A stretch of 64,000 nt of DNA, from contig CAZALU010000001.1 in NCBI GenBank assembly GCA_964486075.1, positions 207 through 64,206 of the forward strand, in the 5' to 3' direction. Origin of the DNA: an uncultured Verrucomicrobiota bacterium (GTDB taxonomy: Bacteria > Verrucomicrobiota > Kiritimatiellia > JAAZAB01). How positions within the stretch are numbered: position 1 is the first letter of the stretch; each line of letters begins with the position of its first letter. The notes under the pieces were generated by a model. The model made no database searches. It worked only from the letters and a program-made list of their open reading frames with translations, and was not told the origin of the DNA. The position numbers were made by a program, and so were the translations under genes. Of this stretch, positions 1 through 64,000 are shown piece by piece.

Positions 1-165
1 GATAAAGCTATCCATTCAATCTGGGGCAATAGAGTTCTTTACCGCTGCGGCAGCTAAATCATCCAAGAGGAAATCCATCCGGAAGAAAACCTGAGCAATA
101 CCTGGTGTGGTCGATCAGAAAATCCTCGGCAGAGCTGCCATGCGCCCTGACACAGGAAACTTGAT

Positions 166-1035
166 ATGAAATCGTTGCGCAATGTGGTAATCTGTTCGAT
201 GTTCGCCCTTCTCTCTTCGCTATTTGTTGCATCTGCAGACGATGGCGCCGTAGAACTCACACTCGAAGCGGGCAGCAAAGCGTACATGCTGGGCGACCCC
301 GTGAGTATAACTGTCTGGATTAGGAACACTTCGCCGACCGAGACCGTGAGGACAGCCGCACTGAACGCGGGTGGAGATCCCCGCAGGTTGGCAACAGTGA
401 AATTCCAAACCCGGAGAAAAGGCGAAGCCAACTTCACGAATATCCGGCATCCGGTACCGGAGTTTATGGCATACGAAGGCATCGTTCCGCGTGCGGAATC
501 CGTTCAACTCAATGGCGGCGAGAAGCGTTGTCTCGTTTGCGAGGTGCAGTTCGACTGGGAATTCGGCGGCGGTCCGAAGCGTCTCGTTTTCCCGGTAGCC
601 GGCATATATGAGATCCGAGCCCTCTATGCGGAAGATGGGCAGGAAACAAATGTGCTCGCATCCCGCAGTATTGAAGTGGAAATCACCGAACCGGTAACTC
701 GCCATGACAGACTGGCATGGGCGGAACTCCACGAGAACCTTAAGACACTCTGGCCGATCTACGCACCTGAAGCATACCGCTATTTTGGTCGAGATAACCA
801 ACAGATGCGGACGAAAATCAGCAACTTTGTGCAGAACCACAAGGGCAGTAGGTATTCGCGAATGGGGGAACTCTTCCAAGCATATGCGGGTTATCTCGAT
901 GCCGCCAATGCCGACGCACGGGAAACATACTGGGCACAGATCGAAACTCTGTCTCAAGACAAGACCTTCGCACTGGCACCCAAGGCTCGGGAAGTACGTC
1001 TTCTTCACAGGCCATCAAGCTCAACGGAGAAATAA
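166..1035 (+). CDS. Secreted hypothetical protein (Ig-like N-terminal domain, helical C-terminus)
   Basis: 289-aa ORF, SD-like AGGA upstream, Sec-type signal peptide (MKSLRNVVICSMFALLSSLFVASA); LTLEAGSKAYMLGDPVSITVWIRN is typical of an Ig-like start. Confidence 0.7.
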   Translation: MKSLRNVVICSMFALLSSLFVASADDGAVELTLEAGSKAYMLGDPVSITVWIRNTSPTETVRTAALNAGGDPRRLATVKFQTRRKGEANFTNIRHPVPEFMAYEGIVPRAESVQLNGGEKRCLVCEVQFDWEFGGGPKRLVFPVAGIYEIRALYAEDGQETNVLASRSIEVEITEPVTRHDRLAWAELHENLKTLWPIYAPEAYRYFGRDNQQMRTKISNFVQNHKGSRYSRMGELFQAYAGYLDAANADARETYWAQIETLSQDKTFALAPKAREVRLLHRPSSSTEK

Positions 1036-1180
1036 CGCGCTGCGGACGACGCTCCGTTACAGCGGTGTGCCGCCGGTTAAGGTTGCGAGTTCACGGTCGT
1101 GGTTCGTTGCCAATGCGGCAAAGACGAGAATAACTGTAAAAAGTGCAAACAACAAAGAATGCTGAAGATTGCCGTCCTTA
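1029..1180 (+). other. Possible degenerate attC-like site
   Basis: Starts at the stop codon with AAT-AACGC-GCTGCGG-ACGACG and ends GCTGAAGATTGCCGTC, resembling AAC-AAGGC-GCTGCAG...GCTGAGCTT..CGTT ends but with both core triplets mutated. Confidence 0.25.
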
Positions 1181-1271
1181 AAGTACGGATTGGCTACGGA
1201 TGGGGGTCAGAGAAGCCCCCGAAATAGAACTTTACACGCGGGTTTTCAGTGACGTTGGGTGACTACACGCT

Positions 1272-3212
1272 ATGCCAACTACTGCCATCAAAGCCATCGC
1301 CTTGATCGTCTTGGGCCTGCTGGTCTGCGCCGCCGCGTCGGCCGCAGAAGACCTGGCCCTGAAAGTCACGGTCAACCGGACCCAGGTCTACCTGGGCGAA
1401 TCGTTCATCCTGGAAACAAAGGTCACCGGCTCCAGCCAGCCGGGGGAGCCAGACCTGTCCCAGATCGCGAACTGCCGGATCAAGCCGCTCGGCAGCCGCA
1501 ACATCAGCAATTATAGCATCACCATCATCAACGGCAAACTGGCGAAACAAGGCTTCACCGGCCGCATGGCGAGCTATGAAATCACGCCGCTTGCCGCCGG
1601 GTCGCTGACGGTTGGGCCCGTCTCGGTCGTCGTCGGTGGACGCACGCTAGTGGAGCCGGGCCCGACCGTGACTGTGACCGATATTGAAAAACAGGACCTG
1701 GTCCTGATCTCCGTCACGTCATCCCGCGAAACCGTTCTCGTCGATGAACAGTTTGATGTCATCCTCCGGATCCTGATCCGGCGCCTGCCGGCCCCACACG
1801 AGAATACGGAACCGCTGTTCACCGACAATCCGCCCGACCTGTCGGCCCCCTACCTTGACGGCGAGGGACTGAACGGACTGACAGCCCCCGATCTCCAGCG
1901 CATCCTGCATAATTGCCTGGTGTCGGACCGTAACCAGCCGGGCTTGGCCATCAATAACATCACGGTTGCTTCCAGCCCGTTTGATTTCGGGAGCTTGTTC
2001 CAGGGCCTGTCCGGCGAAAGCCGTAAGGCGCGTTTCGCCTTGAGCCGCCGGATAGCCAATCAGGACGGTAAGTCGTATTTCGAATATAGCCTCAGCTTGC
2101 CCTTTACGCCCAAAGACGAAGGTAATTACGTGTTCGGCCCGGTGGTGTTTAAGGGCAGCGTGCCGGTCGAGGTTACCGAACAAGGTCATGCGCGGGGCGT
2201 CCCGGTTTTTGCCGTCGGACCCGCCGGCACGGTCCGGGTCGTTCCGCCGCCGGAAGAGGGTCAGCCGCCGTCGTTCAGCGGCGCCCTGGGGACCAATCTG
2301 ACAATAGCGGCGGCCCTGGATACCACCTCGGGCAACATCGGCGACCCGCTGCGGCTGACCCTGACCCTTTCCGGCCAGATCCGGTTCGACAAGATGCTGC
2401 CCCCGAAGCTTGCTCTCCAGACAAATATTGTCCAACGCTTCGATGTATACGATAACACCGTGCAGACGATTCAGGGAACTAATCAGCGCCAGTACGTTTA
2501 TACTCTCCGCCCGACTCATGCCGGATCTTTCGATCTGCCGCCGATCGAAGTGTCCTTCTATGACACCCAGGCCCGGAGCTATAAGACGGCCTATACCCGG
2601 CCGATTCCGCTTGTCATCCAGCGCGGAACGGAAGTGACGGCCGGCCAGATTCAAGGCCACACCAATCGACCCCGGGAACAGAAGAAAGAATTCGACCTGG
2701 CGGCGGAAAAACCGGCGTCCATCCGGGCCGTAACGGAAGGGGCCAGGCCCGGCAACCTTTTAGGCAGACCATGGCTGCTGACACTCGGCGCGACGGGTCC
2801 GGCCATGTATCTCATGGCCGTCTTGGGTGGATTGGTCCGACAACACAGCGGACAATGGAAACTGACCGCCCGGCGGCGGAAGGCCCTGGCTTCCGCCCGG
2901 CGGCGCCTGCGCGCGGCCGAACGTCTGGCCCGGAAAGATCCGATCAAGTCAGGCCGGGAAATCCGCGCCGGCATCTGTCAATACTTGGCGGATCGCCTTG
3001 AAGCGCCCTCGGCCTGCCTCACGCCATCCGACGCCCGCCGCCGTCTGGCGGACGCCGCTGTCTCGGCATCCGTAATTAACAGCCTGGTCGTTATTTTTGA
3101 GCGCCATTTTAACGCCGGTTTCTCGAAGCAGGCGCCCGGTCACGACCTGAATAACGATATTAACCAGACCCGGAATCTCCTGGAAAACATTGATCGGGAA
3201 ACAAGGGAATGA
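1272..3212 (+). CDS. batD: BatD family (oxygen tolerance) protein
   Basis: Signal peptide, repeated beta-rich BatD-type modules (VNRTQVYLGESFILE; GDPLRLTLTLSG; YVYTLRPTHAGSFDLPPIEVSFYD), C-terminal TM helix. Confidence 0.8.
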   Translation: MPTTAIKAIALIVLGLLVCAAASAAEDLALKVTVNRTQVYLGESFILETKVTGSSQPGEPDLSQIANCRIKPLGSRNISNYSITIINGKLAKQGFTGRMASYEITPLAAGSLTVGPVSVVVGGRTLVEPGPTVTVTDIEKQDLVLISVTSSRETVLVDEQFDVILRILIRRLPAPHENTEPLFTDNPPDLSAPYLDGEGLNGLTAPDLQRILHNCLVSDRNQPGLAINNITVASSPFDFGSLFQGLSGESRKARFALSRRIANQDGKSYFEYSLSLPFTPKDEGNYVFGPVVFKGSVPVEVTEQGHARGVPVFAVGPAGTVRVVPPPEEGQPPSFSGALGTNLTIAAALDTTSGNIGDPLRLTLTLSGQIRFDKMLPPKLALQTNIVQRFDVYDNTVQTIQGTNQRQYVYTLRPTHAGSFDLPPIEVSFYDTQARSYKTAYTRPIPLVIQRGTEVTAGQIQGHTNRPREQKKEFDLAAEKPASIRAVTEGARPGNLLGRPWLLTLGATGPAMYLMAVLGGLVRQHSGQWKLTARRRKALASARRRLRAAERLARKDPIKSGREIRAGICQYLADRLEAPSACLTPSDARRRLADAAVSASVINSLVVIFERHFNAGFSKQAPGHDLNNDINQTRNLLENIDRETRE

Positions 3213-3394
3213 AGAAGAGCAAGACGGGTGGAGCGTTATCCCTAACGCGCTTCCGATCCGTGCATCGCGTTGGAATGTTACCGGAAACACAAGATATGAA
3301 AGCGAATAATAAATCGCTGGAAAACCAAAAACCGTTGAACCGTGAATCATGCCGGGGTTTTCTATTTATTCTTCCGTGTCATTCCGTGTATTCC

Positions 3395-4030
3395 GTGGAC
3401 AACCTCCGGGCTCTTCTTCTCTTCTTCGCCATCCTGCTTGCGTCCGCATTCTCCGCCCCGGCTCTCGATTCTTCCGAGCTGAGCTTTACCTGGAACGAGG
3501 CCAATGCGATCATGGCCGCAGCCAAAGCCCCCGAGGATTTTCTTGACGCGGCTCGAGTCTACCAGAAGCTGGTTGACGCCGGAGTCCGCAATGGTCCCCT
3601 CTTCTATAACCTGGGTACGGCGCTCTTACAGGCCGGTCGGTATGACAACGCTCTCGACGCCCTGGCCCGGGCCGAACGTTACCTGGGCGCCCAGCCGGAT
3701 ATCCGCCGGAACATGGGCATTGCCCTGGCCCGGAAACAGAAGACACCGGCCGCCGCCTGGCCCTGGTATCGCATTCTGCTGTTCTGGCATTTTATGCTGG
3801 CCGGCGCCACGCGCGCGATGATCACCGTGCTGGCCTTTACGCTGTTCTGGCTGAGCCTGACCCTGCTCCGCCTGGGCCCGCGGCGCGGGATGAACACCCT
3901 GGCGATACTGTCCATCCTGGCCTGCATCGCCTTCGGATCCAGCGTTGTCACCACCGTCTATCAGGAGTTGACGGCCCGGCGTTATACTCTGGATATTCCA
4001 TTCACCCCCTCGTCGACTACCCGGCCCTGA
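3395..4030 (+). CDS. TPR protein, BatE-like
   Basis: TPR motif LFYNLGTALLQAGRYDNALDALARAERY followed by TM helices, directly after batD. ORF is open from 3209, but GTG 3395 precedes the signal peptide. Confidence 0.7.
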   Translation: MDNLRALLLFFAILLASAFSAPALDSSELSFTWNEANAIMAAAKAPEDFLDAARVYQKLVDAGVRNGPLFYNLGTALLQAGRYDNALDALARAERYLGAQPDIRRNMGIALARKQKTPAAAWPWYRILLFWHFMLAGATRAMITVLAFTLFWLSLTLLRLGPRRGMNTLAILSILACIAFGSSVVTTVYQELTARRYTLDIPFTPSSTTRP

Positions 4031-4253
4031 ACGGAACTATTGCTGCAATAACCAGCCCTTTGGCTTTGAAAAAAATACACTCTTCCGATAGCTCGTCATT
4101 TCTGACCCTTTGGCCGCCTATAGATGCTCAGGTAATTATCTTCATAAAATCAAAGAACCCGTCTCAGCCGTCGCGCCAGTGAGGAAGCGCGTTAGGGAGA
4201 ACGAGCTCCACCTTTCAGACTGATGGATTGCGATAAAATATTCGTATTCTTGC

Positions 4254-4286
4254 TTGACACCCGAATAAGATAGTAATAGATTACTA
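4254..4286 (+). promoter_or_regulatory. Sigma70 promoter with overlapping palindromic operator (putative TetR site)
   Basis: TTGACA at 4254; inverted repeat TAGTAAT-AG-ATTACTA at 4271-4286 directly upstream of the TetR start. Confidence 0.65.
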
Positions 4287-4289
4287 ACT

Positions 4290-4904
4290 ATGAAAGACAA
4301 GAAATCACACCAACGCCTTCGGGCGTATGAGCGCAAAAGGGTGACGGTCCAAGCCATCATCGAGCTGGCAGCAGAGCAGAACCCCGCCGAAATCACCACC
4401 ACGGCCATGGCCGAACGCATGCACATAACCCAAGGTGCGCTGTTCCGGCATTTCGCCAGCAAGGATGCAATCTGGCAGGAAGTTATGAAATGGGTAGCCG
4501 CTAATTTGATGGCGCGCCTGGACACGGCTGCGCAGATGGCGAAATCGCCTCTCAAAGCCTTGGAGGCAGTCTTCCTGGCCCATATTGATTTCGTGGTTCA
4601 GTACACCGGCGTGCCGCGCATATTATTCGGAGAACTCCAACGCGCCGCTGATAGCCCGGCCAAACGCGTAGTACGCACGCTGCTCGCCCAGTACGGCAAA
4701 CGCCTGCAAACGCTCATCGAACAAGGCAAAGCGCAGGGTGAATTGACGCCCGAGCTCGATATCGAAACCGCTGCAACGTTGTTCATTGGAACGATTCAAG
4801 GCTTGATCATACAGTCATTGCTAACCGGGCAAAGCGGGAGTGTGCGAGCGCAGGCACCCAAGGTCTTCGCTATATACCTCCGCGGCATAAGGAGAGTGCG
4901 ATGA
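4290..4904 (+). CDS. TetR/AcrR family transcriptional regulator
   Basis: HTH signature ITTTAMAERMHITQGALFRHFASKDAIW. Confidence 0.92.
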   Translation: MKDKKSHQRLRAYERKRVTVQAIIELAAEQNPAEITTTAMAERMHITQGALFRHFASKDAIWQEVMKWVAANLMARLDTAAQMAKSPLKALEAVFLAHIDFVVQYTGVPRILFGELQRAADSPAKRVVRTLLAQYGKRLQTLIEQGKAQGELTPELDIETAATLFIGTIQGLIIQSLLTGQSGSVRAQAPKVFAIYLRGIRRVR

Positions 4905-6094
4905 AGCGTTTATCCATCAACGGCCGGACACTGGCGATGATCGGCGTACTCTTGCCCCTCTTGGCCTTGTTTATTTATGTGGCTCTACGATCCGGACCCC
5001 TGGCGCCGGTTGCGGTAACTGTAACCACGGCCGAAAGTCATGCTGTCATGCCCGCGCTTTTTGGTATAGGCACCGTGGAAGCTCGCTACACCTATCGGAT
5101 TGGTCCCACGCTGCCCGGCCGCGTCAAGCAGCTTGACGTAGACGTAGGCGATGCGGTCCGGGCAGGCCAATTGTTGGGCGAAATGGATCCGGTGGACCTT
5201 GATGAGCGTGTTGCCGCGCTGGCCGCCGCCCTGAAACGCGCGCAAGCCAATGTATCGGCCACCGAGGCGCAGGCTCGGGATGCGGCGGCACGCAAGACTT
5301 ATGCCGAGATACAGGCACAGCGTTACGCACAACTGCTGCAGGCGCACACAGTGAGCAAGGAAGCGTTGGACGCCAAGCAACAGGACCTGCAGGTGACCGC
5401 AGCCGGTCTTGCAGCCGCCCACGCCAATCTGGAAGCGGCCCGCCATGAACAGACGCGTCTCAACGCTGATCTTGATGCGATCATCCAACAACGCGCCAAC
5501 CTACGTCTCATTGCGCCGGCAGACGGCGTGGTCGTGACGCGCAACGCGGAACCCGGCACGACAGTGGTCGCAGGCCAATCGGTTATCGAAATGATTGATC
5601 CCAAGAGTCTGTGGATCAACGTGCGCTTTGATCAACTCAGCGCATCCGGATTGCAGGCCGGGCTTGCGAGTAGTATCGTGCTACGCTCACAAGGCGGTCG
5701 GAACCTTGCCGGGCGGGTGCTACGCGTAGAGCCGCTCGCCGATTCGGTTACGGAAGAAACACTGGCCAAGGTGATGTTCGATGCCATCCCGGAACCGTTG
5801 CCGCCCATTGGTGAATTGGCCGAGGTCACCGTGGCCTTGCCGGCGCTGCCGGCCGCGCCGACGTTGCCCAACGCTTGTGTGCTACGGGTCAATGGTCAGC
5901 TCGGGGTCTGGCGCATCGCAAACGGCGCGCTACGTTTCACCCCTGTCAAAGTGGGCGCGAACGAACTCGACGGCCGCACTCAGATTCTCGACGGACTCAA
6001 GCCCGGCGACCGCGTCGTTTTGTACAGCCAGCGTGCACTAACTGCTCGTCATCGCATCAAGGTCGTGACACGTCTGGCGGGAGGGACTCCATGA
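4901..6094 (+). CDS. Efflux transporter periplasmic adaptor (membrane fusion protein)
   Basis: N-terminal TM, lipoyl-like halves (GRVKQLDVDVGDAVRAGQLL; LIAPADGVVV), coiled-coil hairpin; ATGA overlap with TetR. Confidence 0.9.
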   Translation: MKRLSINGRTLAMIGVLLPLLALFIYVALRSGPLAPVAVTVTTAESHAVMPALFGIGTVEARYTYRIGPTLPGRVKQLDVDVGDAVRAGQLLGEMDPVDLDERVAALAAALKRAQANVSATEAQARDAAARKTYAEIQAQRYAQLLQAHTVSKEALDAKQQDLQVTAAGLAAAHANLEAARHEQTRLNADLDAIIQQRANLRLIAPADGVVVTRNAEPGTTVVAGQSVIEMIDPKSLWINVRFDQLSASGLQAGLASSIVLRSQGGRNLAGRVLRVEPLADSVTEETLAKVMFDAIPEPLPPIGELAEVTVALPALPAAPTLPNACVLRVNGQLGVWRIANGALRFTPVKVGANELDGRTQILDGLKPGDRVVLYSQRALTARHRIKVVTRLAGGTP

Positions 6095-7293
6095 TCAGTT
6101 TGGCCGGCCGCGACATCCAACACGCCTGGGGCAAATTTGTTTTCACGGGCGTTGGCCTGGGACTTTTGATCGGCGTAACGCTGACGATGGCCGGGGTGTA
6201 TCGCGGCATGGTGGACGACGCCATGGTATTGCTCGACAACAGCGGCGCCGATTTATGGGTGGTCCAAAAAGACACCCTTGGTCCTTATGCCGAACCATCC
6301 AGCCTGCAGGACGATCTCTATCGCGGACTTCTCGGAATGCCCGGCGTGGCTCGCGCAGCCAACGTCACTTATCTGACCATGCAGGTCCGCGAGGGTGAGC
6401 GCGATGTGCGTGCAATGGTGGTCGGCGTCTGTCCGAGTGGCGTCGGTGCGCCAGGACAACCCCGCTATCTTGTGGACGGACGACATATTACCCGGAGTCA
6501 CTACGAGACCGTGGCAGACGTGACTGCGGGATTCAAACTGGGTGAACGTCTTCGAATTCGTCGCAACGATTATACCGTGGTCGGGCTGACCCGGCGCATG
6601 GTCTCTTCCGGCGGTGATCCGATGATTTTTATCCCTTTGAAAGATGCGCAGGAAGCACAATTCCTGAAGGACAACGACGCCATTGTCCAACAACGGCGGC
6701 GTACCGCGGCCAATCCGGCCTTCAACCGCCCCGGGGTGCCGGGCTTGCTGGATGCGGTGAGCGCTTCGCAGAGCGCCAACCCGTATGTCAACGCCGTGCT
6801 CGTGCAGATCAAGCCCGGATATTCTCCCGAAGAGGTTGCCGAACCTATCAGGCGCTGGAAACGTCTGCAGGTCTACACGCGCGCGGAGATGCAGGATATT
6901 TTGATCGGCAAGCTGATTGCGACATCGGCCCGGCAGATCGGCATGTTCCTGGTGATTCTGGCCATTGTCAGCGCGGCGATTGTTGCTTTCATTATTTACA
7001 CCCTGACCCTGGGCAAGATCCGCGAGATTGCCGTGCTCAAACTGGTCGGAACCAGGAATCGAACTATCTCCGGAATGATCCTCCAGCAAGCCGTGGGGTT
7101 GGGGGTCCTCGGGTTCCTGGTGGGGAAAATCGCGGCTACCTATTGGGCTGGGATATTCCCAAAATACGTCCTCCTCCTGCCAAGTGATTCGGCGCGCGGA
7201 TTCGTGGCCGTGGTGCTGATGTGTGCCCTGGCCAGCGTATTGGCCATTCACGCAGCGCTCAAAGTGGACCCTGCGGAAGCGATAGGCGGCTGA
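6091..7293 (+). CDS. ABC transporter permease, FtsX/MacB family
   Basis: Likely start MISLAGRDIQH overlapping the upstream stop; GADLWV motif, REIAVLKLVGT, C-terminal KVDPAEAIGG. Confidence 0.9.
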   Translation: MISLAGRDIQHAWGKFVFTGVGLGLLIGVTLTMAGVYRGMVDDAMVLLDNSGADLWVVQKDTLGPYAEPSSLQDDLYRGLLGMPGVARAANVTYLTMQVREGERDVRAMVVGVCPSGVGAPGQPRYLVDGRHITRSHYETVADVTAGFKLGERLRIRRNDYTVVGLTRRMVSSGGDPMIFIPLKDAQEAQFLKDNDAIVQQRRRTAANPAFNRPGVPGLLDAVSASQSANPYVNAVLVQIKPGYSPEEVAEPIRRWKRLQVYTRAEMQDILIGKLIATSARQIGMFLVILAIVSAAIVAFIIYTLTLGKIREIAVLKLVGTRNRTISGMILQQAVGLGVLGFLVGKIAATYWAGIFPKYVLLLPSDSARGFVAVVLMCALASVLAIHAALKVDPAEAIGG

Positions 7294-7294
7294 T

Positions 7295-8005
7295 ATGCAC
7301 AAGACTGGCATCCAGATTGAAAATTTGTACAAACGTTACGGCAAGGGCGATACCGCTGTCGACGCGCTGAAGGGAGTCAATATGCAGGTGGTGGCCGGCG
7401 AGGTGGTCGGGCTGATCGGACCCTCGGGGTCCGGTAAGAGCACCATGCTCAAGTGCCTCGGGGCAGTGATCGAACCGACCAACGGACGCATGATTCTTGG
7501 CGATGAGGTGATCTATGACAACGGCTGGAAGATCAAGGATCTGCGCGCGCTGCGACGCGACCAGATCGGGTTCGTGTTTCAGGCACCCTACTTGATCCCC
7601 TTCCTCAATGTTACCGACAACGTTGCGCTGCTGCCGATGCTGGCCGGGCGATCCAACGCCGAATCCCGGAAACGGGCGGTACACTTGCTGGAGGCCTTGG
7701 ACGTTGCCCATCGCGCCGGGGCCATGCCGTCGCAGCTCTCCGGCGGTGAACAACAACGGGTGTCCATTGCGCGGGCGCTTGTCAATCGTCCGCCCGTGAT
7801 ACTTGCCGACGAACCCACCGCCCCGCTCGACAGCGAACGTGCGCTGGCCGTGATCCGCATTCTGAACCAAATGGCTCGCCAGTATGAGACGGCCGTCATC
7901 GTCGTGACGCACGATGAGAAAATTATTCCAACCTTCAAGCGCATCTATCAAATCCGCGACGGTCGCACGGAGGAGGAGGCTGGCGAAGGAAGGGCATTCG
8001 AATGA
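7295..8005 (+). CDS. ABC transporter ATP-binding protein (LolD/MacB-type)
   Basis: Walker A GPSGSGKST, signature LSGGEQQRV, Walker B ILADEPT, VTHD. Confidence 0.95.
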   Translation: MHKTGIQIENLYKRYGKGDTAVDALKGVNMQVVAGEVVGLIGPSGSGKSTMLKCLGAVIEPTNGRMILGDEVIYDNGWKIKDLRALRRDQIGFVFQAPYLIPFLNVTDNVALLPMLAGRSNAESRKRAVHLLEALDVAHRAGAMPSQLSGGEQQRVSIARALVNRPPVILADEPTAPLDSERALAVIRILNQMARQYETAVIVVTHDEKIIPTFKRIYQIRDGRTEEEAGEGRAFE

Positions 8006-9531
8006 GAATAAACTGTTCAAATGGAAAAGAAATCATGCCGGTTTCCGGAGCATTCCTCGGCGCAATCGGCCCGGCTTGCTTGACCCTGTGCCTGATCGGG
8101 TGCGCCACGGGTCCCAACTTCAAAACACCGCCATTGTCGCCGGCCTTGGGCTACACCGCAGCGGCCTTACCAACACAGGTGGCGCCCTCGGCAACCGTCC
8201 AGGGCGAGGCGCAACGGTTCGTGGAAGGTGCGCCGATCGGGGCTAAGTGGTGGCAGACGTTCGGGTCGTCGAAACTGGACGCTCTGATAGAACAAGCGCT
8301 GACAGCCAGCCCAACCCTGGAAGCGGCGGAGGCCACCTTACGCCAGGCACGCCATACGTACGAGGCGCGGATGGGGTCCACACGGTATCCGCAGGCGAAT
8401 GCCAATCTGGGCGCACGACGCCAAGCCATCAACAACACCGCCATGGGCCAGCAGGACAGCGAGAACACCTTCAATCTATTTAACGCCTCGGTGAATGTGC
8501 AGTACAATTTCGACTTGTTTGGAGGCAACCGCCGGGCTCTCGAAGCGCTTGCCGCGCAAACCGATTATCAACGCTTTCAACTCGAAGGTGCGCGACTGGC
8601 CCTTGTAGCCAATGTTGCCGGAACGGCCCTTGCGCAGGCGAGCCAGGCCGGGCAGATCGAGGCTCTTGAACATATTGTCGAAGCCCAGACGATGCAACTG
8701 GATCTCATACGCCAAAGGCTCGCTCTCGGCGCGGCCTCGCAAAGCGATGTGCTGGCCCTGCAAACACTGCTGGAACAGACTCGCGCCGGCATTCCGGCGC
8801 TGCGCAATGGCCTGGATCAGGCAACGCACCTGCTGGCCGCGCTGATCGGTCAGACACCGGCCGGTGCGAACATACCGCGGTTTGCCCTCGCGGATTTCAG
8901 GTCGCCATCCGAATTGCCATTACAAGTGCCGTCCGAGCTGCTGCGCCGCCGCCCGGATATTCGCGCCTCCGAAGCCCTATTGCGAGCCGCCACTGCGCAA
9001 CACGGCGTCGCCCTCTCTAAGCTGTACCCGCAGATCACGCTCAGCTCAGATGTGGGCTCGCAGGCGCTCACGGTGGACACGCTGTTCGGCGCCGGATCCT
9101 TGATCTGGAGCTTGGCCGGGCAATTGGCGCAACCCTTGTTTAACCGTGGTCTGCGAGCCGAGGCCCGCGCCGCGGAAGCAGGCTCTGACGCCGCAGCCGC
9201 TTATTATCGAGAAACCGTTTTACAGGCATTCCGTAATGTTGCCGACGTGTTGCGCGCGCTCGCTAATGACGCGGAGGTATTGGCGGCACAAGTCGCCGGC
9301 GAAGCCTCCGCAAAAGAAACTCTCGAACTTATGCAGCAGCGTTATATTCTGGGCGCAGCCAACTATCTCGAGTTGTTGGTTGCGCAACAGCAGGCGGACT
9401 CAACTCGTTTGGACCTGATTGCCGCCCAGGCACAACGCCTGACAGACACCGTTGCGTTCTACTCAGCCATGGGCGGCGGAAGACAGACCAACGAAGGCTT
9501 AACATCGGACGCACCACGAAAGGAAAACTAA
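8002..9531 (+). CDS. Outer-membrane efflux lipoprotein, NodT/TolC family
   Basis: Lipobox LIGC, WWQTFGSSKLDALIEQAL, PSELLRRRPDIRASE, YSAMGGG. Confidence 0.92.
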   Translation: MRINCSNGKEIMPVSGAFLGAIGPACLTLCLIGCATGPNFKTPPLSPALGYTAAALPTQVAPSATVQGEAQRFVEGAPIGAKWWQTFGSSKLDALIEQALTASPTLEAAEATLRQARHTYEARMGSTRYPQANANLGARRQAINNTAMGQQDSENTFNLFNASVNVQYNFDLFGGNRRALEALAAQTDYQRFQLEGARLALVANVAGTALAQASQAGQIEALEHIVEAQTMQLDLIRQRLALGAASQSDVLALQTLLEQTRAGIPALRNGLDQATHLLAALIGQTPAGANIPRFALADFRSPSELPLQVPSELLRRRPDIRASEALLRAATAQHGVALSKLYPQITLSSDVGSQALTVDTLFGAGSLIWSLAGQLAQPLFNRGLRAEARAAEAGSDAAAAYYRETVLQAFRNVADVLRALANDAEVLAAQVAGEASAKETLELMQQRYILGAANYLELLVAQQQADSTRLDLIAAQAQRLTDTVAFYSAMGGGRQTNEGLTSDAPRKEN

Positions 9532-9854
9532 CAATGATCACCGTCACAAATTTAGCACCGCTGCCCATTATCGGGTTGTGCGGTCCGACCTGTCGTTGAG
9601 ATGCTTAACCTAATGGGTGCAAATCACAAGGCTAAGAATGGTCACTGAACCCTTGAACTGCTCTTTCTAGGTTTATTCCAAAATGCTGTTCAAAAACCGT
9701 TGTTTTCCTCCGCCAGCATTGTATGCTCGCAGCACTTGGGGTAAAACGTGATTCGTCAGGAGGCACGGGATATGCCCCTTCATTTAGAGACAGCGCCTCA
9801 TCCTAATCACGTCCAACCGGCCGCTCCCGCAATCGTTATAAAAAAGGAAACACC

Positions 9855-10142
9855 ATGGCATTAACTAAATTCGGATTCATCGTTACTGGCGACAACTTCG
9901 TCCAGTATCAAGGCACAGAGAAATTTTCCATGAAGGTCGTTGGAGTCGACAGCGCCAGCAAGGGTCCGGAAGTTGCCCGGACCATGCTCGCCGAAGGCAT
10001 TCAACTCATCGAGCTTTGCGGGGGGTTTAGCCCTGTCTGGGCTGGCAAGGTCATAGAGGCTGTCGATTACAAGATTCCCGTCGGTGTGGTCGGCTATGGA
10101 CCGGAGTCGATCACAGGCATGTTTCATCTCTTTGCAAAATGA
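9855..10142 (+). CDS. DUF6506-like small protein
   Basis: SD AGGA; motif EGIQLIELCGGF recalled as characteristic of DUF6506. Confidence 0.6.
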   Translation: MALTKFGFIVTGDNFVQYQGTEKFSMKVVGVDSASKGPEVARTMLAEGIQLIELCGGFSPVWAGKVIEAVDYKIPVGVVGYGPESITGMFHLFAK

Positions 10143-10177
10143 GGGTCTTCCGCAGAATCTGTGAGTAGGGATAACAG
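10143..10177 (+). repeat. IS-end-like 35-bp repeat, copy 1
   Basis: GGGTCTTCCGCAGAATCTGTG identical to 17933-17953, with similarity extending to ~35 bp. Confidence 0.7.
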
Positions 10178-10289
10178 AGCTTATTGATGGTACTGCTCAA
10201 CACCGCACCGCCGTGCTGACGAAAAAAAGAAGGTAAATCGGTTCCGTCCCCGAAAAAACTGATTCGAAAAGATGTAGCACAATAATCAT
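10165..10289 (-). pseudogene. 5' fragment of a GHMP sugar kinase (HddA-like)
   Basis: ATG overlapping the AbiEii stop gives MII, then after a 1-nt frameshift FRISFFGDGTDLPSFFRQHGGAVLSSTINKLCY, matching the MIIxxxxFRISFFGGGTD...GGAVLSTTIDKYCY start of heptose-phosphate kinases; ends at the IS-like repeat. Confidence 0.7.
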
Positions 10290-11137
10290 TCCGATTCGCC
10301 TCTCTCCTGTCCATTATACATGCACATTTCGCTTCCATTGCCCATCAATGCCGTACCAATGTTCTGCACTGTAAGCAAGGCGGCGTCCTCTGGATGTTCT
10401 AAAAAAGGGGCAACATCGTCAACCAATTTTCTGCAGTCGAGCGTTTCTAGCCGCTCCAGGATCAGTTGCCGCCACGCGCTGGCGTCCGGCGGTGGTGTTG
10501 CCTGCGTCTGCGTTAAGGCATTTTGGAGTAGTTCAATATTCGGAGATCGCGGCGGACGATGGCCCAGATACCAGAGTAGATCATACCAGTCTCTGCCCTT
10601 CGGATAGCGGCGCGTTAACAAGGCATGTACTTTATCCGCCATCAAAGAGGCCATGTCATAATGCTGCAAGGCCAACAGCCGATGTCGTGTAACCATACTT
10701 CGCATCAGCATAGCCCCTGCGGGCGGATGGGTGTCAATCTCCACTTTAATCGAAAGATTCTGCTGAGGCATTGCTGCTAACCCTGTATCTTTTAGAATTC
10801 CAGCAACTTTAATCCATGCTTTATGCACGGTGGTTCTGTCATTCCAACTGATGCTGACATCAAAGCCGGCTAACGTGAGGTCTGTTTTAAGCTTTTTTTG
10901 CCATTTCTCAGGCTGGTAACCATCTGCCAGATGAAGCGAGAAATCAAGATCCTCGGAAAACCGCGGCAGGGCCGCAATAAATCGCAAGGCCGCTCCCCCG
11001 ACAAAGGCAAGATTTAGGAAGGCTTGGCTTTCATGCAGAGATCGGAGCGTCAGGGACTGTAGGTATTCCCGCAGAAGATTCAGTTTTGCGGCGGGATTGG
11101 TCAACGCTTTTACCAATGATAATGCTTCATCTTTCAT
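10286..11137 (-). CDS. abiEii: Type IV TA toxin, AbiEii nucleotidyltransferase
   Basis: FVGGAALRF...RFSEDLDFS, IKVEID, KVHALLTR...KGRDWYDL motifs. Confidence 0.88.
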   Translation of the reverse strand: MKDEALSLVKALTNPAAKLNLLREYLQSLTLRSLHESQAFLNLAFVGGAALRFIAALPRFSEDLDFSLHLADGYQPEKWQKKLKTDLTLAGFDVSISWNDRTTVHKAWIKVAGILKDTGLAAMPQQNLSIKVEIDTHPPAGAMLMRSMVTRHRLLALQHYDMASLMADKVHALLTRRYPKGRDWYDLLWYLGHRPPRSPNIELLQNALTQTQATPPPDASAWRQLILERLETLDCRKLVDDVAPFLEHPEDAALLTVQNIGTALMGNGSEMCMYNGQERGESE

Positions 11138-11775
11138 AGCAGAACCGTACCTTTCTGCTCTGCCTGTGTCCTTTCAATCCAGACACCAACCGCTATCTTC
11201 AAGCGGGGTGATGTAAATCGCTCTACATAGTCCGCCAACTTATCGACATCCACGATTTCAACGTTCTGAAACCGCATTTCCACCATCCGATCACGGTGCC
11301 AAAGTCCAGACTCCAAGTGCCAAAAATCCAATAATGCTTTTTCAGGTTCGGCCATCAGTACCTCTGCATGATTCAGGATCACACGGCGGTATCCAAAAAA
11401 CGCTGTTGGTTTAACATGGCGGTAAGAAAAAACACCAAAGGGATTATCAAATGCCCTGGGGACACGTGCTGTGACAGAGGTAAAGGTAACTGTTTTCTCA
11501 GGAATCAAGCCATAAAAGCCCAGTGCCCAGTGCGTGCTAAGGTAAGAGGGCGCATAAAGCTGATTCGCCAATTGCGCGGCATTGATTTCTTTGCGCCGGT
11601 ATTGGCTGGAAAACGCATACATCCCACGTCTTAGCGGAATCAATTTGCCATTCTTGCACCAGCGATGCAATTGCCCCCCCAGTTTTCCTCCCGTATCCCC
11701 GGAAAGCTGAACGAGGCTGGCGAGGTCAAACCAACTCTGTGAGCCCACCAAACTCAATAGATCACCAAATTTCAT
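11134..11775 (-). CDS. abiEi: Type IV TA antitoxin, AbiEi family
   Basis: wHTH N-terminus (LHRWCKNGKLIPLRRGMY), PSYLSTHWALGFYGLIPE, AEPEKALLDF; ATGA overlap with the toxin. Confidence 0.85.
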   Translation of the reverse strand: MKFGDLLSLVGSQSWFDLASLVQLSGDTGGKLGGQLHRWCKNGKLIPLRRGMYAFSSQYRRKEINAAQLANQLYAPSYLSTHWALGFYGLIPEKTVTFTSVTARVPRAFDNPFGVFSYRHVKPTAFFGYRRVILNHAEVLMAEPEKALLDFWHLESGLWHRDRMVEMRFQNVEIVDVDKLADYVERFTSPRLKIAVGVWIERTQAEQKGTVLL

Positions 11776-11812
11776 TTACACAAATAATCATATTTGTTGT
11801 TTTATGTAAACA
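11776..11812 (-). promoter_or_regulatory. AT-rich inverted repeats upstream of abiEi (putative autoregulatory operator)
   Basis: ACAAATA-ATCA-TATTTGT (11780-11797), overlapped by a TTTACA...TGTAAA inverted pair; AbiEi proteins are known to autorepress at inverted repeats. Confidence 0.5.
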
Positions 11813-11830
11813 ATATTTTAGATTAGAATG

Positions 11831-12005
11831 CAGGTGACGGACGCGGTGCTCTGAGGCAAGGCGGAGGCGGCGGCTTCTCAGGAGGCAAGCGACCCCGAGC
11901 GCGAAGCGCCTCGGGATGGCTTGCCGCAACCTGGCTTCGATACTCCTGCCGCTGCGGCCTGTGTAGAGCCGCGCCCGTCGGCTGACGGACTGCGCCTCGC
12001 ACCTG
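11831..12005. repeat. ~175-bp fold-back element bounded by CAGGTG/CACCTG
   Basis: Terminal inverted hexamer, long-range stem 11836-11852 with 11965-11979, internal hairpin GCAAGC...GCTTGC at 11885-11924. Confidence 0.45.
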
Positions 12006-12021
12006 ATTTACGCCGCGGCGA

Positions 12022-12453
12022 CTAAAAAGGCCCGGCGCGGCTAGAATTGGATGGTGCTTGCCAAAGCTCTCTAAACAAAGTCCATTTCCCGTCTATGATA
12101 CAGGTGGTGAAAAAACGCCTTTGTGTCGTGTCGTTTGTAGGATTCGTTATGAAGACATGATAGTAGATGCTCTTACCTTTATTCACACGCAACTGACTTC
12201 CAGATTCAATCCCCTGATAACCTTTACAGAACTGCTGAAACCCTCCGGGATAATATGCGTCCGTCTGAATTTGCCTTATGGATTCATCACTCCAGAAGGT
12301 GGCGGCAGTCACGTAGTCATTTGAATTCACAGTCTTGAGAAATACACGAACAACATCCTCGGGGCGATGCCCTAACTGATCCAGAGGCGCCTTTTGCGAA
12401 CAACCAACAACAAAAGCCATGAAAACTAACCAATGTCGATTTGGGAGACTCAA
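12022..12453 (-). CDS. Putative lipoprotein (DUF4878/NTF2-like; possible orphan immunity protein)
   Basis: SD AGGAG 8 nt before TTG 12453, signal peptide with lipobox VVG-C, PEDVVRVFLKTVNSNDYVTAATFW; AT-rich. Confidence 0.55.
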   Translation of the reverse strand: MSLPNRHWLVFMAFVVGCSQKAPLDQLGHRPEDVVRVFLKTVNSNDYVTAATFWSDESIRQIQTDAYYPGGFQQFCKGYQGIESGSQLRVNKGKSIYYHVFITNPTNDTTQRRFFTTCIIDGKWTLFRELWQAPSNSSRAGPF

Positions 12454-12489
12454 TGAGTAATCTCCTGATATCGAGGTTTGTCCCCATTG

Positions 12490-12640
12490 CATAGGCATTG
12501 CCAACACGTAGGTCACGGAATATCCGGGGTCACCGACCCCGGCTACAGTAAAGCCGGTGGAGCGGCCGTAGCTGTCATAGTTTCTGGCGATCGTGTTGGT
12601 GAGGCCGTCGCGCGCGATAACTTCGGCTGACAGACTGGCG
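12490..12640 (-). pseudogene. RHS/YD-repeat remnant
   Basis: EVIARDGLTNTIARNYDSYGRSTGFTVAG resembles a YD repeat; no own start codon or RHS core. Confidence 0.45.
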
Positions 12641-12646
12641 CCTTGT

Positions 12647-14854
12647 TCAAGGCGCTTGCTTTTCCGCTGAGTCTGGGGCAGGCGCGGATGCTTGCGGCGG
12701 AAAAACAACTGATTGCCGCGCTGCTTTGGGCAGGTAGGCATCCAGTTTGCCGATCCACCAGCAATAGGCAAGCGCAAGCATGGCCAGCAGAACTACGTAG
12801 AGCTTCCATGGTTGTTTCTTTTCCGCAAACGGGTCGTTCAACAGGTGTTTGGCGCCTTTGGGCAGTCTTGAGAGCTGGGTTAGCGACCGACCGAAGGGCG
12901 CGTTCATTCGCGCCCTGGTGTTGATGGCCCATCCGTTCGCATCGAGAATGGGCGCCAGGTTGCGTTGGCGCAGTTTCAGCCAGGCGAGGATCATAGATGG
13001 CCCGGATATGAGCATGATCAGCCCTGCCAACCCGAGCGGCAACCACAGCCCAAGCCCGAAGAGCGATTGCAGAAAGCCTCCCACCAGCGCGCTTATGCCG
13101 CCTATGGCCGTGCCGATCAAGGCGATGGTGCCCAAGTCCAGTTTCTGGGGCGGCTTGTCAAGCTTCGTCTTGTCCGCTGTGGTGGCTTTTTTCGCGGTTT
13201 CCGACATCTTGGCCTGGCTGTCCTGCTCGGCGCTTTGTGCGCGTTTGGCCACTTGGTCTTCAATGAATCGCGCGAACTTCTTGTAGGGCATCCAAAACGC
13301 TTCACGTATGCTGATGGAATTGGCCACAATTTTTGTGATCGTGGCATCCCAGTCCTGGCCTTTGCGGTCATAAAACACACCGTTTCGGCCAACCATGAGA
13401 TTGTCTGAATCGCCATCGGTGACCACCACAACAATGGTTTTCTTCAAGCCGCCCTGGCGCGTCACATCGCAGTACGCCAGGAACGCGCCTGACAGTCCGG
13501 CCAGCATGGCGTGTTTGGAGGAGTCAGCCACTTCAATGCAGAGATCACAGGCGCGCGCGTCAAAATAGAGTGTGCCCGCCTGGAAAACCGACCAAGTTCG
13601 GCCGTAGAAGTCAGCGAAATTGACAAAGTTTGTTATCAACTCATACAAGTCCCGCTGGAAGCGCACCAATTTCTCGACTATTGCCAGGTGCGCATAGTCT
13701 TTGGCCAGGCTGAGATCCTGCTGGATCAGGCTGTTGATGGCAGTGTGTGCGGGGCCCGCGCTCAGCTCGCGCAGCCGGGCCATGCCCAGACCCTCGACTT
13801 TGGTTGCGGGCTTGGCGGCCAACAGCGCCTCGAATGGGGCCAGCCTTGCCTGCAATCCGTTCCATTCCTCTTCCGTCAGCGTTGTCCTGCCGGCGCCCAA
13901 CAACGGCGCCACAGCTTTGACCGTTAACGCCGCGATTGCGGCGGACCATGCCGGATTCACCGAGGTGTCCAATGGCAATGGCTTTGCCGGGGCGATTCGG
14001 GCCAGGGGTAAGCATGCGATTTCCTGGGCATTGATTGTCAGATCCTTGTCCGCAAGCGCCAGGTATTCCTTATCCTCGCGATTGAGCGCTGCCATTGCGC
14101 GCGCGTCAAATGCAACCAGGCGGCAGCGTGCGAAGTAGTCATCCACCTTGCCCTTCACGGCTTTGACCGCTGTCAGCGCCTCCAACGTGGCATCCAGCCC
14201 CAACGGAGTCCGCGCCTGGTCGGCATGGGCTGCATCGGCCCACTTCAGCAGGAGAGCGGTCTGCGTGAAAAATGCGTCTACAATTGTCTGGTCGATACCT
14301 TGTTTCCCGCTGCGGTCCTCAACTCCACCCATGGTTTCGAGCACGTTTTCGATGGCCTTACGGGTGGTCTCATCTCCGGCGAGTTCAACGACGACCACGC
14401 CATCGCCATTAAACTTGTTCTTTAAGAATGTCTTCGCATGGACGGAGATGTCGTCAATTGAGATTTCGGAAGCGTCGGCCTTGTCCAGGTCCGTGAGCAC
14501 GCGCTTGACCGCGGAAAGTACGGCCGCATCCTTTATGGCCGCCAACGCCACGGTCGTGCCGCTTTTCATCAGTCCGCCAAGGTCCTTGAACATGGTGTCG
14601 GCCCAGCGGATCGCCGCGATGAGTTCAGGCGGACGGATGCGGCCGTCATTGTCGGTGTCCAGCAGGCGTGCGGTCACCGGATCGAACTCCAGCCCGGTGG
14701 TGGGCACGGCCAGCGCCATCCAGAGCTTCAGGTCAAGCTGTCCAATCCGGACGAGATCGTCAGCATCGCGAAAAACCACCTGATCCACCCCGCCGACGCG
14801 GCAGAATGCCCAGTTATGTGCATGCTTTTCTTTGGTTCCAGGTATTGCTATCAT
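12647..14854 (-). CDS. Conserved hypothetical membrane protein with EF-hand-like loop
   Basis: 735 aa; DTDNDGRIRPPE EF-hand-like loop, long helical region, three predicted C-terminal TM segments. Confidence 0.75.
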   Translation of the reverse strand: MIAIPGTKEKHAHNWAFCRVGGVDQVVFRDADDLVRIGQLDLKLWMALAVPTTGLEFDPVTARLLDTDNDGRIRPPELIAAIRWADTMFKDLGGLMKSGTTVALAAIKDAAVLSAVKRVLTDLDKADASEISIDDISVHAKTFLKNKFNGDGVVVVELAGDETTRKAIENVLETMGGVEDRSGKQGIDQTIVDAFFTQTALLLKWADAAHADQARTPLGLDATLEALTAVKAVKGKVDDYFARCRLVAFDARAMAALNREDKEYLALADKDLTINAQEIACLPLARIAPAKPLPLDTSVNPAWSAAIAALTVKAVAPLLGAGRTTLTEEEWNGLQARLAPFEALLAAKPATKVEGLGMARLRELSAGPAHTAINSLIQQDLSLAKDYAHLAIVEKLVRFQRDLYELITNFVNFADFYGRTWSVFQAGTLYFDARACDLCIEVADSSKHAMLAGLSGAFLAYCDVTRQGGLKKTIVVVVTDGDSDNLMVGRNGVFYDRKGQDWDATITKIVANSISIREAFWMPYKKFARFIEDQVAKRAQSAEQDSQAKMSETAKKATTADKTKLDKPPQKLDLGTIALIGTAIGGISALVGGFLQSLFGLGLWLPLGLAGLIMLISGPSMILAWLKLRQRNLAPILDANGWAINTRARMNAPFGRSLTQLSRLPKGAKHLLNDPFAEKKQPWKLYVVLLAMLALAYCWWIGKLDAYLPKAARQSVVFPPQASAPAPDSAEKQAP

Positions 14855-14938
14855 GGGTTCACTCCCCTATTAAGCCTAAGCTCTACCTGCAGGATATATA
14901 TAATTATTTCGAGTTCAAGTTTTATTCCATCTGGACAT

Positions 14939-17842
14939 TTAGTCCGACCCGATTCCTACGGGGTCATAGCCCTCGCCGCCGAAGGTATGCGTCTGCACTG
15001 CATAGTCGCTGGCCGAGAGCATGCAACCCCACAAGCCATCGGCTTGACGATAAAGGGCGGGATCAGCCTTGCCGTCGCCGTCGAAATCGGCCGGAACCGG
15101 CGCGCAGTCCGGTCCGCCGAATCCGTTCACGAGGAGGGTGGTCGCATAATTGTCAGACGAGAGCCGGAAGCCCCAGGCGCCGTCCGCGGCCCGGTAGCAG
15201 GCAAGATCGGCCTTGCCGTCGCCGTCGTAATCCGCGGGCACCGGGATCGCCCCGACGGCTCCAAATCCGTCGAGGGTGGACACGGTATAGTCGCTTCCCG
15301 AAAGGCCAACGGACCAGATGCCGTCGGCCGCGCGATAGATGGCCGGGTCGGTCTTGCCGTCGCCATCGTAATCCGCGGACACCGGGGTCCAGCCTGGTCC
15401 GCCGAACCCGTTCACAAGGAGGGTGGTCGCATAATTGTCAGACGAGAGCCGGAAGCCCCAGGTGCCGTCCGCGGTCCGGTAGCAGGCCGGATCGGCCTTG
15501 CCATCGCCGTCGTAATCCGCGGGCACTGGGGTCGCGTCGACCGTACCGAATTCGGATAGGGTGGTTGCGGTATAGTTGTTTCCCGAGAAATAGACCGTCC
15601 ATAAGCCGTCGGCCGCGCGATAGGCGGCCGGGTCCATCTTGCCGTCGCCGTCGTAATCCTCGGCCGCCGGAATTTGATCGGGCCGACCGACGATAAGCGA
15701 ACCTGTTTGGGTATAACCGGAAGCGGAGAGGGATACGCCCCAAATGGCTTGTGCCGGATCATAGACGACCGGATCGGCCTTGCCGTCGCCGTCGTAATCT
15801 GCCGCCACGCGTCGCCAGAGCGCGCTCAAGGCATAGGCCCGGCCGCCAGCCAGGGAGCGCGTCACCGCCGCATAAACGGCGCCGGTCGGCGCAACCAGCA
15901 GGCGACCGGCGACCGGTTGAAGACCTGCCAGTAAACTGAATGCGGAATTCAGCACCCGCAGTTGCGGCAGGGGTGTTCCTGCCAGGTTGAGTTCCAGCCG
16001 CCCGCTGCCGGAGCGCGGAATGCGGTACCAGCCGATGATGTCCCCGGACAGCGCGGTATTCGTGGCGCCCGGTGCGGATAGGACCGGCAGGGTTTCGACT
16101 GGACGAAAATGATTACCCATAAATTTCAGCCGTTCCTCGCCATTAGTTACGGCAGCCTTTAGAGAGCCGCCGTCGTTGCGACCGGCGATAAACGGAAGCG
16201 CCAGATCGTCGTGCGTGGGACCGAACGCAACATCGCAGAAAAATAGGAACCCATTGGTTGCCATGAACGTCGCCGGTTTAACATCGTTTTGTGCCCATGA
16301 GAAGTTGAAGGGGTCGAGGTCGGCGGCGATCCAAGCGGTCTGTGCCCGCTGCATCCATGCCGTCGAGAGCGTCGCCGGTGAGATGCGTTCCCCCATCATC
16401 TGTGTATTCCAATAGCGGCCCTTGTTATTTTTCACCATCAGGAAGAAGTGGCCCGCGACATTGCTGAACGCGATTTGGGCATTCGTGTTGCCTACTGTCC
16501 AAAACCAGCCGTTGGCATGGGGCGTCAGGTTAGTGGCGGTAGGCGTCGGCGAGGTGAAAGGATACATATTTAGCGAGAGGGAGGCGTTCGTGGCCGTGAT
16601 CAGTATCAAACCGGCTTCGCGCGTATAATATCCGGCCAGCCGGTCCCAGGGGAGCGGCGGGTTGGTCACTGCGGGGCTGTCGGGAAACGGCGCGCTGTTG
16701 GTCGGTAGGGGCAGTCCGAATTTATCGCGCAACGCCAGCATTAAGGCGCGCTGGCCGACATTCATGGATGGGGCTCCGCCGTTGGCCAGGACAGCTACGC
16801 CGAGGCCGTGTTCCGGCATGAACTCCAGATGACTGTGAAAACAAGCACTGTCCCCGCCCTTGTAGCAGGCCCGGCCGGCGTAGGCCAGCGCGGGGTCGGC
16901 CACGTTGTCCCAGCCGAGGCCGTTCCGGGTATTGGGGTCTGAGGAGGCGATGGCCGTGTTGGTGCCCTGGAACGTCAGCATGGCCGCCAGGCTATTGGTG
17001 TCCAGGAAGCGCCGGCCGCGGAACAGGCCGTTTCCCAACAACATTTCGAGCGCCCGGCCCATGTCGTTGGCCGAGGAATAAATTCCCCCGCTGGCATGGA
17101 CATTGACGATTTCGTCCGGATAGGAGTTTGTGCCGATCATGGAACGGGCCAGCTTATCGCCGAACATATTTGCGACGGTCTGGAACGCCGTGTTCGTCAT
17201 CTCAAGGGGTTGGAACACATCGGCGGCCGCCTGGGCCACAAAGGTGGTTCCACTGAGCGCCGCCACCACGCTTTCCATCAGGGTGAAACCGTTGTTGTTA
17301 TAGGTATCCGAAAAGTTCGGAGGCCACACGGGATATTCGTCCGCCAGGCCCTCCAGCACTTCCACCCCGAAGCGCGGATCGGGGACCGTCGTCTGCGCAT
17401 AGGGGATATAGTCGCCCGGCAGGCCGCTCTGGTGGTTCATCAACAGGCGGGGTGTAATGAGTGCGGCGCCGGGGAACCGGGCCTTGAACCCGAACGTCGG
17501 CACATAGTTCGTCACCGGCGTGTCTAAATCCAATTTGCCCCGATCCACTTGGCGGAAGGCTGCCAGGGCGGTGAAAGTTTTCGAAACGCTGGCGATGCCA
17601 TAGATGGTATCCGCATTGGCCTTTCGGCCTTCGAGCGGATCGGCCAGGCCGAATCCCTCCGCCCATACTACCTGAGTGCCGTCCACCAGGACCAGCGCCA
17701 GACTCGAGGCGCCGGTTGCCTGGAGCTGGTTGGTGATATAGGGTGAAAGCTCCCGGATCGTGGCGCTGTAATCTGTGGCAGAATATGTCAGGCTTGGCGT
17801 TAGCAGGAACAGGCAACAGCCAACGAGCAGCGATTGTTTCAT
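14939..17842 (-). CDS. Secreted serine hydrolase (beta-lactamase class C/peptidase S12) with C-terminal FG-GAP-like repeats
   Basis: Signal peptide; IASVSKTFT (SxxK), RLLMNHQSGL, YNNNGF (YxN); six ADYDGDGKxDP-type repeats at the C-terminus. Confidence 0.88.
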   Translation of the reverse strand: MKQSLLVGCCLFLLTPSLTYSATDYSATIRELSPYITNQLQATGASSLALVLVDGTQVVWAEGFGLADPLEGRKANADTIYGIASVSKTFTALAAFRQVDRGKLDLDTPVTNYVPTFGFKARFPGAALITPRLLMNHQSGLPGDYIPYAQTTVPDPRFGVEVLEGLADEYPVWPPNFSDTYNNNGFTLMESVVAALSGTTFVAQAAADVFQPLEMTNTAFQTVANMFGDKLARSMIGTNSYPDEIVNVHASGGIYSSANDMGRALEMLLGNGLFRGRRFLDTNSLAAMLTFQGTNTAIASSDPNTRNGLGWDNVADPALAYAGRACYKGGDSACFHSHLEFMPEHGLGVAVLANGGAPSMNVGQRALMLALRDKFGLPLPTNSAPFPDSPAVTNPPLPWDRLAGYYTREAGLILITATNASLSLNMYPFTSPTPTATNLTPHANGWFWTVGNTNAQIAFSNVAGHFFLMVKNNKGRYWNTQMMGERISPATLSTAWMQRAQTAWIAADLDPFNFSWAQNDVKPATFMATNGFLFFCDVAFGPTHDDLALPFIAGRNDGGSLKAAVTNGEERLKFMGNHFRPVETLPVLSAPGATNTALSGDIIGWYRIPRSGSGRLELNLAGTPLPQLRVLNSAFSLLAGLQPVAGRLLVAPTGAVYAAVTRSLAGGRAYALSALWRRVAADYDGDGKADPVVYDPAQAIWGVSLSASGYTQTGSLIVGRPDQIPAAEDYDGDGKMDPAAYRAADGLWTVYFSGNNYTATTLSEFGTVDATPVPADYDGDGKADPACYRTADGTWGFRLSSDNYATTLLVNGFGGPGWTPVSADYDGDGKTDPAIYRAADGIWSVGLSGSDYTVSTLDGFGAVGAIPVPADYDGDGKADLACYRAADGAWGFRLSSDNYATTLLVNGFGGPDCAPVPADFDGDGKADPALYRQADGLWGCMLSASDYAVQTHTFGGEGYDPVGIGSD
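15124..15530 (-). repeat. Intragenic ~285-bp-period duplication within the FG-GAP-like region
   Basis: CGTTCAC(G/A)AGGAGGGTGGTCGCATAATTGTCAGACGAGAGCCGGAAGCCCC at 15124 and 15409. Confidence 0.85.
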
Positions 17843-17932
17843 AAGACTCCTTCAGGGTGTTGTGCTACCAGAACAAAACAGTTGATGTTCGTGTAAAGAC
17901 GCCGTGATGCCGATGTGCAAGCAAGGAACAAC

Positions 17933-17967
17933 GGGTCTTCCGCAGAATCTGTGGGTAGAAATACCAG
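17933..17967 (+). repeat. IS-end-like 35-bp repeat, copy 2
   Basis: Same GGGTCTTCCGCAGAATCTGTG as 10143; 330 bp upstream of the ISAs1 transposase. Confidence 0.7.
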
Positions 17968-18261
17968 ATAAAGGGACGCGGTCAAAGTTTTTTAAGGGCC
18001 TTTTTTTACATTGGGATTGCGGGTGCTATAGCTGGAGAGCCAACGCAAAGGGCGGAGTTTCCGCCGGATCTGCCTTCCATGAACCAGCAGCCGCACCTCG
18101 ACTCCGACGAGCTTGTCAAAGCCCATTCTCGTCGAGTCGCGTCTATTGATAACTCCTTCAGGGGACAGGACTGTGTTACACTGCATGACAAGATAGAGTG
18201 AATCAAGAAGATAGAAAATAAAACTGGACAAGTCGGAGCCCGGATGCTATGACTTACCGGT

Positions 18262-20089
18262 ATGAAAACAAACAGCTGGAAGCAATATGCGGACGCCGAC
18301 GAGTTGCGGCGAGTAACGGTTCGATTAATCCGGGACGATGAAAAAGCGGCCTGGGATCGACTGATCATAGAATGCCATTATCTTCACAATGCCTGTCTGG
18401 TAGGCCGGCAGTTGCGTTATGTGGCGGAGTTGGATGGGGCATGGATTGCGCTGATCGGCTGGTCAACGCCGGCGTATCATCTGAAAGGACGTGAGCAGTG
18501 GATTGGCTGGAGTGTTGAGCAACGGCTGAAGCGGCGGAAGTTTGTGGCGCAGAACAGCCGGTATCTACTGCTGGTGGAACGCGGACAGCATCCGAATCTG
18601 GCCAGCCGGGTATTGAGTTTATGCATTCGGCGGCTGGGGCAGGACTGGCAGGCGGCCTTCGGGTATCCCGTGCTGGCGGTTGAGAGTTTTGTCGACCCAC
18701 AGTTTTTTTCCGGCCATTGTTACCGAGCGGCAGGCTGGGCAGCGGCCGGAGCTACGCAAGGTTGTCGGCGGCATCATCGTGATTTTTACCATGATGATGG
18801 GACGCCGAAAGAGTTATGGCTGCGGGCGTTGCACTCGAAAGCACGGCGATGGCTGAAAGCGGAAAATATGCCTGAGCGTTATGCGCGGCACGAAGACGAG
18901 GCGCAATATTGTTCGTATAAGGCCGGAGATTTTAGCTCGCTTTGGGAACATTACGTAAAAGTAAGCGATCCGCGCCGGGCCAACGGGCGGCTTTACCATT
19001 TGGCCAGCGTGTTGGCGATTTGCACGTTGGCGGTGCTGTGCGGATGCCGTGGCACCCGGGCTATAGCGGATTTTGCGGAGCATTTGAACCAGCCGCAACG
19101 CAGGTTGTTGCGCTGTTATCGGAACCGCAAGACCCAAAGGTATGACGCGCCGAGCGAGCCTACGATCCGGCGGATACTGAAAGCGGTTTCAGCCGAGGAG
19201 TTTGACCGGGAAGTCATGGCTTGGCAAGCGGAACACGACCCGCAGGCGTTGCGGCGATTGGCCGTGGACGGCAAGACGGTCAAGCAGGCACGCGCGGCGA
19301 ATGGGCGCGCCTTGCATTTGGTGGCGGCCATATCGCCGGATTCGGGGCGGTTGTGCGCCCAACGGCCGGTTGACGAGAAGTCAAACGAGATCACGGCGTT
19401 GCGTCCGATGCTCGCTCCGCTGGCGCTGGATGGGGTTGTGGTTACGGCGGACGCAATGCATGCCCAGCAAAAGGCGGCGCATTGCGTGGTTCATGAGAAG
19501 GGGGGTGATTATCTCTTCACCCTCAAGGGCAATCAGCCGGCGGTGCAAGAGAAAGCCGCAGCGCTGCTCAGCAGCGCTTTTCCCCCCTCGGGTTCCGCCG
19601 CAGGCGCAGACAGTCGAGAAAGCGCACGGGCGAGTGGAAACGCGCAAGCTCTGGGCGCTGGGCGTGGCAGCTGAAGAAGCGATGTTCACTGCCGCAGAGC
19701 AGGTCATCCGGATCGAACGGACATTCGATCATGTCCGCACCGGCCGTCATAGCCACGAGACCATCTATGCCATCAGTTCGCTCACGCCCCAGGCCGATCC
19801 CACCTCGAATGCCATCTCGCTGCTCGAAATCGTCAGGGGCCATTGGAGCATCGAAAGTAATCATTATGTGCGCGATCGCACCTACGACGAAGACCGCTGC
19901 CAGGTCCGCGAGCCCAACAGCGCAAGAATTTTGGCCAGCTTGCGCTCAACCGCGTTCTTCCTGGCGAAGCAAAACGCGCATCATCCGCGCAACGCCCACC
20001 AGGCCACTACGCCCGGCATGAACCGTTTTTGCGACGCTCATCGGCATAAGACAATTGGCTGGATCATGAAACCGAAGGGTTTTCGTTAG
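18262..20089 (+). CDS. ISAs1 family transposase with N-terminal DUF4338 domain, -1 frameshift at 19578-19587
   Basis: ORF1 18262-19674: DUF4338 (VGRQLRYVAE...NSRYLLL...NLASRVLS), DPR, LAVDGKT, DEKSNEIT, VTADAMHAQ, LKGNQP. ORF2 continues in the -1 frame with EKAHGRVETR, RGHWSIES-HYVRD-TYDED. Confidence 0.85.
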
Positions 20090-20472
20090 AAGCCTGAGGA
20101 TGCTAAACGGTTTTGATTTTGAAATCCTTAGGCGCAGTGTGCCCATAAACGGCCTTTTCTCACTTTGCAGGATCGCTTGCGGGCAATAAATTGTCCGCTA
20201 TCACCGTTTCGCCCCCTCTTTGCCATCGCTACCCTTTCTTGACGCATCCATGGCTGAAAAAACGCGGGGCAGGATCGCGCAGGGCGCACGATCACGTGAT
20301 GGTCCTTATCCCGACATGTCTCTGCCACCTGTCCTATTTCCGCTTGCATTCTGTTCCTCAACAAGGCATCCTGCCCTCATAACCAGCACCGCGAAAAGCA
20401 CAAAATCCGTCAATCAAAAGCCAGTCTGGCACTGGCTACTGGCTGGCGGGTAACTATTAAGGGACAGATCCT

Positions 20473-21594
20473 ATGATTACGCCCTGCCGACCCAAGTGGA
20501 AGAGCACGACCACCGACCGCGAACGGTTTAACAACCAAATGCATTACAAGCCCATTGACCGCTGTTTCAATATGGAATTCGGCTACTGGGAAGAGAATTT
20601 TACGATATGGCCCTTGTTTGTTGAAAATCATATCACCAACAACAATGAGGCCGATGCCTTCTTCAATTTTGATGCCATAGCCGGTGTCGGGGGGAATAGC
20701 TGGCTGTTGCCGTTGTTTCCTCAAAGTGTTGTTTCAGAAACATTAACGTCAAAAATAATCATGAATGGCGACGGGCTGCTGGCTGAAGTTCCCAAAGACG
20801 GACACGATACTATTCCGCATTACATAAAGGCGTCGGTGGTGACTCCCGACGATTGGAAGCGCTGCAAGGAAGAACGGCTGCGCCCTGACGATCCGCAGCG
20901 CAAGGTAGATATTCAAGCGATCAAGGCGGCGCATCCGGCAAACCGGGATTATGCTCTGGGCGTATCGTGTGGGTCAATGATCGGGAAAATCAGGGACATG
21001 CTGACCTTCGAAGGCCTGGCTTACGCTGTTTATGATTACCCGGATATGGTCGAGGATATGGTGGAAACGAGCTGTGTTCTCGTAGAATGCTTTCTCGACC
21101 AGGTTCTGCCGCATATCGACTTCGATTATGCATCGGGCTGGGAGGATATCTGCTTCAAGAACGGCCCCATTGTTTCAGTGGATTTCTTCAAGAACGTGGT
21201 CACCCCGCGTTATAAAAGAATTAATAAAAAGCTGAAGGACGTCGGCATTGATCTCTGGTACACGGATTGTGATGGCGATGTCCGCCCGATCCTCCCATAT
21301 CTGATGGAGGGCGGAATCAATTGTCTGTTTCCCTTTGAAGTGAACGGCTGCGCTCATCCTTCCGAATTGTTGAATCAATACGGTAAGGATCTGCGGATTA
21401 TGGGGGGGGTTGACAAACTGGAGCTGGGCAAAGGACCTCAGGCCATCAAAGCTTATCTGAAGACGTTAGTTCCTTTGGTTGAACGAGGTGGCTATATTCC
21501 ATTTTGCGATCATCGCTGTCCGCCTAATGTAAACCCTAACGATTACCTGTATTATCTGGACCTGAAGGAAAAAATGTTTGGGATGCCAGGCTGA
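20473..21594 (+). CDS. Uroporphyrinogen decarboxylase/MtaA-CmuA family protein
   Basis: WEDICFKNGPIVS, YTDCDGD, GGVDKLEL, GGYIPFCDHRCPP motifs of the UroD-like TIM-barrel family. Confidence 0.8.
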   Translation: MITPCRPKWKSTTTDRERFNNQMHYKPIDRCFNMEFGYWEENFTIWPLFVENHITNNNEADAFFNFDAIAGVGGNSWLLPLFPQSVVSETLTSKIIMNGDGLLAEVPKDGHDTIPHYIKASVVTPDDWKRCKEERLRPDDPQRKVDIQAIKAAHPANRDYALGVSCGSMIGKIRDMLTFEGLAYAVYDYPDMVEDMVETSCVLVECFLDQVLPHIDFDYASGWEDICFKNGPIVSVDFFKNVVTPRYKRINKKLKDVGIDLWYTDCDGDVRPILPYLMEGGINCLFPFEVNGCAHPSELLNQYGKDLRIMGGVDKLELGKGPQAIKAYLKTLVPLVERGGYIPFCDHRCPPNVNPNDYLYYLDLKEKMFGMPG

Positions 21595-21610
21595 TCATAA
21601 CTCAGTATCT

Positions 21611-23521
21611 TTACGATGGATCGGCCGGTGCGCCCCTTTTGATCCAAACTGATAGGATGGCAATATCGGCTGGATTAACTCCTGGAATACGAGAGGCTTG
21701 CCCAAGATTTTGCGGCTTTATTTTGGTCAATTTTTGGCGAGCTTCAGTTCTCAGCGCCCGAATTTTTTCGTACTCAAACCACGAAGGAATATCTTGATCA
21801 TCAAGATTTTGAGTCTTTTCAATAAGACTATTCTCCCTGGCAATATAGCCTTCGTATTTAATGCGTATTTCGACTTGCGTTTTGACTTCAGCTGACAGTG
21901 ACGGTAGCGATCCAGGCAGATCCTGGTAATGAACGTCATGACGTCTTAACATCTGGGCCAACGAACAGTTTCCTTGATGTACTGTTAATAACCTGTTCAC
22001 TTCCCTTTGAACTTCTATTTCTGCAGCCAGAGCATCCTCAATATCATTCCGGTGGACGATGCCTATTTTCTCAGCGAACGGTATCATCCTGTAAATTGCG
22101 TTATCCTGGCGAAGACTTAAACGATATTCGGCGCGTGACGTAAACATGCGGTATGGCTCATCTATCCCCTTGGTGATCAGATCATCAATCAGCACTCCGA
22201 TATACGCCTCGTTTCTACGAAAAATGATCGGATCTTGTCCGCGCACTTTTCTACTTGCATTTACGCCGGCCACAAAACCCTGGACGGCCGCCTCCTCATA
22301 GCCAGTGGTTCCGTTAATCTGTCCAGCGAAGAAAAGACCTTCTATGCGTTTCGATTCGAGGGACGCAGTTAATTGAGTCGGATCTGAATAATCGTATTCA
22401 ATTGCATAGGCCAGTTGAGTCAATTCTGACTTTTCCAATCCCGGGATGGAATGAACTAAATCTACCTGCACATCTTCAGGCAGACTGTTGGAAAGTCCGT
22501 TTGGATATATTTCGATTGAATCCCTGCCTTCAGGTTCAATAAAAACATGATGTTGACTCTTATCGTGAAATTTAACAATTTTATCTTCTATAGATGGGCA
22601 ATATCTGACCCCGGTGCTTGTGATTTGTCCGCCATAGAGAGAGCTTTCGTGCAAGTGTTCTCGAATAATGTCATGAGTTTGTGGAGTAGTATGAGTTAAA
22701 TAACAAGGCATTTGATCCGAACCAGGCGGCCAAGGGCGCATACAGGACTCATATTGTTCCACGTGGAACAATGCTTTCAAATCCGATTCTGACAAAGACC
22801 GCTGTTCCACGTGGAACATTCTCCAATCTTGCCTAGCCACATTGGAGAAAAACGTAGGCGGATTATTTCCAGGCTGAATCGTCATTTTGGAATAGTCTAT
22901 TGAGTTCTTATGAAGTCTGGCAGGAGTGCCAGTCTTAAATCTTTCAATAGAAAACCCCATTGTTTTTAGAGATTGGCTCAATTCTCCGGCGGTGTCTTCG
23001 TTTTTTCGTCCACCAGTAAAGCTAACTTTTCCGATATGAATTGTGCCCCTGAGGAATGTTCCAGGAGCCAATACGACGCTCTTGGCATAAATCATTTCAT
23101 TAGTCTTCGTGAGCACGCCACGCAATTTGCCATTATTTGCTATTATGCCAATTACCATTGCTTTAATGATTACCAAGTTTGGTGTATTGGATAAGATGGC
23201 AATCATTCGTGATGAAAAAAAAGATTTATCACATTGAGCTCGGCAGGCCTGGACTGCTGGTCCTTTTCTGGTATTCAACATTCGAAACTGAATGCCGGAG
23301 TAATCGGTATTCCTAGCAATCTCGCCGCCCAGTGAGTCTAGTTCAAATACCAAGTGAGATTTGGCTATGCCGCCTATGGAAGGATTGCATGACATTCTGG
23401 CGATGGATTGTTTATCGAGCGTGATCAGGGCGGTCTGTAGGCCCATTCTAGCGGAAGCCAGGGCCGCTTCATAGCCGGCATGACCGGCGCCAACGACGAT
23501 GATATCTAATAATGTACTCAT
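21611..23521 (-). CDS. mnmG: tRNA uridine-5-carboxymethylaminomethyl modification enzyme MnmG (GidA)
   Basis: VVGAGHAGYEAA, MSCNPSIGGIAK, RYCPSIEDK, FAGQINGTTGYEEAA, YRMFTSRAEYRL. Confidence 0.97.
   Translation of the reverse strand: MSTLLDIIVVGAGHAGYEAALASARMGLQTALITLDKQSIARMSCNPSIGGIAKSHLVFELDSLGGEIARNTDYSGIQFRMLNTRKGPAVQACRAQCDKSFFSSRMIAILSNTPNLVIIKAMVIGIIANNGKLRGVLTKTNEMIYAKSVVLAPGTFLRGTIHIGKVSFTGGRKNEDTAGELSQSLKTMGFSIERFKTGTPARLHKNSIDYSKMTIQPGNNPPTFFSNVARQDWRMFHVEQRSLSESDLKALFHVEQYESCMRPWPPGSDQMPCYLTHTTPQTHDIIREHLHESSLYGGQITSTGVRYCPSIEDKIVKFHDKSQHHVFIEPEGRDSIEIYPNGLSNSLPEDVQVDLVHSIPGLEKSELTQLAYAIEYDYSDPTQLTASLESKRIEGLFFAGQINGTTGYEEAAVQGFVAGVNASRKVRGQDPIIFRRNEAYIGVLIDDLITKGIDEPYRMFTSRAEYRLSLRQDNAIYRMIPFAEKIGIVHRNDIEDALAAEIEVQREVNRLLTVHQGNCSLAQMLRRHDVHYQDLPGSLPSLSAEVKTQVEIRIKYEGYIARENSLIEKTQNLDDQDIPSWFEYEKIRALRTEARQKLTKIKPQNLGQASRIPGVNPADIAILSVWIKRGAPADPS
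22755..22770. other. parS site
   Basis: Perfect 16-bp palindrome TGTTCCACGTGGAACA matching the parS consensus. Confidence 0.85.
22803..22818. other. parS site
   Basis: Second perfect TGTTCCACGTGGAACA, 48 bp from the first. Confidence 0.85.
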
Positions 23522-23732
23522 GTATACTAGTCAATGAATTATGTTAACAACGAAACACACGAAATTCACAAAAATATCGGACTTTATTTACATTCTGATA
23601 CCAATATTGTATTTCACCCCATGGGTATATCTTTGTCGGTGTGCCACGAACAATAATAGCTTAATCATCTGAATTTTAGTTTCGTATATGTTGTGTATTC
23701 CGTAGTTTAAAGGATATTTTCAGCTTGAGTGG

Positions 23733-25094
23733 TTATTTTCCAACACAGAATTTTGAAAAGATGGCCTTCAATAATTCTGAATTATATTGTTTGCCTATAA
23801 TCTCTCCCAAAGATATTGCTGCCATCCGAATATTAGCCGCCGCCATAACGATCATATCTTCTTGTTTTGTTTGCAGACTGTTTAACGATTCTTCAATTTC
23901 TTGCTGGGTTGAGATAATCATTTGCCTATGTCGCTCTGAAATTACGGCATGCGCTGGTTGGGATGAAATAGACCCGAGCTTACAAGCAATGGCTTGTTTA
24001 ATATCTGTCAGTCCGATCCCCGATATTAGGCATGTTTGTATTGTGTTAAAAGATTGATAATCAATTAATTGCAGTTGTTTGTGGAGATCGGATTTGTTTA
24101 ATACCACTATGCTGCGCTGACTATTCAACTCCAGAAGGTTGCCATAATCTTCTGCATCAAATACTTGTGAAAGATCCATGACATGCAAATGAATGTCGGC
24201 CTGACGCATCTGGAGCCTGGCTCGCCGGACGCCTTCATTTTCAATGTCACAGTCTGTGGTGCGCAAGCCGGCCGTATCAACAAGGCGGATTGGTATGCCG
24301 TTGAGGATCAATGTTTCTTCAATTATGTCCCGTGTTGTGCCCGGCGTGGCTGAAACAATTGCGCGCTCTTTACCGAGCAGCAGATTGAGCAATGTTGATT
24401 TCCCGACATTGGGCTTTCCTGAGATTACCACCAGGGCGCCTTCGCGCAACAAATGGCCTTCTTCCCATGTTTCCAGAAGGGCGGCTAGCTGGCCTTGCAA
24501 TGTTATCAGCTTTTTAATGACATCAGGAATCACGACCGGCGGAAGATCGTCCTCTGAAAAATCCAGGGTAGCCTCCAAATCGGCATTAGCATCCAATAAA
24601 TCATTATAAATAATTGTGAACAAACGACTTAGTTTGCCTTCCAGCTGTTCCAGGGCCGAGGATGCGGCGCGGTCGGAGCGAGCCCGGATCAGGTCCAAGA
24701 CCGCTTCGGCCTGCAGCAGATCGATGCGGCCGTTAAGAAAGGCTCGCTGGGTGAATTCGCCGGGATCGGCCAAACGGGCACCGGCGTTCAGCGTTGCCTG
24801 CAGGATCCGCCGGACCTGGATGTTGCCGCCGTGGCATTGTATTTCAACGACATCCTCGCGGGTGTAGCTGTGGGGCGCGCGCATGATGAGTAGAATCACC
24901 TCATCCAGAACCTCGGTCTGGCCTTTTATCCGGCCGTGGACGGCACTGAACGGAGGACGCCGGGACGGGGGCGGACTCGATCCGACAAACAGGCTATCGG
25001 CAATTGCCAGGCTAGTTGGCCCGGAAACCCGGATGACGGCAATTCCGGCCTCGCCCGGGGCGGTCGCGATTGCGGCTATGGTATCTTGATCCAT
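23733..25094 (-). CDS. mnmE: tRNA modification GTPase MnmE (TrmE)
   Basis: [60 protein letters not shown]-terminal FCVGK. Confidence 0.97.
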
Positions 25095-25248
25095 GAATAT
25101 TTCTCCAGCAAAGCAATCGGCGCTGATTGTAGGCCAGGCTGACCTGAGGGAAAGCCTTTTTTGAGTACTTCTTTGAATTAGGTTGACGCGTATGGGCGGC
25201 TGCCGGACGCCCTAGCGTTTGATATTACTACGTATTCGATGGTGGCAG

Positions 25249-25313
25249 AGATCCCTCGCTACACTCGGGATGACAAGCCCTGTCATTCCGATGAGCGGAG
25301 CGACGAGGAATCT
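25249..25313. repeat. Inverted REP-like pair
   Basis: AGATCCCTCGCTACACTCGGGATGACA facing TGTCATTCCGATGAGCGGAGCGACGAGGAATCT. Confidence 0.65.
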
Positions 25314-25453
25314 CGATCCCATCAGATGCGTTATCATGTTTATGACGATGGGTACTTAGCATTCATTTAGCGCTTCAGTTTCGGGAAGGGATATGGTATT
25401 GATTGGCATCAAGGCAACGGGCTCCGAGGTGTCCGATGGGGAGTATTTCCAAA

Positions 25454-26434
25454 ATGAATTGGCTGGAATTGAGCAAACGCGTGCTGGCGGGAGAACGGCT
25501 GGCAAAAAAGGAAGCCTTGGCCATTCTGCGTTCACCTGACGATGAACTGCTGGCCCTGCTGGACGCCGCCTTCCGGGTGCGCCGCCATTATTTCAAGCGC
25601 GGTGTGCGCCTGCACGTGATCCGCAACGCCCGCAGCGGAAGCTGCAGCGAGGATTGTTCCTATTGCAGCCAATCGGTTTCCGCCAGCGGTGATGCGCCAC
25701 AATACACCTGGCAATCACAGGCTGAAATTGTCGCCGGCGCGCGTGACGCCCGCCGCATGGATGCCTTCCGGTATTGCATGGTCTCCAGCGGGCGCAGTCC
25801 GGCTGAAGAGGAGGTCGTCCGCATGTGCGCCACCGTGCGCGCCATCAAGAAGTCGAATCCAATCCAAGCCTGCGTCTCGCTTGGTTTGTTGAATGTAGCG
25901 CAAGCCCGGCGCCTGAAGGCGGCGGGGGTCAACCGCTATAACCACAACCTGGAAACATCCAAACGTTTTTTCCCGCATATCTGCACGACCCATACTTATG
26001 CCGACCGCATCGCCACCGTCAAGGCCGTCAAGGCGGCAGGACTGGAATTATGCTGCGGCGGCTTACTGGGCCTCGGCGAAACACTGGCGGACCGCGCGGA
26101 GCTGGCCCTGGCCGTGCGCGAGGCGGACGCTGATTCCATTCCGGTCAACTTTCTCGATCCCCGGGCGGGAACGCCCCTGGAAAGGCGCCCGCGCCTGGCG
26201 CCGGGCGATTGTCTGCGCGCGTTGGCCATGTTCCGTTTCGCGAATCCGGACCGGGAAATCCGGGTGGCCGGAGGGCGAGAAGCGTGTCTCGGTTCCCTGC
26301 AGGCGCTGGCGCTGTTCCCGGCCAACTCGATTTTTACCAACGGATACCTGACGACGGAAGGACAGGGGCACCCGGCCGACCTGGCCATGATCAAGGCGGC
26401 CGGATTCACGGTGGAGCACGTCACGCTGGACTGA
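25454..26434 (+). CDS. bioB: Biotin synthase
   Basis: Radical SAM CSEDCSYCSQS, YNHNLET, ELCCGGLLGLGET, SIPVNFL, ANSIFTNGYLTT; start placed at ATG 25454. Confidence 0.93.
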   Translation: MNWLELSKRVLAGERLAKKEALAILRSPDDELLALLDAAFRVRRHYFKRGVRLHVIRNARSGSCSEDCSYCSQSVSASGDAPQYTWQSQAEIVAGARDARRMDAFRYCMVSSGRSPAEEEVVRMCATVRAIKKSNPIQACVSLGLLNVAQARRLKAAGVNRYNHNLETSKRFFPHICTTHTYADRIATVKAVKAAGLELCCGGLLGLGETLADRAELALAVREADADSIPVNFLDPRAGTPLERRPRLAPGDCLRALAMFRFANPDREIRVAGGREACLGSLQALALFPANSIFTNGYLTTEGQGHPADLAMIKAAGFTVEHVTLD

Positions 26435-26451
26435 ATTGGAAGGAGCCACAC

Positions 26452-26811
26452 GTGAATGTCGCCGTGATTGGCGCCAGCAACAAACCGGATCGCTACAGCT
26501 ACAAAGCGGTGATGCTGCTTCGCAAGAAGGGCCATGCGCCTTACCCGGTGCATCCGCTGCTGAAGGAAATCGAAGGCGTGCCCGTTTACGCCTCGTTGCG
26601 GGCGATTCCGGACCCGATCGATACCATTACCGTTTATCTTTCCGCCCGCAATCAACAGGCCGTCGCGGAGGATATACTGCGCAGCGGCGCGCGCAGCGTA
26701 ATTTTCAATCCCGGCGCTGAGAACCCGGAACTGGCCGCCCGTCTGCAACAACAGGACGTGGAATCTATTGAGGCCTGCACCCTGGTACTTTTGACCACGG
26801 GCCAGTTCTAA
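26452..26811 (+). CDS. CoA-binding protein (YccU-like)
   Basis: VAVIGASNKPDRYSYKA, YPVHP, VIFNPGAEN, ACTLVLL; SD AAGGAG before GTG. Confidence 0.88.
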   Translation: MNVAVIGASNKPDRYSYKAVMLLRKKGHAPYPVHPLLKEIEGVPVYASLRAIPDPIDTITVYLSARNQQAVAEDILRSGARSVIFNPGAENPELAARLQQQDVESIEACTLVLLTTGQF

Positions 26812-26828
26812 TAATCAAGGAAAAGGTC

Positions 26829-27737
26829 ATGCCCGCAAAATTGCCAGCCACAGAAGGCTTTGTTCCATTCCGGGATTACAAGATATGGTATCGCATCGCC
26901 GGCGATCGTGAAGCGCCGGGCAAATTACCGCTGCTTTGCCTGCACGGCGGACCGGGCGCGCCGCACGACTACCTGGAGCCGCTGGAGGATCTGGCCGCCG
27001 ACGGACGCCGGATCGTCTTCTATGACCAGTTAGGCGCCGGCAATTCTGATCATCCCAATAATCCGGCCCTGTGGCAGGTAGAGTTATTTGTTGAGGAGTT
27101 GGCCGTTATCCGCCGGGCCCTGGGCTTGGATCGGGTTCATATTTTAGGTCAGTCCTGGGGCGGTATGCTCGGCATGGAGCACGCCTTGACTCAGCCGGAG
27201 GGCCTGGCCAGCCTGATCCTGGCCGATGCTCCCGCCAGTATACTTCAGTGGGTCGCCGAGGCCAACCGCCTGCGCTCAGAACTGCCCGCTGCGGTCCAGC
27301 AGACCCTGCTTAAACACGAAGCTGCCGGCACCACGGACGATCCGGCATATCAGGCAGCCATGCTGGTGTTTTACCGGCGGCATGTCTGCCGGCTCGATCC
27401 ATGGCCAGATTGCCTCAACCTGGCCTTCGCCAAACATTCCCTGCACCCGCAGGTTTACCACACCATGAACGGGCCCAGCGAGTTCCACGTGACCGGCGTG
27501 CTCAAGAACTGGGACATCACCCCGCGCCTCCGCGAAATCTGCGTACCGACCCTGGTGATCTCCGGCCGCTACGACGAAGCCACTCCCGCCATAGCGGGGA
27601 CGGTGCAGCGTGGCATACCGGGCGCGGAATGGGTTCTGTTCGAAAACAGCTCGCACATGCCGCACCTGGAAGAGACCGCCCGCTTTCTAAAGGTAGTGAC
27701 AAATTTTCTGGACCGAGTTGAATTGCCAGGCCGTTAA
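26829..27737 (+). CDS. pip: Proline iminopeptidase family hydrolase
   Basis: LHGGPG, YDQLGAG, nucleophile GQSWGG, GRYDEA, SSHMPH. Confidence 0.88.
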   Translation: MPAKLPATEGFVPFRDYKIWYRIAGDREAPGKLPLLCLHGGPGAPHDYLEPLEDLAADGRRIVFYDQLGAGNSDHPNNPALWQVELFVEELAVIRRALGLDRVHILGQSWGGMLGMEHALTQPEGLASLILADAPASILQWVAEANRLRSELPAAVQQTLLKHEAAGTTDDPAYQAAMLVFYRRHVCRLDPWPDCLNLAFAKHSLHPQVYHTMNGPSEFHVTGVLKNWDITPRLREICVPTLVISGRYDEATPAIAGTVQRGIPGAEWVLFENSSHMPHLEETARFLKVVTNFLDRVELPGR

Positions 27738-27852
27738 AGCATCACGACGAACCATCTTTTCAGCAACCGGGAGCAAAGGCATGGCGTTAGCGGCCGACAC
27801 ACAACAATTACTATTGAATTAGCAGCGCGACGAAATTACCGAGTATCTATCC

Positions 27853-28107
27853 ATGAAAACCGAGGGCGGCCGGCTGAATCCGCTCAAGGCCGCCTTGTAC
27901 ACCGGCACAACCTATATCCTGACCGTCATGCTGCTGATTCTGCCCTACCTGGTAGCGCCCAATTTTTATCTTGCGCTGGCCTGCACTCTTGCCCTGGCCG
28001 TCCTGCTTATCGCTTTATTCAATGACTACATCGCGGTGGCCAAAGACCTGCCATTCCGGCAACGATTTGTGGAAATGGCGGGCATTAGCCTGGGCGTGGA
28101 GGCGTGA
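27853..28107 (+). pseudogene. C-terminal fragment of a VIT1/CCC1-family transporter
   Basis: NPLKAALYTGTTYILTVMLLILPYL...FRQRFVEMAGISLGV matches the C-terminal helices of VIT1/CCC1 proteins; N-terminus and last helix missing. Confidence 0.6.
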
Positions 28108-28301
28108 AGGGTGCGGCTAATTCAATGTTTGCAATGTACCTAATACGCTTGTGCTCGGAGCTACTATATGAAAGGATGAGTGGTTCTGTTTTTCAAGGAG
28201 TTAAACCCGATGCCGGATCTTGGGTTTGAATCACGCCGCGCGTGACGGATGCGCGGCTAAAAGCGAGTATCATGATTAACACGAATAAAGTTGTCGTTGT
28301 T

Positions 28302-28535
28302 ATGAACGACATAACACTCGCGCAATTAAACGCCGGAGAACAGGCGGCGATTGTAGCTGTGCAGGGCGGCGGCCTGCAGCACCGCCTGCGCAGCGTGGGC
28401 CTGAAAGAAGGCAAGCTGTTGCGCGTGCTGGCCAAGCACCATTTTTCCGGTCCGATGGTCGTGGAGGTGGAGCGGCACCACATCACCATCGGCCGGGGAA
28501 TGGCCCAGAAAATCTTCGTCGCGCGCACGCCATGA
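28302..28535 (+). CDS. feoA: Ferrous iron transport protein A
   Basis: LQHRLRSVGLKEG, GPMVVEV, IGRGMAQKIFV; ATGA overlap with feoB. Confidence 0.88.
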   Translation: MNDITLAQLNAGEQAAIVAVQGGGLQHRLRSVGLKEGKLLRVLAKHHFSGPMVVEVERHHITIGRGMAQKIFVARTP

Positions 28536-30238
28536 AAACCGTTCTGCTCATCGGTGATCCCAATGTCGGCAAGAGCGTGCTCTTTTCCCGCCTGACGGGC
28601 GTGGACGTTATCTCCTCGAACTATCCCGGCACGACAGTGGACTACCTGAAGGGGCGCATGAACCTGGATGGCGAGTCCGTCGAGCTTATCGACGCTCCGG
28701 GGACCTACTCGCTGAAAATCACCAACAAGGCGGAGGAAGTCACCGTAGCCCTGCTGGATCGGGCTGACGTAATTGTGAACGTTATTGACGCCACCAGCCT
28801 CGAACGTTGTCTGCTCCTGACGATCGAACTGTTGGCGAAGCGCAAGCCGGTCGTTATCGCGTTGAACATGTGGGATGAAGCGCAGCACTTGGGTATTCAT
28901 ATCGATATCCAGGCCCTGGAAAAGATCCTGGGAGTCCCAGTGGTGCCCACAGTTGCCATTACCGCCGAAGGGGTCAAGGACCTGGTTCAACGCCTTAAAG
29001 AAGCGCAGATTTCCGAACGGCCCCATCCGGGAGACGAGGACCAGGCCTGGACGGAAATCGGACACATTGTCCGCCAAGTGCAGACCGTGGCGCACCGCCA
29101 TCACAGTTTCCGGGATTGGCTGACGGATGCCACCGTCAAATCCGGCACCGGCTGGCTGACGGCGATAGTGGTGATGGCATCGCTTTTTGGACTGGTCAGG
29201 CTGATGGGCGAAGGTCTTATCCGCTACGCGGTCGAGCCGGTGTTCGAATTATACCGGATACCGATGGATGCCTTGGGCACTTGGCTGGGGCCCGGACTAG
29301 CGCACAAGATCCTGATTGGCACGCTGATCGATGGAAAAGTGGATTATATCCAGTCCATGGGCATGCTCACGACCGGCTTCTTTGTGCCGTTCGGCATGGT
29401 CCTGCCTTATATCATAGCGTTCTACCTGGCCTTGGCCCTGCTAGAGGACTCGGGATACCTGCCGCGACTGGCCACGGTGACCGATAACGTGTTTCATAAA
29501 TTGGGGCTGCACGGGCATGGCATTATTTCAGTGCTGCTTGGTCTGGGATGCAAAGTGCCTGGCATACTGTCCGCGCGCACGCTAGAAACGCGCAAACAAC
29601 GTTTCATTGCGATCACACTGGTGGGCCTTACGGTTCCCTGCGCAGCGCATACTGCGATGATCTTCGGAGTGTTGGGGCGCTACGGCATGACATACGTCTT
29701 GATCGTTTTCGGAACGATGGCAGCGCTGTTCCTGCTCCTGGGCTTAATTTTTAATCGCACCTCGCGCGAGGAATGTCCGGAATTATTTCTTGATATACCT
29801 CCATACCGTTGGCCGATTCCGGCGATCGTCGCCAAGAAAACCTGGATGCGGATCCGCTGGTTTCTGACGGAGGCGTTGCCGCTTGTTTTTATCGGAGTCC
29901 TGGCCGCCAGTCTACTGGATGCCTTTGGCGTTATCGCCCTGCTGGCCGATCGCGCCGCGCCGTTCATGCAAGCCTGGCTCGGCTTGCCCGGCGAGGCCGC
30001 GCCCGCCCTGTTCAGTGGTTTATTGCGCAAGGAGCTGGCGATCGGCATGCTGGTGCCCCTGGCGCTAACCCCCGCCCAGCAGACAGTGGCGGTGACGGTT
30101 TTCTCCCTGTTCCCCTGCATTGCCGCGCTGGTGGTCATGCTCAAGGAATTAGGGATTAAGGATATGCTGAAGGCCATGCTGGTCATGATCCTGGCGGCAT
30201 TGGCGGTGGGCGGACTGTTACATATCCTCTTTATATGA
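28532..30238 (+). CDS. feoB: Ferrous iron transport protein B (short form)
   Basis: G1 GDPNVGKS, NYPGTTVD, DAPGTYSL, GYLPRLA, GLGCKVP, PCAAH. Confidence 0.92.
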   Translation: MKTVLLIGDPNVGKSVLFSRLTGVDVISSNYPGTTVDYLKGRMNLDGESVELIDAPGTYSLKITNKAEEVTVALLDRADVIVNVIDATSLERCLLLTIELLAKRKPVVIALNMWDEAQHLGIHIDIQALEKILGVPVVPTVAITAEGVKDLVQRLKEAQISERPHPGDEDQAWTEIGHIVRQVQTVAHRHHSFRDWLTDATVKSGTGWLTAIVVMASLFGLVRLMGEGLIRYAVEPVFELYRIPMDALGTWLGPGLAHKILIGTLIDGKVDYIQSMGMLTTGFFVPFGMVLPYIIAFYLALALLEDSGYLPRLATVTDNVFHKLGLHGHGIISVLLGLGCKVPGILSARTLETRKQRFIAITLVGLTVPCAAHTAMIFGVLGRYGMTYVLIVFGTMAALFLLLGLIFNRTSREECPELFLDIPPYRWPIPAIVAKKTWMRIRWFLTEALPLVFIGVLAASLLDAFGVIALLADRAAPFMQAWLGLPGEAAPALFSGLLRKELAIGMLVPLALTPAQQTVAVTVFSLFPCIAALVVMLKELGIKDMLKAMLVMILAALAVGGLLHILFI

Positions 30239-30349
30239 TTGCGTTCAAACGCTCTGTCTGAGAATGCGGGTTTGGCGATAGGCTGTGGTTGTTTAGGATA
30301 TTTTTTCTATTGACGAGCCGGACCATTGTGATACTTTGCTGTTCAGTTC

Positions 30350-30580
30350 TTTGGAAAATAAATTATTCGCGAAAAGAGTACGGAAGTTCGTGAAAATCGG
30401 ACACGGTCGCGCCGCTGTGACCGGCTATCATCTTTCTCCGAGCGTATAGCGTTTCGCAGAAAGTGACCACTTCTCCGCCAAAGGGCGGGCTGTGGCGAAC
30501 CCTCATTAGCCACTGCGAGCTGCAAGGCAAGCGGGAAGGCGAGGGCGAGGATTGAAGCCGGAAGTCAGAAGACGTTTCTT
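30350..30580 (+). ncRNA. Cobalamin (AdoCbl) riboswitch
   Basis: AAGAGTACGGAAGTTCGTGAAAATCGGACACGGTCGCGCCGCTGTGA 5' core, GCCACTG...GGGAAGGC B12 box, 3' GCCGGAAGTCAGAAGAC. Confidence 0.85.
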
Positions 30581-30661
30581 TTCATGCTCATTAAAGCAAC
30601 GGTTGACAGCCGTTTTGACTCCTGCGCTTGAAAGGAGGAAATGAGGACATACATCGTCTTC

Positions 30662-30706
30662 AAACCTTCAGATTCCTCGCGTGGGAGTCTGAAGGTTTTT
30701 TTATTT
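30662..30706 (+). terminator. Rho-independent terminator (riboswitch expression platform)
   Basis: AAACCTTCAGATTCC-loop-GGAGTCTGAAGGTTT followed by a T-run. Confidence 0.85.
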
Positions 30707-30753
30707 ATGCTCAATACTATAAATCGTTTTTATAAGATGGCGCCCATGAGGAG

Positions 30754-33027
30754 ATGCCGATCGGCATGGCAAACAAACGGATAGCTAAGATTTATCTGAT
30801 CCTGGCGGCAAGTGTCGCCTGTATCGTCGGGCTGGCCTGCTTGTTCTCGGAAAAAACAGCGCGGGGTGATGAAGGTGGAGACGTACGTCACCACGCCCGC
30901 AGCGGGCGCGGCGCTGTTGCGCGTGGCTCCGGGAAATTGTCTGTCGCGGCAAGGGCCAGTCAAGCGCGCGAAAATAGCGGACCCCAAGACGGATTTGCCA
31001 GCCTAAATTCAAAATCGCAATTGACCGACCCGCCCGGCGCGCTAGATGAGAGCACCGCGCTCGCTGCTAACCAGACGGATGAGGAAGCGCCCACCCCCGC
31101 AACGATCGCCATGCGCAAGGAAACGCTCATGCGGGAAAGATTCGGCGTCATCTTTCGGCAGGACAAATGGATACCGACGGCCGGCGGCGGCACAAACCTG
31201 GTCTACATTACAACCGGATCGCTTCCGCCGAGCCGAGTTGGCGAAGTTTATAACGTGCAATTCCAAGCTACGAGTGGTTTTCCGCCTTACCTGTGGCGCA
31301 TCGTGGATGGTGAGCTGCCGCCATCGTTCGCGTTTGACGGTCCTTCCGGCAAACTCAGCGGGACCGCGGTCGAGCCGATCACAGCCAATTTCTTCCTTGA
31401 GGTAACGGACAGCAAGGGCGCCAGGGATGTGGCGGAATATGTGCTGATAGTGCAGCCGGAACGAGCCCTTGAAATCGTGACCGAGAGTCTGCCCGCCGCT
31501 TTGCCCGGTACGAACTACTTTTGCCAGCTACAAGCGATCGGAGGGATTCCGCCGTATATTTGGAGCGGAGCGGGCAACCTCAACGAAATAGGGATCCTGG
31601 TGCTCGATTCGCAAACAGGACAAATTCACGGGGAGATTTCGGCTGCCATCCCGGAAGTTGATGTCCCGCTGATTTTTTGTTTGAGCGACGCGCAGCTGCG
31701 TATTTCCAAAGAACTAGTGCTGCATGTTGCCGCCACCCTGCGCATATTAGAAATTCAGCCAATATCCACTCATGTAGCGGATCAGTTCGAGCTAACGTTG
31801 CAGGCAACCGGCGGAGCGGAACCATATATTTGGGGCGTCAGCGGAACGCTCCCGCCCGGACTTGAGTTTTCCACGGATGGTTTATGCTCGGGTCAGCCGT
31901 CGGAGCCAGGCACTTACGAAATTAATATCTGGGCGCAGGACACAGCCGGCCTGTTTGATACCGTGCAGATCGCGCTGGAGGTCTTGCCGTCCCCCGACGC
32001 GGTATCGGACTTTGCAGCCCTACTGAGCCGTAACAGTGTGGCCCTGAATTGGAAACTGCCGGCAACGAGCGGAGATATCGGCGTTCTGATTGTGCGTGGC
32101 GCCGCGGCAACTCCGCTGACGCCATTGGACGGTGTCACGGTGTATCACGGATCCGAAACCTCGTGCCTTGATCGCGATGTGGGCAAGGGTCGCCACTACT
32201 ATGCCGCGTTTCTTGAAAAAAACGGAACGACAGTAACGTCAGCATCGCCGTCGATAATCTGCGCGTCGCTGCCGCCCGAAATAGATCCGTTCGCGGACAA
32301 AGTCGTCAGCAAGAATCTACTGCATCCCAATGCCTTCAGGGCGCTCGATCTGCCGCAGATTGTCCTTGGCGCTCCTCGCGGCAAGGGACTGGCGTGGGGA
32401 TCAACGGATGTGCTCTCATTGGGCGCTGCCATCAACGACGACGGCGGCGCAACGGCCCCCTACGGCGGCACGATCACGTTGGAGTTCGTGGATAACGCCG
32501 TTTGGGACGGACCGGGCGTTGACTTTACGATTTTTGAAAATGTTTTCTATATTTGCGATGCCTCCGATGTGCCGGATCCTGAAACCCGCTTCATGGAACC
32601 GGCCGTGGTATCCGTCAGCCAGGATGGGGTGAACTGGCGGCAATTCAAGTTTGATTTCTCGCCGCGTTACGACCCCGCCAGCGGCATCCTCAATCTCCGA
32701 CATCCCTATTGCTACAATTCCGGATTTGCCGGAGTTAATCCTGTCATGAGCAACGGCTACGATCCGGATCCCACGGACCCGGCTCTGTCGGGAGGCGACA
32801 GTTTCGATCTCGCGGATGTAGGGCTGGACTGGATTCGTTACGTGTGCATCCAGTCCACGGGCAGCCGTTGGTTGATTGATCATGACGGCGATCTCGTTTA
32901 TCACAACGAGGAAACCGATGCGGCAACGCGCAGTAACAACAAGTCGGGCTTCGATCTCGACGCCGTGACGGCGATATGGATGACGAAGTTGTCGGCGGCC
33001 GGTGACATCAACGGCAAGTGCCCATGA
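30754..33027 (+). CDS. Membrane-anchored surface protein: three putative Ig (He_PIG) domains, an FN3-like domain and a C-terminal 'cell-surface' domain
   Basis: N-terminal TM; repeats such as ITTGSLPPSRVGEVYNVQFQATSGFPPYLW; C-terminal SLG..GGTITLEF..DGPGVDFTIFEN..EPAVVSVSQDG..GGDSFDL..GFDLDAV. Confidence 0.8.
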   Translation: MPIGMANKRIAKIYLILAASVACIVGLACLFSEKTARGDEGGDVRHHARSGRGAVARGSGKLSVAARASQARENSGPQDGFASLNSKSQLTDPPGALDESTALAANQTDEEAPTPATIAMRKETLMRERFGVIFRQDKWIPTAGGGTNLVYITTGSLPPSRVGEVYNVQFQATSGFPPYLWRIVDGELPPSFAFDGPSGKLSGTAVEPITANFFLEVTDSKGARDVAEYVLIVQPERALEIVTESLPAALPGTNYFCQLQAIGGIPPYIWSGAGNLNEIGILVLDSQTGQIHGEISAAIPEVDVPLIFCLSDAQLRISKELVLHVAATLRILEIQPISTHVADQFELTLQATGGAEPYIWGVSGTLPPGLEFSTDGLCSGQPSEPGTYEINIWAQDTAGLFDTVQIALEVLPSPDAVSDFAALLSRNSVALNWKLPATSGDIGVLIVRGAAATPLTPLDGVTVYHGSETSCLDRDVGKGRHYYAAFLEKNGTTVTSASPSIICASLPPEIDPFADKVVSKNLLHPNAFRALDLPQIVLGAPRGKGLAWGSTDVLSLGAAINDDGGATAPYGGTITLEFVDNAVWDGPGVDFTIFENVFYICDASDVPDPETRFMEPAVVSVSQDGVNWRQFKFDFSPRYDPASGILNLRHPYCYNSGFAGVNPVMSNGYDPDPTDPALSGGDSFDLADVGLDWIRYVCIQSTGSRWLIDHDGDLVYHNEETDAATRSNNKSGFDLDAVTAIWMTKLSAAGDINGKCP

Positions 33028-33188
33028 CAAAAATTTATACCAAAGCTCGATCCGATCCGTAAAGGAGGTGCTGTAAATAGATTGTAAACTGCAAGTGTAC
33101 CCAGGGCAGTTCGCGAACATCGCATGCGCTGGCATTGCCGTGATCGGCTGCGACCTCTCGAAAAAAACCAAACACAGGAGCAAACACG

Positions 33189-34949
33189 ATGAAATCAAAG
33201 TTAAAGTTGGTGCTGGGCTTATGCCTGGTAACGTTCGCTACACAAACGTTCGCCATGGTCATAGGCGGTAGTAATTATTTAGTGCAAACATTTTACGAGA
33301 ACCCGCACGCAGGCGAAACGTTGGTGGCGTTTGACTGGGGTGACAATAACAACCTATACTACTCGACCGGGCGACCGGATTGGGGATTGGGATTATCCAT
33401 TTACCGGTACGATGGCGCCACGGCATTGAAGCTGTACACGGATGAGAACGCGTTCGCCGGAAGCCGTGTGACCGTGATCGGCGGCCGTATTTACTTCAAC
33501 GACGGCGGGACATATGACCGTTGGACTTGCGACTACTACCGCTATGACCCGGTGCACCCGTCCGCGCCGGTGAATATAGGCGTGCTGAGCGACATCAGTG
33601 GACTTGAGACGCGCACCGGAACCGATTTTTGGGCCGCAGGTGGCTGGAACGCCGCGATCTATTATAGTACTCTGAATGCGGATGGCGATCTGCTGAGCAA
33701 CCCGTTGGTGAATCTCGGCACGATCGGGAACGCAAGCGGTCCGATCGTTTTTGATAAGGATGGCAATCTCTACTACGTGGAAGGCTATGTCGCAGAGGGC
33801 AAGCCAACCGTGTACCGCTGGAGCGCCGCGGAAGTAGCCGCGGCCATCGCCGACCCCGCGGGTAATCCGTTGAGCCCGGACGGCCATACATGGGCGTCCC
33901 TGTCATCGGGCGATGGAGCCTCCGGCATGGTGGTGGACAACAAGGGGCACTTGGTGGTTACTGCGACGTCGTTCACTGATCCCAGCCAGTTACAGCGTCT
34001 GTTCGTGACCAACGGCATCTACGCAGGCTATGAGGTGCTGGCCCGTTCGGACGAGCGCCTGGAATCCGTCCGTTTGCGCGCCGGCAGAATCTACGTCAGT
34101 TCTTCCGCAGGAATATGCGCCGTTCTCCCCATGCAGGCGGATACCCACGTTATTAACGACTATGACTATGACGGCAAGTCTGACCTGGCGGTTTACCGGG
34201 CCGGCTATTGGTCCATCTATTCCCTGGAGAACGGCATTATCCTTAACAACGTTGGCGTTTGGGGAGAGTCGGATTCCATTGCGGTGCCGGGAGATTATGA
34301 CGGCGACGGCAAGGCTGATCTGGCGGTTTACCGGGCCGGCTATTGGTCCGTCTATTCCTTGACGAACGGTATTATCCTCGATAACGCCGGGATATGGGGC
34401 GAAGCGAACTCTATTCCGGTGCCGGGAGATTATGACGGCGATGGCAAGTCTGACCTGGCCTTGTATCGCGACGGCATTTGGTCCATCTACATGATGGGTA
34501 GCGGTGAGACCCTCTCCGGCCCCTTTGGCGAAGCGGGCTGCACGCCGGTGCCGGGGGATTATGACGGCGATGGCAAGGCCGACCTAGCCTTGTATCGCGA
34601 CGGCATTTGGTCCATCTACATGATGGGCAGCGGAGATATCCTCTCCGGCCCCTTTGGCGAAGCGGGCTGCACGCCGGTGCCGGGAGATTATGACGGCGAT
34701 GGCAAGTCTGACCTGGCCTTGTATCGCGACGGCATTTGGTCCATCTATATGATGGGTAGCGGTGAGACCCTCTCCGGCCCCTTCGGCGAAGCGGGCTGCA
34801 CGCCGGTGCCGGGGGATTATGACGGCGACGGCAAATCCGATCTGGCCTTGTATCGTGACGGTTATTGGGCCATCCGTTCCCTGAAGAGCGGCGTGATCCT
34901 CGACGCTGCCGGGGAGTGGGGCGGGCCAGACTCCGTTCCGGTTAAGTAG
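33189..34949 (+). CDS. Secreted protein with probable beta-propeller N-terminus and C-terminal FG-GAP-like repeats
   Basis: SD CAGGAG, signal peptide, blade-like motifs (IVFDKDGNLYYVE, MVVDNKGHLVVT), six DYDxDGKxDLA repeats. Confidence 0.8.
   Translation: MKSKLKLVLGLCLVTFATQTFAMVIGGSNYLVQTFYENPHAGETLVAFDWGDNNNLYYSTGRPDWGLGLSIYRYDGATALKLYTDENAFAGSRVTVIGGRIYFNDGGTYDRWTCDYYRYDPVHPSAPVNIGVLSDISGLETRTGTDFWAAGGWNAAIYYSTLNADGDLLSNPLVNLGTIGNASGPIVFDKDGNLYYVEGYVAEGKPTVYRWSAAEVAAAIADPAGNPLSPDGHTWASLSSGDGASGMVVDNKGHLVVTATSFTDPSQLQRLFVTNGIYAGYEVLARSDERLESVRLRAGRIYVSSSAGICAVLPMQADTHVINDYDYDGKSDLAVYRAGYWSIYSLENGIILNNVGVWGESDSIAVPGDYDGDGKADLAVYRAGYWSVYSLTNGIILDNAGIWGEANSIPVPGDYDGDGKSDLALYRDGIWSIYMMGSGETLSGPFGEAGCTPVPGDYDGDGKADLALYRDGIWSIYMMGSGDILSGPFGEAGCTPVPGDYDGDGKSDLALYRDGIWSIYMMGSGETLSGPFGEAGCTPVPGDYDGDGKSDLALYRDGYWAIRSLKSGVILDAAGEWGGPDSVPVK
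34426..34860 (+). repeat. Intragenic 129-bp (43-aa) tandem repeat, about 3.3 near-identical units
   Basis: GDYDGDGK(S/A)DLALYRDGIWSIYMMGSG(E/D)(T/I)LSGPFGEAGCTPVP at a 129-nt period. Confidence 0.9.
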
Positions 34950-35182
34950 CAATCAGGAGCTGAACAACAATAAGGTGTCCGCCAATTAGCGAATATTCCT
35001 TAACCCGATATTGAAGCAGTCACTCTTCGGACTGGATGGCGGATAAAGCAGGTGTTGCCGGCTTCGTAAAATATGTGCGGGCTCTCGCGGTCTATACGCG
35101 GGAGCTCGCCTTGAGGCCCAAGGGATAAGCGCTCCCGACGGCAGTGGTGTGTTTTTGTAAACTTATGCGGCGGTTAACCACT

Positions 35183-38104
35183 ATGTGTAACACATCAACT
35201 AATAGCGTTACGTTGCCGGCCAGGCGTGTCCATGTCATTGCCTGCGGCGTGCTCGCGCTGGATATCAATGCCATCGTGAAGCGGCTGGGTCTTGAGGTGA
35301 CCGTGACGTTTCTGCCGGGCGGCTTGCACAATAACCCTCGCGAATTGCAGACGCGTCTGCAACGCGCGGTGGACGATGCGTCCGCCAACGGCAGCAGCGA
35401 TCTGATCGCCATCGGCTATGGCGTGTGCGGACGTGGAACCGTAGGCCTGCGGGCGGGCGCCGTGCCGCTGGCCATTCCGCTGGTGCATGACTGCATCGCG
35501 CTCTTTCTGGGATCCGACCGGGCCTATAGCGAACAATTCGCCAAATATCCCGGCACCTACTATGTCTCCGCCGGCTGGGTCGATGAGAAAGTACGTCCAT
35601 GGAGTGCGCAGGAGCAGGAAACCGCCGAATGCCGCAGCCCCATCGAATACGATTTCGAACGGCTGGTGTGCCAGTATGGCCAGGAGCACGCGCAGGCCAT
35701 TCGGGAATTCGTCACCAGTTGGCATCGTAATTACCAGCGCGCCGCTTTCATTGACACTGGCGAACAGTCGGTCCGCCGCGCGCGCTACGCGGGCATGGCG
35801 CAGGCCATGGCCGCTGAATTCGGCTGGAAATACGAAGAAATCTCCGGCACACACGAGCTGCTGACGCAGTTGCTCACGACCCAGGAGTCCAGCGATAGCA
35901 TTCTAATCGTGCCGCCGGGGCATATGACGATCTACGATGGCGTACGTCGGCGGATGCGAGCAGTCCCCGTGCAGGAGTGCGCGGAAGCGCCGCCCGAGCC
36001 GACCCTGCTGGTGTATGACGAGCCGCCAAAGCGCGAGATTAAACCCCGGCAGGAAATGGTGCGCCTCGGGATGGGCATCGACGCCGGCGGAACCTACACG
36101 GACATCGTCATCTACGATTTTGAGAGCCGGTCCGTTCTGCAGAAGGCCAAAAGCCTCACGACGCCGTGGGATTATGCGATCGGGATCAATACCGCGCTTG
36201 ACCGGATCGATGGCAAACGATTCGCACAGGTTGACTTGATCTCTGTTTCCACAACTTTGGCCACCAATGCTATTGTGGAGGGGCGCGGCCAAAAAGTGGG
36301 ACTGCTGCTCATGCCGCCCTATGGCTGGCGCGACCCGGAAAATTTCACGCACAACCTGATCGCGCTCATCGCAGGGCAGCTCGCAATTGACGGCCGAGAA
36401 CTGGCGGCGGTTGATCCCGACCAGGTGCGGCGCTCCGTGCGCGATATGCTGGAGCGTCAGGGCGTCAAGGCCCTGGCCGTGGCGGGCTATGCCAGCCACG
36501 TCAATCCCTCCCACGAGATGCAAGTCAAGGCGGCAATCCGCCAGGTGACCGATTGCGTCGCGACCTGCGCGCATGAGGTCTGCGGGGGCATGGATTATCG
36601 CATTCGCGCCGAGACAGCCGTTCTCAACGCGCAGATTATTCCTTGTCTCGAAGCGTTTCTTGCCAAGCTGCAGAGCACCCTCCAGTGCCGCGGGCTGAAT
36701 GCGCCCGTTATGGTCGTTAAGAGCGACGGCTCCCTAATGAGCCTTGAGGCCGCGTGCCAACGCCCGATCGAGACGATTCTCTCCGGGCCCGCCGCCAGCG
36801 CGACCGGGGCCGGCTACCTCACAGGCCTGCCCGAGGCGATCATCGTTGACATCGGCGGCACAACGACCGACACGGCGACGATCCGCGGCGGGGCAGTCCG
36901 AACCTGTGCTGACGGCGCCACGGTGGGTCGATGGAAGACAAACGTCGAGGCCCTGGATATGCGCACGCTCGGTTTGGGAGGCGACAGCCAGATAGCCTGC
37001 GTCGAGGGCAAACTGCGAATTGGTCCGCAACGTGTAGCGTCGGTCGCGTGGCTTGCGAGCCAGCACCCGCGAACAGGCGAAGCGTTAATGTGGTTGGAGC
37101 ATCACCTGAACCACTTTATAGTGGCCACGCGGGGCATGGAGCTGCTGACCCTCACGCCATACAGGCACCGTCGCCTGCATGACCAATCGGAAAAGCGCGT
37201 TGTGGAAATTCTGAAGGAGCGCCCCTACTCGGTGGACGAATTGATCGAACGCACACAATGCATGGCCGAACATTTCCTGCCGTTGGGAGTGTTGGAGGAA
37301 GACCACATCATTCAGCGCTGCGGCCTGACGCCGACGGATCTGTTACATGCCGCCGGCCGGCTGGACCTGTGGGATGCCGATGCCTCGCGCCGACTGTGCG
37401 ATATGTACGCCTGCCTGATGCGCCTGGATCGGGCCCGTTTTATCGAACAGGGACAAGACCACTTCGTGCGTCTGTTGGCGCTTGAGCTGCTGAAGAAACA
37501 GCTTGCCGACGAGATTGACCCGGAGACGATTGAAACGTCGCCAGCCGCCATGGCCCTGATTGACAGGGCCTTGAGCGGGGAGAGCGACGGGTATAGCGTG
37601 CAAATCACGTTGAAGGCACCCGTGATCGGCATCGGCGCCCCGGCCCATTTCTTCCTGCCGGAGGCGGCGCGACTTTTGCGTGCCGAGGCCATCATTCCGG
37701 CTCACGCCGACGTCGCCAACGCCGTCGGCGCCATCACCAGTCTCGTGCGGATTCACCGCTCCGTAACAATTGCCGTTGATGAAAAGGGCCTCTACCGCTT
37801 GGAGGGCCTGCCGGAAACGCCCAGCTTCGGTAACATCGAGGCCGCGCAGGAGTTTGCCGTCGAACAATTGCGGAATATGGTTAAAAATCTAGGCCGCCAG
37901 GCAGGAACCGCCGCCTTGAAGGTAGAGGTTCGGATCAATGACCGCATGGGCTCACTGAAGGATGGTCAGCAGCTATTCCTTGGACGCACGGTGGCTGCCT
38001 GCCTGACCGGACGTCCGGCCTTGGCCCGCTTGGGCGCGACGCCTGATGCCGCGCCATCGGCATCTTTCCGACAAGGTGCGGATGATGGCACCGCAGGCGT
38101 TTAG
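35183..38104 (+). CDS. DUF1638 domain fused to a hydantoinase/oxoprolinase (ASKHA) domain
   Basis: N-terminus VIACGVL..GLHNNP..GYGVCG..HDCIALFLGS..GTYYVSAGW; C-terminus GIDAGGTYTD, TILSGPAAS, VDIGGTTTD, NAVGA. Confidence 0.85.
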   Translation: MCNTSTNSVTLPARRVHVIACGVLALDINAIVKRLGLEVTVTFLPGGLHNNPRELQTRLQRAVDDASANGSSDLIAIGYGVCGRGTVGLRAGAVPLAIPLVHDCIALFLGSDRAYSEQFAKYPGTYYVSAGWVDEKVRPWSAQEQETAECRSPIEYDFERLVCQYGQEHAQAIREFVTSWHRNYQRAAFIDTGEQSVRRARYAGMAQAMAAEFGWKYEEISGTHELLTQLLTTQESSDSILIVPPGHMTIYDGVRRRMRAVPVQECAEAPPEPTLLVYDEPPKREIKPRQEMVRLGMGIDAGGTYTDIVIYDFESRSVLQKAKSLTTPWDYAIGINTALDRIDGKRFAQVDLISVSTTLATNAIVEGRGQKVGLLLMPPYGWRDPENFTHNLIALIAGQLAIDGRELAAVDPDQVRRSVRDMLERQGVKALAVAGYASHVNPSHEMQVKAAIRQVTDCVATCAHEVCGGMDYRIRAETAVLNAQIIPCLEAFLAKLQSTLQCRGLNAPVMVVKSDGSLMSLEAACQRPIETILSGPAASATGAGYLTGLPEAIIVDIGGTTTDTATIRGGAVRTCADGATVGRWKTNVEALDMRTLGLGGDSQIACVEGKLRIGPQRVASVAWLASQHPRTGEALMWLEHHLNHFIVATRGMELLTLTPYRHRRLHDQSEKRVVEILKERPYSVDELIERTQCMAEHFLPLGVLEEDHIIQRCGLTPTDLLHAAGRLDLWDADASRRLCDMYACLMRLDRARFIEQGQDHFVRLLALELLKKQLADEIDPETIETSPAAMALIDRALSGESDGYSVQITLKAPVIGIGAPAHFFLPEAARLLRAEAIIPAHADVANAVGAITSLVRIHRSVTIAVDEKGLYRLEGLPETPSFGNIEAAQEFAVEQLRNMVKNLGRQAGTAALKVEVRINDRMGSLKDGQQLFLGRTVAACLTGRPALARLGATPDAAPSASFRQGADDGTAGV

Positions 38105-38255
38105 AGCGGAGGCGGGAAACCCTTTGGGCGTTCCCGCCCTACAATTCAGAATAAAGGTCGCTCCGTTGCAGGGCGATAAGCTTCAGAGCGGAGGCGGGAA
38201 ACCCTTTGGGCGTTCCCGCCCTACAATTCAGAATAAAGGTCGCTCCGTTGCAGGG
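38103..38255. repeat. Tandem duplication of a 71-bp REP-like hairpin unit (82-bp period)
   Basis: Identical units 38103-38173 and 38185-38255 containing GGCGGGAAACCCTTTGGGCGTTCCCGCC, between convergent genes. Confidence 0.9.
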
Positions 38256-38294
38256 GGCCTAATTGAATGTAGGCACATCAGCAGCACACAATTC

Positions 38295-39341
38295 TTAAAA
38301 AAATGCTTTAGCCAGCTTCAAAACGCCCTGGCGCCATGGCACGCGGTGCGTAACGCCTGACGATGCGTTGCTTATTCGATCAGCATGGGCTAGATACCAG
38401 CGGTAATTCCTGATTAAAGCTTCCCGGTTGGAATACTTTGGTTGAAAGCCCAGCTTCTTCTCCGCTTTCTCGATGGAGACGAAGGACTCCTTGCCGACTG
38501 TTTCGTAAATCCACTTATACAAAGGCGATAAGTGGGCCAGTTCCAGCAGACGTAGGGCCATAATCGTCGGGCGTTCCGGAAGCGATACGATCCGTTTTCC
38601 GTGTCCGGCTTCGTCAAGCACAGCCTGGAAATCCGAACGTGGCGTTCCAAATTCTTTTGCGCCGATATTGAATGTGTCGTTGATAATATTCTCTGGCATC
38701 GTGGCGCAGAGCCAGATCGCGTCACACAGGTCTGCCACGTCCAGATATTGATAAGGGTTGTTGCCCGGTCCAAGGATGGGGAAGTTATGTCCATCCCTGG
38801 CCCATTCATAGAGCATAGCGAACACCCCCAGCCGTTCCGGTCCGATAAACGATTTCGGGCGCAGGATCGGCAGGCACATTCCGTCCTGACGGCTTTTAGC
38901 GCAGATTGCCTCGGCCAGCACCTTCGCTTCGCCGTATGGGCCTACTCCTATGAGTTCGTCGGTTTCCATGAGTGGATGGTGGTCTGGAATGCCATAAACG
39001 GCTGTGGATGAAATATGGATAAAACGGGCAACTTTTTGACGCTTGGCCTCCTCAAGAACCATTTGGGTGCCTTCGACATCGATGGAATAAATATCGGCCG
39101 GTCTGCAAAGCGGCAAGGCGGCCGCGGCATGCACAACAATATTGGCCCCGTCCATGGCCTGCCGCACGTTCTCACGTTTACGGATATCGCCGCAGATCAC
39201 GCGCACTTGGGCGTTGACATCAGGATAGTCAAACGGAGAAACATCAAGCACCGTGACGTGTTGTTGTTTGGCCAGTAGGTGACGGACGATATTAATGCCG
39301 AGAAATCCGGCTCCACCGGTTACGAGGATTGATTGTTGCAC
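38295..39341 (-). CDS. NAD-dependent epimerase/dehydratase (extended SDR)
   Basis: [21 protein letters not shown] (YxxxK). Confidence 0.92.
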
Positions 39342-39403
39342 ACGTTCTCCTTATTCAGCCTTCAGGATGCGGATGGTTGCAGTCTTTCTGGATAGGTCTT
39401 ACG

Positions 39404-40090
39404 TTAACACCAATAGGATGCAATGCGCTCAGAATTAGAGGTGTTTTCAACGATTATTCCATTATCAAGTACGATAAAACGACGGCATACCCTGCGCGCG
39501 AAGTCAAGGTTATGAGTTGCCATCAGCAGTGTGGTGTTCAGGCCAATAAGCAATTCGGCTAGTTCTGCTCTGCCGACCGGATCCAGCGCCGCCGAGGGTT
39601 CGTCGAGCAACAACAGCGGCGGATCCGCAACCAGCACGCCGGCCAGGGCCACACGCTGCAGTTGTCCGTGTGAGAGACGATGGGGCGAATGCAAGGCCAG
39701 TTTGGCGATGCCAAGCTTCTCCATCATCGGCAAAGCTTTAGCGCGCGCTTCCGTGCGGGACAAACCCCGGCGTTCCAATGTGAAGGCAATATCGTCAATC
39801 ACGCTTGGAAACAGGATCTGATCATCGGGAATGCCGAACAAAAAGCCTGCCTGATCTCGAATCTGCCGTGTGGTTGCCTTAGATAGAGGGATATCGCACA
39901 CCGTAATTGCCCCATCAAACGGAACCAGGCCCACGGATGCATACAAGAGGGTGGTCTTGCCGGACCCGTTGAGACCCAGCAGGGCCACCCGCTCGCCCGG
40001 AGCGATAGCCAGCGAAATCCCATTAAGAACGGGCGCATCTTCCGGCCGATATCTCGCCGAGACGTTCTGAAAGGTTAGAGCAGAGTTCAT
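39404..40090 (-). CDS. ECF transporter ATPase (CbiO/EcfA)
   Basis: GLNGSGKTT, PDDQILFPSVIDDIAF, LSHGQLQRV, LLLDEP, ATH. Confidence 0.9.
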   Translation of the reverse strand: MNSALTFQNVSARYRPEDAPVLNGISLAIAPGERVALLGLNGSGKTTLLYASVGLVPFDGAITVCDIPLSKATTRQIRDQAGFLFGIPDDQILFPSVIDDIAFTLERRGLSRTEARAKALPMMEKLGIAKLALHSPHRLSHGQLQRVALAGVLVADPPLLLLDEPSAALDPVGRAELAELLIGLNTTLLMATHNLDFARRVCRRFIVLDNGIIVENTSNSERIASYWC

Positions 40091-40836
40091 AAACCATCCG
40101 CCCATCTGGCCGTGATGCTTGCGCCAAGCAAGAGGATCGTGGTGGTCACGGCCAACACATCCAAGATGGAGACGGCTGCCGGCGTTGTCCGGACGGTGAC
40201 CTCAAATCCGCGCAGATCCATGGCGACGGCAACGCGTTCGGCGCGATTCATGATTCGCAGGACCCAAATGGCGGGGAAAGCGCCAAGAACCCTTAATCTC
40301 ATCGTCAGCCTCGACGGCAAGCCGCGTATCCGCAGAGCGGATGAGATGCGCCCAGTTTCATTGGTAAGCATCGCGGTTTGGTGAACGATTTGCATGATTA
40401 GAATTGCCATCGTGCGCGGCACAGGCAATCCGCCCAGCGCCGTGCCCAGCTCAGCAAAATCAAGGGTCGCTATGGTGGCCGCGCAAATAAAAATACATCC
40501 TGTGCCGCGGATGCCGATTTCCAACGGCACTCGCACTGCGCCGAACCAATGGCTGCTTGCCGTATGCGGGGGGGGCACCCAAGGCGTGAGCAGAAACAAG
40601 GGCAGGAATAAAATACCGGCGTATAGCAACAAGCCGACCAGGTTTTTTCTGGGAACGCCACACAGCCATACCCAGCCGACAACAGCGCCGCAGACAAGTG
40701 CCATGCCCAGCGGCTGATGCAGGGGAGCGAAGAGGCAACTTATAAAAACGATCAGCCCGCAAGCCACGCGCGCGGATGGCGTCAAGCTCTGCATACGGCG
40801 ACTGCCTGAACCCCAGAATTCAAGGAACGCTGTCAC
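40087..40836 (-). CDS. ECF transporter T component (CbiQ/EcfT)
   Basis: TM helices; coupling motifs SALRIRG and RAERVAVAMDLRGF. Confidence 0.85.
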   Translation of the reverse strand: MTAFLEFWGSGSRRMQSLTPSARVACGLIVFISCLFAPLHQPLGMALVCGAVVGWVWLCGVPRKNLVGLLLYAGILFLPLFLLTPWVPPPHTASSHWFGAVRVPLEIGIRGTGCIFICAATIATLDFAELGTALGGLPVPRTMAILIMQIVHQTAMLTNETGRISSALRIRGLPSRLTMRLRVLGAFPAIWVLRIMNRAERVAVAMDLRGFEVTVRTTPAAVSILDVLAVTTTILLLGASITARWADGL

Positions 40837-40840
40837 CGGT

Positions 40841-41461
40841 CTATCCTTTCTTGCGGGCTGTTATAATATAGCTATGTTCATCATCGGTCGTGGAAATAAC
40901 GTTGAATCGGTTCCGCTCGAGCAGCTGCGCGGTCTCGTCAGCGCAAACAAGATGATCATGTCTGACGGAAGGATGCACTTTTGCATGGATCCGATTGACC
41001 TGCGCCCGCGAAATCAAGTGCACTATGTGCAGATGGCTTTCCGGCCGCAGTACGCGGTGCAATTCTTTGGCGACAGCCGCGTGATTCTCAAAGTGAGGCC
41101 ATACCGAGAAGCAGATGATCCGATCTATGCTAGCATCCTCAAAGGGAATCTTTTCGGCTGATGCGTGATGCCAACTGGCGCGCACATCATCCGCTTTTCT
41201 CCGCGCCAGCGCAAGCATCCGGGTCGAAATGTCCAACGCCATAACGCGCCCTGCCGACCCAAGCCTTCGCAAAAGCGCCTTGGTAAGATTGCCAGTGCCG
41301 CAACCGACGTCAAGCACAACCTCGCTGGCATTGATATCGAATTGCGCAAGACAAGCATCAAGATCATGGGCTACAAGGGACAGATCGAACCCGGCGTCCC
41401 ATGTGTCGGCGAGCGCATCGAAAAACTCTATGCGGGGATCGGAAATAGGACTTGTTTTCAT
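40841..41461 (-). CDS. Class I SAM-dependent methyltransferase
   Basis: EFFDALADTWD, VLDVGCGTG, ALDISTRML, ELHRVLRP; ATG 41461 overlaps the upstream stop. Confidence 0.88.
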   Translation of the reverse strand: MKTSPISDPRIEFFDALADTWDAGFDLSLVAHDLDACLAQFDINASEVVLDVGCGTGNLTKALLRRLGSAGRVMALDISTRMLALARRKADDVRASWHHASAEKIPFEDASIDRIICFSVWPHFENHAAVAKELHRVLRPESHLHIVHLISRAQVNRIHAKVHPSVRHDHLVCADETAQLLERNRFNVISTTDDEHSYIITARKKG

Positions 41462-41979
41462 CGAGGAGGTTTCTTTATAGGCACATAACCCTTTGATAAG
41501 CGCACGATCGCCGGAATAGCGAAAAGCATAAGTATAATGCCGGGCCAGCCGCTCAGCAAAGAGATTCCTGCGATAAATGTAGCCGGCAGCCCCATATAAA
41601 GCGCTGCCAGATACAAAAGCCCGGCGCCAACAACCCTGCCGTAGATGAGTATTGGTATCAAAAGAATCAACACCGGCGCGCGCGGAAACCAGGCATGGAA
41701 GATGCCAATCAGGATCGCCATGAGGGATAATTCCACTGACATAGTCGGCGCCACCGGCGGATATAACGGCGGCATGCCTGTGACGGCGCCGGATAACAGT
41801 GGGACGACGAAGGCCGTCAGCGCAGATGCGCCTGGCCGCACAAAAAAAGCCAATGCCACCAACGGTAAGTACATAGGCATGAAAATGTGGCCGAGGTGAA
41901 TCAAGTGAAACAATATGGGCAGCAGCAGGGCGATGGCTCCAAACAGCCCGCAATAGGCAAATTCTCGATTGGTCATCAT
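41458..41979 (-). CDS. ECF transporter S component-like membrane protein
   Basis: Hydrophobic 173 aa; LLLPILFH...FMPMYLPL...PLLSGAVTGMPP...SWPGIILML pattern of ECF_trnsprt proteins. Confidence 0.72.
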   Translation of the reverse strand: MMTNREFAYCGLFGAIALLLPILFHLIHLGHIFMPMYLPLVALAFFVRPGASALTAFVVPLLSGAVTGMPPLYPPVAPTMSVELSLMAILIGIFHAWFPRAPVLILLIPILIYGRVVGAGLLYLAALYMGLPATFIAGISLLSGWPGIILMLFAIPAIVRLSKGYVPIKKPPR

Positions 41980-43925
41980 TAAAACTTCAGGTGCGCGCCT
42001 GAGAAAATGCTTGTCCCGGGCATCGGATAGCCGGGTAGAAACTCATAATTTTGATCGGTCAGATTTTCCAGGGCAACGTACAGTTCGCCCGGAATATTGG
42101 TCCAAGTCTTAATATCCAGCGTGATCTTGGCATTAGCCACAAAATATCCGTCAATTTCTTTAAGGTCCTCCGGTGCCGGCGCTCCGGAACGGCCATTATA
42201 GGCATACTGATCGGCAACGTATTCCGCGTCCAGGTCCACTTTGACATTCGGCAAAATCTTGAGCGACACACCGGCGCTGACGCTCACCTTCGGCGAACGG
42301 GGTGTTTTAGCATACTCCGGATGCATCAAAGTCAGTCCGGCAAAACATGACAGCCGCTCCCATGGCGTAAGATGCAACGACGTCTCCCACCCGTCGACCG
42401 CCTTTTTACCCGTATTCAGCAAGCCGTTTGGCGTAACCTCCAGCAGGTTATCGCCGTTCATGTGAAAAATCGAGGATTGTAAGGCGGCCAACTTAGAAAC
42501 ATCCCAGTGGATGCCACCCTCGGTATTATCCATCACCTCGGCTTTTAATTGGTCCATCGTCGACGCGGAGGTACCTTTGATATAGATGCCCGGGTAATTT
42601 ACGCCGCGCGATTGGGATAAAAAGAACGTCAAGGTGTCTTTAGTCGCCGCGAGGGAGGCGCAGGGTGCCAATTCGTTCTCAAACTCACTGCTGATGTAAT
42701 AGCGTCCGCCGACTGAGGGTGTGATCGTGACGTCCTTGACCGGTAAGGCGTAACGCGCGCCCAGGTACGGCGCCACGGTCACGAAAGTGCCCTTGAACTG
42801 GAACGGCACCTTGCCGGAAAGAGTCGTGTTTTTCGATTCTCCGCTGTCCGCCCCCGCATCCAGTCCGGCCGTCAGAGTCCATTGGTCTATCAGCACATCA
42901 TACAGCGAGCGAACCCCGTAATTATCCCAGTCCGTATCGGAGCTCCCCGGGGGAGAGGTGTTGTCGCCGTCCGCCAAATGATCCTTTTTCCAGCGGATTT
43001 TACCATCATCGAGATAAAAAAGGGCAAAGCCCTGGACGAAGTCACTGCCTGTATCCAAACGCAAGCCCTGCGTCAGGGTTTCGGTGGCGAATTTATTCCT
43101 GATGGGAGTCGGCTGGTCAATGGGGCCGGGATCGAGCGCCCAGTTGTCGGTTCGGTGCAGAATATAGGACACATGATTGTCATCTGCGAGATCCACGCCT
43201 AATCTCAAATACTGCCCATCCAGGTTTGCGGCCGAATGCGCGCGTTGGCCCTGCGATTCTTTGTGATAGGCGCCGCCGTAATAATCGAACAGGTCTATTT
43301 TTCCGCCGGTCATCAGCGATCCCAGCCACGTTTGATAACTGCCGTAACCGGCATTGATCTCGGTTTCATACCCCGGCTTTTTGCGCCGCAGGGACTGGAT
43401 ATCCACCGCGCCAAACGTGCCGGAATAAGCTTGCGGCTGCGGCCCCTTGGAGACGGAGACCGAATCCGCGAAATCTACCGGTGTCATATCCAGCAGCGGA
43501 TGATTCCAGGCACCTGACTCGCGCGGAATACCATCCGCATAAATCCTGATTTCACTGCCGGGCCGCCCGGCGCCCTCGCCCCGGATATAAATAGAGCCGC
43601 CATCCGCTCCGCCGTAGGCGCCCAACGGGTTGAAACGTGCGATGGTCACCCCGGGTACGCTGCGCAGGGCGGTCGACAGCTCGCGAGCGTCCAAGCGCTC
43701 GATTTGACTGCGGCCCACTTCCGATACTACGCCGCCGGCCGGCCGGACCGTTTCGCGGGCCGTTATCGGCGGCGCCGTCACCAGGATTTCTGGCGTATCG
43801 CTGATCGATGCCTCTGCCGCCAGATCGATATTTGACATCTGCGCCCCGGCGATGACGCCGCAGAACAGCACGCTCGCACAGACCTGGAACCGCACCCCAC
43901 ATCGCCCAAACATCATTGCACGCAT
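41979..43925 (-). CDS. TonB-dependent receptor
   Basis: Signal peptide, TonB box EILVTA, plug (LRSVPGV, SIYIRG, IYADGIP, VSVSKGP), LENLTDQNYE..GYPMPG, terminal Phe. Confidence 0.92.
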   Translation of the reverse strand: MRAMMFGRCGVRFQVCASVLFCGVIAGAQMSNIDLAAEASISDTPEILVTAPPITARETVRPAGGVVSEVGRSQIERLDARELSTALRSVPGVTIARFNPLGAYGGADGGSIYIRGEGAGRPGSEIRIYADGIPRESGAWNHPLLDMTPVDFADSVSVSKGPQPQAYSGTFGAVDIQSLRRKKPGYETEINAGYGSYQTWLGSLMTGGKIDLFDYYGGAYHKESQGQRAHSAANLDGQYLRLGVDLADDNHVSYILHRTDNWALDPGPIDQPTPIRNKFATETLTQGLRLDTGSDFVQGFALFYLDDGKIRWKKDHLADGDNTSPPGSSDTDWDNYGVRSLYDVLIDQWTLTAGLDAGADSGESKNTTLSGKVPFQFKGTFVTVAPYLGARYALPVKDVTITPSVGGRYYISSEFENELAPCASLAATKDTLTFFLSQSRGVNYPGIYIKGTSASTMDQLKAEVMDNTEGGIHWDVSKLAALQSSIFHMNGDNLLEVTPNGLLNTGKKAVDGWETSLHLTPWERLSCFAGLTLMHPEYAKTPRSPKVSVSAGVSLKILPNVKVDLDAEYVADQYAYNGRSGAPAPEDLKEIDGYFVANAKITLDIKTWTNIPGELYVALENLTDQNYEFLPGYPMPGTSIFSGAHLKF

Positions 43926-44037
43926 TGCCTATGCTCCTGTGTATACCTTGTTGATATTCCGGTTGCGCGGCCGCTGCCATCCGCCAACCCGTTAGCGTCA
44001 TGCCGCCGGCATAGTCCATGCCGTGCTGCGTAAAAAA

Positions 44038-44064
44038 ATAACACGTAATCATAATACGTAACAC
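44038..44064 (-). promoter_or_regulatory. Candidate NikR operator upstream of the TBDR operon
   Basis: On the minus strand GTGTTAC-N13-GTGTTAT, with a pseudo-palindromic spacer. Confidence 0.4.
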
Positions 44065-44228
44065 TGCGCAAGAAAAAAATGCAGGATTTTGGCTGGCAAA
44101 GGCTTATGCAATAATCTTGTTTTCGTGTATTTGCGCGACATCGTAAAGGTGTCGCCTTGGAGTGCGGCAGAGTGCCATTTTTTTAGGTTGAATCAGGCCT
44201 ATCGGGTGGGCAAGGGCGGATGGGACGA

Positions 44229-44642
44229 TCAGGAGAGCCGCTGGCCGAGTGTGCCGGCTGCCAGCGCGACGTGCTTTAAGCCTTTCACGGCCTTGAGGCT
44301 TTTGACCATGGCGTTGATCGCATGCGGCTTTCCGCGGACAGTGACAGTCTCCAGGCAGTTGTCATGATCGAGATGCACGTGCTGCGTTGAAATAATCAAG
44401 TCATGGCTTTCATGTTGGAGCGCTGTCAGTTTGCGGAGCAAATCCGGCTTGTGGTGATTATACACCAGCACAATTGCCCCGGCCACTTCGTTGCCTTCCA
44501 GCCATTCTGTCTCGACCAGACTTTTTCTGATAAAGTCGCCGATAGCTTTGGAGCGGGTCGGACAACGTTCGCTCCGCAGTTTGCGATCGAATTTCTCCAA
44601 CAAACTTTGATCAAGTGATATACTGAAACGTACCAACGCCAT
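44229..44642 (-). CDS. nikR: Nickel-responsive regulator NikR
   Basis: RHH start LVRFSISLD, RSKAIGDFIR, Ni site LQHESH..STQHVHLDHDNCLE. Confidence 0.93.
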   Translation of the reverse strand: MALVRFSISLDQSLLEKFDRKLRSERCPTRSKAIGDFIRKSLVETEWLEGNEVAGAIVLVYNHHKPDLLRKLTALQHESHDLIISTQHVHLDHDNCLETVTVRGKPHAINAMVKSLKAVKGLKHVALAAGTLGQRLS

Positions 44643-44888
44643 TCTAACCTCATTTCCATTTTGTTTTACGTAAATCGTAGCATGACGGGCCCGGAACGAC
44701 AAGGCGGTTTCTGCCAGGGCAGCCTATCGTTTGGCTCGCGCTCTCTTTGCCGTTGACGAAGTCTTATGAGAGCGTTAGCATTCAAGCATACATAAGACGA
44801 GGACGGCCATTTTTGTCGTTACCAGGCATGGCGTCATAAATAATGCAGCATATTGGCAATCTGGTATGCCGAACGGAGCGAGGAATCT

Positions 44889-45242
44889 ATGGCAATTCTG
44901 TTGATCTTTAATCATGCGCCTTACGACGGCACCGACTTGACCTGGAACGCCCTGCGGCTGGCCGGGCAGTTACAGAAAGACGGGGCTGATGTTCGGCTGT
45001 TTCTGATGAATGACTCGGTGGACTTGGCTCGCGACGGCGCGCCGGCGCCGGAAGGCGCTTTCGACTTGGTGCAAATGACCAAGGATCTGATCGCCGCCGG
45101 TGTCACGGTGAAGGTCTGCGGCACCTGCCAGGCTCGCTGTGGTATCCGGAAAGGCCAGCCGTATTACGAAGGCGCGTGTAAAGCGACCATGGCAGAACTG
45201 TCCGAATGGGTGCGTGACAGTGACCAGGTTCTGACTTTTTGA
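44889..45242 (+). CDS. DsrE/DsrF-like family protein
   Basis: NHAPYDGTD..WNALRLA, LFLMNDSV, VKVCGTCQARCG; SD GAGGA before ATG 44889. Confidence 0.85.
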   Translation: MAILLIFNHAPYDGTDLTWNALRLAGQLQKDGADVRLFLMNDSVDLARDGAPAPEGAFDLVQMTKDLIAAGVTVKVCGTCQARCGIRKGQPYYEGACKATMAELSEWVRDSDQVLTF

Positions 45243-45281
45243 GTTAAGGCCATCATTATTAAGGAAGGGAGTGTGTCCATT

Positions 45282-46466
45282 ATGTACGCACGAGAGATTC
45301 GAGCTGGGATTTTTAATTTCGCCATGGTGCACTGGGATCGGCGGTTATTCGACTCGTTGGTCCCGCTGCCGGATGGCACAAGCTATAACGCCTACCTGGT
45401 CAAAGGGCAAGATGCAACGGCCCTGATCGATAGCGCGGACCCGGCCCTGCAGGACGAATTCATGGATCAGCTCCAAGGCGTGGAGCGCATCGACTATGTC
45501 GTATCCCAACATTCGGAGCAGGACCACTCTGGCATGATCCCGTTGGTAATGGCTCGCTTTCCGAACGCCAAGCTGGTTTGCAGCGCTAAGGCCAAAGACC
45601 TGCTCAGCACTCATTTGCGGCTGCCGGAGGATCGACTGGTGGTCGTCGAGGATGGCCAGACCATCTCCCTCGGCGACAAGACGCTGCAGTTCGTCTATAC
45701 GCCCTGGGTTCATTGGCCGGAGACCATGTGTACTTATATTCCGCAGGATAAATGCTTGTTTTCCTGCGACTTATTTGGATCCCACCTGGCCACCACCGAT
45801 CTCTTCGTGACCGACGAGGCCCGCGTATACGAGGCCGCCAAGCGTTATTATGCCGAGATCATGATGCCGTTCCGCAGCTTCATCATCAAGAATCTTGAGA
45901 AGCTTGGCGCGCTGGATTTCGACATGATCGCCCCAAGCCACGGGCCGGTGTACGGCAAGCCGGCCTTTATTTTGGACGCCTATCGGGATTGGGTATCGCC
46001 GGTGATGAAGAACGAGGTCGTACTGCCATACATCAGCATGCATGGCAGCACGGCGGCGATGGTCAGGCATCTGATCGATGCCTTGGCCCGCCACGGAATT
46101 GCCGTGTATGCGTTCGATCTGGCAGTGACGGATATCGGCAAGCTGGCGATCGCCCTGGTGGATGCCGCGACGCTGATTGTCGGAACGCCGACAGTCCACG
46201 TGGGTCCGCACCCGGCCGTGTTCTACGCCGCGCATCTGGCGAACCTGCTGCGCCCCAAGCTGAAGTACGCTGCAATTATCGGATCCTACGGCTGGAGCAG
46301 CCAGGCCGCAGAACAGATCGCCGGGCTCATCCCCAAACTCAAGGTGGCAGTCCTGGGTACCGTCTTACAGAAGGGATACCCGACGGCTGAGACATTCGGA
46401 GAGCTTGATGTATTGGCCGCCGCGGTTGCCAAGGCGCATCGTGAAGACGAACTGGTTCACGCATAG
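45282..46466 (+). CDS. fprA: Flavodiiron protein (FprA, type A flavoprotein)
   Basis: GTSYNAYLV, HSEQDHSG, VHWPETM, FSCDLFG, APSHG, flavodoxin SMHGST. Confidence 0.93.
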   Translation: MYAREIRAGIFNFAMVHWDRRLFDSLVPLPDGTSYNAYLVKGQDATALIDSADPALQDEFMDQLQGVERIDYVVSQHSEQDHSGMIPLVMARFPNAKLVCSAKAKDLLSTHLRLPEDRLVVVEDGQTISLGDKTLQFVYTPWVHWPETMCTYIPQDKCLFSCDLFGSHLATTDLFVTDEARVYEAAKRYYAEIMMPFRSFIIKNLEKLGALDFDMIAPSHGPVYGKPAFILDAYRDWVSPVMKNEVVLPYISMHGSTAAMVRHLIDALARHGIAVYAFDLAVTDIGKLAIALVDAATLIVGTPTVHVGPHPAVFYAAHLANLLRPKLKYAAIIGSYGWSSQAAEQIAGLIPKLKVAVLGTVLQKGYPTAETFGELDVLAAAVAKAHREDELVHA

Positions 46467-46525
46467 TAATACCACCCCGTGCAGACTCAAGAAATGCTAT
46501 TGATCAAATAAAGGAATCAACCGTA

Positions 46526-48190
46526 ATGAATATGTTTTGCTACCAATGCGAACAGACGGCCAAGGGAACCGGTTGCACCGCACACGGTGTCTGCGGCAAA
46601 GATCCTGAGACCGCGGCGCTTCAGGATTTGGCGCTGCACGTTGCCGAAGGCATCAGTCAGTACGCCCACCGGGCGCGAAGGCTCGGCGTGACGCATCGTC
46701 CGGCCGATTTATTGGTCGTCGAGGCGCTGTTCGCCACAGTAACCAATGTAAACTTCGATCCCCAGCGAGTGGCCGAGCTGATCCAACGCGGCGTCACAAT
46801 CCGCAGCGAGATCAAACAGGCATACCAGACGGCATGTCAAAAGTCCGGGCAGCGGCCGGAGCCGCCGGCAAACGAGGCGGCCATTGAGCCGCTCAACGAC
46901 CTCAACGGGATGATCCGCCAGGGAGAGCAGATCACGATCCAGAAACGGATTGACGCTCTCGGAGAAGATGTGGCGGGCCTTCAGGAGCTTATCACCTACG
47001 GCTTAAAAGGCATGGCCGCTTACGTTGAGCACGCCCAGATTCTGGGCGTGGAAGATGACGACGTGTATGCATTCATACATGAGGCGCTGGACTTTCTGGC
47101 CGGTAATCCTGCCGACCTGGATGCCTTGGTGACCATGACGCTGCGTGTTGGCGAAATAAACCTTAAAGCTATGGAGATGCTCGACGCTGCCAATACCGGC
47201 ACATACGGACATCCTGAGCCGACCGAAGTTCGCGTCACGCCTGTCCAGGGCAAGTGTATTGTGGTCTCTGGCCACGATCTGAAAGATCTCGCTATGCTCC
47301 TGGAACAGACCGCCGGCAAAGGGATTAATGTCTACACGCACGGCGAGATGTTGCCCTGCCTGGCCTATCCGGAACTCAAAAAACACAAGCACCTGGTGGG
47401 CAACTACGGCGGGGCCTGGCAGGACCAGCGTCAGGAGTTCGACGGCTTCCCCGGCGCAATTCTGATGACCACCAACTGTATTCAGAAACCCAAGGATAGC
47501 TACAAACAGCGTATCTTCACAACAGGCCTTGTGGCCTGGCCGGACGTAACGCACATCTCCGCCGACGCTGCCGAAAACAAGGATTTTGCGCCGGTGATCG
47601 AAGCCGCATTGGCGGCCCCGGGGTTCGAAAAAGACGCCGAACCTCAGACCATCACTATTGGTTTCGCACGCAACGCCGTGATGAGTGTGGCGGATAAGGT
47701 TGTAGCGGCGGTTAAAGACGGAAAAATTCGCCACTTCTTCCTCATCGGCGGTTGTGATGGAGCAAAATCCGGGCGGAATTATTACACCGAACTGGCCCGG
47801 CAGGTGCCGGAAGATTGCGTAATACTGACGCTTGCCTGCGGCAAGTACCGTTTCAATAAACTGCCCTTTGGTGATATTGGCGGGATTCCACGCTTGCTGG
47901 ACTGCGGACAGTGCAACGATGCCTATTCCGCAATTCAGATTGCCGTGGCCCTGTCCAAGGCCTTCGGCTGCGGTATTAATGAGCTGCCTTTGAGCATGGT
48001 GTTGAGCTGGTACGAGCAAAAGGCTGTCTGCATCCTGCTGACGCTGCTGTACCTGGGCATCAAGAATATGCGCTTAGGCCCGACACTGCCGGCCTTCGTC
48101 GGTCCCAACGTACTGAAGGTGTTGGTGGAGCGCTTCAACCTGATGCCGGTCAAGACGCCCGAGGAAGATTTGAAAGCCATGCTCGGATAA
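46526..48190 (+). CDS. hcp: Hybrid cluster protein (hydroxylamine/NO reductase), class I
   Basis: MFCYQCEQ with CX2CX8CX5C, YTHGEMLP, TTNCI, GGCDG, DCGQCND, WYEQKAV. Confidence 0.96.
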   Translation: MNMFCYQCEQTAKGTGCTAHGVCGKDPETAALQDLALHVAEGISQYAHRARRLGVTHRPADLLVVEALFATVTNVNFDPQRVAELIQRGVTIRSEIKQAYQTACQKSGQRPEPPANEAAIEPLNDLNGMIRQGEQITIQKRIDALGEDVAGLQELITYGLKGMAAYVEHAQILGVEDDDVYAFIHEALDFLAGNPADLDALVTMTLRVGEINLKAMEMLDAANTGTYGHPEPTEVRVTPVQGKCIVVSGHDLKDLAMLLEQTAGKGINVYTHGEMLPCLAYPELKKHKHLVGNYGGAWQDQRQEFDGFPGAILMTTNCIQKPKDSYKQRIFTTGLVAWPDVTHISADAAENKDFAPVIEAALAAPGFEKDAEPQTITIGFARNAVMSVADKVVAAVKDGKIRHFFLIGGCDGAKSGRNYYTELARQVPEDCVILTLACGKYRFNKLPFGDIGGIPRLLDCGQCNDAYSAIQIAVALSKAFGCGINELPLSMVLSWYEQKAVCILLTLLYLGIKNMRLGPTLPAFVGPNVLKVLVERFNLMPVKTPEEDLKAMLG

Positions 48191-48252
48191 GCGTCGGCCA
48201 GCTTCTAGTTTTGATTGTGATTCTGTGTCATGCGCTATACTAAAACACATTA

Positions 48253-49128
48253 ATGAATCAACCTGAAAAGTTGGGATTAATAGCAGGTCGTGGTGCCTAC
48301 CCGCTGTTGTTGGCGGAATCGGCGAAAAAACAGGGCGTCCGGCGCCTGGTGGCCGTTGCATTCCGGGGTGAAACGGATCGCGCCATCGAACGCCTGGTCG
48401 ATGAGGTGCAGTGGCTGCACGTCGGGCAGTTGACCCGTCTGTTGGATGTCTTCCGTCACAGCGGGGTCACGCAAGCGGTAATGGCTGGCCAGATCACGCC
48501 CTCCCGTCTGTTTAACGTGCGACTCGACCATCGTGCCTTGGCGTTGCTTGCCCGCCTGCGGACGCGCAATGCCGAGACCATTTTTAGTACGATTGGCGCT
48601 GAGTTGAAAACAGCGGGCGTGGAGCTGCTGCCGGCCTCACTTTTTATGGAATCCGCCATGCCCGCTCCCGGTCTGATGAGCCGCCGCGCTCCGACGCCGG
48701 CTGAGCAGTCTGACATCGAGCTTGGCTGCCGGGCGGCCAAGGCGGTCAGCGGCCTGGATATTGGCCAGACGGTCGTCGTTAAGCAGGGCACCATCCTCGC
48801 GGTCGAGGGCTTCGAAGGCACCGATGAAACCCTTTTGCGGGCCGGTCGGCTGGGGGGGGCAGGCGCCGTGGTCGTTAAGGCCGCCAAGCGCGGTCATGAT
48901 ATGCGTTTCGATATTCCGGTGATAGGTCCGCAAACGTTCAAAATATTAAAAAAAATATGCGCCACTGTCCTTGCCGTGGAAGCCGGCCGCACGATCTTGC
49001 TGGAACGTGAGCGCCTGGTAGCGGAAGCCGATAGGCTGGAGCTCGCTTTCTTGGCGGTTGCGATGAATGATGCAATGCCAAGCACCATCATGGAACATCC
49101 GGTATCAAACACAGGCTGCATTGGATAA
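48253..49128 (+). CDS. lpxI: UDP-2,3-diacylglucosamine diphosphatase LpxI
   Basis: LGLIAGRGAYP, DIGQTVVV, AVEGFEGTD, KRGHDMRFDIPVIG. Confidence 0.9.
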   Translation: MNQPEKLGLIAGRGAYPLLLAESAKKQGVRRLVAVAFRGETDRAIERLVDEVQWLHVGQLTRLLDVFRHSGVTQAVMAGQITPSRLFNVRLDHRALALLARLRTRNAETIFSTIGAELKTAGVELLPASLFMESAMPAPGLMSRRAPTPAEQSDIELGCRAAKAVSGLDIGQTVVVKQGTILAVEGFEGTDETLLRAGRLGGAGAVVVKAAKRGHDMRFDIPVIGPQTFKILKKICATVLAVEAGRTILLERERLVAEADRLELAFLAVAMNDAMPSTIMEHPVSNTGCIG

Positions 49129-49133
49129 CATTT

Positions 49134-50084
49134 ATGAATGATCACAAGGTCAAGATCGGGGTGGTCGGCGTGGGCAGCCTGGGCCAATGGCATGCGCGGA
49201 TTTATTCCGAACTGCCCACGGCGGAACTGGTCGGAGTGTACGATCTCAACACGGCGCGGGCAGAGGAAATAGCGGCTCGCTACCGGACGAGAGTTTTTCG
49301 GGATATGGCCGACTTGGCGGCGGCGGTGGAAGCCGCCAGCATCGTCGTGCCGGCTGACAAACATTGCGAGGCGGCCGCGCTGTTTCTTGAGCGCGGCGTG
49401 CATCTACTGGTTGAGAAACCAATTGCCACCCGGACCGCGGATGCCGAGCAGATGGTCGCGGCGGCGCAGGCTAAAAATTTGATTCTCCAAGTGGGGCATG
49501 TCGAGCGCTTTAACCCGGTGATCAAGGTCTTGGAAGAAGTCTTGGACCATCCGCGATTCATCGAGGCCCACCGCCTGGCTCCCTACCCGCCGGTGCGGAA
49601 GGGACAACTGCCGCGGGGCACGGAGGTCAGCGTGGTGCTGGATTTGATGATCCACGACCTGGAAGTCATCCTGCACCTGGTGCGCTCGCCGGTCCGTGAA
49701 ATCCACGCCGTCGGCGTGCCGGTGCTCAGTCCCAGCGAGGATATCGCTAATGTCCGGCTGGCGTTCGAGAACGGGTGCGTGGCCAATGTGACCACCAGCC
49801 GGATCAGTCCGGAAAACATGCGCAAGATCCGCGTGTTCCAGGAAGACACCTACATTTCGCTCGATTACCAGAACCAGGCTGGAGAACTATACCGTAAGCG
49901 CGACGGGAAAATAGAACGCAACCGGGTCCCGATCGAAAAGGGGGAAGCTTTGCTGAACGAGCTCTCGTCGTTTGTGGCGTGCATCCGCGCCAGCGCCCAG
50001 CCCATGGTCAGCGGCCGGCAGGCCGCCGAGGCCCTGAGCCTGGCGGTCGATATCTGCCGGCATATCCGCGAGCACGCCTCGTGA
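49134..50084 (+). CDS. Gfo/Idh/MocA family oxidoreductase
   Basis: GVVGVGSLG, VEKPI, VGHVERFNP, DLMIHD. Confidence 0.92.
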   Translation: MNDHKVKIGVVGVGSLGQWHARIYSELPTAELVGVYDLNTARAEEIAARYRTRVFRDMADLAAAVEAASIVVPADKHCEAAALFLERGVHLLVEKPIATRTADAEQMVAAAQAKNLILQVGHVERFNPVIKVLEEVLDHPRFIEAHRLAPYPPVRKGQLPRGTEVSVVLDLMIHDLEVILHLVRSPVREIHAVGVPVLSPSEDIANVRLAFENGCVANVTTSRISPENMRKIRVFQEDTYISLDYQNQAGELYRKRDGKIERNRVPIEKGEALLNELSSFVACIRASAQPMVSGRQAAEALSLAVDICRHIREHAS

Positions 50085-50101
50085 AGATCGGCTCTAAGCG
50101 G

Positions 50102-50129
50102 TTGACTTGAGCCCGACACCGCATAGAAT
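50102..50129 (+). promoter_or_regulatory. Sigma70 promoter
   Basis: TTGACT-16-TAGAAT upstream of the metallopeptidase gene. Confidence 0.55.
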
Positions 50130-50186
50130 ATATTGCTGGAACAGGCGCTGTCCGACGCTGGCGGTTAAAAATTAAGGTACAAAATT

Positions 50187-50876
50187 ATGTTTATCGATCC
50201 ATTGTACATTATCATGCTTGTACCGGCCTTGATCTTGGCCGGAGTGGCCTCGTGGATCACCCGCTCAACTTTTGCGAAATATGAACGCGTCCGGGCTTCG
50301 TCCGGCATGACCGGCGCGGAGGCCGCCGGCCGCCTGCTGGAGCGCAGTGGTATTCATAACGTAAACGTTGAACGTATCGGCGGTTTTTTAAGCGATCATT
50401 ACGACCCGCGAGCGCACACATTACGCCTTTCGGAAAAGGTCTATAATTCCAATTCACTTTCAGCGATCGGCGTGGCTTGCCATGAAGCGGGACACGCCAT
50501 CCAGCACGCCCGCCATTATGGGCCGCTCGGACTGCGCTCGGCGCTGGTGCCGGTTACCCAGATAGGCACGATTGCCCCCTATATCCTCATACCGCTGGGG
50601 TTTATTATGGGCTCGCTAATGCTGGTCAAACTGGGAATAGCGCTCTTTGGGGTGGTAGTGCTGTTTTCCCTGGTCACCTTGCCGGTGGAGTGGGACGCCA
50701 GCGCCCGCGCGAAACGGCTGATGGTCTCGTCCGGCATCGTGTCCGGCCAAGAAGAGAGGTCGGCCGGCCAAGTGTTGAATGCCGCTTTCTTAACCTACAT
50801 TGCCGCTGCCGTTTCGGCCTTGCTCACGCTGTTGTATTTCCTGATCCGCTCCGGACTGCTTGGCGGTCGGCGCTGA
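50187..50876 (+). CDS. Membrane zinc metallopeptidase (YugP/Zn_peptidase_2)
   Basis: LSDHYDP, ACHEAGHAIQH, TLPVEWDASARA, AAFLTYIAA. Confidence 0.9.
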   Translation: MFIDPLYIIMLVPALILAGVASWITRSTFAKYERVRASSGMTGAEAAGRLLERSGIHNVNVERIGGFLSDHYDPRAHTLRLSEKVYNSNSLSAIGVACHEAGHAIQHARHYGPLGLRSALVPVTQIGTIAPYILIPLGFIMGSLMLVKLGIALFGVVVLFSLVTLPVEWDASARAKRLMVSSGIVSGQEERSAGQVLNAAFLTYIAAAVSALLTLLYFLIRSGLLGGRR

Positions 50877-51379
50877 TGCGTCGGGCGCGCCGCGAGCGCA
50901 AGCGACAGCCTGCTTGGGCCCGGTTCAAAATATGTCCGTTGCGGGTAGCACTTTAGCCGGGCTTGTTTATCAATTCCCAGCGGGACGAAATTATAATAGG
51001 CCGACGTTTCAGCGCCGGTCTGGGTGTTCGCGAATATCATCGCGTCCCTGATGGGGCGCGGAGAATTGGGTGTGTTTTGCTGTAGTGCTTCACGGTGTGA
51101 CGCGAAAATATTCTTGTTTCCTGAATATTAAACTAAGCACGGCAGTTGCCAGTCAACCTTTACTGTAGTCGACCAATCTGGGGTCGGATCTGATCTTCTG
51201 TAGTCGATTCAGATACGCTTCATGTTCGGGATCTGGTCGGTCATCCGCCAATTCAAAGACCGCGCCCAGCGTGCGCGGCTACAAAAAATCGTCTGCGGCT
51301 TGTCCGCCATAGCTTTAGCAACGGTAGCAGCGGATCCGCTGGAAGCGGAAAATTTCGATGCATCAAACTAGAACGGTCT

Positions 51380-52246
51380 TCACGCCAGGGCCGAGCCGCG
51401 CCAGTGCAGCTTTTGACGCAGGACGGAGAAATAACTGTAATCCGGCAGATGTACGAAACGGGCCTGGTGCGGGCTGCGCCGGACTTCAACCCGGTCGCCG
51501 ATGCGCAACGGCTCGCCCACTTGCCCGTCTACCGATAGCTGTAGGCTGCCTGCGCACTTGGCTACGGTCATGCTGATTCGCTTGCCGTCCGGGATGACTA
51601 GCGGACGCGTGCTGAGGGTGTGCGGACAGATCGGGCTGACGAGCAGCGTGCGGCTTTCGGGAAGCAGAATCGGCCCGCCCGCCGAGAGCGAATGCCCGGT
51701 GCTGCCGGTCGGCGTGGAAACAATCAGGCCGTCGGCCATGTAGGCGGAGACTTCTTCGTCGTCCACCTTCAAATTCAAGGTGACAATCCGGGATGAAGCC
51801 CCGCGTTCGATAACGATATCGTTCAAGGCCCGGTAGCGGCTGATGATGGTCGAACCCCGGCGCAGGCCGCAATCGGCCAACGTGCGCCGGCTGGTGCTGA
51901 AGCGTCCGCGAGCCAGGCAGGCCAGGGATTGCTCCAAGTTCTCTTCGGTGACGCTGGTCAGAAATCCCAGGCTTCCCAGGTTGACTCCTAAAACTGGAAT
52001 ATCGCGTCCGTTCAGCAGGCGGATGGCTTTTAACATTGTGCCGTCGCCGCCGAGGACCAACAGGTAATCCATTTCTCGGATCAGCTTTGCCGCTTCCGTA
52101 CGGATGGCGGCCGGGAGCAGGTCGGCCGTCGGGTCAGCGGCCATCAGCCGGAAGCCTAATTTTTTGGCCAGACGTTCCAGGCGATGCAGGACGGTTGGCG
52201 CCGAAGGCTTGTTGCAGTTGGCGAAGATGCCGATTGTTTTTTTCAT
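51380..52246 (-). CDS. nadK: NAD(+) kinase
   Basis: LGGDGT, GVNLGSLGFLT, ALND, DGLIVSTPTGSTG. Confidence 0.95.
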   Translation of the reverse strand: MKKTIGIFANCNKPSAPTVLHRLERLAKKLGFRLMAADPTADLLPAAIRTEAAKLIREMDYLLVLGGDGTMLKAIRLLNGRDIPVLGVNLGSLGFLTSVTEENLEQSLACLARGRFSTSRRTLADCGLRRGSTIISRYRALNDIVIERGASSRIVTLNLKVDDEEVSAYMADGLIVSTPTGSTGHSLSAGGPILLPESRTLLVSPICPHTLSTRPLVIPDGKRISMTVAKCAGSLQLSVDGQVGEPLRIGDRVEVRRSPHQARFVHLPDYSYFSVLRQKLHWRGSALA

Positions 52247-52986
52247 GGTTTTGTTTCCCAATATGCCAGGAATTCAACGTTGCCGGCCGGACCGCGCAAC
52301 GGAGATTCACAAAGCTCCAGCCATTGCAAACCCAGCTCCATTTCGCCGAACTGGCGGATGCGTTCGATCGCACGTTGCCGTGCTGCCGGGTCCCGCACCA
52401 CGCCACCGCGCCCGATTTCGCGGCGTTCGGCCTCGAATTGCGGCTTAATCAGCGTTATTATTCGTGACCCCGCTTTAAGAATATCTTTAATCGCGGGCAG
52501 GACCTTTGTCAAAGAAATAAACGACACGTCCAGCGCGGCGAACGCCGCCGGTTCCGGCAGGTCGCCGGGCCGCAGGTAGCGGGCGTTGACCTTGTCCATA
52601 ACCACTACGCGCGGATCGTTCCGGAGCTTCCAGTGCAACTGGCCGGCGCCCACGTCAACAGCATAGACCTTGGCGGCGTCGTGCTGGAGCAGGCAATCCG
52701 TGAAGCCGCCGGTCGAGGCGCCGATATCCAGACAGACCAGTCCCTTGACATCGGGCTGAAAAACCTTAAAGGCGCGCTCCAGCTTTTCGCCGCCGCGGCC
52801 GACGAAGCGTTCGCCAGCGGCTACGACGAGTGCGGCGTCCGAGGTCACGCGCCGGCCGGGTTTGTCGGCAATCTGGCCCCCTATTCGGACTTGGCCGGCC
52901 AGAATGAGCCGTTGCGCTTTCTCGCGGCTTTCTGCCAGGCAACGTGTTACGAGAAGTTGGTCCAGACGTTGCTTAGTTGATGGCAT
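52243..52986 (-). CDS. tlyA: TlyA family rRNA 2'-O-methyltransferase
   Basis: S4 domain KQRLDQLLV, FVGRGGEKL, DIGASTGGFTD, DVSFISL, IKPQFE, GNVEFL. Confidence 0.95.
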   Translation of the reverse strand: MPSTKQRLDQLLVTRCLAESREKAQRLILAGQVRIGGQIADKPGRRVTSDAALVVAAGERFVGRGGEKLERAFKVFQPDVKGLVCLDIGASTGGFTDCLLQHDAAKVYAVDVGAGQLHWKLRNDPRVVVMDKVNARYLRPGDLPEPAAFAALDVSFISLTKVLPAIKDILKAGSRIITLIKPQFEAERREIGRGGVVRDPAARQRAIERIRQFGEMELGLQWLELCESPLRGPAGNVEFLAYWETKP

Positions 52987-53101
52987 AACTCTAATCGGGA
53001 TAATAACGAAGCTAAATATTTTTCTGGCTGCCAGCCTGAATAATTCATCAAAAGAAAATTATTCGACCAGTTCAAGAGCTTGAGCTAAAATGTATTGTGA
53101 T

Positions 53102-53341
53102 ACCTGAATTTTGCGTCGAGACGGCGCAAAATTCACCCCAAGGTCCGCCACGTGAGTCACGTTTCACGTACCAACGCGGTCACGTGATGATGGCCGCGTA
53201 AAACGCGGCCAAACGGGGTTAACCACGTTAGTTTCGAAAGCAACCCAACGGGTTATTTTCGAAACTGCACGTCTTTCGCCAGCGGGCAATGCCCGCTTAG
53301 GCGAAAGTGAATATTGCACGATAATCGTGCAATATTCAGGT
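53102..53341. mobile_element. 240-bp multi-hairpin MITE-like element, copy 1
   Basis: Terminal inverted repeats ACCTGAATTTTGC / GCAATATTCAGGT, GAT on both flanks, highly similar to 60619-60857. Confidence 0.7.
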
Positions 53342-53754
53342 GATAAAAACCGTGAGCTTCAACCTCAAAAAATATACTATAAACAAACAGGATTTTACAA
53401 CTGTAAATTGGCATGGTCCAGCCATTCAGCCATTCGCATTATGGCCTGCGCCTCCTGCCGCCTTGTGCGACGAGAGCGACAGATTGGCTGGAAAGGGGCA
53501 CTTTTTTCAGCCAATCTCTTCACCCGTGACGCAAGGGCGCGAGAATCTAAGGCGCGCTAAGGCCCGCAACTCAGGGTAGCGCAGGGTTAATCCCTGCGAT
53601 CTTGGTTTTATATAACGGTTTAGCGTGGATAAGCTAAAGGCCATAATGCAATTGCTGTACGGTTATGATTGATTGGAGCAGGGGAAGTTCTTATGATTTC
53701 AAATTGACTCGTTTTAAAAGGCTTCGTACCCAGCGCCGAAAGGACTGCGCCGTG

Positions 53755-54684
53755 ATGTCACACCAAGTTCTGCTATGGGTTGCTTTCAGTATCTTCATCC
53801 TGGTGATGCTGGTCTTGGATCTATGGGTTTTTCAGCGTAAGGCCCATGTTATTCAACTCAAGGAAGCCTTGTTGTGGGTTGTTTTCTGGGTTGCCTTGGC
53901 GCTCGTGTTCAACTTGGGTATCTATTTTTGGAGAGGGCCGGCGAAGGCGATCGAGTTCCTGGCCGGGTATGTTATCGAGTATTCCCTCAGCGTGGATAAT
54001 ATCTTTGTTTTTCTGCTGATCTTTTCCTACTTTCGCGTTCCTGCGTCTTACCAGCATAAGGTTCTTTTCTGGGGCATCCTCGGCGCGATTGTCATGCGGG
54101 CGGTTTTTATTGCCATAGGTATAACCCTGATCACACGCTTTAGCTGGATTATTTATGTTTTCGGGGTGTTTCTGGTCCTGACCGGCATTAAGATGATGTT
54201 ACAAAAGAACCAGGAGATCCGTCCGGAAAAGAATCCGCTGCTTAAACTCCTACGTCGTTGGATGCCTGTGACGGAACAATACGAAGGCGAACGATTTTTT
54301 ACTCAAAAAGCGGGGCATTTTCTGGCTACGCCCTTGTTTGTAGTTCTCCTGGTGGTGGAAACCAGCGATATTGTATTTGCCGTCGATTCGATTCCGGCCG
54401 TTTTGGCCATTACCGTGGACCCGTTTATCGTTTACACCTCGAATATCTTCGCCGTCTTGGGGCTGCGGGCGCTCTACTTCGCCCTGGCCGGAATGATGCG
54501 CACGTTTCACCACCTCCATTATGGGCTTTCCATCATCCTTATCTTCGTGGGTATAAAGATGCTTATGGGCGATTTTTATAAGATGCCGACCGGTATTGCC
54601 TTGGGCATGATCGCGGGCATTCTTTTGGCCTCTGTGGTCGCCTCTCTCATTTGGCCGGTGATGGAACCCCGTAAAAACAATTGA
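53755..54684 (+). CDS. TerC/Alx family membrane protein
   Basis: AIEFLAGYVIEYSLSVDNIFVF, LFWGILGAIVMRA, DIVFAVDSIPA, SNIFAVLGLRALYF. Confidence 0.93.
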   Translation: MSHQVLLWVAFSIFILVMLVLDLWVFQRKAHVIQLKEALLWVVFWVALALVFNLGIYFWRGPAKAIEFLAGYVIEYSLSVDNIFVFLLIFSYFRVPASYQHKVLFWGILGAIVMRAVFIAIGITLITRFSWIIYVFGVFLVLTGIKMMLQKNQEIRPEKNPLLKLLRRWMPVTEQYEGERFFTQKAGHFLATPLFVVLLVVETSDIVFAVDSIPAVLAITVDPFIVYTSNIFAVLGLRALYFALAGMMRTFHHLHYGLSIILIFVGIKMLMGDFYKMPTGIALGMIAGILLASVVASLIWPVMEPRKNN

Positions 54685-54709
54685 CTCCCCGTCCCGGGAG
54701 CCCTACTAT
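54681..54709 (+). promoter_or_regulatory. Sigma70 promoter for hppA overlapping the terC stop
   Basis: TTGACT-17-TACTAT. Confidence 0.6.
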
Positions 54710-54906
54710 TCTCCGCGTTTATCATTCTTTTTTTTTTTTTGATTAAATTGGCGGGTTCTTGACTTGTAAATCGATTTTTTTCAGTCCCATTGAAATCACT
54801 ATGTTGCCGTGGCTCCGTGGACCGCGGAGCCGCGCGGCAGACAATCATGCGGTATGCCAGGTTCAATAACCAGCGCCATCAGGCGCACCGAGGAGGGTAT
54901 CGGACG

Positions 54907-57348
54907 ATGAAACGGATCGGACAATGGAAAATGTGGGCCATGCTTGCGGTTTTGATGTTAGGGGCTTGTTCGGCGGCGCTGGCGGGGGAGTCGGACATCA
55001 ATCTCCCCGAGTTGAGCACGGTTGCTTTCACGGTGCTGGGAGTGCCGGTCAGCGGGATGCTCCTGCTTTATTGCGGACTGGTGGTCTGCGCCATCGGCCT
55101 AATTTTTGGCCTGATCCAGTACGCTCAGACCAAGGCCTTGCCGGTGCATGAGAGCATGAGTGCGGTGTCGCAGACGATCTGGGAAACCTGTAAGACCTAT
55201 CTTTTCCAGCAAGGCAAGTTCCTGGCGATACTCTGGCTGCTCATCGGGGCCTGCATGTGGTATTACTTCGGTGTGCTCCAGGAGAAGAGCACGTTACATA
55301 TTGTCATTATCCTGCTGGCGTCCATCCTGGGCATCCTGGGCTCTTATGGCGTCGCCTGGTTCGGCATTAGGATCAACACTCAGGCCAATTCCCGGTCCGC
55401 CTTTGCCGCCTTGCGCGGCAAGCCGTGGCTGGCCCTGGCGATTCCGATGAAGTCTGGCATGAGTGTCGGCTTGCTGCTGGTCAGCGTGGAGCTGTTCTTC
55501 ATGATCTGCATTCTGGCCTTCCTGCCCAAGGAGCTGGCCGGACCCTGTTTCATCGGGTTTGCCATTGGCGAGTCGCTTGGCGCCAGCGCCCTCCGTATCT
55601 GCGGTGGAATTTTTACCAAGATCGCCGACATCGGCTCCGACCTGATGAAGATTATTTTCAAGCTGCCGGAAGACGATCCGAAGAACCCCGGCGTCATTGC
55701 CGATTGCACCGGCGATAACGCTGGCGACAGCGTCGGGCCGACCGCCGATGGCTTCGAGACTTATGGTGTGACGGGTGTGGCCCTGATCGCCCTGCTGGCC
55801 TTGGCCCTGGTGCATAAACCGGTGCTGTGCGGGCAATTGATCGTCTGGCTGTTCGTGATGCGCATCCTGATGATTCTGACCTCGCTGGTTGCATATTTTA
55901 TTACCGAAAAAATGTCGGCTGCCAAGTATCGCGACGCCGATGAATTCGACGCGGAAAAGCCGCTCACCCACCTGGTCTGGATCACATCCCTGATTTCTGT
56001 GGCCGTCACCTTTGCGGCCAGTTTCCTGCTCCTGCCCGAGGCTGAACACGGCAGTCTGTGGTGGGTGCTGGCGGTGATCATCAGCTGCGGTACGCTGGCC
56101 GGAGCCTTGATCCCGGAGTTCACCAAAATATTTACGAGCACGAATTCGCGCCATGTCAAGGAAGTGGTTACTTCCGCCAGGCAGGGCGGAGCGTCGCTGA
56201 ATATTCTTTCCGGGTTCGTAGCCGGTAATTTTTCAGCTTTCTGGGAGGGCCTGTTGATCCTGTCGCTTATGTTCGTCAGTTATCTGATCTCCCGGCACCC
56301 GGATCTGCTCGCCATCATGCCCACTACGCCGGTTGACCTTACGTTTGCCACGCCGATTTTTGCCTTCGGCCTGGTGGCCTTCGGATTCCTGGGCATGGGC
56401 CCGGTAACCATTGCGGTTGATAGCTTCGGGCCGGTTTCCGATAACGCCCAATCGGTCTATGAGCTGAGCCAGATCGAATCCATTCCCGGCATAAAGGAGG
56501 AAATCAAGCGTTTGTTCGGCTTCGAACCCAACTTCGAAAAAGCTAAGCTGTGCCTCGAGAAAAACGACGGCGCTGGCAACACCTTCAAGGCCACAGCCAA
56601 GCCGGTACTGATCGGCACGGCGGTGGTCGGCGCCACCACGATGATCTTTGGTATCATTTTGCTCCTGGAAGCCAAATACGGTGGTGTTGTTGGCAAGCTG
56701 AGCCTGGTGCAGCCCGAAATCATACTTGGCCTGCTGATGGGCGGCGCCGTGATCTACTGGTTTACCGGTGCTTCGACCCAGGCGGTGGTCACCGGCGCCT
56801 ACCGCGCCGTGGTCTACATCAAGGAACACATCAAGCTCGACAGCGTCACGGCCTCGATCAAGGACAGCAAAGAAGTCGTTCGCATCTGCACCATGTATGC
56901 CCAGAAAGGCATGGTCAACATCTTCGTGACTATTTTCTGTCTGGCGCTGGCCCTTTCGTTTTTTAATCCCTATTTCTTCATCGGCTACCTGATCGCCATT
57001 GCGTTCTTTGGTTTGTTCCAGGCGATTTTCATGGCCAATGCTGGCGGGGCCTGGGACAACGCCAAAAAAATAGTGGAAGTGGACCTGCGCATGAAGGGCA
57101 CCGACCTGCATGCGGCCTGTGTGGTCGGCGATACCGTCGGCGACCCGTTCAAGGATACCTCATCCGTGGCGATGAACCCGGTGATCAAGTTCACTACCCT
57201 CTTCGGTCTGCTGGCAGTCGAGATCGCTGTGACCATGCAGGATACGTGGGTCAGGCCGGCGGTCGGCGCCTGCTTTTTCCTGGTTGCTCTGGTGTTCGTC
57301 TACCGCTCGTTCTACGGCATGCGCATCCCGGTGGATAAGGAGGCCTGA
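54907..57348 (+). CDS. hppA: Membrane-bound proton-translocating pyrophosphatase, K+-independent type
   Basis: GGIFTKIADIGSDL, EDDPKNPGVIADCTGDNAGD, DSFGPVSDNA, GNTFKA (Lys at the K+-determinant position), GGAWDNAKK, GDTVGDPFKDTS. Confidence 0.93.
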   Translation: MKRIGQWKMWAMLAVLMLGACSAALAGESDINLPELSTVAFTVLGVPVSGMLLLYCGLVVCAIGLIFGLIQYAQTKALPVHESMSAVSQTIWETCKTYLFQQGKFLAILWLLIGACMWYYFGVLQEKSTLHIVIILLASILGILGSYGVAWFGIRINTQANSRSAFAALRGKPWLALAIPMKSGMSVGLLLVSVELFFMICILAFLPKELAGPCFIGFAIGESLGASALRICGGIFTKIADIGSDLMKIIFKLPEDDPKNPGVIADCTGDNAGDSVGPTADGFETYGVTGVALIALLALALVHKPVLCGQLIVWLFVMRILMILTSLVAYFITEKMSAAKYRDADEFDAEKPLTHLVWITSLISVAVTFAASFLLLPEAEHGSLWWVLAVIISCGTLAGALIPEFTKIFTSTNSRHVKEVVTSARQGGASLNILSGFVAGNFSAFWEGLLILSLMFVSYLISRHPDLLAIMPTTPVDLTFATPIFAFGLVAFGFLGMGPVTIAVDSFGPVSDNAQSVYELSQIESIPGIKEEIKRLFGFEPNFEKAKLCLEKNDGAGNTFKATAKPVLIGTAVVGATTMIFGIILLLEAKYGGVVGKLSLVQPEIILGLLMGGAVIYWFTGASTQAVVTGAYRAVVYIKEHIKLDSVTASIKDSKEVVRICTMYAQKGMVNIFVTIFCLALALSFFNPYFFIGYLIAIAFFGLFQAIFMANAGGAWDNAKKIVEVDLRMKGTDLHAACVVGDTVGDPFKDTSSVAMNPVIKFTTLFGLLAVEIAVTMQDTWVRPAVGACFFLVALVFVYRSFYGMRIPVDKEA

Positions 57349-57646
57349 GGGCCAGCGGGCAAGAGGCTCAACAGAGCCTCGGAGCAGCAGCGGTCGGTAG
57401 TCGATCTGTAAAACCAGCCGAATCAAATACTGTTATAGCTTGGTTTCCTGTGTCGACTGATGACCTGCATGTCTCTAAAATAACGCAGAAGCCCGCTTCT
57501 AACCCTCCCAGCCCGGGAGCGGATCAAGCATAAGATAAGATAAGATATTAAAACCAACCAGCTCCACTCCTTGGAGGGGCAAGGGGTGGGCTCCCATAGT
57601 TTAATTTACAGCTATTCGACACGGCCTTTTGATCTCCGGAGTTCTG

Positions 57647-58426
57647 ATGAAATTGACCTTCCTCGGCACCGGTACTTCCATCGGCATTCCCGCCATTGGA
57701 TGTGCCTGCCCGGTGTGCTTGTCCACGGATCCGCGTGATAAGCGACGCCGGGCCAGCCTTCATGTTGCAGCCGCCGGATTGCACCTGGTCATCGATACGC
57801 CCCCGGATTTTCGCGATCAGGTCCTGACCTTCAAAGTGCCGCGGCTGGATGCCCTGCTGATTACCCACAGCCATACCGATCATATCGTGGGCTTCGACGA
57901 TATTCGCCGGTTCAATATCGTACAAAACCAGGTCATTCCGGTCTACGGGAACAAGGCTACGCTGGACGACCTGCTGCGTATGTTCCCCTACGTTCAAAAC
58001 ATCGCTCCGCCGGGTCTGGCCTATCCGCGCGTGGCAATGCATCCCGTATCCCAGCCGTTCCGGATCGGCGCAATTACGGTGGAACCAATCCAGGTTGAGC
58101 ATGCCGACCTGCCGACATTCGGCTATCGGCTGGAAGCAGACGGCCATGCCATGGCGTACGTGCCGGATTGCCACTTTATGGACGCCGCCGTCATCCGGCG
58201 CTTACGCGGGATTGACGTCATGATCCTGGACGCCTTGCGCCCGGATGCCCACCCGACTCATTTTACGCTCGCGGAAAGTGTGGCGGTCCTGCGGCGCATC
58301 GACGCCCGCCGCTCCTTCATCACCCATCTCGGTCACCAGCTTGCTCACGAGCAGGCCCAGCGGGCTCTGCCCCCCGGCATGACCGTCCCCTATGACGGTC
58401 TGGCGGTTAGCTTGCGTAAACAATAA
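57647..58426 (+). CDS. MBL-fold hydrolase, PhnP-like
   Basis: FLGTGTSIGIP, THSHTDHIVG, HPTHF, THLGH, PYDGL. Confidence 0.9.
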   Translation: MKLTFLGTGTSIGIPAIGCACPVCLSTDPRDKRRRASLHVAAAGLHLVIDTPPDFRDQVLTFKVPRLDALLITHSHTDHIVGFDDIRRFNIVQNQVIPVYGNKATLDDLLRMFPYVQNIAPPGLAYPRVAMHPVSQPFRIGAITVEPIQVEHADLPTFGYRLEADGHAMAYVPDCHFMDAAVIRRLRGIDVMILDALRPDAHPTHFTLAESVAVLRRIDARRSFITHLGHQLAHEQAQRALPPGMTVPYDGLAVSLRKQ

Positions 58427-58448
58427 CATCGGGTTAATCTTGGGCGCC

Positions 58449-59408
58449 ATGGATCGGCATGACAAAATTCTGACGCCGACCGGCATCCGTGCCTGGCGGG
58501 ATGCGGTCGTGCGCGCCGGCGACAGCGTGGCCGTTGTGGCCGGATCGTTTGATATCTTTCAGCCGGGGAATCTGCTGGCCTTGCGCACAGCGGCCTGCCA
58601 GGCTTCCAAGGTCTGCGTGGTGGTGGACGCGGACGAGCTTCGTCAGAACCGGGACTGGGCCTGGAATTCCGCGGCAGCACGGACGGAAGCCGTGGCGCAC
58701 CTCCGGGATGTGTCAGTCGTCCTGCCGCTCACGACTGAACGGGCCGCAGACGGACTGCGCGATCTGCAACCCTATCGTCTCGCGGATTGCCTGGCCCAGG
58801 CCATCACGCTCCCTTTGCACAAGACTGCCCGGGCGCTGGCCGACAGCATTGTTGATTTGCCGCCGCTATCCGAATGTTTCACCCAGGATATTTCCGACCG
58901 GATTCTTCACAATGCCACCCCGGTGCCGCTTGCGCCCGGAACCGGCGACAGCCGGACGGGTCCGGCGGACCTGGCCCAGCTCCAGGCAAAACGCGAGGAC
59001 CGCATCCTGGTCACCGTCAACGGTTGTTTTGACATTCTCCACCTCGGGCATCTGCGCCTGCTGGCGCAGGCCCGGCGGATGGGCGATGAACTCATGGTGC
59101 TGATCAACGACGATGAATCAGTCAGCGCCTACAAGGGCCCGTCGCGGCCGGTTTTCCCGGCGTCATTCCGGCTGTCCGCGCTGCAGGCCCTGGATTCGGT
59201 TGCGCTGGCCTATCCCTTTCCCGGCGACAACCCGCTCGAACTGCTGGCCCGGATCAAGCCGGACATCCATGTCAAGGGCGGCACCTACGAAGAGGAGCGG
59301 GTCCGGGCGGAACGCGAACTATTGGCTGGCTGGGGCGGACGGGTTGAGTTTTGCCCGCTGGTGGAAGGCTATAGCACCACCGACCTGATCAACAAGGTCC
59401 GGCACTGA
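58449..59408 (+). CDS. Two-domain cytidylyltransferase-like protein (degenerate and intact HldC/RfaE2 domains)
   Basis: N-domain GSFDIFQPGN; C-domain NGCFDILHLGH..INDDESV..KGPSRPV..VKGGTY..GYSTTDLI. Confidence 0.8.
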   Translation: MDRHDKILTPTGIRAWRDAVVRAGDSVAVVAGSFDIFQPGNLLALRTAACQASKVCVVVDADELRQNRDWAWNSAAARTEAVAHLRDVSVVLPLTTERAADGLRDLQPYRLADCLAQAITLPLHKTARALADSIVDLPPLSECFTQDISDRILHNATPVPLAPGTGDSRTGPADLAQLQAKREDRILVTVNGCFDILHLGHLRLLAQARRMGDELMVLINDDESVSAYKGPSRPVFPASFRLSALQALDSVALAYPFPGDNPLELLARIKPDIHVKGGTYEEERVRAERELLAGWGGRVEFCPLVEGYSTTDLINKVRH

Positions 59409-59460
59409 TCGGATTGTTACCACGGATATCGCTGATATCAGAGGCTCTGGCAAAACCCTG

Positions 59461-59543
59461 CGGACGCGACAGAGCGCGTCCCTCCATCTTCAAAAATACG
59501 TCGGATTATGCCCCTGTTGGAGGGCCACGCTCTGTCGTGGCCG
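59461..59543. repeat. Inverted REP-like pair
   Basis: CGGACGCGACAGAGCGCGTCCCTCCA (59461-59486) and TGGAGGGCCACGCTCTGTCGTGGCCG (59518-59543). Confidence 0.7.
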
Positions 59544-59666
59544 GCTTTTACATGGGTTTTGCAAGACTCTCATCAGAAAGAAATTCGAGTGATATCTTTA
59601 TCCGTGAAATCCACTGTTATGCGCGGTAAAGTCTCTTGCTTTGGTGGCCGCGGGTCAATCCGTGGC

Positions 59667-60005
59667 TTAATCTTCCTCATACCCGCCAAGCGAGATTTTC
59701 CTGAGGATCATCCGGACCACGGCGGCGATGAGAAGATAGGCCAGGGCGGTGATGATGCCGTAGAAAAACATCTTGCGCAGGTCGCCGGCCGAGGCCGGCG
59801 ATGCTTCGGCCTGCCCGGGCAATGCGCCGGGCCCGTAATAAAGCATCACCAGCGCGATCAGGATCACGGGGAGCGGCACGACGATACCCATGGCCCGCTT
59901 GATATAACCGGGCAGCGGTAGGAATCCCAATAGCCAAAGTATGCTGGCTGTGGAGCCCGTGCCCGCCGCAAACGCCACTCCCATCTTGACCAGGTGCTCG
60001 TTCAT
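59667..60005 (-). CDS. Small hypothetical membrane protein
   Basis: 112 aa, three hydrophobic helices, ATGA overlap with the apt stop. Confidence 0.7.
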   Translation of the reverse strand: MNEHLVKMGVAFAAGTGSTASILWLLGFLPLPGYIKRAMGIVVPLPVILIALVMLYYGPGALPGQAEASPASAGDLRKMFFYGIITALAYLLIAAVVRMILRKISLGGYEED

Positions 60006-60535
60006 TCGAAGGTTATTGCGGAATACACCGGGTATTTTGAAAGCTTCTCGCGCCCCTTTAAGGACGTCAGTTCAATCAGGAAAACAATTTCCTCGATGCG
60101 GGCGCCGAGCTTTTCGATCAGGTTCGCGGAAGCCGCCGCCGTGCCGCCGGTCGCCAATAGGTCATCCACGAGCAGGACCGTGTCGCCCGGCTTGAGGGCG
60201 TCGGTGTGCATGGACAGCGTCGCCGAGCCGTATTCCAGCTGGTAGGACTCCTCGAGCGTGGTGAAGGGTAGTTTGCCTTTTTTGCGAATGGGAATGAAGC
60301 CGGTGTTCAGGGCGCGGGCCACCGCGCCGCCGAAGATGAACCCGCGTGCCTCCACTGCGGCTACGGCATCAACTTGCTTGTCCTTGTGCCGCGCGCAGAA
60401 CACGTCGATCGCGGCCTTGAACAACTTTGGATCTGCCAGGATCGGCGTGATGTCCCGGAAGAGCACGCCCTTGATCGGGAAATCGGGAATGTTACGGATG
60501 GCCTTCTTGAGCTTTTTGATCTTGGCTTCGTTCAT
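60002..60535 (-). CDS. apt: Adenine phosphoribosyltransferase
   Basis: IPDFPIKGVLFRDIT, EARGFIFG, RKKGKLP, LLVDDLLATGGT. Confidence 0.96.
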   Translation of the reverse strand: MNEAKIKKLKKAIRNIPDFPIKGVLFRDITPILADPKLFKAAIDVFCARHKDKQVDAVAAVEARGFIFGGAVARALNTGFIPIRKKGKLPFTTLEESYQLEYGSATLSMHTDALKPGDTVLLVDDLLATGGTAAASANLIEKLGARIEEIVFLIELTSLKGREKLSKYPVYSAITFE

Positions 60536-60618
60536 GGTGCTTCCTGTGGGAAAGGGTTGCTGAATGAATTGCCTCGGATAATAGCTGAGCGCGTCCTGAT
60601 AGACAAATATAAATTATT

Positions 60619-60857
60619 ACCTGAATTTTGCGCCGAGCCGGCGCAAAATTCACCAAAGGGCCGCCACGTGAGTCACGCTTCACGGGTCAACGCGGTCACA
60701 TGATGATGGCCGCGTAAAACGCGGTCAAACGGGGTTAACCACATTAGTTGCGATAATAATCCAACGGGTTATTATTGAAACTTAACGTCTTTCGCCAGCT
60801 GGCAATGCTTGCTTAGGAGAAAGTGAATATTGCACGATGATCGTGCAATATTCAGGT
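60619..60857. mobile_element. 239-bp multi-hairpin MITE-like element, copy 2
   Basis: Same termini and hairpin series as 53102-53341; no target duplication visible. Confidence 0.7.
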
Positions 60858-61592
60858 GTGATCCAAATCCACGATCAGCCGCAGGGCCTGGTGCGCCGCC
60901 AGCAGGCCGAAGAGGCCGGTCATGTACGGCAGGCTGCCGATCGGCCGGTGCGGGCGGCCCTTGACGAACGTGTCCGGCTCCTCTGTCCCGACCGGTGCCG
61001 CCTTGTTCCGGGCCGGCTCCAGCGAGTAGATGCAGGTCACGCCCCGCTCGATGCCGTGCCGGCGCAGTTTCTTGCGGATGAACCGGGCCAGTGGGCAGAT
61101 CTCAGTCTCGGAAATGTCGCCTACGCGCACCGCCAGCGGATCCGTGCGCGTCGCCGCGCCCATGCTGGCGATGACTTTCAGTCCACCCCGCACGGCCGTC
61201 GCGATCAGCGCGACCTTGGGCGAGACGCTGTCAATGGCGTCGATGACCACGTCCAGGGGGCCGGTTAGCAAGGCTGTTGCGTTGGCTTCCTCGATAAACA
61301 CCTGGTGGGTTTCCACCCGGCAGGCAGGGTTGATGTCCAGCACCCGCGCCCGGGCGACATCGGTCTTCGGCCGGTTGAGGGTGGACTCCAGGGCGTAGAG
61401 CTGGCGGTTGAAGTTGCTCGGGTGGATGGTGTCGCAATCCACCAGGCGCAGGTAGCCGACGCCGGCGCGGGCCATGGCCTCAACGGCATAGGAGCCGACC
61501 GCGCCCAGGCCGAACACGGCCACGCGGGCGGCGGCCAGCTTCGCCAGCGCTTCGCGGCCCAGCAGTTGCTCAATGCGGCAAAATCGGTTCAT
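60852..61592 (-). CDS. tcdA: tRNA threonylcarbamoyladenosine dehydratase (ThiF/TcdA family)
   Basis: VFGLGAVGS, VDCDTIHPSNFNRQ, DAIDS, SMGAA, PLARFIRKKLR, YSLE, GSLPYMTG. Confidence 0.88.
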   Translation of the reverse strand: MNRFCRIEQLLGREALAKLAAARVAVFGLGAVGSYAVEAMARAGVGYLRLVDCDTIHPSNFNRQLYALESTLNRPKTDVARARVLDINPACRVETHQVFIEEANATALLTGPLDVVIDAIDSVSPKVALIATAVRGGLKVIASMGAATRTDPLAVRVGDISETEICPLARFIRKKLRRHGIERGVTCIYSLEPARNKAAPVGTEEPDTFVKGRPHRPIGSLPYMTGLFGLLAAHQALRLIVDLDHT

Positions 61593-61628
61593 AAATTAGG
61601 CTCCGCTGCGGAGTGACTTTATTCCAAG

Positions 61629-61695
61629 GTAGGGCGAATCCTCCGGGTGAGCCGTTCAGCATCAGACGACTCGGACGGAGGCCTCGCCCCACCTT
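61629..61695. repeat. REP-like palindrome
   Basis: GGTAGGGCGAATCCTCC...GGAGGCCTCGCCCCACC fold-back. Confidence 0.55.
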
Positions 61696-61967
61696 TTTGA
61701 AATTTATTAGCATTAAATTAGGCGCTCCGATTCGGATCGGGGCGCGACTCTTACTATAGGCGACATCGACCTGCCTACAACGCTTTGCGTAGCAATGCGG
61801 GCAGGTGATGTCGGTCTTCGTTGGTCAATACCGTGACCATCGGGCCTACTCCGTCGTAGCAAAGCTCCTGGCTGCGAAGGCTGGATCGCGGCTACAAAAG
61901 CTGAACCGCCGATCATTGAATCAAATCCGGCGGGCAATCCCGCGGACCGGACGTGCCCGCCCTATAA

Positions 61968-62753
61968 TCATTCCGGGTCTTGCGTTTCGATATTTTTCAA
62001 CAATCGGCAGGCGTTAGCATAGGTCTGTTCCGCCAACTTTGCCACGGAAATGTTCCGCAGCCGGGCAACAGCTTCCGCCACCAGGACCAGGTTTGCCGGC
62101 TCGTTGACCGCGCTCGCCGCGCCCACCGGCGCCAGGTCGGGGCTGTCGGTCTCGATCAGCAGGCGTTCCTGAGAAACCGCCATCACCGCGCGATGACCCC
62201 GCTTGTTGCCCGAGCGGGTAATCGTTCCGCTGAATGAAAGGTAAAACCCCAGCGCTTGCAGTTCGTCCACCAGTTCCGGCGGCCCGGAATAGGAGTGAAT
62301 AATTCCGCCGACCACCAACCCATCTTCCGCTTTCAGCAGTTCCAGCAGGCGGCCCCAGGCTTTCCGGCAATGAACGCTAACCGGCCGCCCCAGCTTCCGC
62401 GCCAGGCGCAGCTGGGCCAGGAACACCTCATCCTGCTCCGCGTCGCGGCGTTCCGCGAGCGCATGATCGAGTCCGATTTCCCCGACGCCGGACGGGGCCT
62501 CGCCCAGATATTTCTCCAGCACGTCCAGCCACTTCGCGCCGCGTCCTTCCAGGTACCAGGGATGGAGGCCGAAGCAAGGAATGATTTCCGGATGCGCCGC
62601 CGCCAATTTACGCACCGCCGCCCAGTCGCCCTCCTGCGTTCCGCAGCACAGCATGTGGCAAACGCCGGCAGTGCCGGCCCGCTCCAGCACCTGCGGCAAC
62701 CGCGGCAACAAACGTTCATCCTGTAAATGACAATGGGAATCGAAGAGTTGCAT
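61968..62753 (-). CDS. tatD: TatD family hydrolase
   Basis: DSHCHL, GLHPW, GEIGLD, VSVHCR, IIHSYSG, LIETDSP, NEPANL. Confidence 0.93.
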   Translation of the reverse strand: MQLFDSHCHLQDERLLPRLPQVLERAGTAGVCHMLCCGTQEGDWAAVRKLAAAHPEIIPCFGLHPWYLEGRGAKWLDVLEKYLGEAPSGVGEIGLDHALAERRDAEQDEVFLAQLRLARKLGRPVSVHCRKAWGRLLELLKAEDGLVVGGIIHSYSGPPELVDELQALGFYLSFSGTITRSGNKRGHRAVMAVSQERLLIETDSPDLAPVGAASAVNEPANLVLVAEAVARLRNISVAKLAEQTYANACRLLKNIETQDPE

Positions 62754-62904
62754 AATGCCGGCCAGCATCCTAGCCGCTTCCACAAAAACTAACAATTATA
62801 AATGAAATTATCTGGACGATGTGTGCGCAATGATTGTTTCTTGCCTCGCGGGCGGTAAACCGACTACATTAAGGCGCTGGTAATTAACGTTCCGGGAGAA
62901 AAAT

Positions 62905-63792
62905 ATGAAAACATGTTTATTTTCAGTCAGCTATGCCGGTTTGTGGGGACAGGACAGATTGAGGCTTGAGGATTTTATCCCCAAGGCCGCCGCGCTGGGG
63001 TACACCGGGATCGAAATTATGTGCAAGAAGCCGCATCTCTATCCCTTCAACGCTCCACCGGAATCGGTCGAGCGCCTGCGGGAATTGATCGCCAAAAGCG
63101 GCCTGGAAGTGGCCTGCCTGGCCGCCTATACCAATTTTACGGCAGGCAGCGAATCCCGGGAGGTGCCGTTTGTCGATCTGCAGGTGTCGTATGTACGGAG
63201 CATCGGAGCAATCGCCCAGGCGCTGGGCACAAAACTGGTGCGGATTTTCACCGGATACGACAACACTCACGAGCCGTTCGGGATTCAATGGCAGAACTGC
63301 GTCAAGGCGGTCCAGGAGTGCTGTGATGCCGTCCGGGAGTATGAGGTGACCATCGGCATCCAGAATCATCATGATATCGCCGTGGACACCAAAAGCCTGC
63401 TCGAATTTTATTACGAGGTCAACCGGCAGAATCTCGGGCTCATGGTGGATGCGTGGTCAATGCATTTGCGTGGCGAGGACCTGCGGAAATCACTTGCCCT
63501 AGTGAAGGACAAAATCGTTTTCTCCACGGTGGCCGATTACGTGGTTTTAAAGCGACATCGCTATCATCCCGGCTTGGTGGCTTACGAGAAGCTGGAGCCG
63601 TCACTGGTGAAGGCGGTGCCGATGGGCACGGGCGAAGTGGATTACCCTTCCTATTTTGCGGCGCTTCGGGAGATCGGTTATAATGGCTGGGTTAGTTATG
63701 AAACCTGTTCGCCGCTTCGGGGCGGCGGGGCCATCGCCAATCTTGACCGCTATGCCGGGCAGTTCCTCGCCTACATGAAAAACATTCGTTAG
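62905..63792 (+). CDS. Sugar phosphate isomerase/epimerase (AP endonuclease 2 TIM barrel)
   Basis: GYTGIEI, IGIQNH, GLMVDAW, VPMGTGEVDY, GWVSYE. Confidence 0.85.
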   Translation: MKTCLFSVSYAGLWGQDRLRLEDFIPKAAALGYTGIEIMCKKPHLYPFNAPPESVERLRELIAKSGLEVACLAAYTNFTAGSESREVPFVDLQVSYVRSIGAIAQALGTKLVRIFTGYDNTHEPFGIQWQNCVKAVQECCDAVREYEVTIGIQNHHDIAVDTKSLLEFYYEVNRQNLGLMVDAWSMHLRGEDLRKSLALVKDKIVFSTVADYVVLKRHRYHPGLVAYEKLEPSLVKAVPMGTGEVDYPSYFAALREIGYNGWVSYETCSPLRGGGAIANLDRYAGQFLAYMKNIR

Positions 63793-63818
63793 CTTACGGT
63801 GGTGAGCCGCAGCGGTGA

Positions 63819-64000
63819 TCAGGAACCCGTGTTCATTCCGCCCCGGGACAATCCGGTTTCCGGGTTAAGCTGGTTATCAATTACCACCGCCGCGTTGCGC
63901 TGCAGGCGCTGCAATCCTAGCCGGTGCACGGCGGTACCGGCGAACCGGCGCTCGAAATCCGTCTCCGTCATTGCCAGGCAGGCTTCCGGCGTGGGCAGGG
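63819..64000 (-). CDS. queG: 3' end of probable epoxyqueuosine reductase (partial)
   Basis: Manual translation LPTPEACLAMTETDFERRFAGTAVHRLGLQRLQRNAAVV resembles the QueG C-terminus; gene runs off the window. Confidence 0.6.
   Translation of the reverse strand, partial: LPTPEACLAMTETDFERRFAGTAVHRLGLQRLQRNAAVVIDNQLNPETGLSRGGMNTGS

Follow-up and report, generated by a model that had tools for sequence, protein, structure and literature searches.

A cobalamin riboswitch-linked gene pair for a BtuH-like protein and an unnamed beta-propeller protein, a candidate corrinoid-capture module of Kiritimatiellia and other bacteria

Many PVC bacteria are polysaccharide degraders that rely on others for their B12. 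Extracellular accessory proteins for B12 capture are a major fitness determinant in Bacteroides and, to our knowledge, have been studied almost exclusively there. We asked what a cobalamin riboswitch controls in a 64,000-nucleotide stretch of DNA from an uncultured Verrucomicrobiota bacterium (the window), where it precedes three co-oriented genes (g1, g2, and g3). A preliminary description had read these genes as one surface corrinoid-scavenging unit of a PVC-lineage bacterium, possibly coupled to corrinoid handling inside the cell. Its account of the layout proved correct: the three open reading frames lie on the plus strand and carry the domains that it named, and there is no canonical terminator in the g1-g2 or the g2-g3 spacer, the former of which is unstructured when folded. 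The PVC attribution also held, the closest relatives of g2 being found in Kiritimatiellia metagenome-assembled genomes (77% identity).

The riboswitch and terminator proposed upstream of g1 were both recovered. A full-length match to the Rfam covariance model RF00174 (model positions 1-189; E 6e-9) places the Cobalamin aptamer at 30358..30595 on the plus strand; it scores 48.0 bits, well above the gathering score of 31.5. When the window was searched to E<=1, no other riboswitch-like match was found, and hence no second element before g3. The expression platform, identified by a terminator scan and by folding of the leader, is an intrinsic terminator at 30662..30708 on the plus strand with a 16-bp stem, a loop of 5, and a U-run; the scan places the hairpin at 30662-30698, followed by TTTTTATTTAT. 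This hairpin dominates the folded leader (z = -3.3), appears in the MFE and centroid structures alike, and lies 67 nt 3' of the aptamer and 46 nt 5' of the g1 start codon. Because cobalamin riboswitches are known to work in this way, the leader is predicted to be a transcriptional OFF switch upon B12 binding.

The first gene, g1 (30754..33027, plus strand), encodes an exported BtuH-like protein of 757 aa, in which a stalk of Ig-like He_PIG repeats (52 bits) leads to a globular domain of some 250 aa at the C-terminus (aa 500-757; 32251..33024, plus strand), here called family A2. The N-terminus has a lipobox pattern (Cys23/Cys29) and a hydrophobic stretch long enough for a signal anchor, and g1 orthologues have N-terminal hydrophobic segments containing Cys. 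The N-terminus of g1 could serve as an inner-membrane anchor, which would make g1 periplasmic and not cell-surface located. Pfam and NCBIfam hold no family for the A2 domain, apart from a weak match of g1 to the LIC_13355 lipoprotein family, and the BtuH domain likewise lacks a Pfam model. Searches of PDB sequences with single sequences and first-generation profiles gave no related structure for A1 (the propeller family of g2, described below) or for A2. BtuG1 was reached solely by A3, a diversified profile of A2, which with HMMER matched residues 386-639 of 8blw_B (E 1.1e-10), a region 49% identical to the B12-binding domain of BtuH2 in 7BIZ. The same profile gave no match to BtuH2 itself at E<=10. 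When the AF2 model of the domain (pLDDT 92.7) was submitted to Foldseek, the sole match at E<=1e-3 was again 8blw_B (E 9e-6, TM 0.42). An hhalign comparison of A2 with BtuH2 plus BtuG1 gave 95.7% (E 9e-9) over 95 columns in the N-terminal half only.

We compared A2 with the BtuH residues that form the metal site or contact the corrin, namely Gln-333, Phe-334, Asn-399, Phe-401, Glu-406, Tyr-475, His-476, Tyr-510, Asp-522, Trp-577, Ser-582, and Glu-584. The family-invariant Asn97 and the near-invariant Glu116 of g1 align with Asn-399 and Glu-406 of BtuH2, both of which are among its metal ligands (PMC13616437). An N-x-F motif is common to A2 and BtuH, with an aromatic residue at most one column from BtuH2 Phe-334. 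Tyr-475, His-476, and Tyr-510, which are hydrogen-bonded to the corrin in BtuH2, have no evident A2 equivalents, and Asp-522, Ser-582, and Glu-584 could not be placed on A2. Judged by the profile and structure comparisons, A2 of g1 is distantly homologous to the domain with which BtuH binds B12, and is thereby a candidate B12 binder.

The second gene, g2 (33189..34949, plus strand), encodes a secreted two-domain protein of 586 aa: a signal peptide (aa 1-22) is followed by an N-terminal beta-propeller (aa 23-325; 33255..34163, plus strand), here called family A1, and by about seven C-terminal FG-GAP/VCBS-like repeats with FG-GAP and FG-GAP_3 matches. The AF2 model of the propeller (pLDDT 91.7) has 24 strands in about six blades. 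BtuG and BtuK are seven-bladed beta-propeller lipoproteins that bind B12, and BtuG, the propeller lid of BtuB, corresponds to the Pfam family PF16819 (DUF5074). We considered whether A1 is BtuG and rejected this identity on three grounds: (i) PF16819 did not match g2, and among A1 members it matched 1 of 51, at E 0.18; (ii) PDB profile searches with A1 returned DFPase-like blade motifs only, and no BtuG; and (iii) BtuG was absent from the top 50 Foldseek matches of the A1 model, where only generic propellers appeared, with lectins as the top structural neighbours. A1 has no family in Pfam or NCBIfam and is rare: of 1.84 billion representatives searched, about 88-90 clusters (50% identity) matched it at E<=1e-30. 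Signal peptides occur throughout the A1 and A2 families, and of the 51 standalone A1 proteins, 43 bear a PEP-CTERM anchor. A1 is an unnamed beta-propeller family and the signature of a riboswitch-linked module; its genomic context suggests a putative role in B12 capture.

A survey of gene neighbourhoods supported the link to B12 acquisition that had been suspected for the window. Among the 46 evaluable, distinct loci that carry the A1 propeller, 37 have a Cobalamin riboswitch that reaches the gathering score and lies on the same strand, upstream of the A1/A2 genes; the other nine have none on that strand. The carriers are Kiritimatiellia, Verrucomicrobiota, Planctomycetota, Hydrogenedentota, and some Proteobacteria. 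In L019 one riboswitch stands ahead of each of the two genes, in L016 two stand in tandem, and in L054 a second one precedes a BtuB-like receptor. A1 and A2 adjoin in most loci, in either order, and the order g1-g2 is kept in L008, L010, L015-L023, and L025. The two are fused in one polypeptide, again in both orders, in 11 of 101 A1 proteins; this count comprises 11 database proteins and leaves out L051 and L054, whose fusion is uncertain because of an internal PEP-CTERM-like motif.

Transport genes accompany the pair in part of this range. L013/L014 and L035 share an operon of riboswitch, A1, TonB-dependent receptor, A2, and FKBP, whose receptor has a near-top score against the TonB-B12 model TIGR01779, yet below its cut-off. 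In Verrucomicrobiota and Planctomycetota, the conserved third gene of the operon is of the prepilin type (N_methyl/DUF1559-like), not a TonB-dependent receptor. The g1-g2 operon of the window contains no TonB-dependent receptor, and no B12 transporter adjoins the pair. We considered a nearby TonB-dependent receptor (41979-43925, minus strand), part of a NikR-linked nickel/cobalt cluster, as the cognate BtuB and rejected it as unlikely, because it lies on the opposite strand, belongs with NikR, CbiQ, and CbiO, and matches the B12-receptor model weakly. Among the papers searched, none was found that describes such a module from PVC bacteria, which is not proof of absence.

The third gene, g3 (35144..38104, plus strand; likely start at ATG 35165 or 35183), encodes a fusion of DUF1638 with a hydantoinase-type ASKHA ATPase. 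DUF1638 (PF07796) matches residues 56-244 with 121 bits against a gathering score of 27, and Hydant_A_N and Hydantoinase_A score 104 and 121 bits. No Fer2 or RACo domains were found in g3; RACo genes are separate neighbours of its standalone relatives. The GlmL/MutL models stayed below their cut-offs (PF13941, 21.8 bits versus 27; NF040745, 28.8 versus 475), and their matches are limited to the N-terminal 50 or so residues of the ASKHA domain. The g3 family is large and conserved, with 51-72% identity over the full length. We know of no biochemical function for DUF1638. A split, B12-dependent MetH genetically requires one stand-alone DUF1638 protein (PGA1_c13340) as well as a RamA-like protein (PMC5764234). 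Because the g3 family adjoins genes for corrinoid proteins, MttB, MtrH, URO-D, and RACo, g3 most likely serves corrinoid-dependent methyltransferases, as a candidate factor for corrinoid-protein activation or maintenance.

Does the riboswitch control g3 as well, coupling surface capture to intracellular corrinoid handling? The gene is co-oriented with the pair and lies 195-233 bp past g2, with neither a canonical terminator nor a called promoter-like site between them. It is also B12-related, through the MetH requirement, its methyltransferase neighbours, and the btuFCD-like genes near one relative (L003). However, g3 never follows the pair in 10 related Kiritimatiellia-type loci, where the next gene is on the opposite strand or unrelated; in L008, a 1003-aa protein without DUF1638 comes next. 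Conversely, the g3-family loci L001-L007, examined over about 75 kb as a control, contain no Cobalamin riboswitch and no g1 or g2, and we rejected the riboswitch as a general companion of the DUF1638-ASKHA gene. The g2-g3 spacer holds a stable 13-bp GC-rich hairpin, albeit without a U-run, and shutting off corrinoid-enzyme maintenance under ample B12 would make no obvious physiological sense. We consider a three-gene operon unlikely, and the three-gene unit of the preliminary description did not stand up to the distribution of these genes. On this comparative evidence, g3 appears to be a functional unit separate from g1-g2, though adjoining and B12-related.

A further alternative is that g1 and g2 are B12-regulated adhesins or glycan binders and not corrinoid binders, used for example in attachment to B12-producing partners or particles under starvation. 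Besides BtuG1, the Foldseek neighbours of the g1 C-terminal domain are carbohydrate-binding jellyrolls of the CBM32/discoidin type, and the propeller of g2 has the lectin neighbours noted above; FG-GAP and He_PIG are typical adhesin modules, and the Leptospira relative LIC_13355 is reported to bind host components (PMC11891782). Against this, the matches to CBM32 domains have weak E-values (>1e-3) and those of the propeller are generic, whereas the sequence homology of A2 is specifically to the BtuH B12-binding domain, with two metal-site ligands kept, and the genes flank BtuB-like receptors that share their riboswitch. We regard corrinoid-independent binding as quite unlikely. The comparative survey effectively refutes a chance juxtaposition of unrelated surface proteins with a relic or irrelevant riboswitch: the 48-bit score is modest and the B12-box region somewhat divergent, but the terminator after the aptamer is intact and the riboswitch-pair arrangement recurs in 36 loci beyond the window, which come from at least five phyla and whose riboswitches score up to 118 bits.

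We conclude that g1-g2 is probably a two-gene, B12-repressed operon encoding a corrinoid-capture pair of the cell envelope, and that g3 is independent of it. The scavenging reading of g1 and g2 is supported by riboswitch conservation, fusions, linkage to BtuB-like receptors, and remote BtuH homology. When intracellular cobamide is low, the aptamer would be empty, the terminator would not form, and g1 and g2 would be made; when B12 is sufficient, transcription would end at 30698-30708. In g1, a BtuH-type corrinoid-binding domain would sit at the tip of an N-terminally anchored Ig-like stalk. The g2 protein would be the partner of this BtuH-like domain, in place of the BtuG or BtuK of Bacteroides, and may act as a second corrinoid binder or as a hand-off or docking component. 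Together they would bind scarce corrinoids beyond the cytoplasmic membrane, which would then be passed to a transporter of the outer or inner membrane whose gene lies elsewhere in the genome. The g3 protein would be a cytoplasmic ATPase that most likely assists methyltransferase systems with their corrinoid cofactor, in its loading, reactivation, or maintenance.

The surface corrinoid-scavenging module first proposed for this PVC lineage is thus retained as the putative function of g1 and g2, and abandoned for g3. Its designation as undescribed applies in part: g1 carries a divergent BtuH-type domain in a pairing that mirrors BtuH/BtuG, while the propeller family is a different and unnamed one. 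On a broader and more tentative view, which we hold to be possible but doubtful, A1 might be an unrecognised corrinoid-binding or relay family that forms, with the BtuH-type domain, the main accessory B12 capture in PVC bacteria, Hydrogenedentota, and others, and that in Verrucomicrobiota and Planctomycetota feeds a non-canonical route of B12 across the envelope by way of a pseudopilin-like protein.

These findings extend a divergent BtuH-type domain to all of the carrier groups named above, where its partner is consistently the A1 propeller, and place the A1 propeller among the protein families most consistently linked to riboswitches. A1 and A2 are two small, well-folding candidate cobamide-binding domains; through them, hundreds of hypothetical proteins can be given a putative functional name, and they offer a hypothesis on the Leptospira lipoprotein LIC_13355 and a handle on B12 acquisition by PVC bacteria. 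The widespread DUF1638-ASKHA fusion is now tied to corrinoid methyltransferase systems.

How do these proteins compare with known systems? Like RamA/RACo and GlmL/MutL, g3 is an ASKHA ATPase with relatives beside corrinoid-enzyme genes; it differs from RamA/RACo in having a hydantoinase_A-type ASKHA domain instead of RACo_C_ter/DUF4445 and in lacking a ferredoxin-type Fe-S domain. The BtuJ/DUF4465 jellyroll B12 binders are exported and B12-riboswitch-associated and include the Verrucomicrobial D5EK51 and a Planctomycete Mucisphaera protein, which shows that accessory binders of B12 are in use among PVC bacteria (PMC13398666). We rejected membership of g1 and g2 in this separate family, as DUF4465 matched neither them nor any of 41 A2 members. 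Like BtuG and BtuK, the N-terminal domain of g2 is a beta-propeller; it is encoded beside a BtuH-type domain, to which A1 is at times fused in relatives, at a locus with a B12 riboswitch. A1 lies directly upstream of a BtuB-like receptor in L013 and L035 only. A1 differs from them in having no detectable sequence relationship and about six blades instead of seven. Moreover, BtuG is a lipoprotein encoded next to btuB, whereas g2 has an SPI-type signal, an FG-GAP tail (PEP-CTERM in relatives), and no adjoining receptor in the window.

BtuH has been reported from gut Bacteroidota and three Firmicutes (PMC8941943, PMC13616437). The homology of g1 to it is very remote, detected by the diversified profile only. 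The g1 stalk consists of He_PIG repeats and that of BtuH of PKD domains; the anchor of g1 is an N-terminal hydrophobic segment that may or may not be a lipoprotein signal (PEP-CTERM in relatives), and BtuH is a surface lipoprotein; and the window operon lacks btuB, a receptor being present in the distant relatives L013/L014 and L035. In BtuH2, as published, Ig-like domains precede the binding domain at the C-terminus (PMC8941943), and g1 likewise combines an Ig-like stalk with a C-terminal domain related to BtuH (B. thetaiotaomicron BtuH2/BT1956, 7BIZ; H-domain of BtuG1/BT1490, 8BLW), at a locus under a B12 riboswitch. As in BtuG1, A2 has a beta-propeller for a partner, to which it is joined in one polypeptide in some relatives, and in this pairing, fusions included, g1 and g2 appear to mirror the BtuH/BtuG of Bacteroides.

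We located a cobalamin riboswitch (Rfam RF00174) on the forward strand at 30358-30595 of the window, where it matched the covariance model end to end (48.0 bits; gathering score, 31.5). It is the sole riboswitch-like element in the window, even when the full 64 kb are re-scanned permissively. A consensus terminator scan placed a 16-bp hairpin followed by a U-run at 30662-30698, 67 bases 3' of the riboswitch, and this hairpin dominates the predicted fold of the leader (z = -3.3). Three forward-strand genes follow: g1 (30754-33027), encoding 757 aa in which He_PIG Ig-like repeats lie between a hydrophobic segment at the N-terminus and ~250 C-terminal aa that matched no Pfam family; g2 (33189-34949), encoding 586 aa, in which a signal peptide and ~300 aa of unique N-terminal sequence precede seven FG-GAP-like repeats; and g3 (35144-38104), a fusion of DUF1638 to a hydantoinase-type protein of the ASKHA ATPase superfamily, in which DUF1638, Hydant_A_N, and Hydantoinase_A each scored >100 bits. 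The preliminary description, a riboswitch and terminator ahead of three co-oriented genes with these domains, was accurate. The 161-nt spacer between g1 and g2 is unstructured in the fold prediction. In the spacer between g2 and g3 (~195-233 nt), a GC-rich hairpin with a perfect 13-bp stem and no U-run (~35076-35114) may act as a U-less terminator, affect RNA stability, or represent a repeat.

We searched for relatives with the unique parts of the first two proteins: residues 500-757 of g1 (family A2) and residues 23-325 of g2 (family A1). The A2 search returned 282 relatives, a set without any Pfam family. For A1, a word-indexed search returned 24 relatives only, and when 1.84 billion representatives were searched exhaustively with a profile, ~88 clusters matched the propeller at E<=1e-30, weaker matches covering the FG-GAP tail only. 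Scanning one genome per GTDB species for A1 yielded 53 loci, from Kiritimatiellia (the closest, 77% identity), Verrucomicrobiota, Hydrogenedentota, Planctomycetota, Lentisphaerae, a Pseudomonadales MAG, and others. The closest loci, L008 and L010, encode a He_PIG protein and then an FG-GAP protein, and each locus has a cobalamin riboswitch upstream; more distant A1 genes (L012, L013/L014) lie directly 3' of riboswitches scoring 93-108 bits. When we surveyed the neighborhoods with Rfam scans and ORF/HMM maps, a same-strand riboswitch at or above the gathering score preceded the A1/A2 genes in 37 of 46 evaluable distinct loci. The other nine were L036, L037, L038, L041, L043 (where the riboswitch is divergently oriented), L046, L048, L049, and L060. 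Culturable carriers in the survey include Engelhardtia mirabilis Pla133 (L061), with a riboswitch, and Thalassobacterium maritimum SDUM461003 (L038) and Geminisphaera colitermitum TAV2 (L049), both without one. We note that the ORF maps are mechanical (longest-ORF, greedy), and single gene boundaries may be off. Some loci hold more than one riboswitch: before each of two genes in L019 (209-406 and 2834-3001), in tandem in L016 (2708-2889 and 3062-3309), and farther down the cluster in L051 and L054 (near 9900-10150). Second riboswitches in some relatives precede a downstream A2 gene or a TonB-dependent receptor.

In most loci an A2 gene adjoins the A1 gene, before or after it, and 11 of 101 A1-propeller proteins carry both domains in one polypeptide (seven as A1-A2, four as A2-A1). 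The apparent A1-A2 fusions in L051 and L054 hold an internal PEP-CTERM-like motif and may actually be two genes each. A1 and A2 probably function jointly. Tandem A1 propellers, in three or two copies, also occur within single relatives (P0265, 894 aa; P0266, 924 aa). The operons differ in type: (i) in Kiritimatiellia, the window included, the riboswitch is followed by A2 on an Ig stalk and A1 with an FG-GAP tail, and the operon usually stops there, as an oppositely oriented gene comes next (L010, L015, L019-L023, and L025); (ii) in Verrucomicrobiota/Planctomycetota, the order is riboswitch, A1, A2, and a conserved prepilin-type N_methyl protein of ~270 aa; and (iii) in Proteobacteria (L013, L035), it is riboswitch, A1, TonB-dependent receptor, A2, and FKBP. 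The L013 receptor has the TonB-B12 model among its best matches (151 bits, under the equivalog cut-off), and TonB-B12 is the top match of the L054 receptor 3' of the second riboswitch (178 bits). The prepilin-type gene follows A1-A2 at L039 8164-8943, L041 8330-9154, L045 2919-3740, L048 8197-9021, L053 8017-8802, L063 5543-6409, L065 6886-7635, and L012 11164-12060. These GspG/DUF1559-like proteins are 33-62% identical to one another; a full-length relative (25-34% identity) at L003 9029-9829 stands ahead of a btuF/btuC/btuD-like operon, beside a g3 homologue, and the window has no homologue. Signal peptides are present in both the A1 and A2 families, and among 51 stand-alone A1 proteins 43 have a C-terminal PEP-CTERM sorting signal; a location in the envelope or at the cell surface is therefore predicted.

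The A2 domain gave a confident AlphaFold2 model (pLDDT 92.7), whose sole Foldseek match at E<=1e-3 was chain B of 8BLW, BtuG1 of B. thetaiotaomicron (E 9e-6, TM 0.42), in which a BtuG propeller is joined to a B12-binding domain of the BtuH type, ~250 residues long (PMC10404256). Our first A2 profile had no match among PDB sequences. A diversified profile of 39 sequences that included all operon types (A3) matched residues 386-639 of 8blw_B at E 1.1e-10. This segment is the H-domain, 49% identical to the B12-binding domain of BtuH2 (7BIZ; E 2e-54). Aligning A3 by hhalign with the 8blw_B segment plus the BtuH2 domain gave 95.7% probability and E 9e-9 over 95 columns, corresponding to residues 10-125 of the g1 domain. 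We mapped published ligand residues (PMC13616437) by the 7BIZ chain numbering, which is the published numbering minus 100. In BtuH2, Asn-399 and Glu-406 are metal ligands and Phe-401 stacks on the corrin (PMC13616437). Asn-399 aligns with g1 N97, invariant in A2, Glu-406 with E116, kept in 40 of 41 members, and an N-x-F motif at the Phe-401 position is common to both families. The alignment did not extend to the C-terminal ligands, and equivalents of Tyr-475, His-476, and Tyr-510 were not evident in the A2 alignment. Further conserved acidic residues of A2 (D91, D125, D183, D186, D235, and D237) are compatible with a metal site. Judged from these sequence comparisons, the A2 proteins extend the BtuH domain superfamily into other phyla as a remote branch, and their homology to BtuH is distant and partial. 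NCBIfam NF033170, the LIC_13355 lipoprotein family, shares the domain (g1 residues 505-694, E 7e-13). The Leptospira LIC_13355 protein has been described solely as binding host components (PMC11891782); a B12-related role, perhaps as a lipoprotein that binds corrinoids, is now a hypothesis.

The A1 model (pLDDT 91.7) is an all-beta propeller of 24 strands, a count that suggests about six blades. Foldseek returned generic propellers only (TM 0.5-0.6), with BtuG not among the top 50 matches; the A1 profile matched only DFPase among PDB sequences, through marginal blade motifs; and PF16819, the BtuG family, matched one of 51 A1 members at E 0.18. Because none of these searches revealed a BtuG relationship, A1 is a distinct, unnamed propeller family. 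FG-GAP repeats resembling the g2 tail also end a 967-aa protein with a serine beta-lactamase/transpeptidase-like domain (14939-17842, minus strand), a hint that the source organism reuses this array as a module for envelope anchoring or display.

The preliminary description had taken all three genes as one unit, which was not borne out for g3. It belongs to a large and strongly conserved family: we found >120 full-length DUF1638-ASKHA fusions (51-72% identity), mainly in Planctomycetota and Phycisphaerae MAGs. No g1/g2-like genes lay near g3 relatives in the readable contexts (L001-L007 and one further contig), and no cobalamin riboswitch was found at L001-L007. Although g3 is co-oriented with g1-g2, we consider its co-transcription with them in the source organism improbable. 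URO-D (MtaA-like) genes are recurrent neighbors of g3 relatives, one overlapping the start codon of the fusion in L006; a btuFCD-like transporter (L003) and CbiA (L002) also occur. A metagenome scan added 79 loci, and of the 84 analyzed in all, the fusion occurs in 31 and an ASKHA protein on its own (~670 aa) in 50, four of the latter with a separate DUF1638 gene close by. Clustering adjoining ORFs and annotating cluster representatives identified B12-binding corrinoid proteins (17 loci), MttB-family methyltransferases (13), pterin-binding/MtrH methyltransferases (11), URO-D (9), and RACo/RamA activators (5), mainly at stand-alone ASKHA loci and more rarely at fusion-type loci. A split B12-dependent methionine synthase genetically needs DUF1638 and a RamA-like protein (PMC5764234). 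The likeliest reading of g3, given these neighbors and this genetic need, is an accessory factor in the cytoplasm that serves corrinoid methyltransferase systems. In an alignment of 16 diverse fusions (g3 at 35183-38104), DUF1638 has invariant His17, Cys21, His49, Cys82, and Asp103-Cys104. These invariant residues are suggestive of a metal or Fe-S site; RACo/RamA activators carry a ferredoxin domain, to which such a site would be analogous.

For g1-g2, the proposed surface corrinoid-scavenging module holds up on riboswitch conservation, fusions, and BtuH homology; g3, whose relatives at L001-L007 lack the riboswitch and g1/g2, stands apart from it. The best-supported reading, and in our judgment a probable one, is that g1 and g2 form an operon, repressed by B12, whose two products capture corrinoids in the envelope or at the surface. 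The riboswitch would act as an OFF switch, and g1 would be a BtuH-like B12 binder on a stalk. Gene context suggests that the g2 propeller is its corrinoid-capture partner, a new propeller in the place held by BtuG or BtuK in Bacteroides. The pair would pass corrinoids to transporters encoded elsewhere; the window holds no cognate B12 transporter. We consider the TonB-dependent receptor at 41979-43925 an unlikely cognate receptor: it lies on the opposite strand within a NikR-CbiQ-CbiO cluster and more likely belongs to a nickel/cobalt system. That cluster (39404-44702, minus strand) also comprises NikR (44229-44702), CbiQ (40087-40836), an ECF-type ATPase (39404-40105), and a 370-aa protein (40841-41953) with a SAM methyltransferase as its C-terminal half and no domain assigned to its N-terminal ~200 aa. 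The gene content resembles that of a nickel/cobalt uptake cluster under NikR control, with the methyltransferase fusion in the place of the expected CbiM/N-type component. Elsewhere in the window, an ORF joining a DruA-like region to DDE transposase domains (18262-19674) and a low-GC stretch (20000-24000; 0.43-0.49 versus ~0.57 elsewhere) holding mnmG and a weak URO-D-like gene (20473-21594, 24.1 bits) may mark an insertion or mobile-element boundary. An AbiEii-type nucleotidyltransferase toxin gene (10286-11137, minus strand) overlaps an upstream 213-aa ORF without a Pfam match (11134-11775), probably as a type IV toxin-antitoxin pair.

The known accessory B12 binders BtuG, BtuH, BtuJ (DUF4465), and BtuK were characterized in Bacteroides; recent work also places DUF4465 in other phyla (PMC13398666, PMC13616437). 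BtuH is reported from gut Bacteroidota and three Firmicutes (PMC13616437, PMC8941943). We found no earlier description of the A1/A2 module in the literature searched, although one may exist. The overall design of g1, with an anchor, an Ig-like stalk, and a C-terminal binding domain, is that published for BtuH2 (PMC8941943). The A1/A2 arrangement is the same in kind as BtuG/BtuH, a propeller and an H-domain, sometimes fused, 3' of a B12 riboswitch; it differs in that A1 is a new partner family and A2 a remote BtuH branch in other phyla.

Follow-up and report, generated by a model that had tools for sequence, protein, structure and literature searches.

Corrinoid methyltransferases drive methionine synthesis, acetogenesis, methylotrophic methanogenesis, the turnover of osmolytes such as betaine, and dechlorination, and corrinoid-dependent methyl transfer relies on cobalt that is kept as Co(I). 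To our knowledge, RamA/RACo is the only class of corrinoid activator that is understood. RamA/RACo/RACE activators combine a Fer2 or 4Fe-4S domain with RACo_middle and RACo_C_ter domains. ASKHA-type reactivases of B12 enzymes include EutA and DdrA. In Phaeobacter inhibens, a DUF1638 protein is genetically required for the three-part B12-dependent methionine synthase, and its distribution follows that of RamA (10.1101/192971). MecG and MecH, a pair encoded in the mec cassette, have been interpreted likewise (10.1101/2021.08.30.458270). DUF1638 is genetically essential and has been functionally blank since 2018. Here, we describe a gene that joins DUF1638 to a second kind of ASKHA ATPase, found in a 64,000-nucleotide stretch of DNA (the window) from an uncultured Verrucomicrobiota bacterium.

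Architecture of the fusion protein

A single open frame on the forward strand (35,144–38,104) has three candidate starts, GTG 35,144, ATG 35,165 and ATG 35,183, and the open reading frame from the last of these (35,183–38,104) predicts a protein of 973 amino acids. Pfam matches a DUF1638 module and a hydantoinase-A-type ASKHA module in this one frame, confirming the fusion proposed in the original prediction. DUF1638 (PF07796) spans residues 43–231 with 121 bits against a gathering cut-off of 27 (E = 5e-35), and its profile is covered in full (positions 1–161 of 161). Hydant_A_N is also matched in full (residues 297–455, 104 bits). Hydantoinase_A is matched only over profile positions 1–147 of 291 (residues 475–618, 121 bits), and Hydant_A_C has no Pfam match in the 973-residue protein, unlike a canonical HyuA of the same phylum, which matches Hydant_A_N, the full Hydantoinase_A profile and Hydant_A_C. 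The gene and its parts are as follows:

35,183–38,104, + strand: DUF1638–HyuA-type ASKHA fusion gene (reading frame, Pfam, full-length orthologues)
35,222–35,974, + strand: DUF1638 domain, residues ~14–264, two Rossmann-like alpha/beta lobes (PF07796; AlphaFold pLDDT 89.5)
35,243–35,245, + strand: Cys21 (ACG), at the C-terminal end of strand beta-1 in the model (at least 90% conserved)
35,327–35,329, + strand: His49, in the loop after strand beta-2 (at least 90% conserved)
35,426–35,428, + strand: Cys82 (GYGVCG), after strand beta-3 (invariant in 59 sequences)
35,489–35,494, + strand: Asp103-Cys104 (HDC), after strand beta-4 (both invariant)
35,975–36,064, + strand: linker between the modules (pLDDT ~50, below 50 at residues 284–288, in the full-length model)
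36,065–38,035, + strand: HyuA-type ASKHA ATPase module, residues ~295–951 (Hydant_A_N, Hydantoinase_A, Foldseek)
36,080–36,103, + strand: phosphate-1 motif, D300-A-G-G-T-Y-T-D307 (60 fused sequences)
36,848–36,871, + strand: phosphate-2 motif, D556-x-G-G-T-T-x-D563 (invariant)
37,043–37,582, + strand: mostly helical stretch of ~180 residues with a winged-helix-like element (the Hydantoinase_A match ends here, with profile positions 148–291 unmatched; model helices at 621–798)
37,622–37,642, + strand: adenosine motif region, G816-x-G818-A-P820 (G816, G818, A819 and P820 invariant)

Full-length orthologues with 50–72% identity occur in Lentisphaerota, Planctomycetota, Desulfobacterota and Spirochaetota. 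The family is widespread yet unstudied: at the 50% identity level there are about 60 representatives with the fusion, besides hundreds of relatives that lack it.

The three cysteine motifs named in the original prediction, ACG, GYGVCG and HDC, are the family-conserved C21, C82 and D103-C104 of our DUF1638 alignment, which comprises 43 fused and 16 stand-alone sequences. Across these 59 sequences, C82, D103 and C104 never vary, conservation of C21 and H49 is at least 90%, and the site is common to fused and stand-alone DUF1638. This Cys3-His/Asp site could bind an Fe-S cluster or a metal; the three cysteines could instead hold a structural zinc. Structure comparisons with the DUF1638 model gave only generic matches, to PBP-I/LacI-like and Asp/Glu-racemase-like folds (VIA Z at most 9.1, Foldseek TM below 0.31), a PDB sequence-profile search yielded no solved relative, and the ESM Atlas returned nothing. 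In a DUF1638 tree, a long stem (SH-aLRT 99, length 1.45) sets the fused domains apart as a separate clade. The host also encodes a separate stand-alone DUF1638, which is placed outside this clade.

In the ASKHA half, the phosphate-1 residues D300, A301, G302, G303, T304, T306 and D307 are invariant among 60 fused sequences, with Y305 at least 90% conserved, and the motif is kept in unfused relatives. Together with the phosphate-2 and adenosine motifs, it suggests that the module binds and hydrolyzes ATP. Within the helical stretch, Pfam reports a weak match to DprA_WH (residues 667–695).

Relation to hydantoinase A subunits

Foldseek aligns the ASKHA half to whole HyuA-type subunits, including 9h03_A (E = 1.7e-28), 5svc_B, 5l9w_B/b and 6yra_A. 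Target-normalized TM scores are 0.5–0.64 for chains consisting of a HyuA subunit only and 0.34 for 9h03_A, a chain of 1277 residues, with sequence identities of 16–19%. Such subunits normally work with HyuB, and canonical HyuA genes at two of the loci we compared (L109 and L111) adjoin it. In line with the original prediction that no hydantoinase B partner lies nearby, Hydantoinase_B (PF02538) has zero matches in the window, and it has none in the whole 3.36-Mb, 92%-complete host assembly. The phylum's other six genomes with the fusion also lack a match (0 of 7 in total); the same search finds PF02538 in 6 of 14 control genomes.

The family is also set apart by phylogeny and by score. In our tree, it forms a clade separate from canonical HyuA, each of the two groups sitting on a stem of about 3.5 substitutions per site, and it scores far below the NCBIfam equivalog cut-offs for CapA (126 versus 1000 bits), ApcC (75 versus 1500) and ApcA (62 versus 1250). 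We reject a true hydantoinase, given the absence of HyuB from the searched genomes and the separate clade; the low equivalog scores also support the view that the protein is not one.

An alternative is that the fusion truly belongs with the hydantoinases, oxoprolinases, caprolactamases and carboxylases that use ATP to act on small molecules. DUF1638 would then take the place of HyuB as second catalytic unit, and the substrate would be an N-methylated or cyclic amide, for instance one derived from creatinine or betaine. The ASKHA half is after all a structurally complete HyuA-type subunit, a type that normally phosphorylates substrates, and several Desulfobacterales loci also encode a DAO-type FAD oxidase, an M24 creatinase/prolidase and a protein like Asp/Glu/hydantoin racemases, neighbors that recall creatinine and sarcosine catabolism. 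The DUF1638 fold itself weakly resembles Asp/Glu and hydantoin racemases (Z 7.6–7.9), but at a level that the search tool rates as common, and the DAO and creatinase neighbors also fit betaine demethylation downstream of MttB. The missing HyuB, the distant equivalog cut-offs, and the unmatched half of Hydantoinase_A and whole of Hydant_A_C also count against such an enzyme, as does the company kept by stand-alone DUF1638, which follows RamA and not catabolic genes. Overall, we regard this explanation as unlikely.

Corrinoid genes and host B12 physiology

We surveyed 301 genomes of the window's phylum for RamA (PF14574) and found it in 77 of the 77 that carry DUF1638, versus 113 of all 301. Among the 73 genomes with a stand-alone DUF1638, 33 have that gene no more than 2.5 kb from RamA, mostly directly abutting it. 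RamA is likewise encoded in all seven fusion-bearing genomes of the phylum (in the host, on contig C20) and in 32 of 34 family-bearing genomes from five phyla; these co-occurrence counts were taken over related genomes and are not statistically independent. Given this near-constant coexistence, the fusion supplements the known activator, and we rejected the idea that it replaces RamA.

Gene neighborhoods give a second view. Of the 60 family loci flanked by 8 kb or more of sequence, 20 have a corrinoid-related gene (MttB, a URO-D-type methyltransferase, a corrinoid protein, a pterin-binding methyltransferase or RamA), a raw count from methyltransferase-rich genomes. Across all 91 loci, 23 have such a gene, within 3 kb in 18 cases. 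Individual arrangements include overlapping genes for a corrinoid protein, RamA and DUF1638 (L112), a corrinoid protein gene 4 nt after the fusion (L062), the order RamA, MetH-activation-domain-like protein, fusion (L088), a flavodoxin gene overlapping an unfused orthologue (L072), and a fusion divergent from a riboswitch-controlled metE, with a riboswitch-controlled CobA/BtuR-like gene nearby (L025). The PVC-group loci share no conserved neighbor; none emerges among the 15 closest, from Lentisphaerota and Planctomycetota. Overall, independent lines support a corrinoid link: the published genetics of DUF1638, its co-occurrence and adjacency with RamA, and the corrinoid methyltransferase genes beside a third of the family loci.

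The same counts can be read more skeptically: the fusion may have no corrinoid function, and the neighborhood signal may be a by-product of abundant methyltransferase genes in Desulfobacterota and of the shared ancestry of syntenic loci. No corrinoid gene is nearby at 40 of the 60 well-flanked loci, the neighborhood counts are raw, and many of the MttB-linked loci are closely related to each other. The links nonetheless recur with differing partners in Acidobacteriota, Desulfatiglandales, Syntrophobacter, Thermoguttaceae and Planctomycetota. DUF1638 is moreover confined to RamA-bearing genomes in our sample, and there is published genetic evidence for DUF1638 itself (10.1101/192971), making an unrelated function very improbable in our judgment.

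The host appears to be a B12 auxotroph. Its methionine synthase is split, with the homocysteine methyltransferase, the pterin-binding protein and the corrinoid protein (a 268-residue frame on contig C79) encoded by separate genes, and we found no MetE, MetH activation domain, CbiC or CobS in the genome. Of the two activities originally put forward, corrinoid activation or remodelling, the second is disfavored because CobS and CbiC were not found; activation is a putative role. The fusion gene ends a same-strand run headed by the only cobalamin riboswitch match (RF00174) in the assembly:

30,358–30,595, + strand: cobalamin riboswitch aptamer (RF00174, 48 bits versus a gathering score of 31.5)
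30,662–30,698, + strand: terminator-like hairpin with U-run, probable expression platform of the riboswitch
30,754–33,027, + strand: exported 757-residue Ig-domain (He_PIG) protein, first gene behind the riboswitch
33,189–34,949, + strand: exported 586-residue FG-GAP repeat protein, second gene
35,077–35,109, + strand: GC-rich hairpin of 13 bp lacking a U-tract, within the 234 nt that separate the FG-GAP gene from the fusion gene

The He_PIG protein had no match in a PDB sequence search. In the 234-nt gap we found neither a terminator-like nor a sigma-70-like site; the gap and its strong hairpin leave co-transcription of the fusion gene with the run putative. Elsewhere, a cobalamin riboswitch lies near 1 of 15 related loci, on the divergent strand, and the linkage was not found in any of the six further genomes of the phylum that carry the fusion, so it cannot be generalized beyond the host.

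This arrangement raises another explanation, that the fusion is a cytoplasmic B12-processing or delivery enzyme of an uptake system, converting cobamides scavenged via riboswitch-controlled surface proteins, for example by decyanation or dealkylation, or by thiolate–cobalt hand-over as in CblC/CblD or BtuM. Such a role agrees with the position of the gene, which closes the single riboswitch-headed run in this probable B12 auxotroph and follows two genes for exported proteins. Conserved cysteines that could ligate cobalt and the CobA/BtuR-like neighbor at L025 agree with it as well. The linkage to riboswitch and uptake genes is private to the host genome, however, co-transcription is putative, and other phyla place the family with methyltransferase and activator genes, not transporters. 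We consider B12 processing rather improbable.

Proposed role and comparison with known systems

The reading we favor, at a probability of roughly 55%, is that the fusion is an ATP-dependent accessory factor that maintains the corrinoid proteins of B12-dependent methyl transfer. Its target in the host would most likely be the split methionine synthase; we infer this target, the binding of a metal or cofactor, and the reaction itself from the comparisons above. In our model, DUF1638 would present the Cys3-His/Asp site at the C-terminal edge of its first Rossmann-like sheet, where the site may carry a metal or Fe-S center or ligate cobalt, making DUF1638 the part that handles the corrinoid or its carrier protein. 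The ASKHA module, with its phosphate-1, phosphate-2 and adenosine motifs intact, would bind and hydrolyze ATP to drive an unfavorable step, either reduction of inactive Co(II) or loading or exchange of the cofactor on its carrier. A single polypeptide would mirror what RamA (the ASKHA activator) and stand-alone DUF1638 form as two separate genes, and would act beside RamA and not in its stead. Further points weigh against a maintenance factor: with RamA already present, a distinct need for the fusion has yet to be defined, and the fusion contains no ferredoxin-type domain.

More speculatively, DUF1638 might be a module of general use, coupling ASKHA ATPases to corrinoid carrier proteins. In that case the fusion would represent a second, self-contained class of corrinoid activase or loader, lacking a ferredoxin domain and with a site that holds an Fe-S cluster or ligates cobalt, and in the host the sole cobalamin riboswitch would turn it on as a B12-sparing response, so that the scarce cofactor stays active on the only methionine synthase. 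We regard this extension as rather unlikely.

The conserved fusion to a second kind of ASKHA ATPase provides a Rosetta-stone link for DUF1638: it implies a physical partnership with an ATPase and brings the function of DUF1638 within reach of assays on one soluble polypeptide.

Among known systems, the fusion resembles the HyuA-type subunits of ATP-dependent N-methylhydantoinase (9h03), caprolactamase (6yra), acetone carboxylase (5svb/5svc/5m45) and acetophenone carboxylase (5l9w), with which it shares Hydant_A_N and Hydantoinase_A, the fold of the whole subunit, and intact ATP motifs. It differs from all of these in having no HyuB partner, only half of the Hydantoinase_A profile, no Hydant_A_C, just 16–19% identity, and an added N-terminal DUF1638. 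GlmL/MutL of glutamate mutase are, like the fusion, partnerless ASKHA ATPases, and they service B12 enzymes and show weak N-terminal similarity to it, but they serve adenosylcobalamin radical enzymes and not methyl-transfer corrinoid proteins. PF13941 (GlmL/MutL) scores 21.8 bits against a cut-off of 27 over residues 299–346, in the phosphate-1 region, and NF040745 scores 28.8 against 475; with only ~50 residues matched and a score under the cut-off, we rejected membership in that family.

RamA/RACo/RACE (PDB 3zyy) are corrinoid-associated ASKHA ATPases with the same proposed logic of ATP-driven cofactor upkeep. The fusion has no Pfam match to RACo_middle, RACo_C_ter, Fer2 or Fer4, and its Foldseek match to 3zyy is at a generic ASKHA level (E = 1e-4, TM 0.09–0.14). 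Finally, stand-alone DUF1638 proteins (P. inhibens PGA1_c13340, Ruegeria SPO2162 and MecG) belong to the same Pfam family, carry the same C21/H49/C82/D103-C104 site, and, like the fusion, are linked both to corrinoid-dependent methyl transfer and to a partner ATPase of the ASKHA fold. Whereas stand-alone DUF1638 sits beside a gene for a RACo-type ATPase, here it is covalently fused to one of the HyuA type.

A conserved fusion in its own clade

The original prediction described a DUF1638 domain joined to a HyuA-type ASKHA ATPase module and marked several cysteine motifs in it. The fusion is confirmed by an open frame, three Pfam domains and conserved residues:

35144-38104 (+), open frame; 973 residues from the originally chosen ATG at 35183
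residues 43-231, DUF1638 (Pfam, 121 bits, whole profile covered)
residues 297-455, Hydant_A_N (Pfam)
residues 475-618, Hydantoinase_A (Pfam; match limited to profile positions 1-147 of 291)

A Pfam search of the fusion protein found no match to Hydant_A_C, and NCBIfam equivalogs (caprolactamase, acetophenone carboxylase subunits) scored only 62-126 bits against cut-offs of 1000-1500. The cysteine motifs correspond to C21, C82 and D103-C104. Across 59 aligned DUF1638 domains (43 fused, 16 stand-alone), C82, D103 and C104 never vary, and conservation of C21 and H49 is at least 90%. The observation is thus real and well beyond chance. The phosphate-1, phosphate-2 and adenosine motifs of the ASKHA module are invariant in fused and unfused relatives, so the protein probably still binds ATP.

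Modeled alone, the DUF1638 domain (pLDDT 89.5) forms two Rossmann-like alpha/beta lobes, with C21, H49, C82 and D103-C104 all positioned at the C-terminal ends of strands 1-4 of the first lobe, the usual ligand site in Rossmann-like folds. Fold matches were generic (LacI/periplasmic-binding-protein type I and Asp/Glu racemases; VIA Z ≤9.1, Foldseek TM <0.31), at a level that the search tool itself rates as common, and a sequence-profile search found no solved relative. The full-length model (pLDDT 85.6, pTM 0.73) has a low-confidence linker near residues 284-288. Whole HyuA-type subunits align with its C-terminal 680 residues at 16-19% identity, including N-methylhydantoinase (9h03_A, E 1.7e-28), acetone carboxylase beta, acetophenone carboxylase alpha/gamma and caprolactamase alpha, whereas the corrinoid activator RACo (3zyy) is a weaker structural match (E 1e-4).

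Full-length orthologues, 930-1030 aa long, are common. The closest (67-72% identity) come from Lentisphaerota/Victivallales, and others from Planctomycetota, Desulfobacterota and Spirochaetota; the roughly 60 fused representatives seen at the 50%-identity level reach down to 32% identity. Beyond these lies a large unfused population of 650-700 aa that matches over the entire ASKHA part; some such database entries may be truncated gene calls. In a tree of the ASKHA part, fused and unfused members form one clade, with unfused forms embedded among fused ones in at least ten places, and the stem between this clade and canonical HyuA is about 3.5 substitutions per site on each side. Given this distance, the clustering with bona fide oxoprolinases that we looked for was not seen, in keeping with the earlier view that the protein is not a true hydantoinase. 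Fused domains also form one clade in the DUF1638 tree (SH-aLRT 99, stem 1.45), and the host's second, stand-alone DUF1638 falls outside it.

The apparent lack of a hydantoinase B partner extends well beyond the window. Hydantoinase_B (PF02538) had no match across the whole 3.36-Mb host assembly (92% complete), and a profile search found none in the six other full-fusion genomes of the same phylum; these absences hold for assembled sequence, most relatives being metagenome-assembled genomes. As a control, HyuB was detected in 6 of 14 control genomes. In contrast, canonical HyuA genes of the same phylum (loci L109 and L111) match all three HyuA profiles in full, and each is directly followed by a HyuB gene. 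A true small-molecule enzyme in which DUF1638 stands in for the missing HyuB is an unlikely alternative.

Association with RamA and corrinoid systems

The three-part B12-dependent methionine synthase of Phaeobacter inhibens needs a DUF1638 gene and a RamA-like gene, and the two co-distribute in alpha-proteobacteria (Price et al., 10.1101/192971). Later work reads marine-bacterial RamA/DUF1638 proteins alike, and likewise MecG/MecH of the mec cassette (10.1101/2021.08.30.458270 for mec). In an evenly drawn sample of 301 genomes of the host phylum, DUF1638 occurs in 77 (full fusion in 7, stand-alone in 73) and RamA (PF14574) in 113, including 77/77 with DUF1638; none of the 301 carries DUF1638 without RamA. 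In 33 of the 73 genomes the stand-alone DUF1638 gene is no more than 2.5 kb from RamA, mostly abutting or overlapping it; at one such locus (L112, 2309-4692), genes for a corrinoid protein, RamA and DUF1638 follow one another in that order, their stop and start codons overlapping. This co-occurrence and adjacency show that DUF1638's normal partner is an ASKHA ATPase; the fusion pairs it with a different one. Of 34 family-bearing genomes drawn from five phyla, 32 likewise encode RamA, which rules out the fusion as a RamA substitute and indicates that it adds to RamA. Related genomes are not independent, so that all these RamA counts overstate the statistical weight.

Gene neighborhoods of relatives agree with the corrinoid link originally proposed. 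At least one corrinoid methyltransferase-system gene is found at 20 of the 60 loci with at least 8 kb of total flank, and at 23 of all 91 distinct family loci (18 of these within 3 kb), counts that are raw and include many MttB-linked loci that are close kin. Unfused orthologues in Acidobacteriota and Desulfatiglandales (L060, L075, L076, L108) sit beside genes for a pterin-binding methyltransferase, a corrinoid protein, URO-D-type methyltransferases and RamA. The fused genes of Desulfobacterales have an MttB-family methyltransferase gene nearby, and at nine loci the fused gene immediately follows that of a DAO-type oxidase. Elsewhere, a corrinoid protein gene starts 4 nt after the fusion (L062), and URO-D methyltransferase genes adjoin the family gene (L084, L019). 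In a Syntrophobacter MAG (L088, 4526-10100), a RamA-like gene (539 aa), a MetH-activation-domain-like gene (241 aa) and the fusion follow one another on one strand, all three being putative corrinoid-reactivation genes. At L072 (7339-9980), the gene for a 200-aa flavodoxin, the classic electron donor in methionine synthase reactivation, overlaps the start of an unfused ASKHA-module orthologue. In a Thermoguttaceae MAG (L025, 3393-7806), two cobalamin riboswitches lie on the strand opposite the fusion, one controlling the divergent metE and the other controlling a CobA/BtuR-like adenosyltransferase gene. That the link recurs in unrelated lineages, each time with different partner genes, is hard to explain by chance, and the absence of any corrinoid link is the least probable alternative. 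Separately, a 627-aa ORF that matches no known family (L084, 9977-11860) overlaps a planctomycete fusion gene at its stop codon. A candidate family member is the "N-methylhydantoinase A" protein of the strain DCMF glycine-betaine methyltransferase cluster, strongly induced in the proteome (PMC9768040).

Probable B12 dependence of the host

The host assembly encodes the following corrinoid-related features:

contig C20, RamA
contig C70, homocysteine S-methyltransferase gene
contig C79, pterin-binding protein and cap-plus-B12-binding corrinoid protein
contig C114, stand-alone DUF1638
window 30358-30595, cobalamin riboswitch (48 bits), the only one in the assembly

Since this split synthase is present and searches of the assembly (92% complete) returned neither a MetH activation domain nor MetE, CbiC or CobS, the host is probably a B12 auxotroph that depends for methionine wholly on scavenged B12, with the split B12-dependent synthase as its only one. 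On contig C79, a 704-aa ORF (1475-3589, -) directly adjoins the gene for the pterin-binding methyltransferase, not far from that for the corrinoid protein. It matches nothing in Pfam or NCBIfam and is a candidate undescribed methyltransferase component.

The riboswitch heads a same-strand run of three genes, the first two for exported proteins (one with an Ig domain, one of FG-GAP type) and the third for the fusion. A search of the 234-nt gap that precedes the fusion gene turned up no terminator-like or sigma-70-like site; the gap contains a 13-bp GC-rich hairpin without a U-tract (35077-35109) that could be a processing/stability element or a weak terminator. Co-transcription is plausible from this layout, and the arrangement was not seen in the relatives examined; it thus carries little weight for the family and some for the host. 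A B12-processing enzyme of the uptake route, a reading to be set beside this riboswitch, is improbable. Downstream, where the fusion gene converges with an epimerase gene, a 74-nt unit occurs twice in tandem (38100-38255; 82-nt spacing, copies 99-100% identical), beginning within the fusion gene's last codons. Further on, a convergent operon (39404-43925, -) encodes a TonB-receptor plug protein, an N-terminally extended SAM methyltransferase, a CbiQ-like T component and an ABC ATPase; no cobalamin riboswitch was detected in this operon at gathering score.

Proposed role and relation to known systems

Most likely, the fusion serves corrinoid carrier proteins as an ATP-dependent maintenance factor. 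Its architecture, conservation, phylogeny, lack of HyuB and genomic association are results of this analysis; its ATPase activity, target, metal content and reaction are inferred. In this proposal the DUF1638 module would act on the cofactor or on its carrier via the Cys3-His/Asp site, which may be an Fe-S or metal centre or ligate cobalt directly through thiolate, and the HyuA-type module would supply ATP-driven work. That work could be reductive activation of Co(II), parallel to RamA, or cofactor loading and exchange, like the ASKHA reactivases of B12 enzymes; we consider the two about equally likely.

By sequence and fold, the protein belongs to DUF1638 and to the HyuA superfamily, and we found no description of a DUF1638-HyuA fusion in the literature searched. 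It fails tests that define the HyuA/HyuB enzyme class (no HyuB, scores far below equivalog cut-offs, a separate clade), and likewise tests that define RACE/RamA (no RACo_middle or RACo_C_ter domain) and GlmL/MutL (profile scores below the cut-offs). In its proposed working, the closest known system is the pair formed by RamA and DUF1638.

Follow-up and report, generated by a model that had tools for sequence, protein, structure and literature searches.

An operon in an uncultured Verrucomicrobiota bacterium points to an undescribed route of nickel acquisition, combining a TonB-dependent outer-membrane receptor (TBDR), an ECF transporter whose S component belongs to a new family and a SAM-dependent methyltransferase (MT). 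The genes lie on the minus strand of the window (the whole stretch of DNA analyzed, 64,000 nucleotides) in the order nikR, a 303-nt spacer, TBDR, S component, MT, EcfT and EcfA (Table 1). That they constitute a NikR-controlled nickel-acquisition system reaching across both membranes, with the MT acting on the cargo, is a reading to which we give an even chance.

Table 1. Features of the nikR-TBDR-ECF operon, in positions of the window.
Feature	Position	Strand	Description
nikR	44229..44642	-	137 aa; ribbon-helix-helix repressor, nickel-responsive
NikR-box-like operator	44038..44064		two consensus half-sites, tandem, 13 nt apart
TBDR (TonB-dependent outer-membrane receptor)	41979..43925	-	648 aa; N-terminal signal-like segment and Plug
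ECF S component, new family	41458..41979	-	173 aa, six TM helices
Class I SAM-dependent methyltransferase (MT)	40841..41461	-	206 aa; true start is the ATG at 41461
EcfT, transmembrane coupling component	40087..40836	-	249 aa counted from the GTG start
EcfA, single ABC ATPase	39404..40105	-	233 aa; 228 aa with the ATGA-overlapped start at 40090

The first-pass annotation had described coupled genes directly downstream of nikR. The six genes, their coupling and their place all stand, but the spacer separates nikR from the TBDR gene. Read from the sequence, the TBDR and S genes overlap by 1 nt (TAATG) and the S and MT genes by 4 nt (ATGA), EcfT begins at a GTG codon after a 4-nt gap, and EcfA overlaps EcfT by an ATGA if it starts at 40090 or by 19 nt if it starts at 40105. 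Plug (Pfam, 52.8 bits) was the sole domain detected in the TBDR, which scored far below the cut-offs of all NCBIfam TBDR models. EcfT matched Pfam CbiQ (PF02361; 53.5 bits, cut-off 25), scored 47 bits with TIGR02454, under the cut-off of that model, and its translation contains two Arg-Gly coupling-helix motifs, LRIRG and MDLRG. EcfA matched Pfam ABC_tran (85 bits); its top NCBIfam matches were ECF ATPases, all below the equivalog cut-offs (TIGR04520, 168 bits vs 315), and the Walker A, signature, Walker B and ECF-type PDDQ Q-helix motifs are all present in the translation. By analogy with group I ECF systems, the ATPase presumably forms a homodimer. With a T component, an ECF-type ATPase and a six-helix S fold each present, the operon encodes a predicted ECF importer.

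The nikR gene was identified by Pfam NikR_C (100 bits) together with RHH_1, and by the NCBIfam NikR equivalog NF003381 (146 bits, cut-off 105). The motif H-x10-HVH-x5-C, read from the translation, lines up with the high-affinity nickel site of the E. coli protein (H76, H87, H89, C95). No second NikR_C gene was found in the 3.36-Mb assembly. The spacer downstream of nikR holds a NikR-box-like site, 113 nt 5' of the TBDR start codon, which on the operon strand reads GTGTTAC-N13-GTGTTAT, a tandem rather than inverted arrangement with TATTAT between the half-sites. It was the top position-weight-matrix match in the 64-kb window (17.4 bits; runner-up 6.7), and the pattern RTAACAC-N13-GTAACAC, with at most one mismatch, occurs a single time in the 3.36-Mb genome, at this site (control pattern, 0). 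Since the half-sites are in tandem and a canonical inverted NikR box, with up to two mismatches, is absent from the whole source genome, binding of NikR to this site is only plausible.

Homologous loci bear on the same question. The perfect tandem box arrangement is also found in locus L019, and with at most one mismatch in L039, L073 and L082, the last two also being readable as degenerate inverted boxes. The consensus predicted for delta-proteobacterial NikR is GTGTTAC-N13/14-GTAACAC (PMC545781). With at most one mismatch allowed, this pattern gave 17 sites, each of them 5' of the cassette, with no other site in 1.06 Mb; a further three everted and four tandem sites, likewise all 5' of the cassette, bring the total to 24. 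Boxes of the delta-proteobacterial type at these loci are located almost exclusively 5' of the cassette. A nikR gene lay within 5 kb in 17 of the 43 loci with room on both sides, and about half of the homologous loci have neither a nikR gene nor a recognizable box.

The source genome needs nickel, since it encodes the large subunits of two group-4 [NiFe]-hydrogenases, in which the RxCGxC and DPCxxC motifs are present, and carries hypA-hypB. Neither CbiM/NikM (PF01891) nor NiCoT nor HupE/UreJ was found in it, at 92% completeness. Uptake of a nickel or cobalt chelate, or of a tetrapyrrole, had been proposed for the operon from a first inspection. There is good support for nickel-linked uptake: the sole nikR is adjacent, the NikR-box-like site is unique, homologous loci carry NikR boxes and genes, and the common nickel importer families were not found in this nickel-requiring genome. 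No cobalt link emerged, with no cobalamin or NiCo riboswitch in the operon region and no B12 genes among those examined beside the operon in the window, nor did any evidence of a tetrapyrrole cargo. No nickelophore, and no genes for making one, were identified.

The order S-MT-EcfT-EcfA recurs in 80 loci from 80 species, so the arrangement is not a product of chance. The hosts are spread over many diderm phyla (Verrucomicrobiota, Lentisphaerota, Kiritimatiellia, Planctomycetota, Fibrobacterota, Myxococcota, Acidobacteriota, Aminicenantes, Ignavibacteriota, Bdellovibrionota and others); almost all are uncultured and, judging by record titles, come largely from metagenomes of anoxic sediment, fens, groundwater and digesters. 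The MT gene directly follows that of S in 73 of 77 loci, EcfT and EcfA were found in 62 and 61 of 64, respectively, and a TBDR gene stands immediately 5' of S in 53 of the 65 loci with room for one. In two of the 80 loci (L021 and L084) EcfT comes straight after S, without an MT. Fusions of S and MT into one polypeptide were seen at five of the 80 loci and across six or more independent 50%-identity clusters; P0241, P0253, P0261, P0278, P0280, P0337 and P0392 have the MT attached at the C-terminal end of S. Recurrence of the fusion in several independent clusters makes the MT an integral part of the system. Fusion of S to EcfA also occurs.

No Pfam or NCBIfam model matched the S protein, and a profile search of PDB sequences returned nothing. 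Its AF2 model (pLDDT 89) nevertheless has a genuine ECF S-component fold as judged by Foldseek, where the top matches were all solved S components (RibU, ThiT, BioY, FolT, 4huq_S) with TM scores of 0.6-0.7 and a maximum of 0.71. The first-pass annotation had seen no recognizable NikM/CbiM in this protein, a view borne out by the missing PF01891 match; nor was any named vitamin-specific family (RibU, ThiT, BioY, FolT, PanT, CbrT, QueT and others) matched, and the protein is left unclassified. Metal regulation is indicated at an operon whose S component falls into no known vitamin-specific family. The S family comprises about 700 90%-identity clusters, 1153 50%-identity clusters and 299 species genomes, and 17 of 30 members weakly matched the generic model PF12822.

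In the family alignment the S protein is tightly conserved (mean column identity 68%), with a variable N-terminus. The invariant residues are H25, FMPMYLPL (33-40), TGMPP (67-71), M80, E83, G114-R115 and SGWPG (143-147), which probably sit in loops and helix ends facing outward. By the usual S-component topology, the invariant His, Met, Tyr, Glu and Arg would fall in loop 1, in loop 3 and near the outer ends of helices TM4-6, and it is there that S components bind their substrates. R115 and E83, both within helices, would fit recognition of a metal-carboxylate chelate, for which the binding of Ni-(His)2 by NikA offers an analogy.

The MT, matched by Pfam Methyltransf_25/11 at about 90 bits, is cytoplasmic and has an intact SAM site, whose residues (the VGCGTG motif, D77 and D113) are invariant in 33 homologues. 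The same homologues share family-specific invariants outside this site, namely F14, W21, P122-H123, H148, N156 and H159, with D169 nearly invariant. The AF2 model (pLDDT 94.5) has mostly generic small-molecule methyltransferases as structural neighbors and therefore does not reveal the substrate; the top match was a Trm112-activated putative methyltransferase. H123 aligns with a His of the closest solved relatives, the phosphoethanolamine N-methyltransferases, where it is presumably catalytic, while nothing in the closest solved methyltransferases corresponds to H148, N156 or H159. Identity with the arsenite methyltransferase ArsM was rejected (NF008823, 60.8 bits vs a cut-off of 263; the only conserved cysteines are that of the SAM motif and C117), and ArsM-annotated proteins were only distant matches, at 50-60 bits. 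The DVU_1556 family methyltransferase was likewise rejected (NF045667, 74.8 bits vs a curated cut-off of 155); this model has matches below its cut-off in 14 of 14 control genomes, and another gene of the source genome outscores the MT. Current annotations label the genes of the module 'hypothetical protein' and 'UbiE-like methyltransferase'.

The MT family, with the same invariant PH, H, IN..H and D motifs, also occurs in operons of the composition TBDR-ZnuA-like-ABC-ABC3(-TonB), and adjoins a second type of S component as well. Among these sister loci NikR genes were found in six and NikR boxes in 6 of 27, as compared with none of 55 generic-methyltransferase controls. The presence of a sister clade in NikR-linked TBDR-ZnuABC-like operons implies that the MT tracks a NikR-linked cargo and not one transporter architecture. 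The receptors resemble each other too, as the window TBDR and that of a ZnuABC-type MT operon in Syntrophorhabdus aromaticivorans show 27-29% identity across plug and C-terminal barrel and have a C-terminal GYPMPG motif in common.

Together, the data suggest a model in which NikR would let go of its operator in the nikR-TBDR spacer when nickel is scarce. The TBDR would then carry a nickel species through the outer membrane, and a group-I-style ECF transporter, composed of the new S component, EcfT and an EcfA homodimer, would take it through the inner membrane. At the cytoplasmic face the MT, attached to the C-terminal end of S by tethering or fusion, would act on the emerging cargo and may methylate a donor group of an organic nickel chelate, by which the metal would be released or the ligand trapped or inactivated. 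The parts of this model differ in strength. Nickel is probably the cargo; whether it travels as a chelate or as the free ion is evenly poised, and methylation of the imported ligand by the MT is a tentative proposal that falls somewhat short of even. A broader version, in which methylation-coupled metal import is a new transport principle, is doubtful. A nickel chelate, either a widely shared nickelophore or an environmental nickel complex, would enter through TBDR-ECF or TBDR-ZnuABC-like importers, and an importer-docked or importer-fused MT would methylate a donor atom of the ligand on arrival, freeing nickel for HypA/HypB and blocking its rebinding. If true, this would be the nickel counterpart of the siderophore esterases and reductases.

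The alternative that survives best, although we consider it unlikely, is that the cargo is free Ni2+ (possibly Co2+). The MT-fold protein would in that case not modify a ligand but serve as a cytoplasmic nickel acceptor through His123, His148, His159 and Asp169, handing the metal to HypA/HypB, or it would be a methyltransferase that depends on nickel and has a small molecule of the cell itself as its substrate. The class of ZnuA-type binding proteins is known to bind free metal ions, and the pairing of the sister MT clade with such proteins and ABC-ABC3 importers speaks for a free ion as cargo and against methylation of a ligand, although the ZnuA-like protein of these operons is very divergent (44.6 bits to Pfam ZnuA, no PDB sequence match). 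The family-specific invariants of the MT are His, Asn and Asp, typical metal ligands, and three of them are those lacking a counterpart in the closest solved methyltransferases. TBDRs, too, are able to carry free metal ions, ZnuD being an example (PMC2895646). On the other hand, the strictly invariant SAM motifs argue for real methyl transfer, the H123 shared with phosphoethanolamine N-methyltransferases may be catalytic rather than a metal ligand, and the invariant intramembrane Arg of S would be unusual for a bare-cation site. NikM and CbiM bind metal through a conserved N-terminus, whereas that of the S protein is variable.

It is improbable that the system takes up a nickel macrocycle, for instance coenzyme F430 or a different Ni-tetrapyrrole that methanogens release, which the MT would help to trap or dismantle for its nickel. 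Tetrapyrroles, heme and B12 among them, are normally imported by a TBDR together with an ABC or ECF transporter, the hosts derive largely from the anoxic habitats in which methanogens would release such compounds, and the invariant residues of S are compatible with it (His and Met as possible axial ligands, Arg for carboxylate binding, Tyr/Trp). However, neither a cobalamin or NiCo riboswitch nor any other riboswitch was found in the operon region, no B12 or other tetrapyrrole-metabolism genes were found among the window genes examined beside the operon, opening a macrocycle is beyond a class I methyltransferase acting by itself, and ZnuA-like binding proteins are not of the tetrapyrrole class.

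Slightly less probable still is that the MT does not act on the cargo, but methylates a transporter protein or is a SAM-sensing regulatory domain that gates import. Its fusion to the S subunit would suit such a role, and ABC importers with fused regulatory domains are known. Yet the same MT stands beside unrelated importers (ECF S and ZnuABC-type) that share no evident protein target, its invariant pocket residues outside the SAM site speak for a small, defined substrate, and its structural neighbors, the Trm112-activated top match notwithstanding, are mostly small-molecule enzymes. Finally, an organic micronutrient importer unrelated to nickel, with a coincidentally adjacent nikR, is very remote, because even though S components of this fold normally bind vitamins and about half of the loci lack NikR gene and box, NikR genes and boxes are enriched at the cassette across many phyla (24 sites upstream, none elsewhere) and again at the sister operons, the single nikR and the single, tandem, box of the genome are both at this operon, and the named vitamin-specific S families are unmatched.

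Like the window operon, the group I ECF transporters NikMNQO and CbiMNQO, which import Ni2+/Co2+ and among which is the NikR-regulated nik(MN)QO of delta-proteobacteria (PMC545781), are encoded in an operon of their own that has a single CbiQ-type T component and a single CbiO-type ATPase. They also share a NikR linkage, with an operator of the type seen at homologous loci of the cassette, and a presumed role in supplying nickel to [NiFe]-hydrogenases. They differ in that the window S protein has six rather than seven TM helices, no PF01891 match and no conserved metal-binding N-terminus, and in that the operon lacks NikN/CbiN, NikK and NikL but has the TBDR and methyltransferase as integral parts. 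Nickel-regulated, TonB-energized passage through the outer membrane is found in Helicobacter pylori, where FrpB4 and FecA3 work with ExbBD-TonB under NikR repression and a nickelophore is suspected (review PMC3856676). The inner-membrane step there is by NixA or NiuBDE and not by an ECF transporter, there is no methyltransferase, and the window TBDR exceeded no NCBIfam TBDR cut-off. The vitamin-specific S components (RibU, ThiT, BioY, FolT, PdxU2/HmpT) share the six-helix fold, a TM1 face of small residues and conserved residues at substrate-binding positions, but sequence similarity to them is marginal, and the window family has His/Met-rich conserved positions, a dedicated operon and occasional fusion to MT or EcfA.

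NikABCDE, with Ni-(L-His)2, and opine-metallophore importers such as CntABCDF, with staphylopine, bring nickel in as a small organic chelate. In these systems a protein side chain completes the coordination of the metal and an Arg binds the ligand carboxylate. Unlike the system proposed here, they employ a cluster C binding protein and a type I ABC importer without a built-in ligand-modifying enzyme. A cytoplasmic enzyme that is coupled to a transporter, by its genes and at times physically, and modifies the arriving cargo is known from PnuC with the NadR kinase and from PTS group translocation, which we use only as a working analogy, the modification being phosphorylation there and methylation here. 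We know of no methyltransferase-coupled importer described so far, and a literature search found neither such an importer nor a paper describing this module.

Nickel acquisition by most anaerobic environmental diderm bacteria is, to our knowledge, only partly known. The module is present in about 300 species-level genomes from more than 10 phyla and contributes an unclassified family of S components, a family of TBDRs linked to NikR and an MT family that tracks NikR-regulated importers of unrelated architecture. Because of the generic annotations that these genes now carry, nickel uptake goes unrecognized in metabolic reconstructions of these metagenome-assembled genomes. If the MT acts on the cargo, the system would be the first importer to carry a methylation step of its own, and the methylated product would provide a chemical handle for identifying the natural nickel ligand.

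Six genes run in one direction on the minus strand (39404-44642), and their domains and sequence bear out the gene set and the translational coupling named by the first-pass annotation. As read from the sequence, the genes for the TonB-dependent outer-membrane receptor (TBDR) and the S protein meet in TAATG and those for S and the methyltransferase (MT) in ATGA, while MT and EcfT are set 4 nt apart and EcfT and EcfA overlap by ATGA or by 19 nt. The same annotation had placed the transporter genes directly downstream of nikR; they do follow it, but with a spacer in between, which may hold a promoter and operator of their own. Counts in a scan for sigma-70 promoters and terminators equalled the shuffled expectation, and this uninformative scan was therefore left out of the definition of the transcription unit. 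Rfam models run over 38-46 kb with permissive thresholds gave no match, and riboswitches for B12, NiCo or other ligands were not found.

Features of the nikR-linked transporter operon and its surroundings
Feature	Position	Strand	Description
SDR epimerase	38295-39341	-	NAD-dependent epimerase/dehydratase; 62 nt downstream of EcfA
EcfA		-	after EcfT; single ECF-type ABC ATPase
EcfT		-	after MT; CbiQ family
MT	start corrected to ATG 41461	-	206 aa; class I SAM methyltransferase; start from junction reading
S protein	41458-41979	-	173-aa membrane protein; no Pfam or NCBIfam match
TBDR	41979-43925	-	648 aa; Plug is the sole domain detected
Candidate NikR box	44038-44064		tandem orientation
Spacer nikR/TBDR			303 nt
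nikR	44229-44642	-	NikR_C and RHH domains; NCBIfam NikR equivalog, 146 bits (cut-off 105)
Inverted repeat	44761-44798		perfect, 8 bp; GTCTTATG-N22-CATAAGAC; divergent promoter region of nikR and the DsrE-like gene
DsrE/TusD-like and flavodiiron genes	44853-46466	+	129 aa; 397 aa, flavorubredoxin-like; divergent from nikR

Three flanking genes were weighed for membership of the operon, the SDR epimerase gene downstream and the DsrE-like and flavodiiron genes upstream, and all three were rejected, being unconserved at homologous loci. The epimerase is HpnA-like (103 bits, below the cut-off) and probably stands outside the system, because among 80 loci it was seen at L051 only, there on the opposite strand.

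The modelled fold identifies the S-like protein as a real ECF S component of a new family. An AlphaFold model built from 30 homologues (pLDDT 89) had solved ECF S components as all of its best Foldseek matches (RibU, ThiT, BioY, FolT and the S chain of 4huq; TM ≤0.71). A PDB sequence search with the family profile gave no match, leaving the fold comparison alone informative; among domain models, CbiM/NikM did not match the family and the generic PF12822 was the sole one that did, weakly and in 17 of 30 members. At 90% identity the family forms ~700 clusters, and at 50% identity (E ≤0.001) 1153; it was found in 299 species-representative genomes, and its conservation is unusually high, with alignment columns averaging 68% identity. 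H25, an FMPMYLPL block, TGMPP, M80, E83, G114-R115 and SGWPG are invariant. S components usually have the N-terminus inside and bind substrate at loops 1 and 3 and the outer ends of helices 4-6; on this topology, the invariant residues would lie in just these loops and helix ends. Some members carry fusions (among the S-family proteins P0272, P0275 and P0395), with S joined to an ABC ATPase (449 and 579 aa) or preceded by a TM1506/DUF1893 domain (381 aa).

The cassette was surveyed at 80 loci from 80 species, nearly all of them MAGs, spanning Verrucomicrobiota, Lentisphaerota, Kiritimatiellia, Planctomycetota, Fibrobacterota, Myxococcota, Acidobacteriota, Aminicenantes, Ignavibacteriota, Bdellovibrionota and others, with counts taken from loci with enough flanking sequence. 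MT directly follows S at 73 of 77 loci, EcfT is present at 62 and EcfA at 61 of 64, and a TBDR precedes S at 53 of 65. At five of the 80 loci S and MT form a single ORF; P0241 is such a fusion (383 aa), and six more 50%-identity cluster representatives are fused likewise. MT is always C-terminal to S in the fusions, which places it on the cytoplasmic side. Judged by this conserved position and by the fusions, MT is a functional part of the system rather than a passenger gene. A prediction of the S-MT complex scored 0.00, which counts neither for nor against binding.

Control by nickel is suggested by the operators. The delta-proteobacterial NikR consensus is GTGTTAC-N13/14-GTAACAC (PMC545781), and allowing ≤1 mismatch this inverted pattern occurs 17 times at homologous loci, always ≤3.6 kb upstream of S, with 0 sites elsewhere in 1.06 Mb. 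Everted (n=3) and tandem (n=4) arrangements are likewise confined to the upstream side. A PWM derived from these boxes found 37 sites of ≥15 bits upstream and 2 elsewhere, but because it was trained on upstream sites, the plain pattern count is the one free of bias. Of the 43 loci with enough sequence on either flank, 17 have a nikR gene within 5 kb. The candidate box in the window, 113 nt ahead of the TBDR start, outscores every other PWM match in the 64 kb (17.4 bits, against 6.7 for the runner-up). Measured against the delta-proteobacterial consensus, one of its half-sites is perfect and the other agrees in 6 of 7 bases, with the canonical N13 spacing; locus L019 has a perfect form of the tandem arrangement. 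The window's site occurs just once in the 3.36-Mb assembly, where no canonical inverted box (≤2 mismatches) was found and the only nikR copy is the one next to the cassette. Close relatives with recognisable boxes have them upstream of nikR (genome G002) or of the TBDR (G008). The inverted repeat, which lies 119-156 nt ahead of the nikR start, differs from the NikR box (a nearby PWM match at 44772 reaches just 5.6 bits) and may serve a different regulator as its operator.

Several loci depart from the common layout. One or two small genes without a Pfam family stand between the NikR box and the TBDR at L082:6038-7047, L074:6049-7011 and L006:5111-6117 (Bdellovibrionota, Myxococcota-type and Raymondbacteria), and the window has none. 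The first of those in L082 encodes a lipoprotein signal sequence, and such genes may supply the system with periplasmic components particular to these lineages. In L101, from the same-family relative G008, ~190 nt separate S from a much more divergent MT (84 bits), and the gap holds a second, weaker NikR-box-like site at about 2954 (16.6 bits). The cassette of L004 (Akkermansiaceae-type) is flanked by ArsR, a MIP channel and CobW on one side and by a second TBDR, a radical SAM enzyme and another ArsR on the other, surroundings that look like a metal-homeostasis island.

Relatives of MT accompany a different kind of importer. Members of a sister clade share 31-36% identity with the MT of the window and have identical invariant motifs. 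L096 and L097 carry them in TBDR-MT-ZnuA-ABC-ABC3 operons; at L098 the neighbours are NikR and ZnuABC-like genes, and at L099 the protein is fused to a prepilin-type domain, again with ZnuABC-like genes alongside. Surveying whole genomes turned up 24 full-length members of the family that fall outside the clade of the window's MT, most of them standing with ZnuA-like, ABC and ABC-3 genes; others adjoin a second, more distant S type, without a TBDR in Bacillota-type genomes. The cultured Syntrophorhabdus aromaticivorans UI has an operon of TBDR, ZnuA-like, ABC, ABC-3, MT and TonB genes, and its TBDR resembles that of the window over the plug and the barrel end. Downstream of TonB there, after ~290 nt and on the same strand, comes a further, unrelated gene for a class I methyltransferase (249 aa; L110:8759-9508). 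Among the sister loci, with L096, L098 and L099 counted in, six have NikR genes and 6 of 27 have NikR boxes; the 55 control loci with generic methyltransferases (654 kb) have 0 of either. Gene neighbourhoods thus distributed point to an MT that tracks the cargo, not the type of transporter.

The genome has a use for nickel: it encodes hypA-hypB and two group-4 [NiFe]-hydrogenase large subunits, each with both nickel-binding cysteine motifs. Pfam models found no CbiM/NikM, NiCoT or HupE/UreJ in the assembly, which is 92% complete. Among 41 relatives, three genomes bear the cassette, G000 and G008 without CbiM and G002 with both, and CbiM is absent from 18 of the 38 without the cassette; a complementary distribution was dropped as evidence because the genomes are too few and not independent.

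In MT, the SAM-binding residues (VGCGTG, D77, D113) are invariant, as are the family-specific F14, W21, P122-H123, H148, N156 and H159, and nearly so D169. By profile search its best PDB sequence relatives are phosphoethanolamine N-methyltransferases, which share a His aligned with H123 and have no counterparts of H148, N156 and H159. Foldseek and the PDB profile search yielded generic small-molecule class I methyltransferases only, and a substrate could not be assigned. The DVU_1556 methyltransferase family was rejected (below cut-off, matching every control genome, no literature found), and so was ArsM or metalloid methylation, given the low scores and absent Cys triad.

We rank first a nickel chelate whose ligand would be methylated by MT, because an Arg and a Glu are invariant in S, TBDRs are used and the SAM site is strictly kept. 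Second comes a free nickel ion with MT as its acceptor, a reading favoured by the partnership of sister MTs with ZnuA-like proteins, one of which gave no match in a PDB sequence search. A Ni-macrocycle as cargo, protein methylation or SAM sensing by MT, and a nutrient unrelated to nickel fall well behind.

No account of such a module turned up in full-text literature searches. The system is best regarded as akin to NikR-regulated ECF and TonB-dependent nickel uptake, with an S family that is new and an integrated methyltransferase that is unprecedented.

Follow-up and report, generated by a model that had tools for sequence, protein, structure and literature searches.

A hairpin-rich MITE of uncultured Verrucomicrobiota, probably mobilized in trans by an IS1380-type transposase

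Two copies of a dispersed element of about 240 bp in an uncultured Verrucomicrobiota genome, which an initial annotation described as an unnamed MITE or a structured ncRNA family, are almost certainly those of a transposon. We analyzed them in a window of 64,000 nucleotides (contig CAZALU010000001.1) together with related copies from other genomes. The explanation that best accounts for the whole, and one that we consider highly probable, is a non-autonomous MITE moved by an IS1380-type transposase acting in trans, with a chain of hairpins constrained at the level of the DNA or of the element. The three claims differ in strength: transposition is the firmest, the link to the IS1380 family is likely, and the constraint on the hairpins, the weakest of the three, is put forward tentatively. 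As far as could be found, the element represents a new, undescribed family, though as selfish DNA it is of an ordinary type; literature searches turned up nothing specific on MITEs in Verrucomicrobia or Kiritimatiellia, nor on IS1380-derived MITEs.

Alignment and folding bear out the two copies, their terminal inverted repeats, and the hairpin at each end. The edges of copy 1 were placed by alignment to copy 2 and 28 full-length relatives and were set by a 5-bp duplication and by a flanking base that co-varies with the target; the true ends of the element are CCTGRATWTTGC...GCAAWATYCAGG, and the interval given earlier (53102-53341) begins with an A and finishes with a T that are duplicated target, not element. 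The GAT previously noted to either side of copy 1 was confirmed, but the duplication in full is the 5-bp TGATA. The copies and their immediate surroundings are as follows.

53103-53340, plus strand: MITE copy 1, 238 bp, the "240-nt" variant with module M1
53098-53102, no strand: left target-site duplication of copy 1, TGATA, equal to 53341-53345; fits T-NNN-A
53341-53345, no strand: right target-site duplication of copy 1, TGATA, identical to the left one
60620-60856, plus strand: MITE copy 2, 237 bp, same orientation and variant as copy 1
60852-60854, minus strand: TGA stop codon of a ThiF/MoeB-like open reading frame (ORF), inside the right terminal repeat of copy 2 (CC-TGA-AT)

Aligned over their full length, the copies differ at 26 positions (~89% identity), and the flanks outside them are unrelated to each other. 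As the initial annotation stated, TGAATWTTGC occurs four times per copy; the resulting 8 occurrences in the window compare with 0.45 expected, and none of 100 shuffles reaches 8. Copy 2 is the more decayed and has no target duplication, with TATTA (60615-60619) on one side and TGTGA (60857-60861) on the other, in unrelated flanks. Each of these is target-like and the two are mutually unrelated, as recombination between two insertions would leave them, and we infer that the duplication was probably lost by recombination between two copies.

Both copies are sited among housekeeping genes (ORF list and Pfam) and would be old insertions into intergenic DNA: copy 1 separates a TlyA-like methyltransferase gene from a TerC gene, the two being divergent, and copy 2 has an hpt-like gene on one side and a ThiF/MoeB-like gene on the other. 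The latter ORF (60852-61592, minus strand; ORF list, with a Pfam ThiF match) has a 3' end reading ...GAT CAC ACC TGA, with the last codon straddling the copy 2 junction. Because the stop codon falls within the terminal repeat, the insertion rewrote the 3' end of this gene, an example of how such insertions can reshape genes. ORFs inside the element are spurious ones of 51 to 53 amino acids. Upstream of terC, 53 nt (53442-53494) are 92% identical to positions 643-695 of locus L231 from MAG CAZVVD01 and thus constitute a conserved non-coding sequence. An Rfam search over 53330-53700 returned nothing, and the Mn (yybP-ykoY) riboswitch that a TerC gene might have upstream was not detected there.

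At either end the element forms a hairpin of 31 nt, with further hairpins chained in between. In copy 1 the parts are laid out as follows.

53103-53135, plus strand: left terminal hairpin, formed by the left terminal inverted repeat CCTGAATTTTGC and its inner inverted copy (arms TGAATTTTGC at 53105-53114 and GCAAAATTCA at 53126-53135)
53148-53187, plus strand: optional module M1, CCACGTGAGTCACG...GGTCACGTGA, with repeated CACGT motifs
53191-53211, plus strand: hairpin H2, GGCCGCG / CGCGGCC
53212-53229, plus strand: hairpin H3, AACGGGG..CCACGTT
53230-53266, plus strand: hairpin H4, the long stem quoted in the initial annotation, 15 pairs, 5 of them changed on both sides
53273-53307, plus strand: hairpin H5, CTTTCGCCAGCGGGC / GCCCGCTTAGGCGAAAG, from individual folds
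53308-53340, plus strand: right terminal hairpin (TGAATATTGC at 53308-53317 and GCAATATTCA at 53329-53338)

The right terminal hairpin closes with the right terminal inverted repeat, ...GCAATATTCAGG, and a near-invariant palindrome, GGTTAACC (53217-53224), occupies the center of H3. Across the family the element is non-coding, ranges from 188 to 271 bp with ~80 to 85% of its bases paired, and falls into three size classes: a core of ~200 bp; the core plus M1, of ~240 bp, to which both window copies belong; and a class of ~270 bp that adds a module, M2, in the loop of H3. Module M1 is accordingly carried by the 240- and 270-nt variants and missing from the 200-nt variants (alignment columns 47-86, A2/A3). 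Solo hairpins of 34 to 35 bp, consisting of the two terminal repeats alone, also occur (L210, with TCTCA; L055, with TATCA), and all three size variants and the solo hairpins have their own 5-bp duplications. The solo hairpin in L055 reads as a left hairpin joined to the last bases of a right end, so it may have arisen in place, through a deletion between the repeated arms, and not by a separate insertion. On its 2.9-kb contig, a 389-bp segment occurs twice at 100% identity (98-486 and 710-1098), adjoining the solo hairpin and a full MITE; this duplication may be real or an assembly artifact. A further solo hairpin (L204, 5460-5546) lies at a contig end, where one flank is the exact reverse complement of the other; this pattern most likely stems from a fold-back artifact of assembly, and the copy was left out of the duplication count.

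A perfect 5-bp target-site duplication flanks 29 of 32 copies, and two more are off by a single base. The target conforms to T-NNN-A in 25 of the 29 perfect duplications; among reconstructed targets, T precedes the triplet in 24 of 28 copies and A follows it in 27 of 28. A delimitation with a 3-bp duplication and ACC...GGT ends was considered and overturned by this target logo and by four co-varying exceptions. In these copies (L055, L035, L193, and L200) the outermost base is not the usual A or T and instead equals the flanking base on the opposite side; it is therefore target DNA and not element, which makes the duplication 5 bp and the ends CC...GG. The terminal inverted repeat CCTGRATWTTGC stands at both ends, with positions 1, 2, 4, 6, 10, 11, and 12 invariant in the 32 copies and CC at the start of all 64 ends. 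Together with copy number, lack of coding sequence, empty and filled sites, and the lack of an Rfam match, these features support the reading as an unnamed MITE. A DDE transposase supplied in trans would recognize the terminal inverted repeats of 12 to 14 bp and cut with a 5-bp stagger at T-NNN-A in AT-rich intergenic DNA, and insertion would duplicate those 5 bp.

Empty and filled versions of one target could be compared within a second dispersed repeat of MAG CAZVVD01. The repeat is uninterrupted (...GAGAAGGTGTGAAAAAATT...) in L219, L092, and L086 and is filled, with TGTGA duplicated, by a 270-nt element in L215, by 200-nt elements in L221 and L229, and by an element in the opposite orientation in L207. 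That different variants and orientations occupy the same TGTGA indicates independent insertions into a hot spot. The empty sites obtained are thus paralogous; for the two window copies no orthologous empty site was obtained, including by a search for the empty-site pattern in metagenome contigs, and conserved gene order in the nearest genomes (L113-L116) is too fragmentary to yield one. The second repeat itself is ~250 nt long (...CTGCGTGACTGAGAAGGTGTGAAAAAATTATCTGAAGACGGTCGCGACGGAGCGCGACCCTCC...GGCCACGTTTCATCGTGGCCGTCCGATTTTTT), contains several hairpins, has an end resembling a terminator, and matches no Rfam family. It is found at L219 ~4255-4500, L092 673-807, and L086 52-240, flanks the MITEs at L215 2353-2623, L221 1493-1692, L229 3016-3215, and L207, occurs also in L095, and has a weak copy at L113 9743-9898.

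Beyond the window the family is far larger than two copies. When 185,579 species genomes were scanned for exact matches to a strict pattern, the terminal repeat plus its inner arm, 82 stretches were returned, almost all in Verrucomicrobiota MAGs: ~26 in CAZVVD01, ~28 in JAHIJO01, and smaller numbers in five or six further Verrucomicrobiota MAGs and Kiritimatiellia, with a few in Lentisphaerae and Planctomycetia, where the terminal hairpin occurs on its own. Many of the stretches are located at contig ends. The genome nearest to the window is JAHIJO01, whose H+-pyrophosphatase is 89% identical; gene order is not conserved. A looser hairpin pattern without the terminal ACC matched mostly unrelated hairpins (Acinetobacter, Clostridia, and others) and also revealed related copies in several Verrucomicrobiota MAGs. 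No MITE copies were present in the viral contigs scanned, and the subfamily patterns had no match in metagenome contigs. A profile search with nhmmer gave 76 non-overlapping placements, 30 of them full length and many of the others cut by contig ends, as is typical of repeats at which assemblies break. Partial interior copies (L045, L108, and others) proved to be truncated MITEs beside ordinary genes, e.g., frr, and not ends of insertion sequences. In two public samples, short contigs whose HPRT and TlyA are identical to those of the window end inside the element. Breaks within it are seen in contigs from two MAGs and from the population to which the window belongs. The MITE fragments assemblies of these poorly known uncultured Verrucomicrobiota and Kiritimatiellia, and a model of it could be used to mask or scaffold such genomes and to avoid spurious ORF or RNA gene calls.

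We next considered the fold. Copy 1 as single-stranded DNA folds at -83.7 kcal/mol (z = -14.0 versus shuffles), and copy 2 as RNA at -97.7 kcal/mol (z = -7.6 versus shuffles). A consensus fold built from 15 diverse copies has 65 pairs in nine helices, with 98.0% of cells paired (86.1% in shuffles), 24 of the 65 pairs changed on both sides (at most 6 with slid partners), and a covariation score of 0.318 (0.105 in shuffles). Double-sided changes account for 111 cells, compared with ~8 G-U cells. Compensatory change affects 4 of 12 pairs in the left terminal hairpin and 6 of 9 pairs in H2, all of whose cells are paired. The stems of H2, H4, and H5 differ in sequence among the CAZVVD, JAHIJO, and Kiritimatiellia subfamilies, which are ~50 to 60% identical as judged by eye in the alignment, and the order and size of the hairpins are kept; the H5 stem, for instance, is wholly different in the JAHIJO and Kiritimatiellia subfamilies. 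The short linkers and GGTTAACC are nearly invariant across the family.

This evidence puts the compensatory changes reported in the initial annotation on a different footing. Between the two window copies alone the case is weak: of 21 differences in stems, 17 abolish the pair in copy 2, and the stem pair quoted for H4 is truly compensated at one pair only. Once copies from other genomes are added, preservation of the stems despite substitution becomes convincing. Selection on the fold, as the annotation proposed, is plausible in light of the strong covariation across subfamilies, but individual copies decay, and repair templated by the hairpins could mimic it. Within subfamilies, substitutions private to one copy are less frequent in stems than in loops by a factor of 2.7, and 41 of the 51 that fall in stems break pairing. 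A chain maintained in transposing lineages and decaying in single insertions would result from a constraint that acts on the element or its DNA, for example, through compact folding or binding of the transposase or a host factor, with hairpin-templated repair as a helper. The lower mutation of stems also points to some constraint or repair after insertion, and a host-level role would fit as well; the stem/loop difference could thus come from any of three sources: selection acting on the lineage that transposes, repair templated by the hairpins, or use by the host.

The most serious competing account of the compensatory changes is mutational. Intra-strand template switching in replication or repair, an established mechanism by which quasi-palindromes are corrected, copies one arm of a hairpin onto the other and so leaves palindromes perfect, and we regard it as a possible, though not the probable, source of the pattern. 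It would explain why double-sided Watson-Crick changes so outnumber G-U cells, with few intermediates, and it agrees with the symmetry of the two strands, with the fact that every stem is a local hairpin, and with the lower mutation of stems even in presumably neutral insertions. Repair alone is insufficient, however, where whole stems have been swapped for unrelated sequence while hairpin position, length, and order are kept, and the 41 unpaired private changes remain uncorrected.

A further reading, which we consider doubtful, takes the chain of hairpins not for a by-product but for a nucleic-acid device with a function of its own. Such a device could take three forms. It could be a folded DNA scaffold that an IS1380/piggyBac-related transposase needs to pair both ends, in which case the invariant palindrome GGTTAACC would be a protein-binding site; it could be a bidirectionally active RNA structure adopted by the host, e.g., as a transcript stabilizer or insulator; or the solo hairpins of 34 to 35 bp, each flanked by a 5-bp duplication of its own, may move independently, which, if true, would place them among the smallest transposable DNAs known.

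Under the preferred reading of a MITE constrained at the level of the DNA or of the element, we asked which transposase could have moved it. IS1380 family transposases (PF13701, DDE_Tnp_1_4) are bacterial relatives of piggyBac, and among bacterial insertion sequence families, ends starting with CC combined with a duplication of 4 to 5 bp are the IS1380 signature. On an Enterococcus plasmid, IS1678 reads directly as CCTGAATAATTCATAC...GAATTATTCAGG with GATAG, a 5-bp duplication, on both sides. The MITE repeats share 10 to 11 of 16 nucleotides with those of IS1678, including the first 7 to 8, and at the right end of the MITE the first eight are the same (CCTGAATA). The ends of ISEcp1, read from plasmid pC15-1a (CCTAGATTCTACGT and CCTAAATTCCACGT), are identical to the MITE repeats at 6 to 11 of 16 positions, and an ISEcp1 duplication, TCATA/TATGA, also fits T-NNN-A. 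Duplications of 5 bp have been described for ISEcp1 (PMC2887853) and, with inverted repeats of 16/13 bp, for IS1247 of Paracoccus halophilus (PMC3281130). Because its ends start with CC, share an 8-nt terminus with IS1678, form a short inverted repeat, and produce a 5-bp duplication, the MITE is likely to be mobilized by a transposase of this family, an assignment made from DNA features.

The resemblance is to the ends of these elements rather than to their bodies. The MITE and the IS1380 family (IS1678 of Enterococcus faecium, ISEcp1, IS1247) have in common CC termini, inverted repeats of ~13 to 16 bp, and 5-bp duplications. IS1380 elements measure ~1.65 kb and carry a PF13701 gene, whereas the MITE spans 200 to 270 bp without a transposase gene; in the MITE, an inner inverted copy extends each end into a hairpin, and the interior is a hairpin chain. 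Its hosts are PVC bacteria, unlike those of the IS1380 members compared.

Searches with the family HMM and tblastn uncovered no IS1380-like ORF in the window, in agreement with the initial annotation, nor in ~130 MITE-bearing loci. No element of 1.5 to 1.7 kb between MITE repeats (CCTGAATWTTGC) was found, no paired ends 0.7 to 3.5 kb apart occurred in the fetched loci, and an all-against-all megablast of the loci showed no repeated segment of insertion sequence size in the MITE-bearing MAGs. Since MAGs recover insertion sequences poorly, absence of an autonomous partner is weak evidence. Two candidate parents had end-like 13-mers at the spacing of an insertion sequence, but these are chance matches: the one at L091 63-1453 encodes a large unrelated protein, and the one at L031 1248-2409 encodes Csy-like proteins. 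A PF13701 transposase remnant lies within a 1336-amino-acid ORF of a Verrucomicrobiota MAG (L189, 3397-4104) and represents the only IS1380 family lineage seen in such a MAG. The inverted repeats of this lineage are C(C)TAAGCCGGAACGATG, and full relatives of the remnant (L254, L256) are ~1.5 kb long with inverted repeats C(C)TAAGCCGGAACGATGCAGTTGAAA; these different inverted repeats rule out the lineage (full copies L254-L256) as the parent of the MITE.

Another DDE family that makes 5-bp duplications (Tn3-derived TIMEs, the IS2 group, Tn402/Tn7-like elements, or an undescribed one) is an unlikely source. The repeats of Tn3 elements and TIMEs are 38 bp long and start with GGGG, and IS2, Tn7, and Tn402 start with TG. 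The MITE ends differ from these: they begin with CCTGAAT, exactly as in IS1678, and the repeats are 12 to 14 bp long, as in IS1247 and ISEcp1. In favor of such a source are the failure to find a cognate transposase and the fact that 5-bp duplications are not unique to IS1380 but are made by the Tn3 family too (PMC2887853, PMC4133298). TIMEs do resemble the MITE in being non-autonomous and miniature, with 5-bp duplications and mosaic variants (PMC4133298). They nevertheless carry Tn3-type inverted repeats of ~38 bp (PMC4133298, PMC2887853), in contrast to the short, IS1380-type repeats of the MITE, which start with CCTG.

The alternative reading in the initial annotation, a structured ncRNA, is not supported. 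Such a family, an sRNA gene or cis-regulatory untranslated region (UTR) element folding as RNA and either spread by transposition or later exapted, is quite improbable in our estimate, although several observations would suit it: the extreme folding stability, the strong covariation, the 2.7-fold lower mutation of stems within subfamilies, the UTR-like positions of copies near gene ends, and promoter-like hexamers that point inward from either side of copy 1. The pairs are Watson-Crick on both strands, however, with G-U rare in either reading (40 on the plus strand and 93 on the minus strand among ~2,600 pairs, 1 to 4%) and nearly equal mean fold energies (-119.6 kcal/mol on the plus strand and -122.0 kcal/mol on the minus strand). 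Private stem changes show no strand asymmetry (G-U 10, A-C 16), orientation relative to neighboring ORFs is unbiased as far as crude gene calls tell, copy 1 contains no promoter or terminator consensus, loops are not conserved, and much of the pairing is lost in copy 2. No Rfam family matched the window copies or five other family members at gathering score, the best sub-threshold match to the family being MicA (27.5 bits versus a cutoff of 41). Watson-Crick pairing, equal stability of the strands, absence of orientation bias, and absence of an Rfam match thus favor a constraint on the DNA or element, or repair, over a strand-specific RNA, and nothing in these data marks the element as an RNA gene of the host. 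Covariation by itself is not diagnostic of an RNA gene, since palindromic mobile DNA can pass that test.

REP/REPIN-like sequences and IS200/IS605-derived palindromes, which a Y1 (HUH) transposase (RAYT/TnpA) mobilizes in single-stranded form, insert without target duplication and without terminal inverted repeats. Although the MITE is likewise made of hairpins, occurs as solo hairpins of 34 to 35 nt, and recalls BIMEs in its mosaic, modular build, an origin of this kind is extremely improbable given the variable 5-bp duplications of 29 of 32 copies, their perfect terminal repeats, and the absence of the GTAG/CGTC heads typical of REPs (PMC3733652). The likeness to REP, BIME, and REPIN sequences (PMC3733652) is to a short palindromic unit that is extragenic, high in copy number, and found solo or in mosaics; REPs lack terminal repeats and target duplications and are tied to Y1 enzymes, whereas the MITE has both DDE-type signatures.

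Small repeats of other bacteria offer a broader comparison. Correia/NEMIS elements of Neisseria, RUP, ERIC, and BOX are non-coding intergenic repeats of ~100 to 250 bp, often co-transcribed, strongly self-complementary, and modular or variable in size, and the MITE is like them in being small, non-coding, dispersed, self-complementary, and modular. Correia and RUP elements duplicate TA and have repeats of ~26 bp tied to other insertion sequence families, and their fold is mainly one long hairpin formed by both ends. The MITE differs from them in its six to eight local hairpins kept by compensatory change and in its 5-bp duplication. As an undescribed IS1380-tied MITE with an unusually clean T-NNN-A target rule, active size variants built of hairpin modules, and a preserved secondary structure, it offers a convenient system in which to ask what IS1380-type transposases need beyond terminal repeats.

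Related hairpins were also seen outside the family. In a Planctomycetia MAG (CAYHAE01; L015 6955-7200 and L063 42-77), the same terminal hairpin (ACCTGAATTTTGCCAGTGAGCCGGCAAAATTCA) heads a different hairpin chain that is present at least twice, beside tRNA genes, and may be a distant sister family. In two Clostridiales MAGs (JAISCI01 and JAJQCT01), hairpins of the form TGAATWTTGC...GCAAWATTCA are numerous in each genome and are bordered by other bases (e.g., CCGTGAATATTGC), at loci L008, L010, L012, L036, L046, L050, L062, L064, L066, L068, L070, L072, and L112; these apparently form a separate REP-like repeat family.

Elsewhere in the window, two 74-nt direct repeats (38100-38173 and 38182-38255) are 99% identical and 82 nt apart, each with a GC-rich hairpin (GGCGGGAAACCCTTTGGGCGTTCCCGCC). 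Tandem repeats with periods of ~141 nt and ~129 to 135 nt and 60 to 92% identity (15027-15804 and 34128-34942) are probably repeat-domain coding sequence. The only Rfam match at gathering score in the window is a cobalamin riboswitch (RF00174) at 30358-30595 (48 bits, E = 6e-9).
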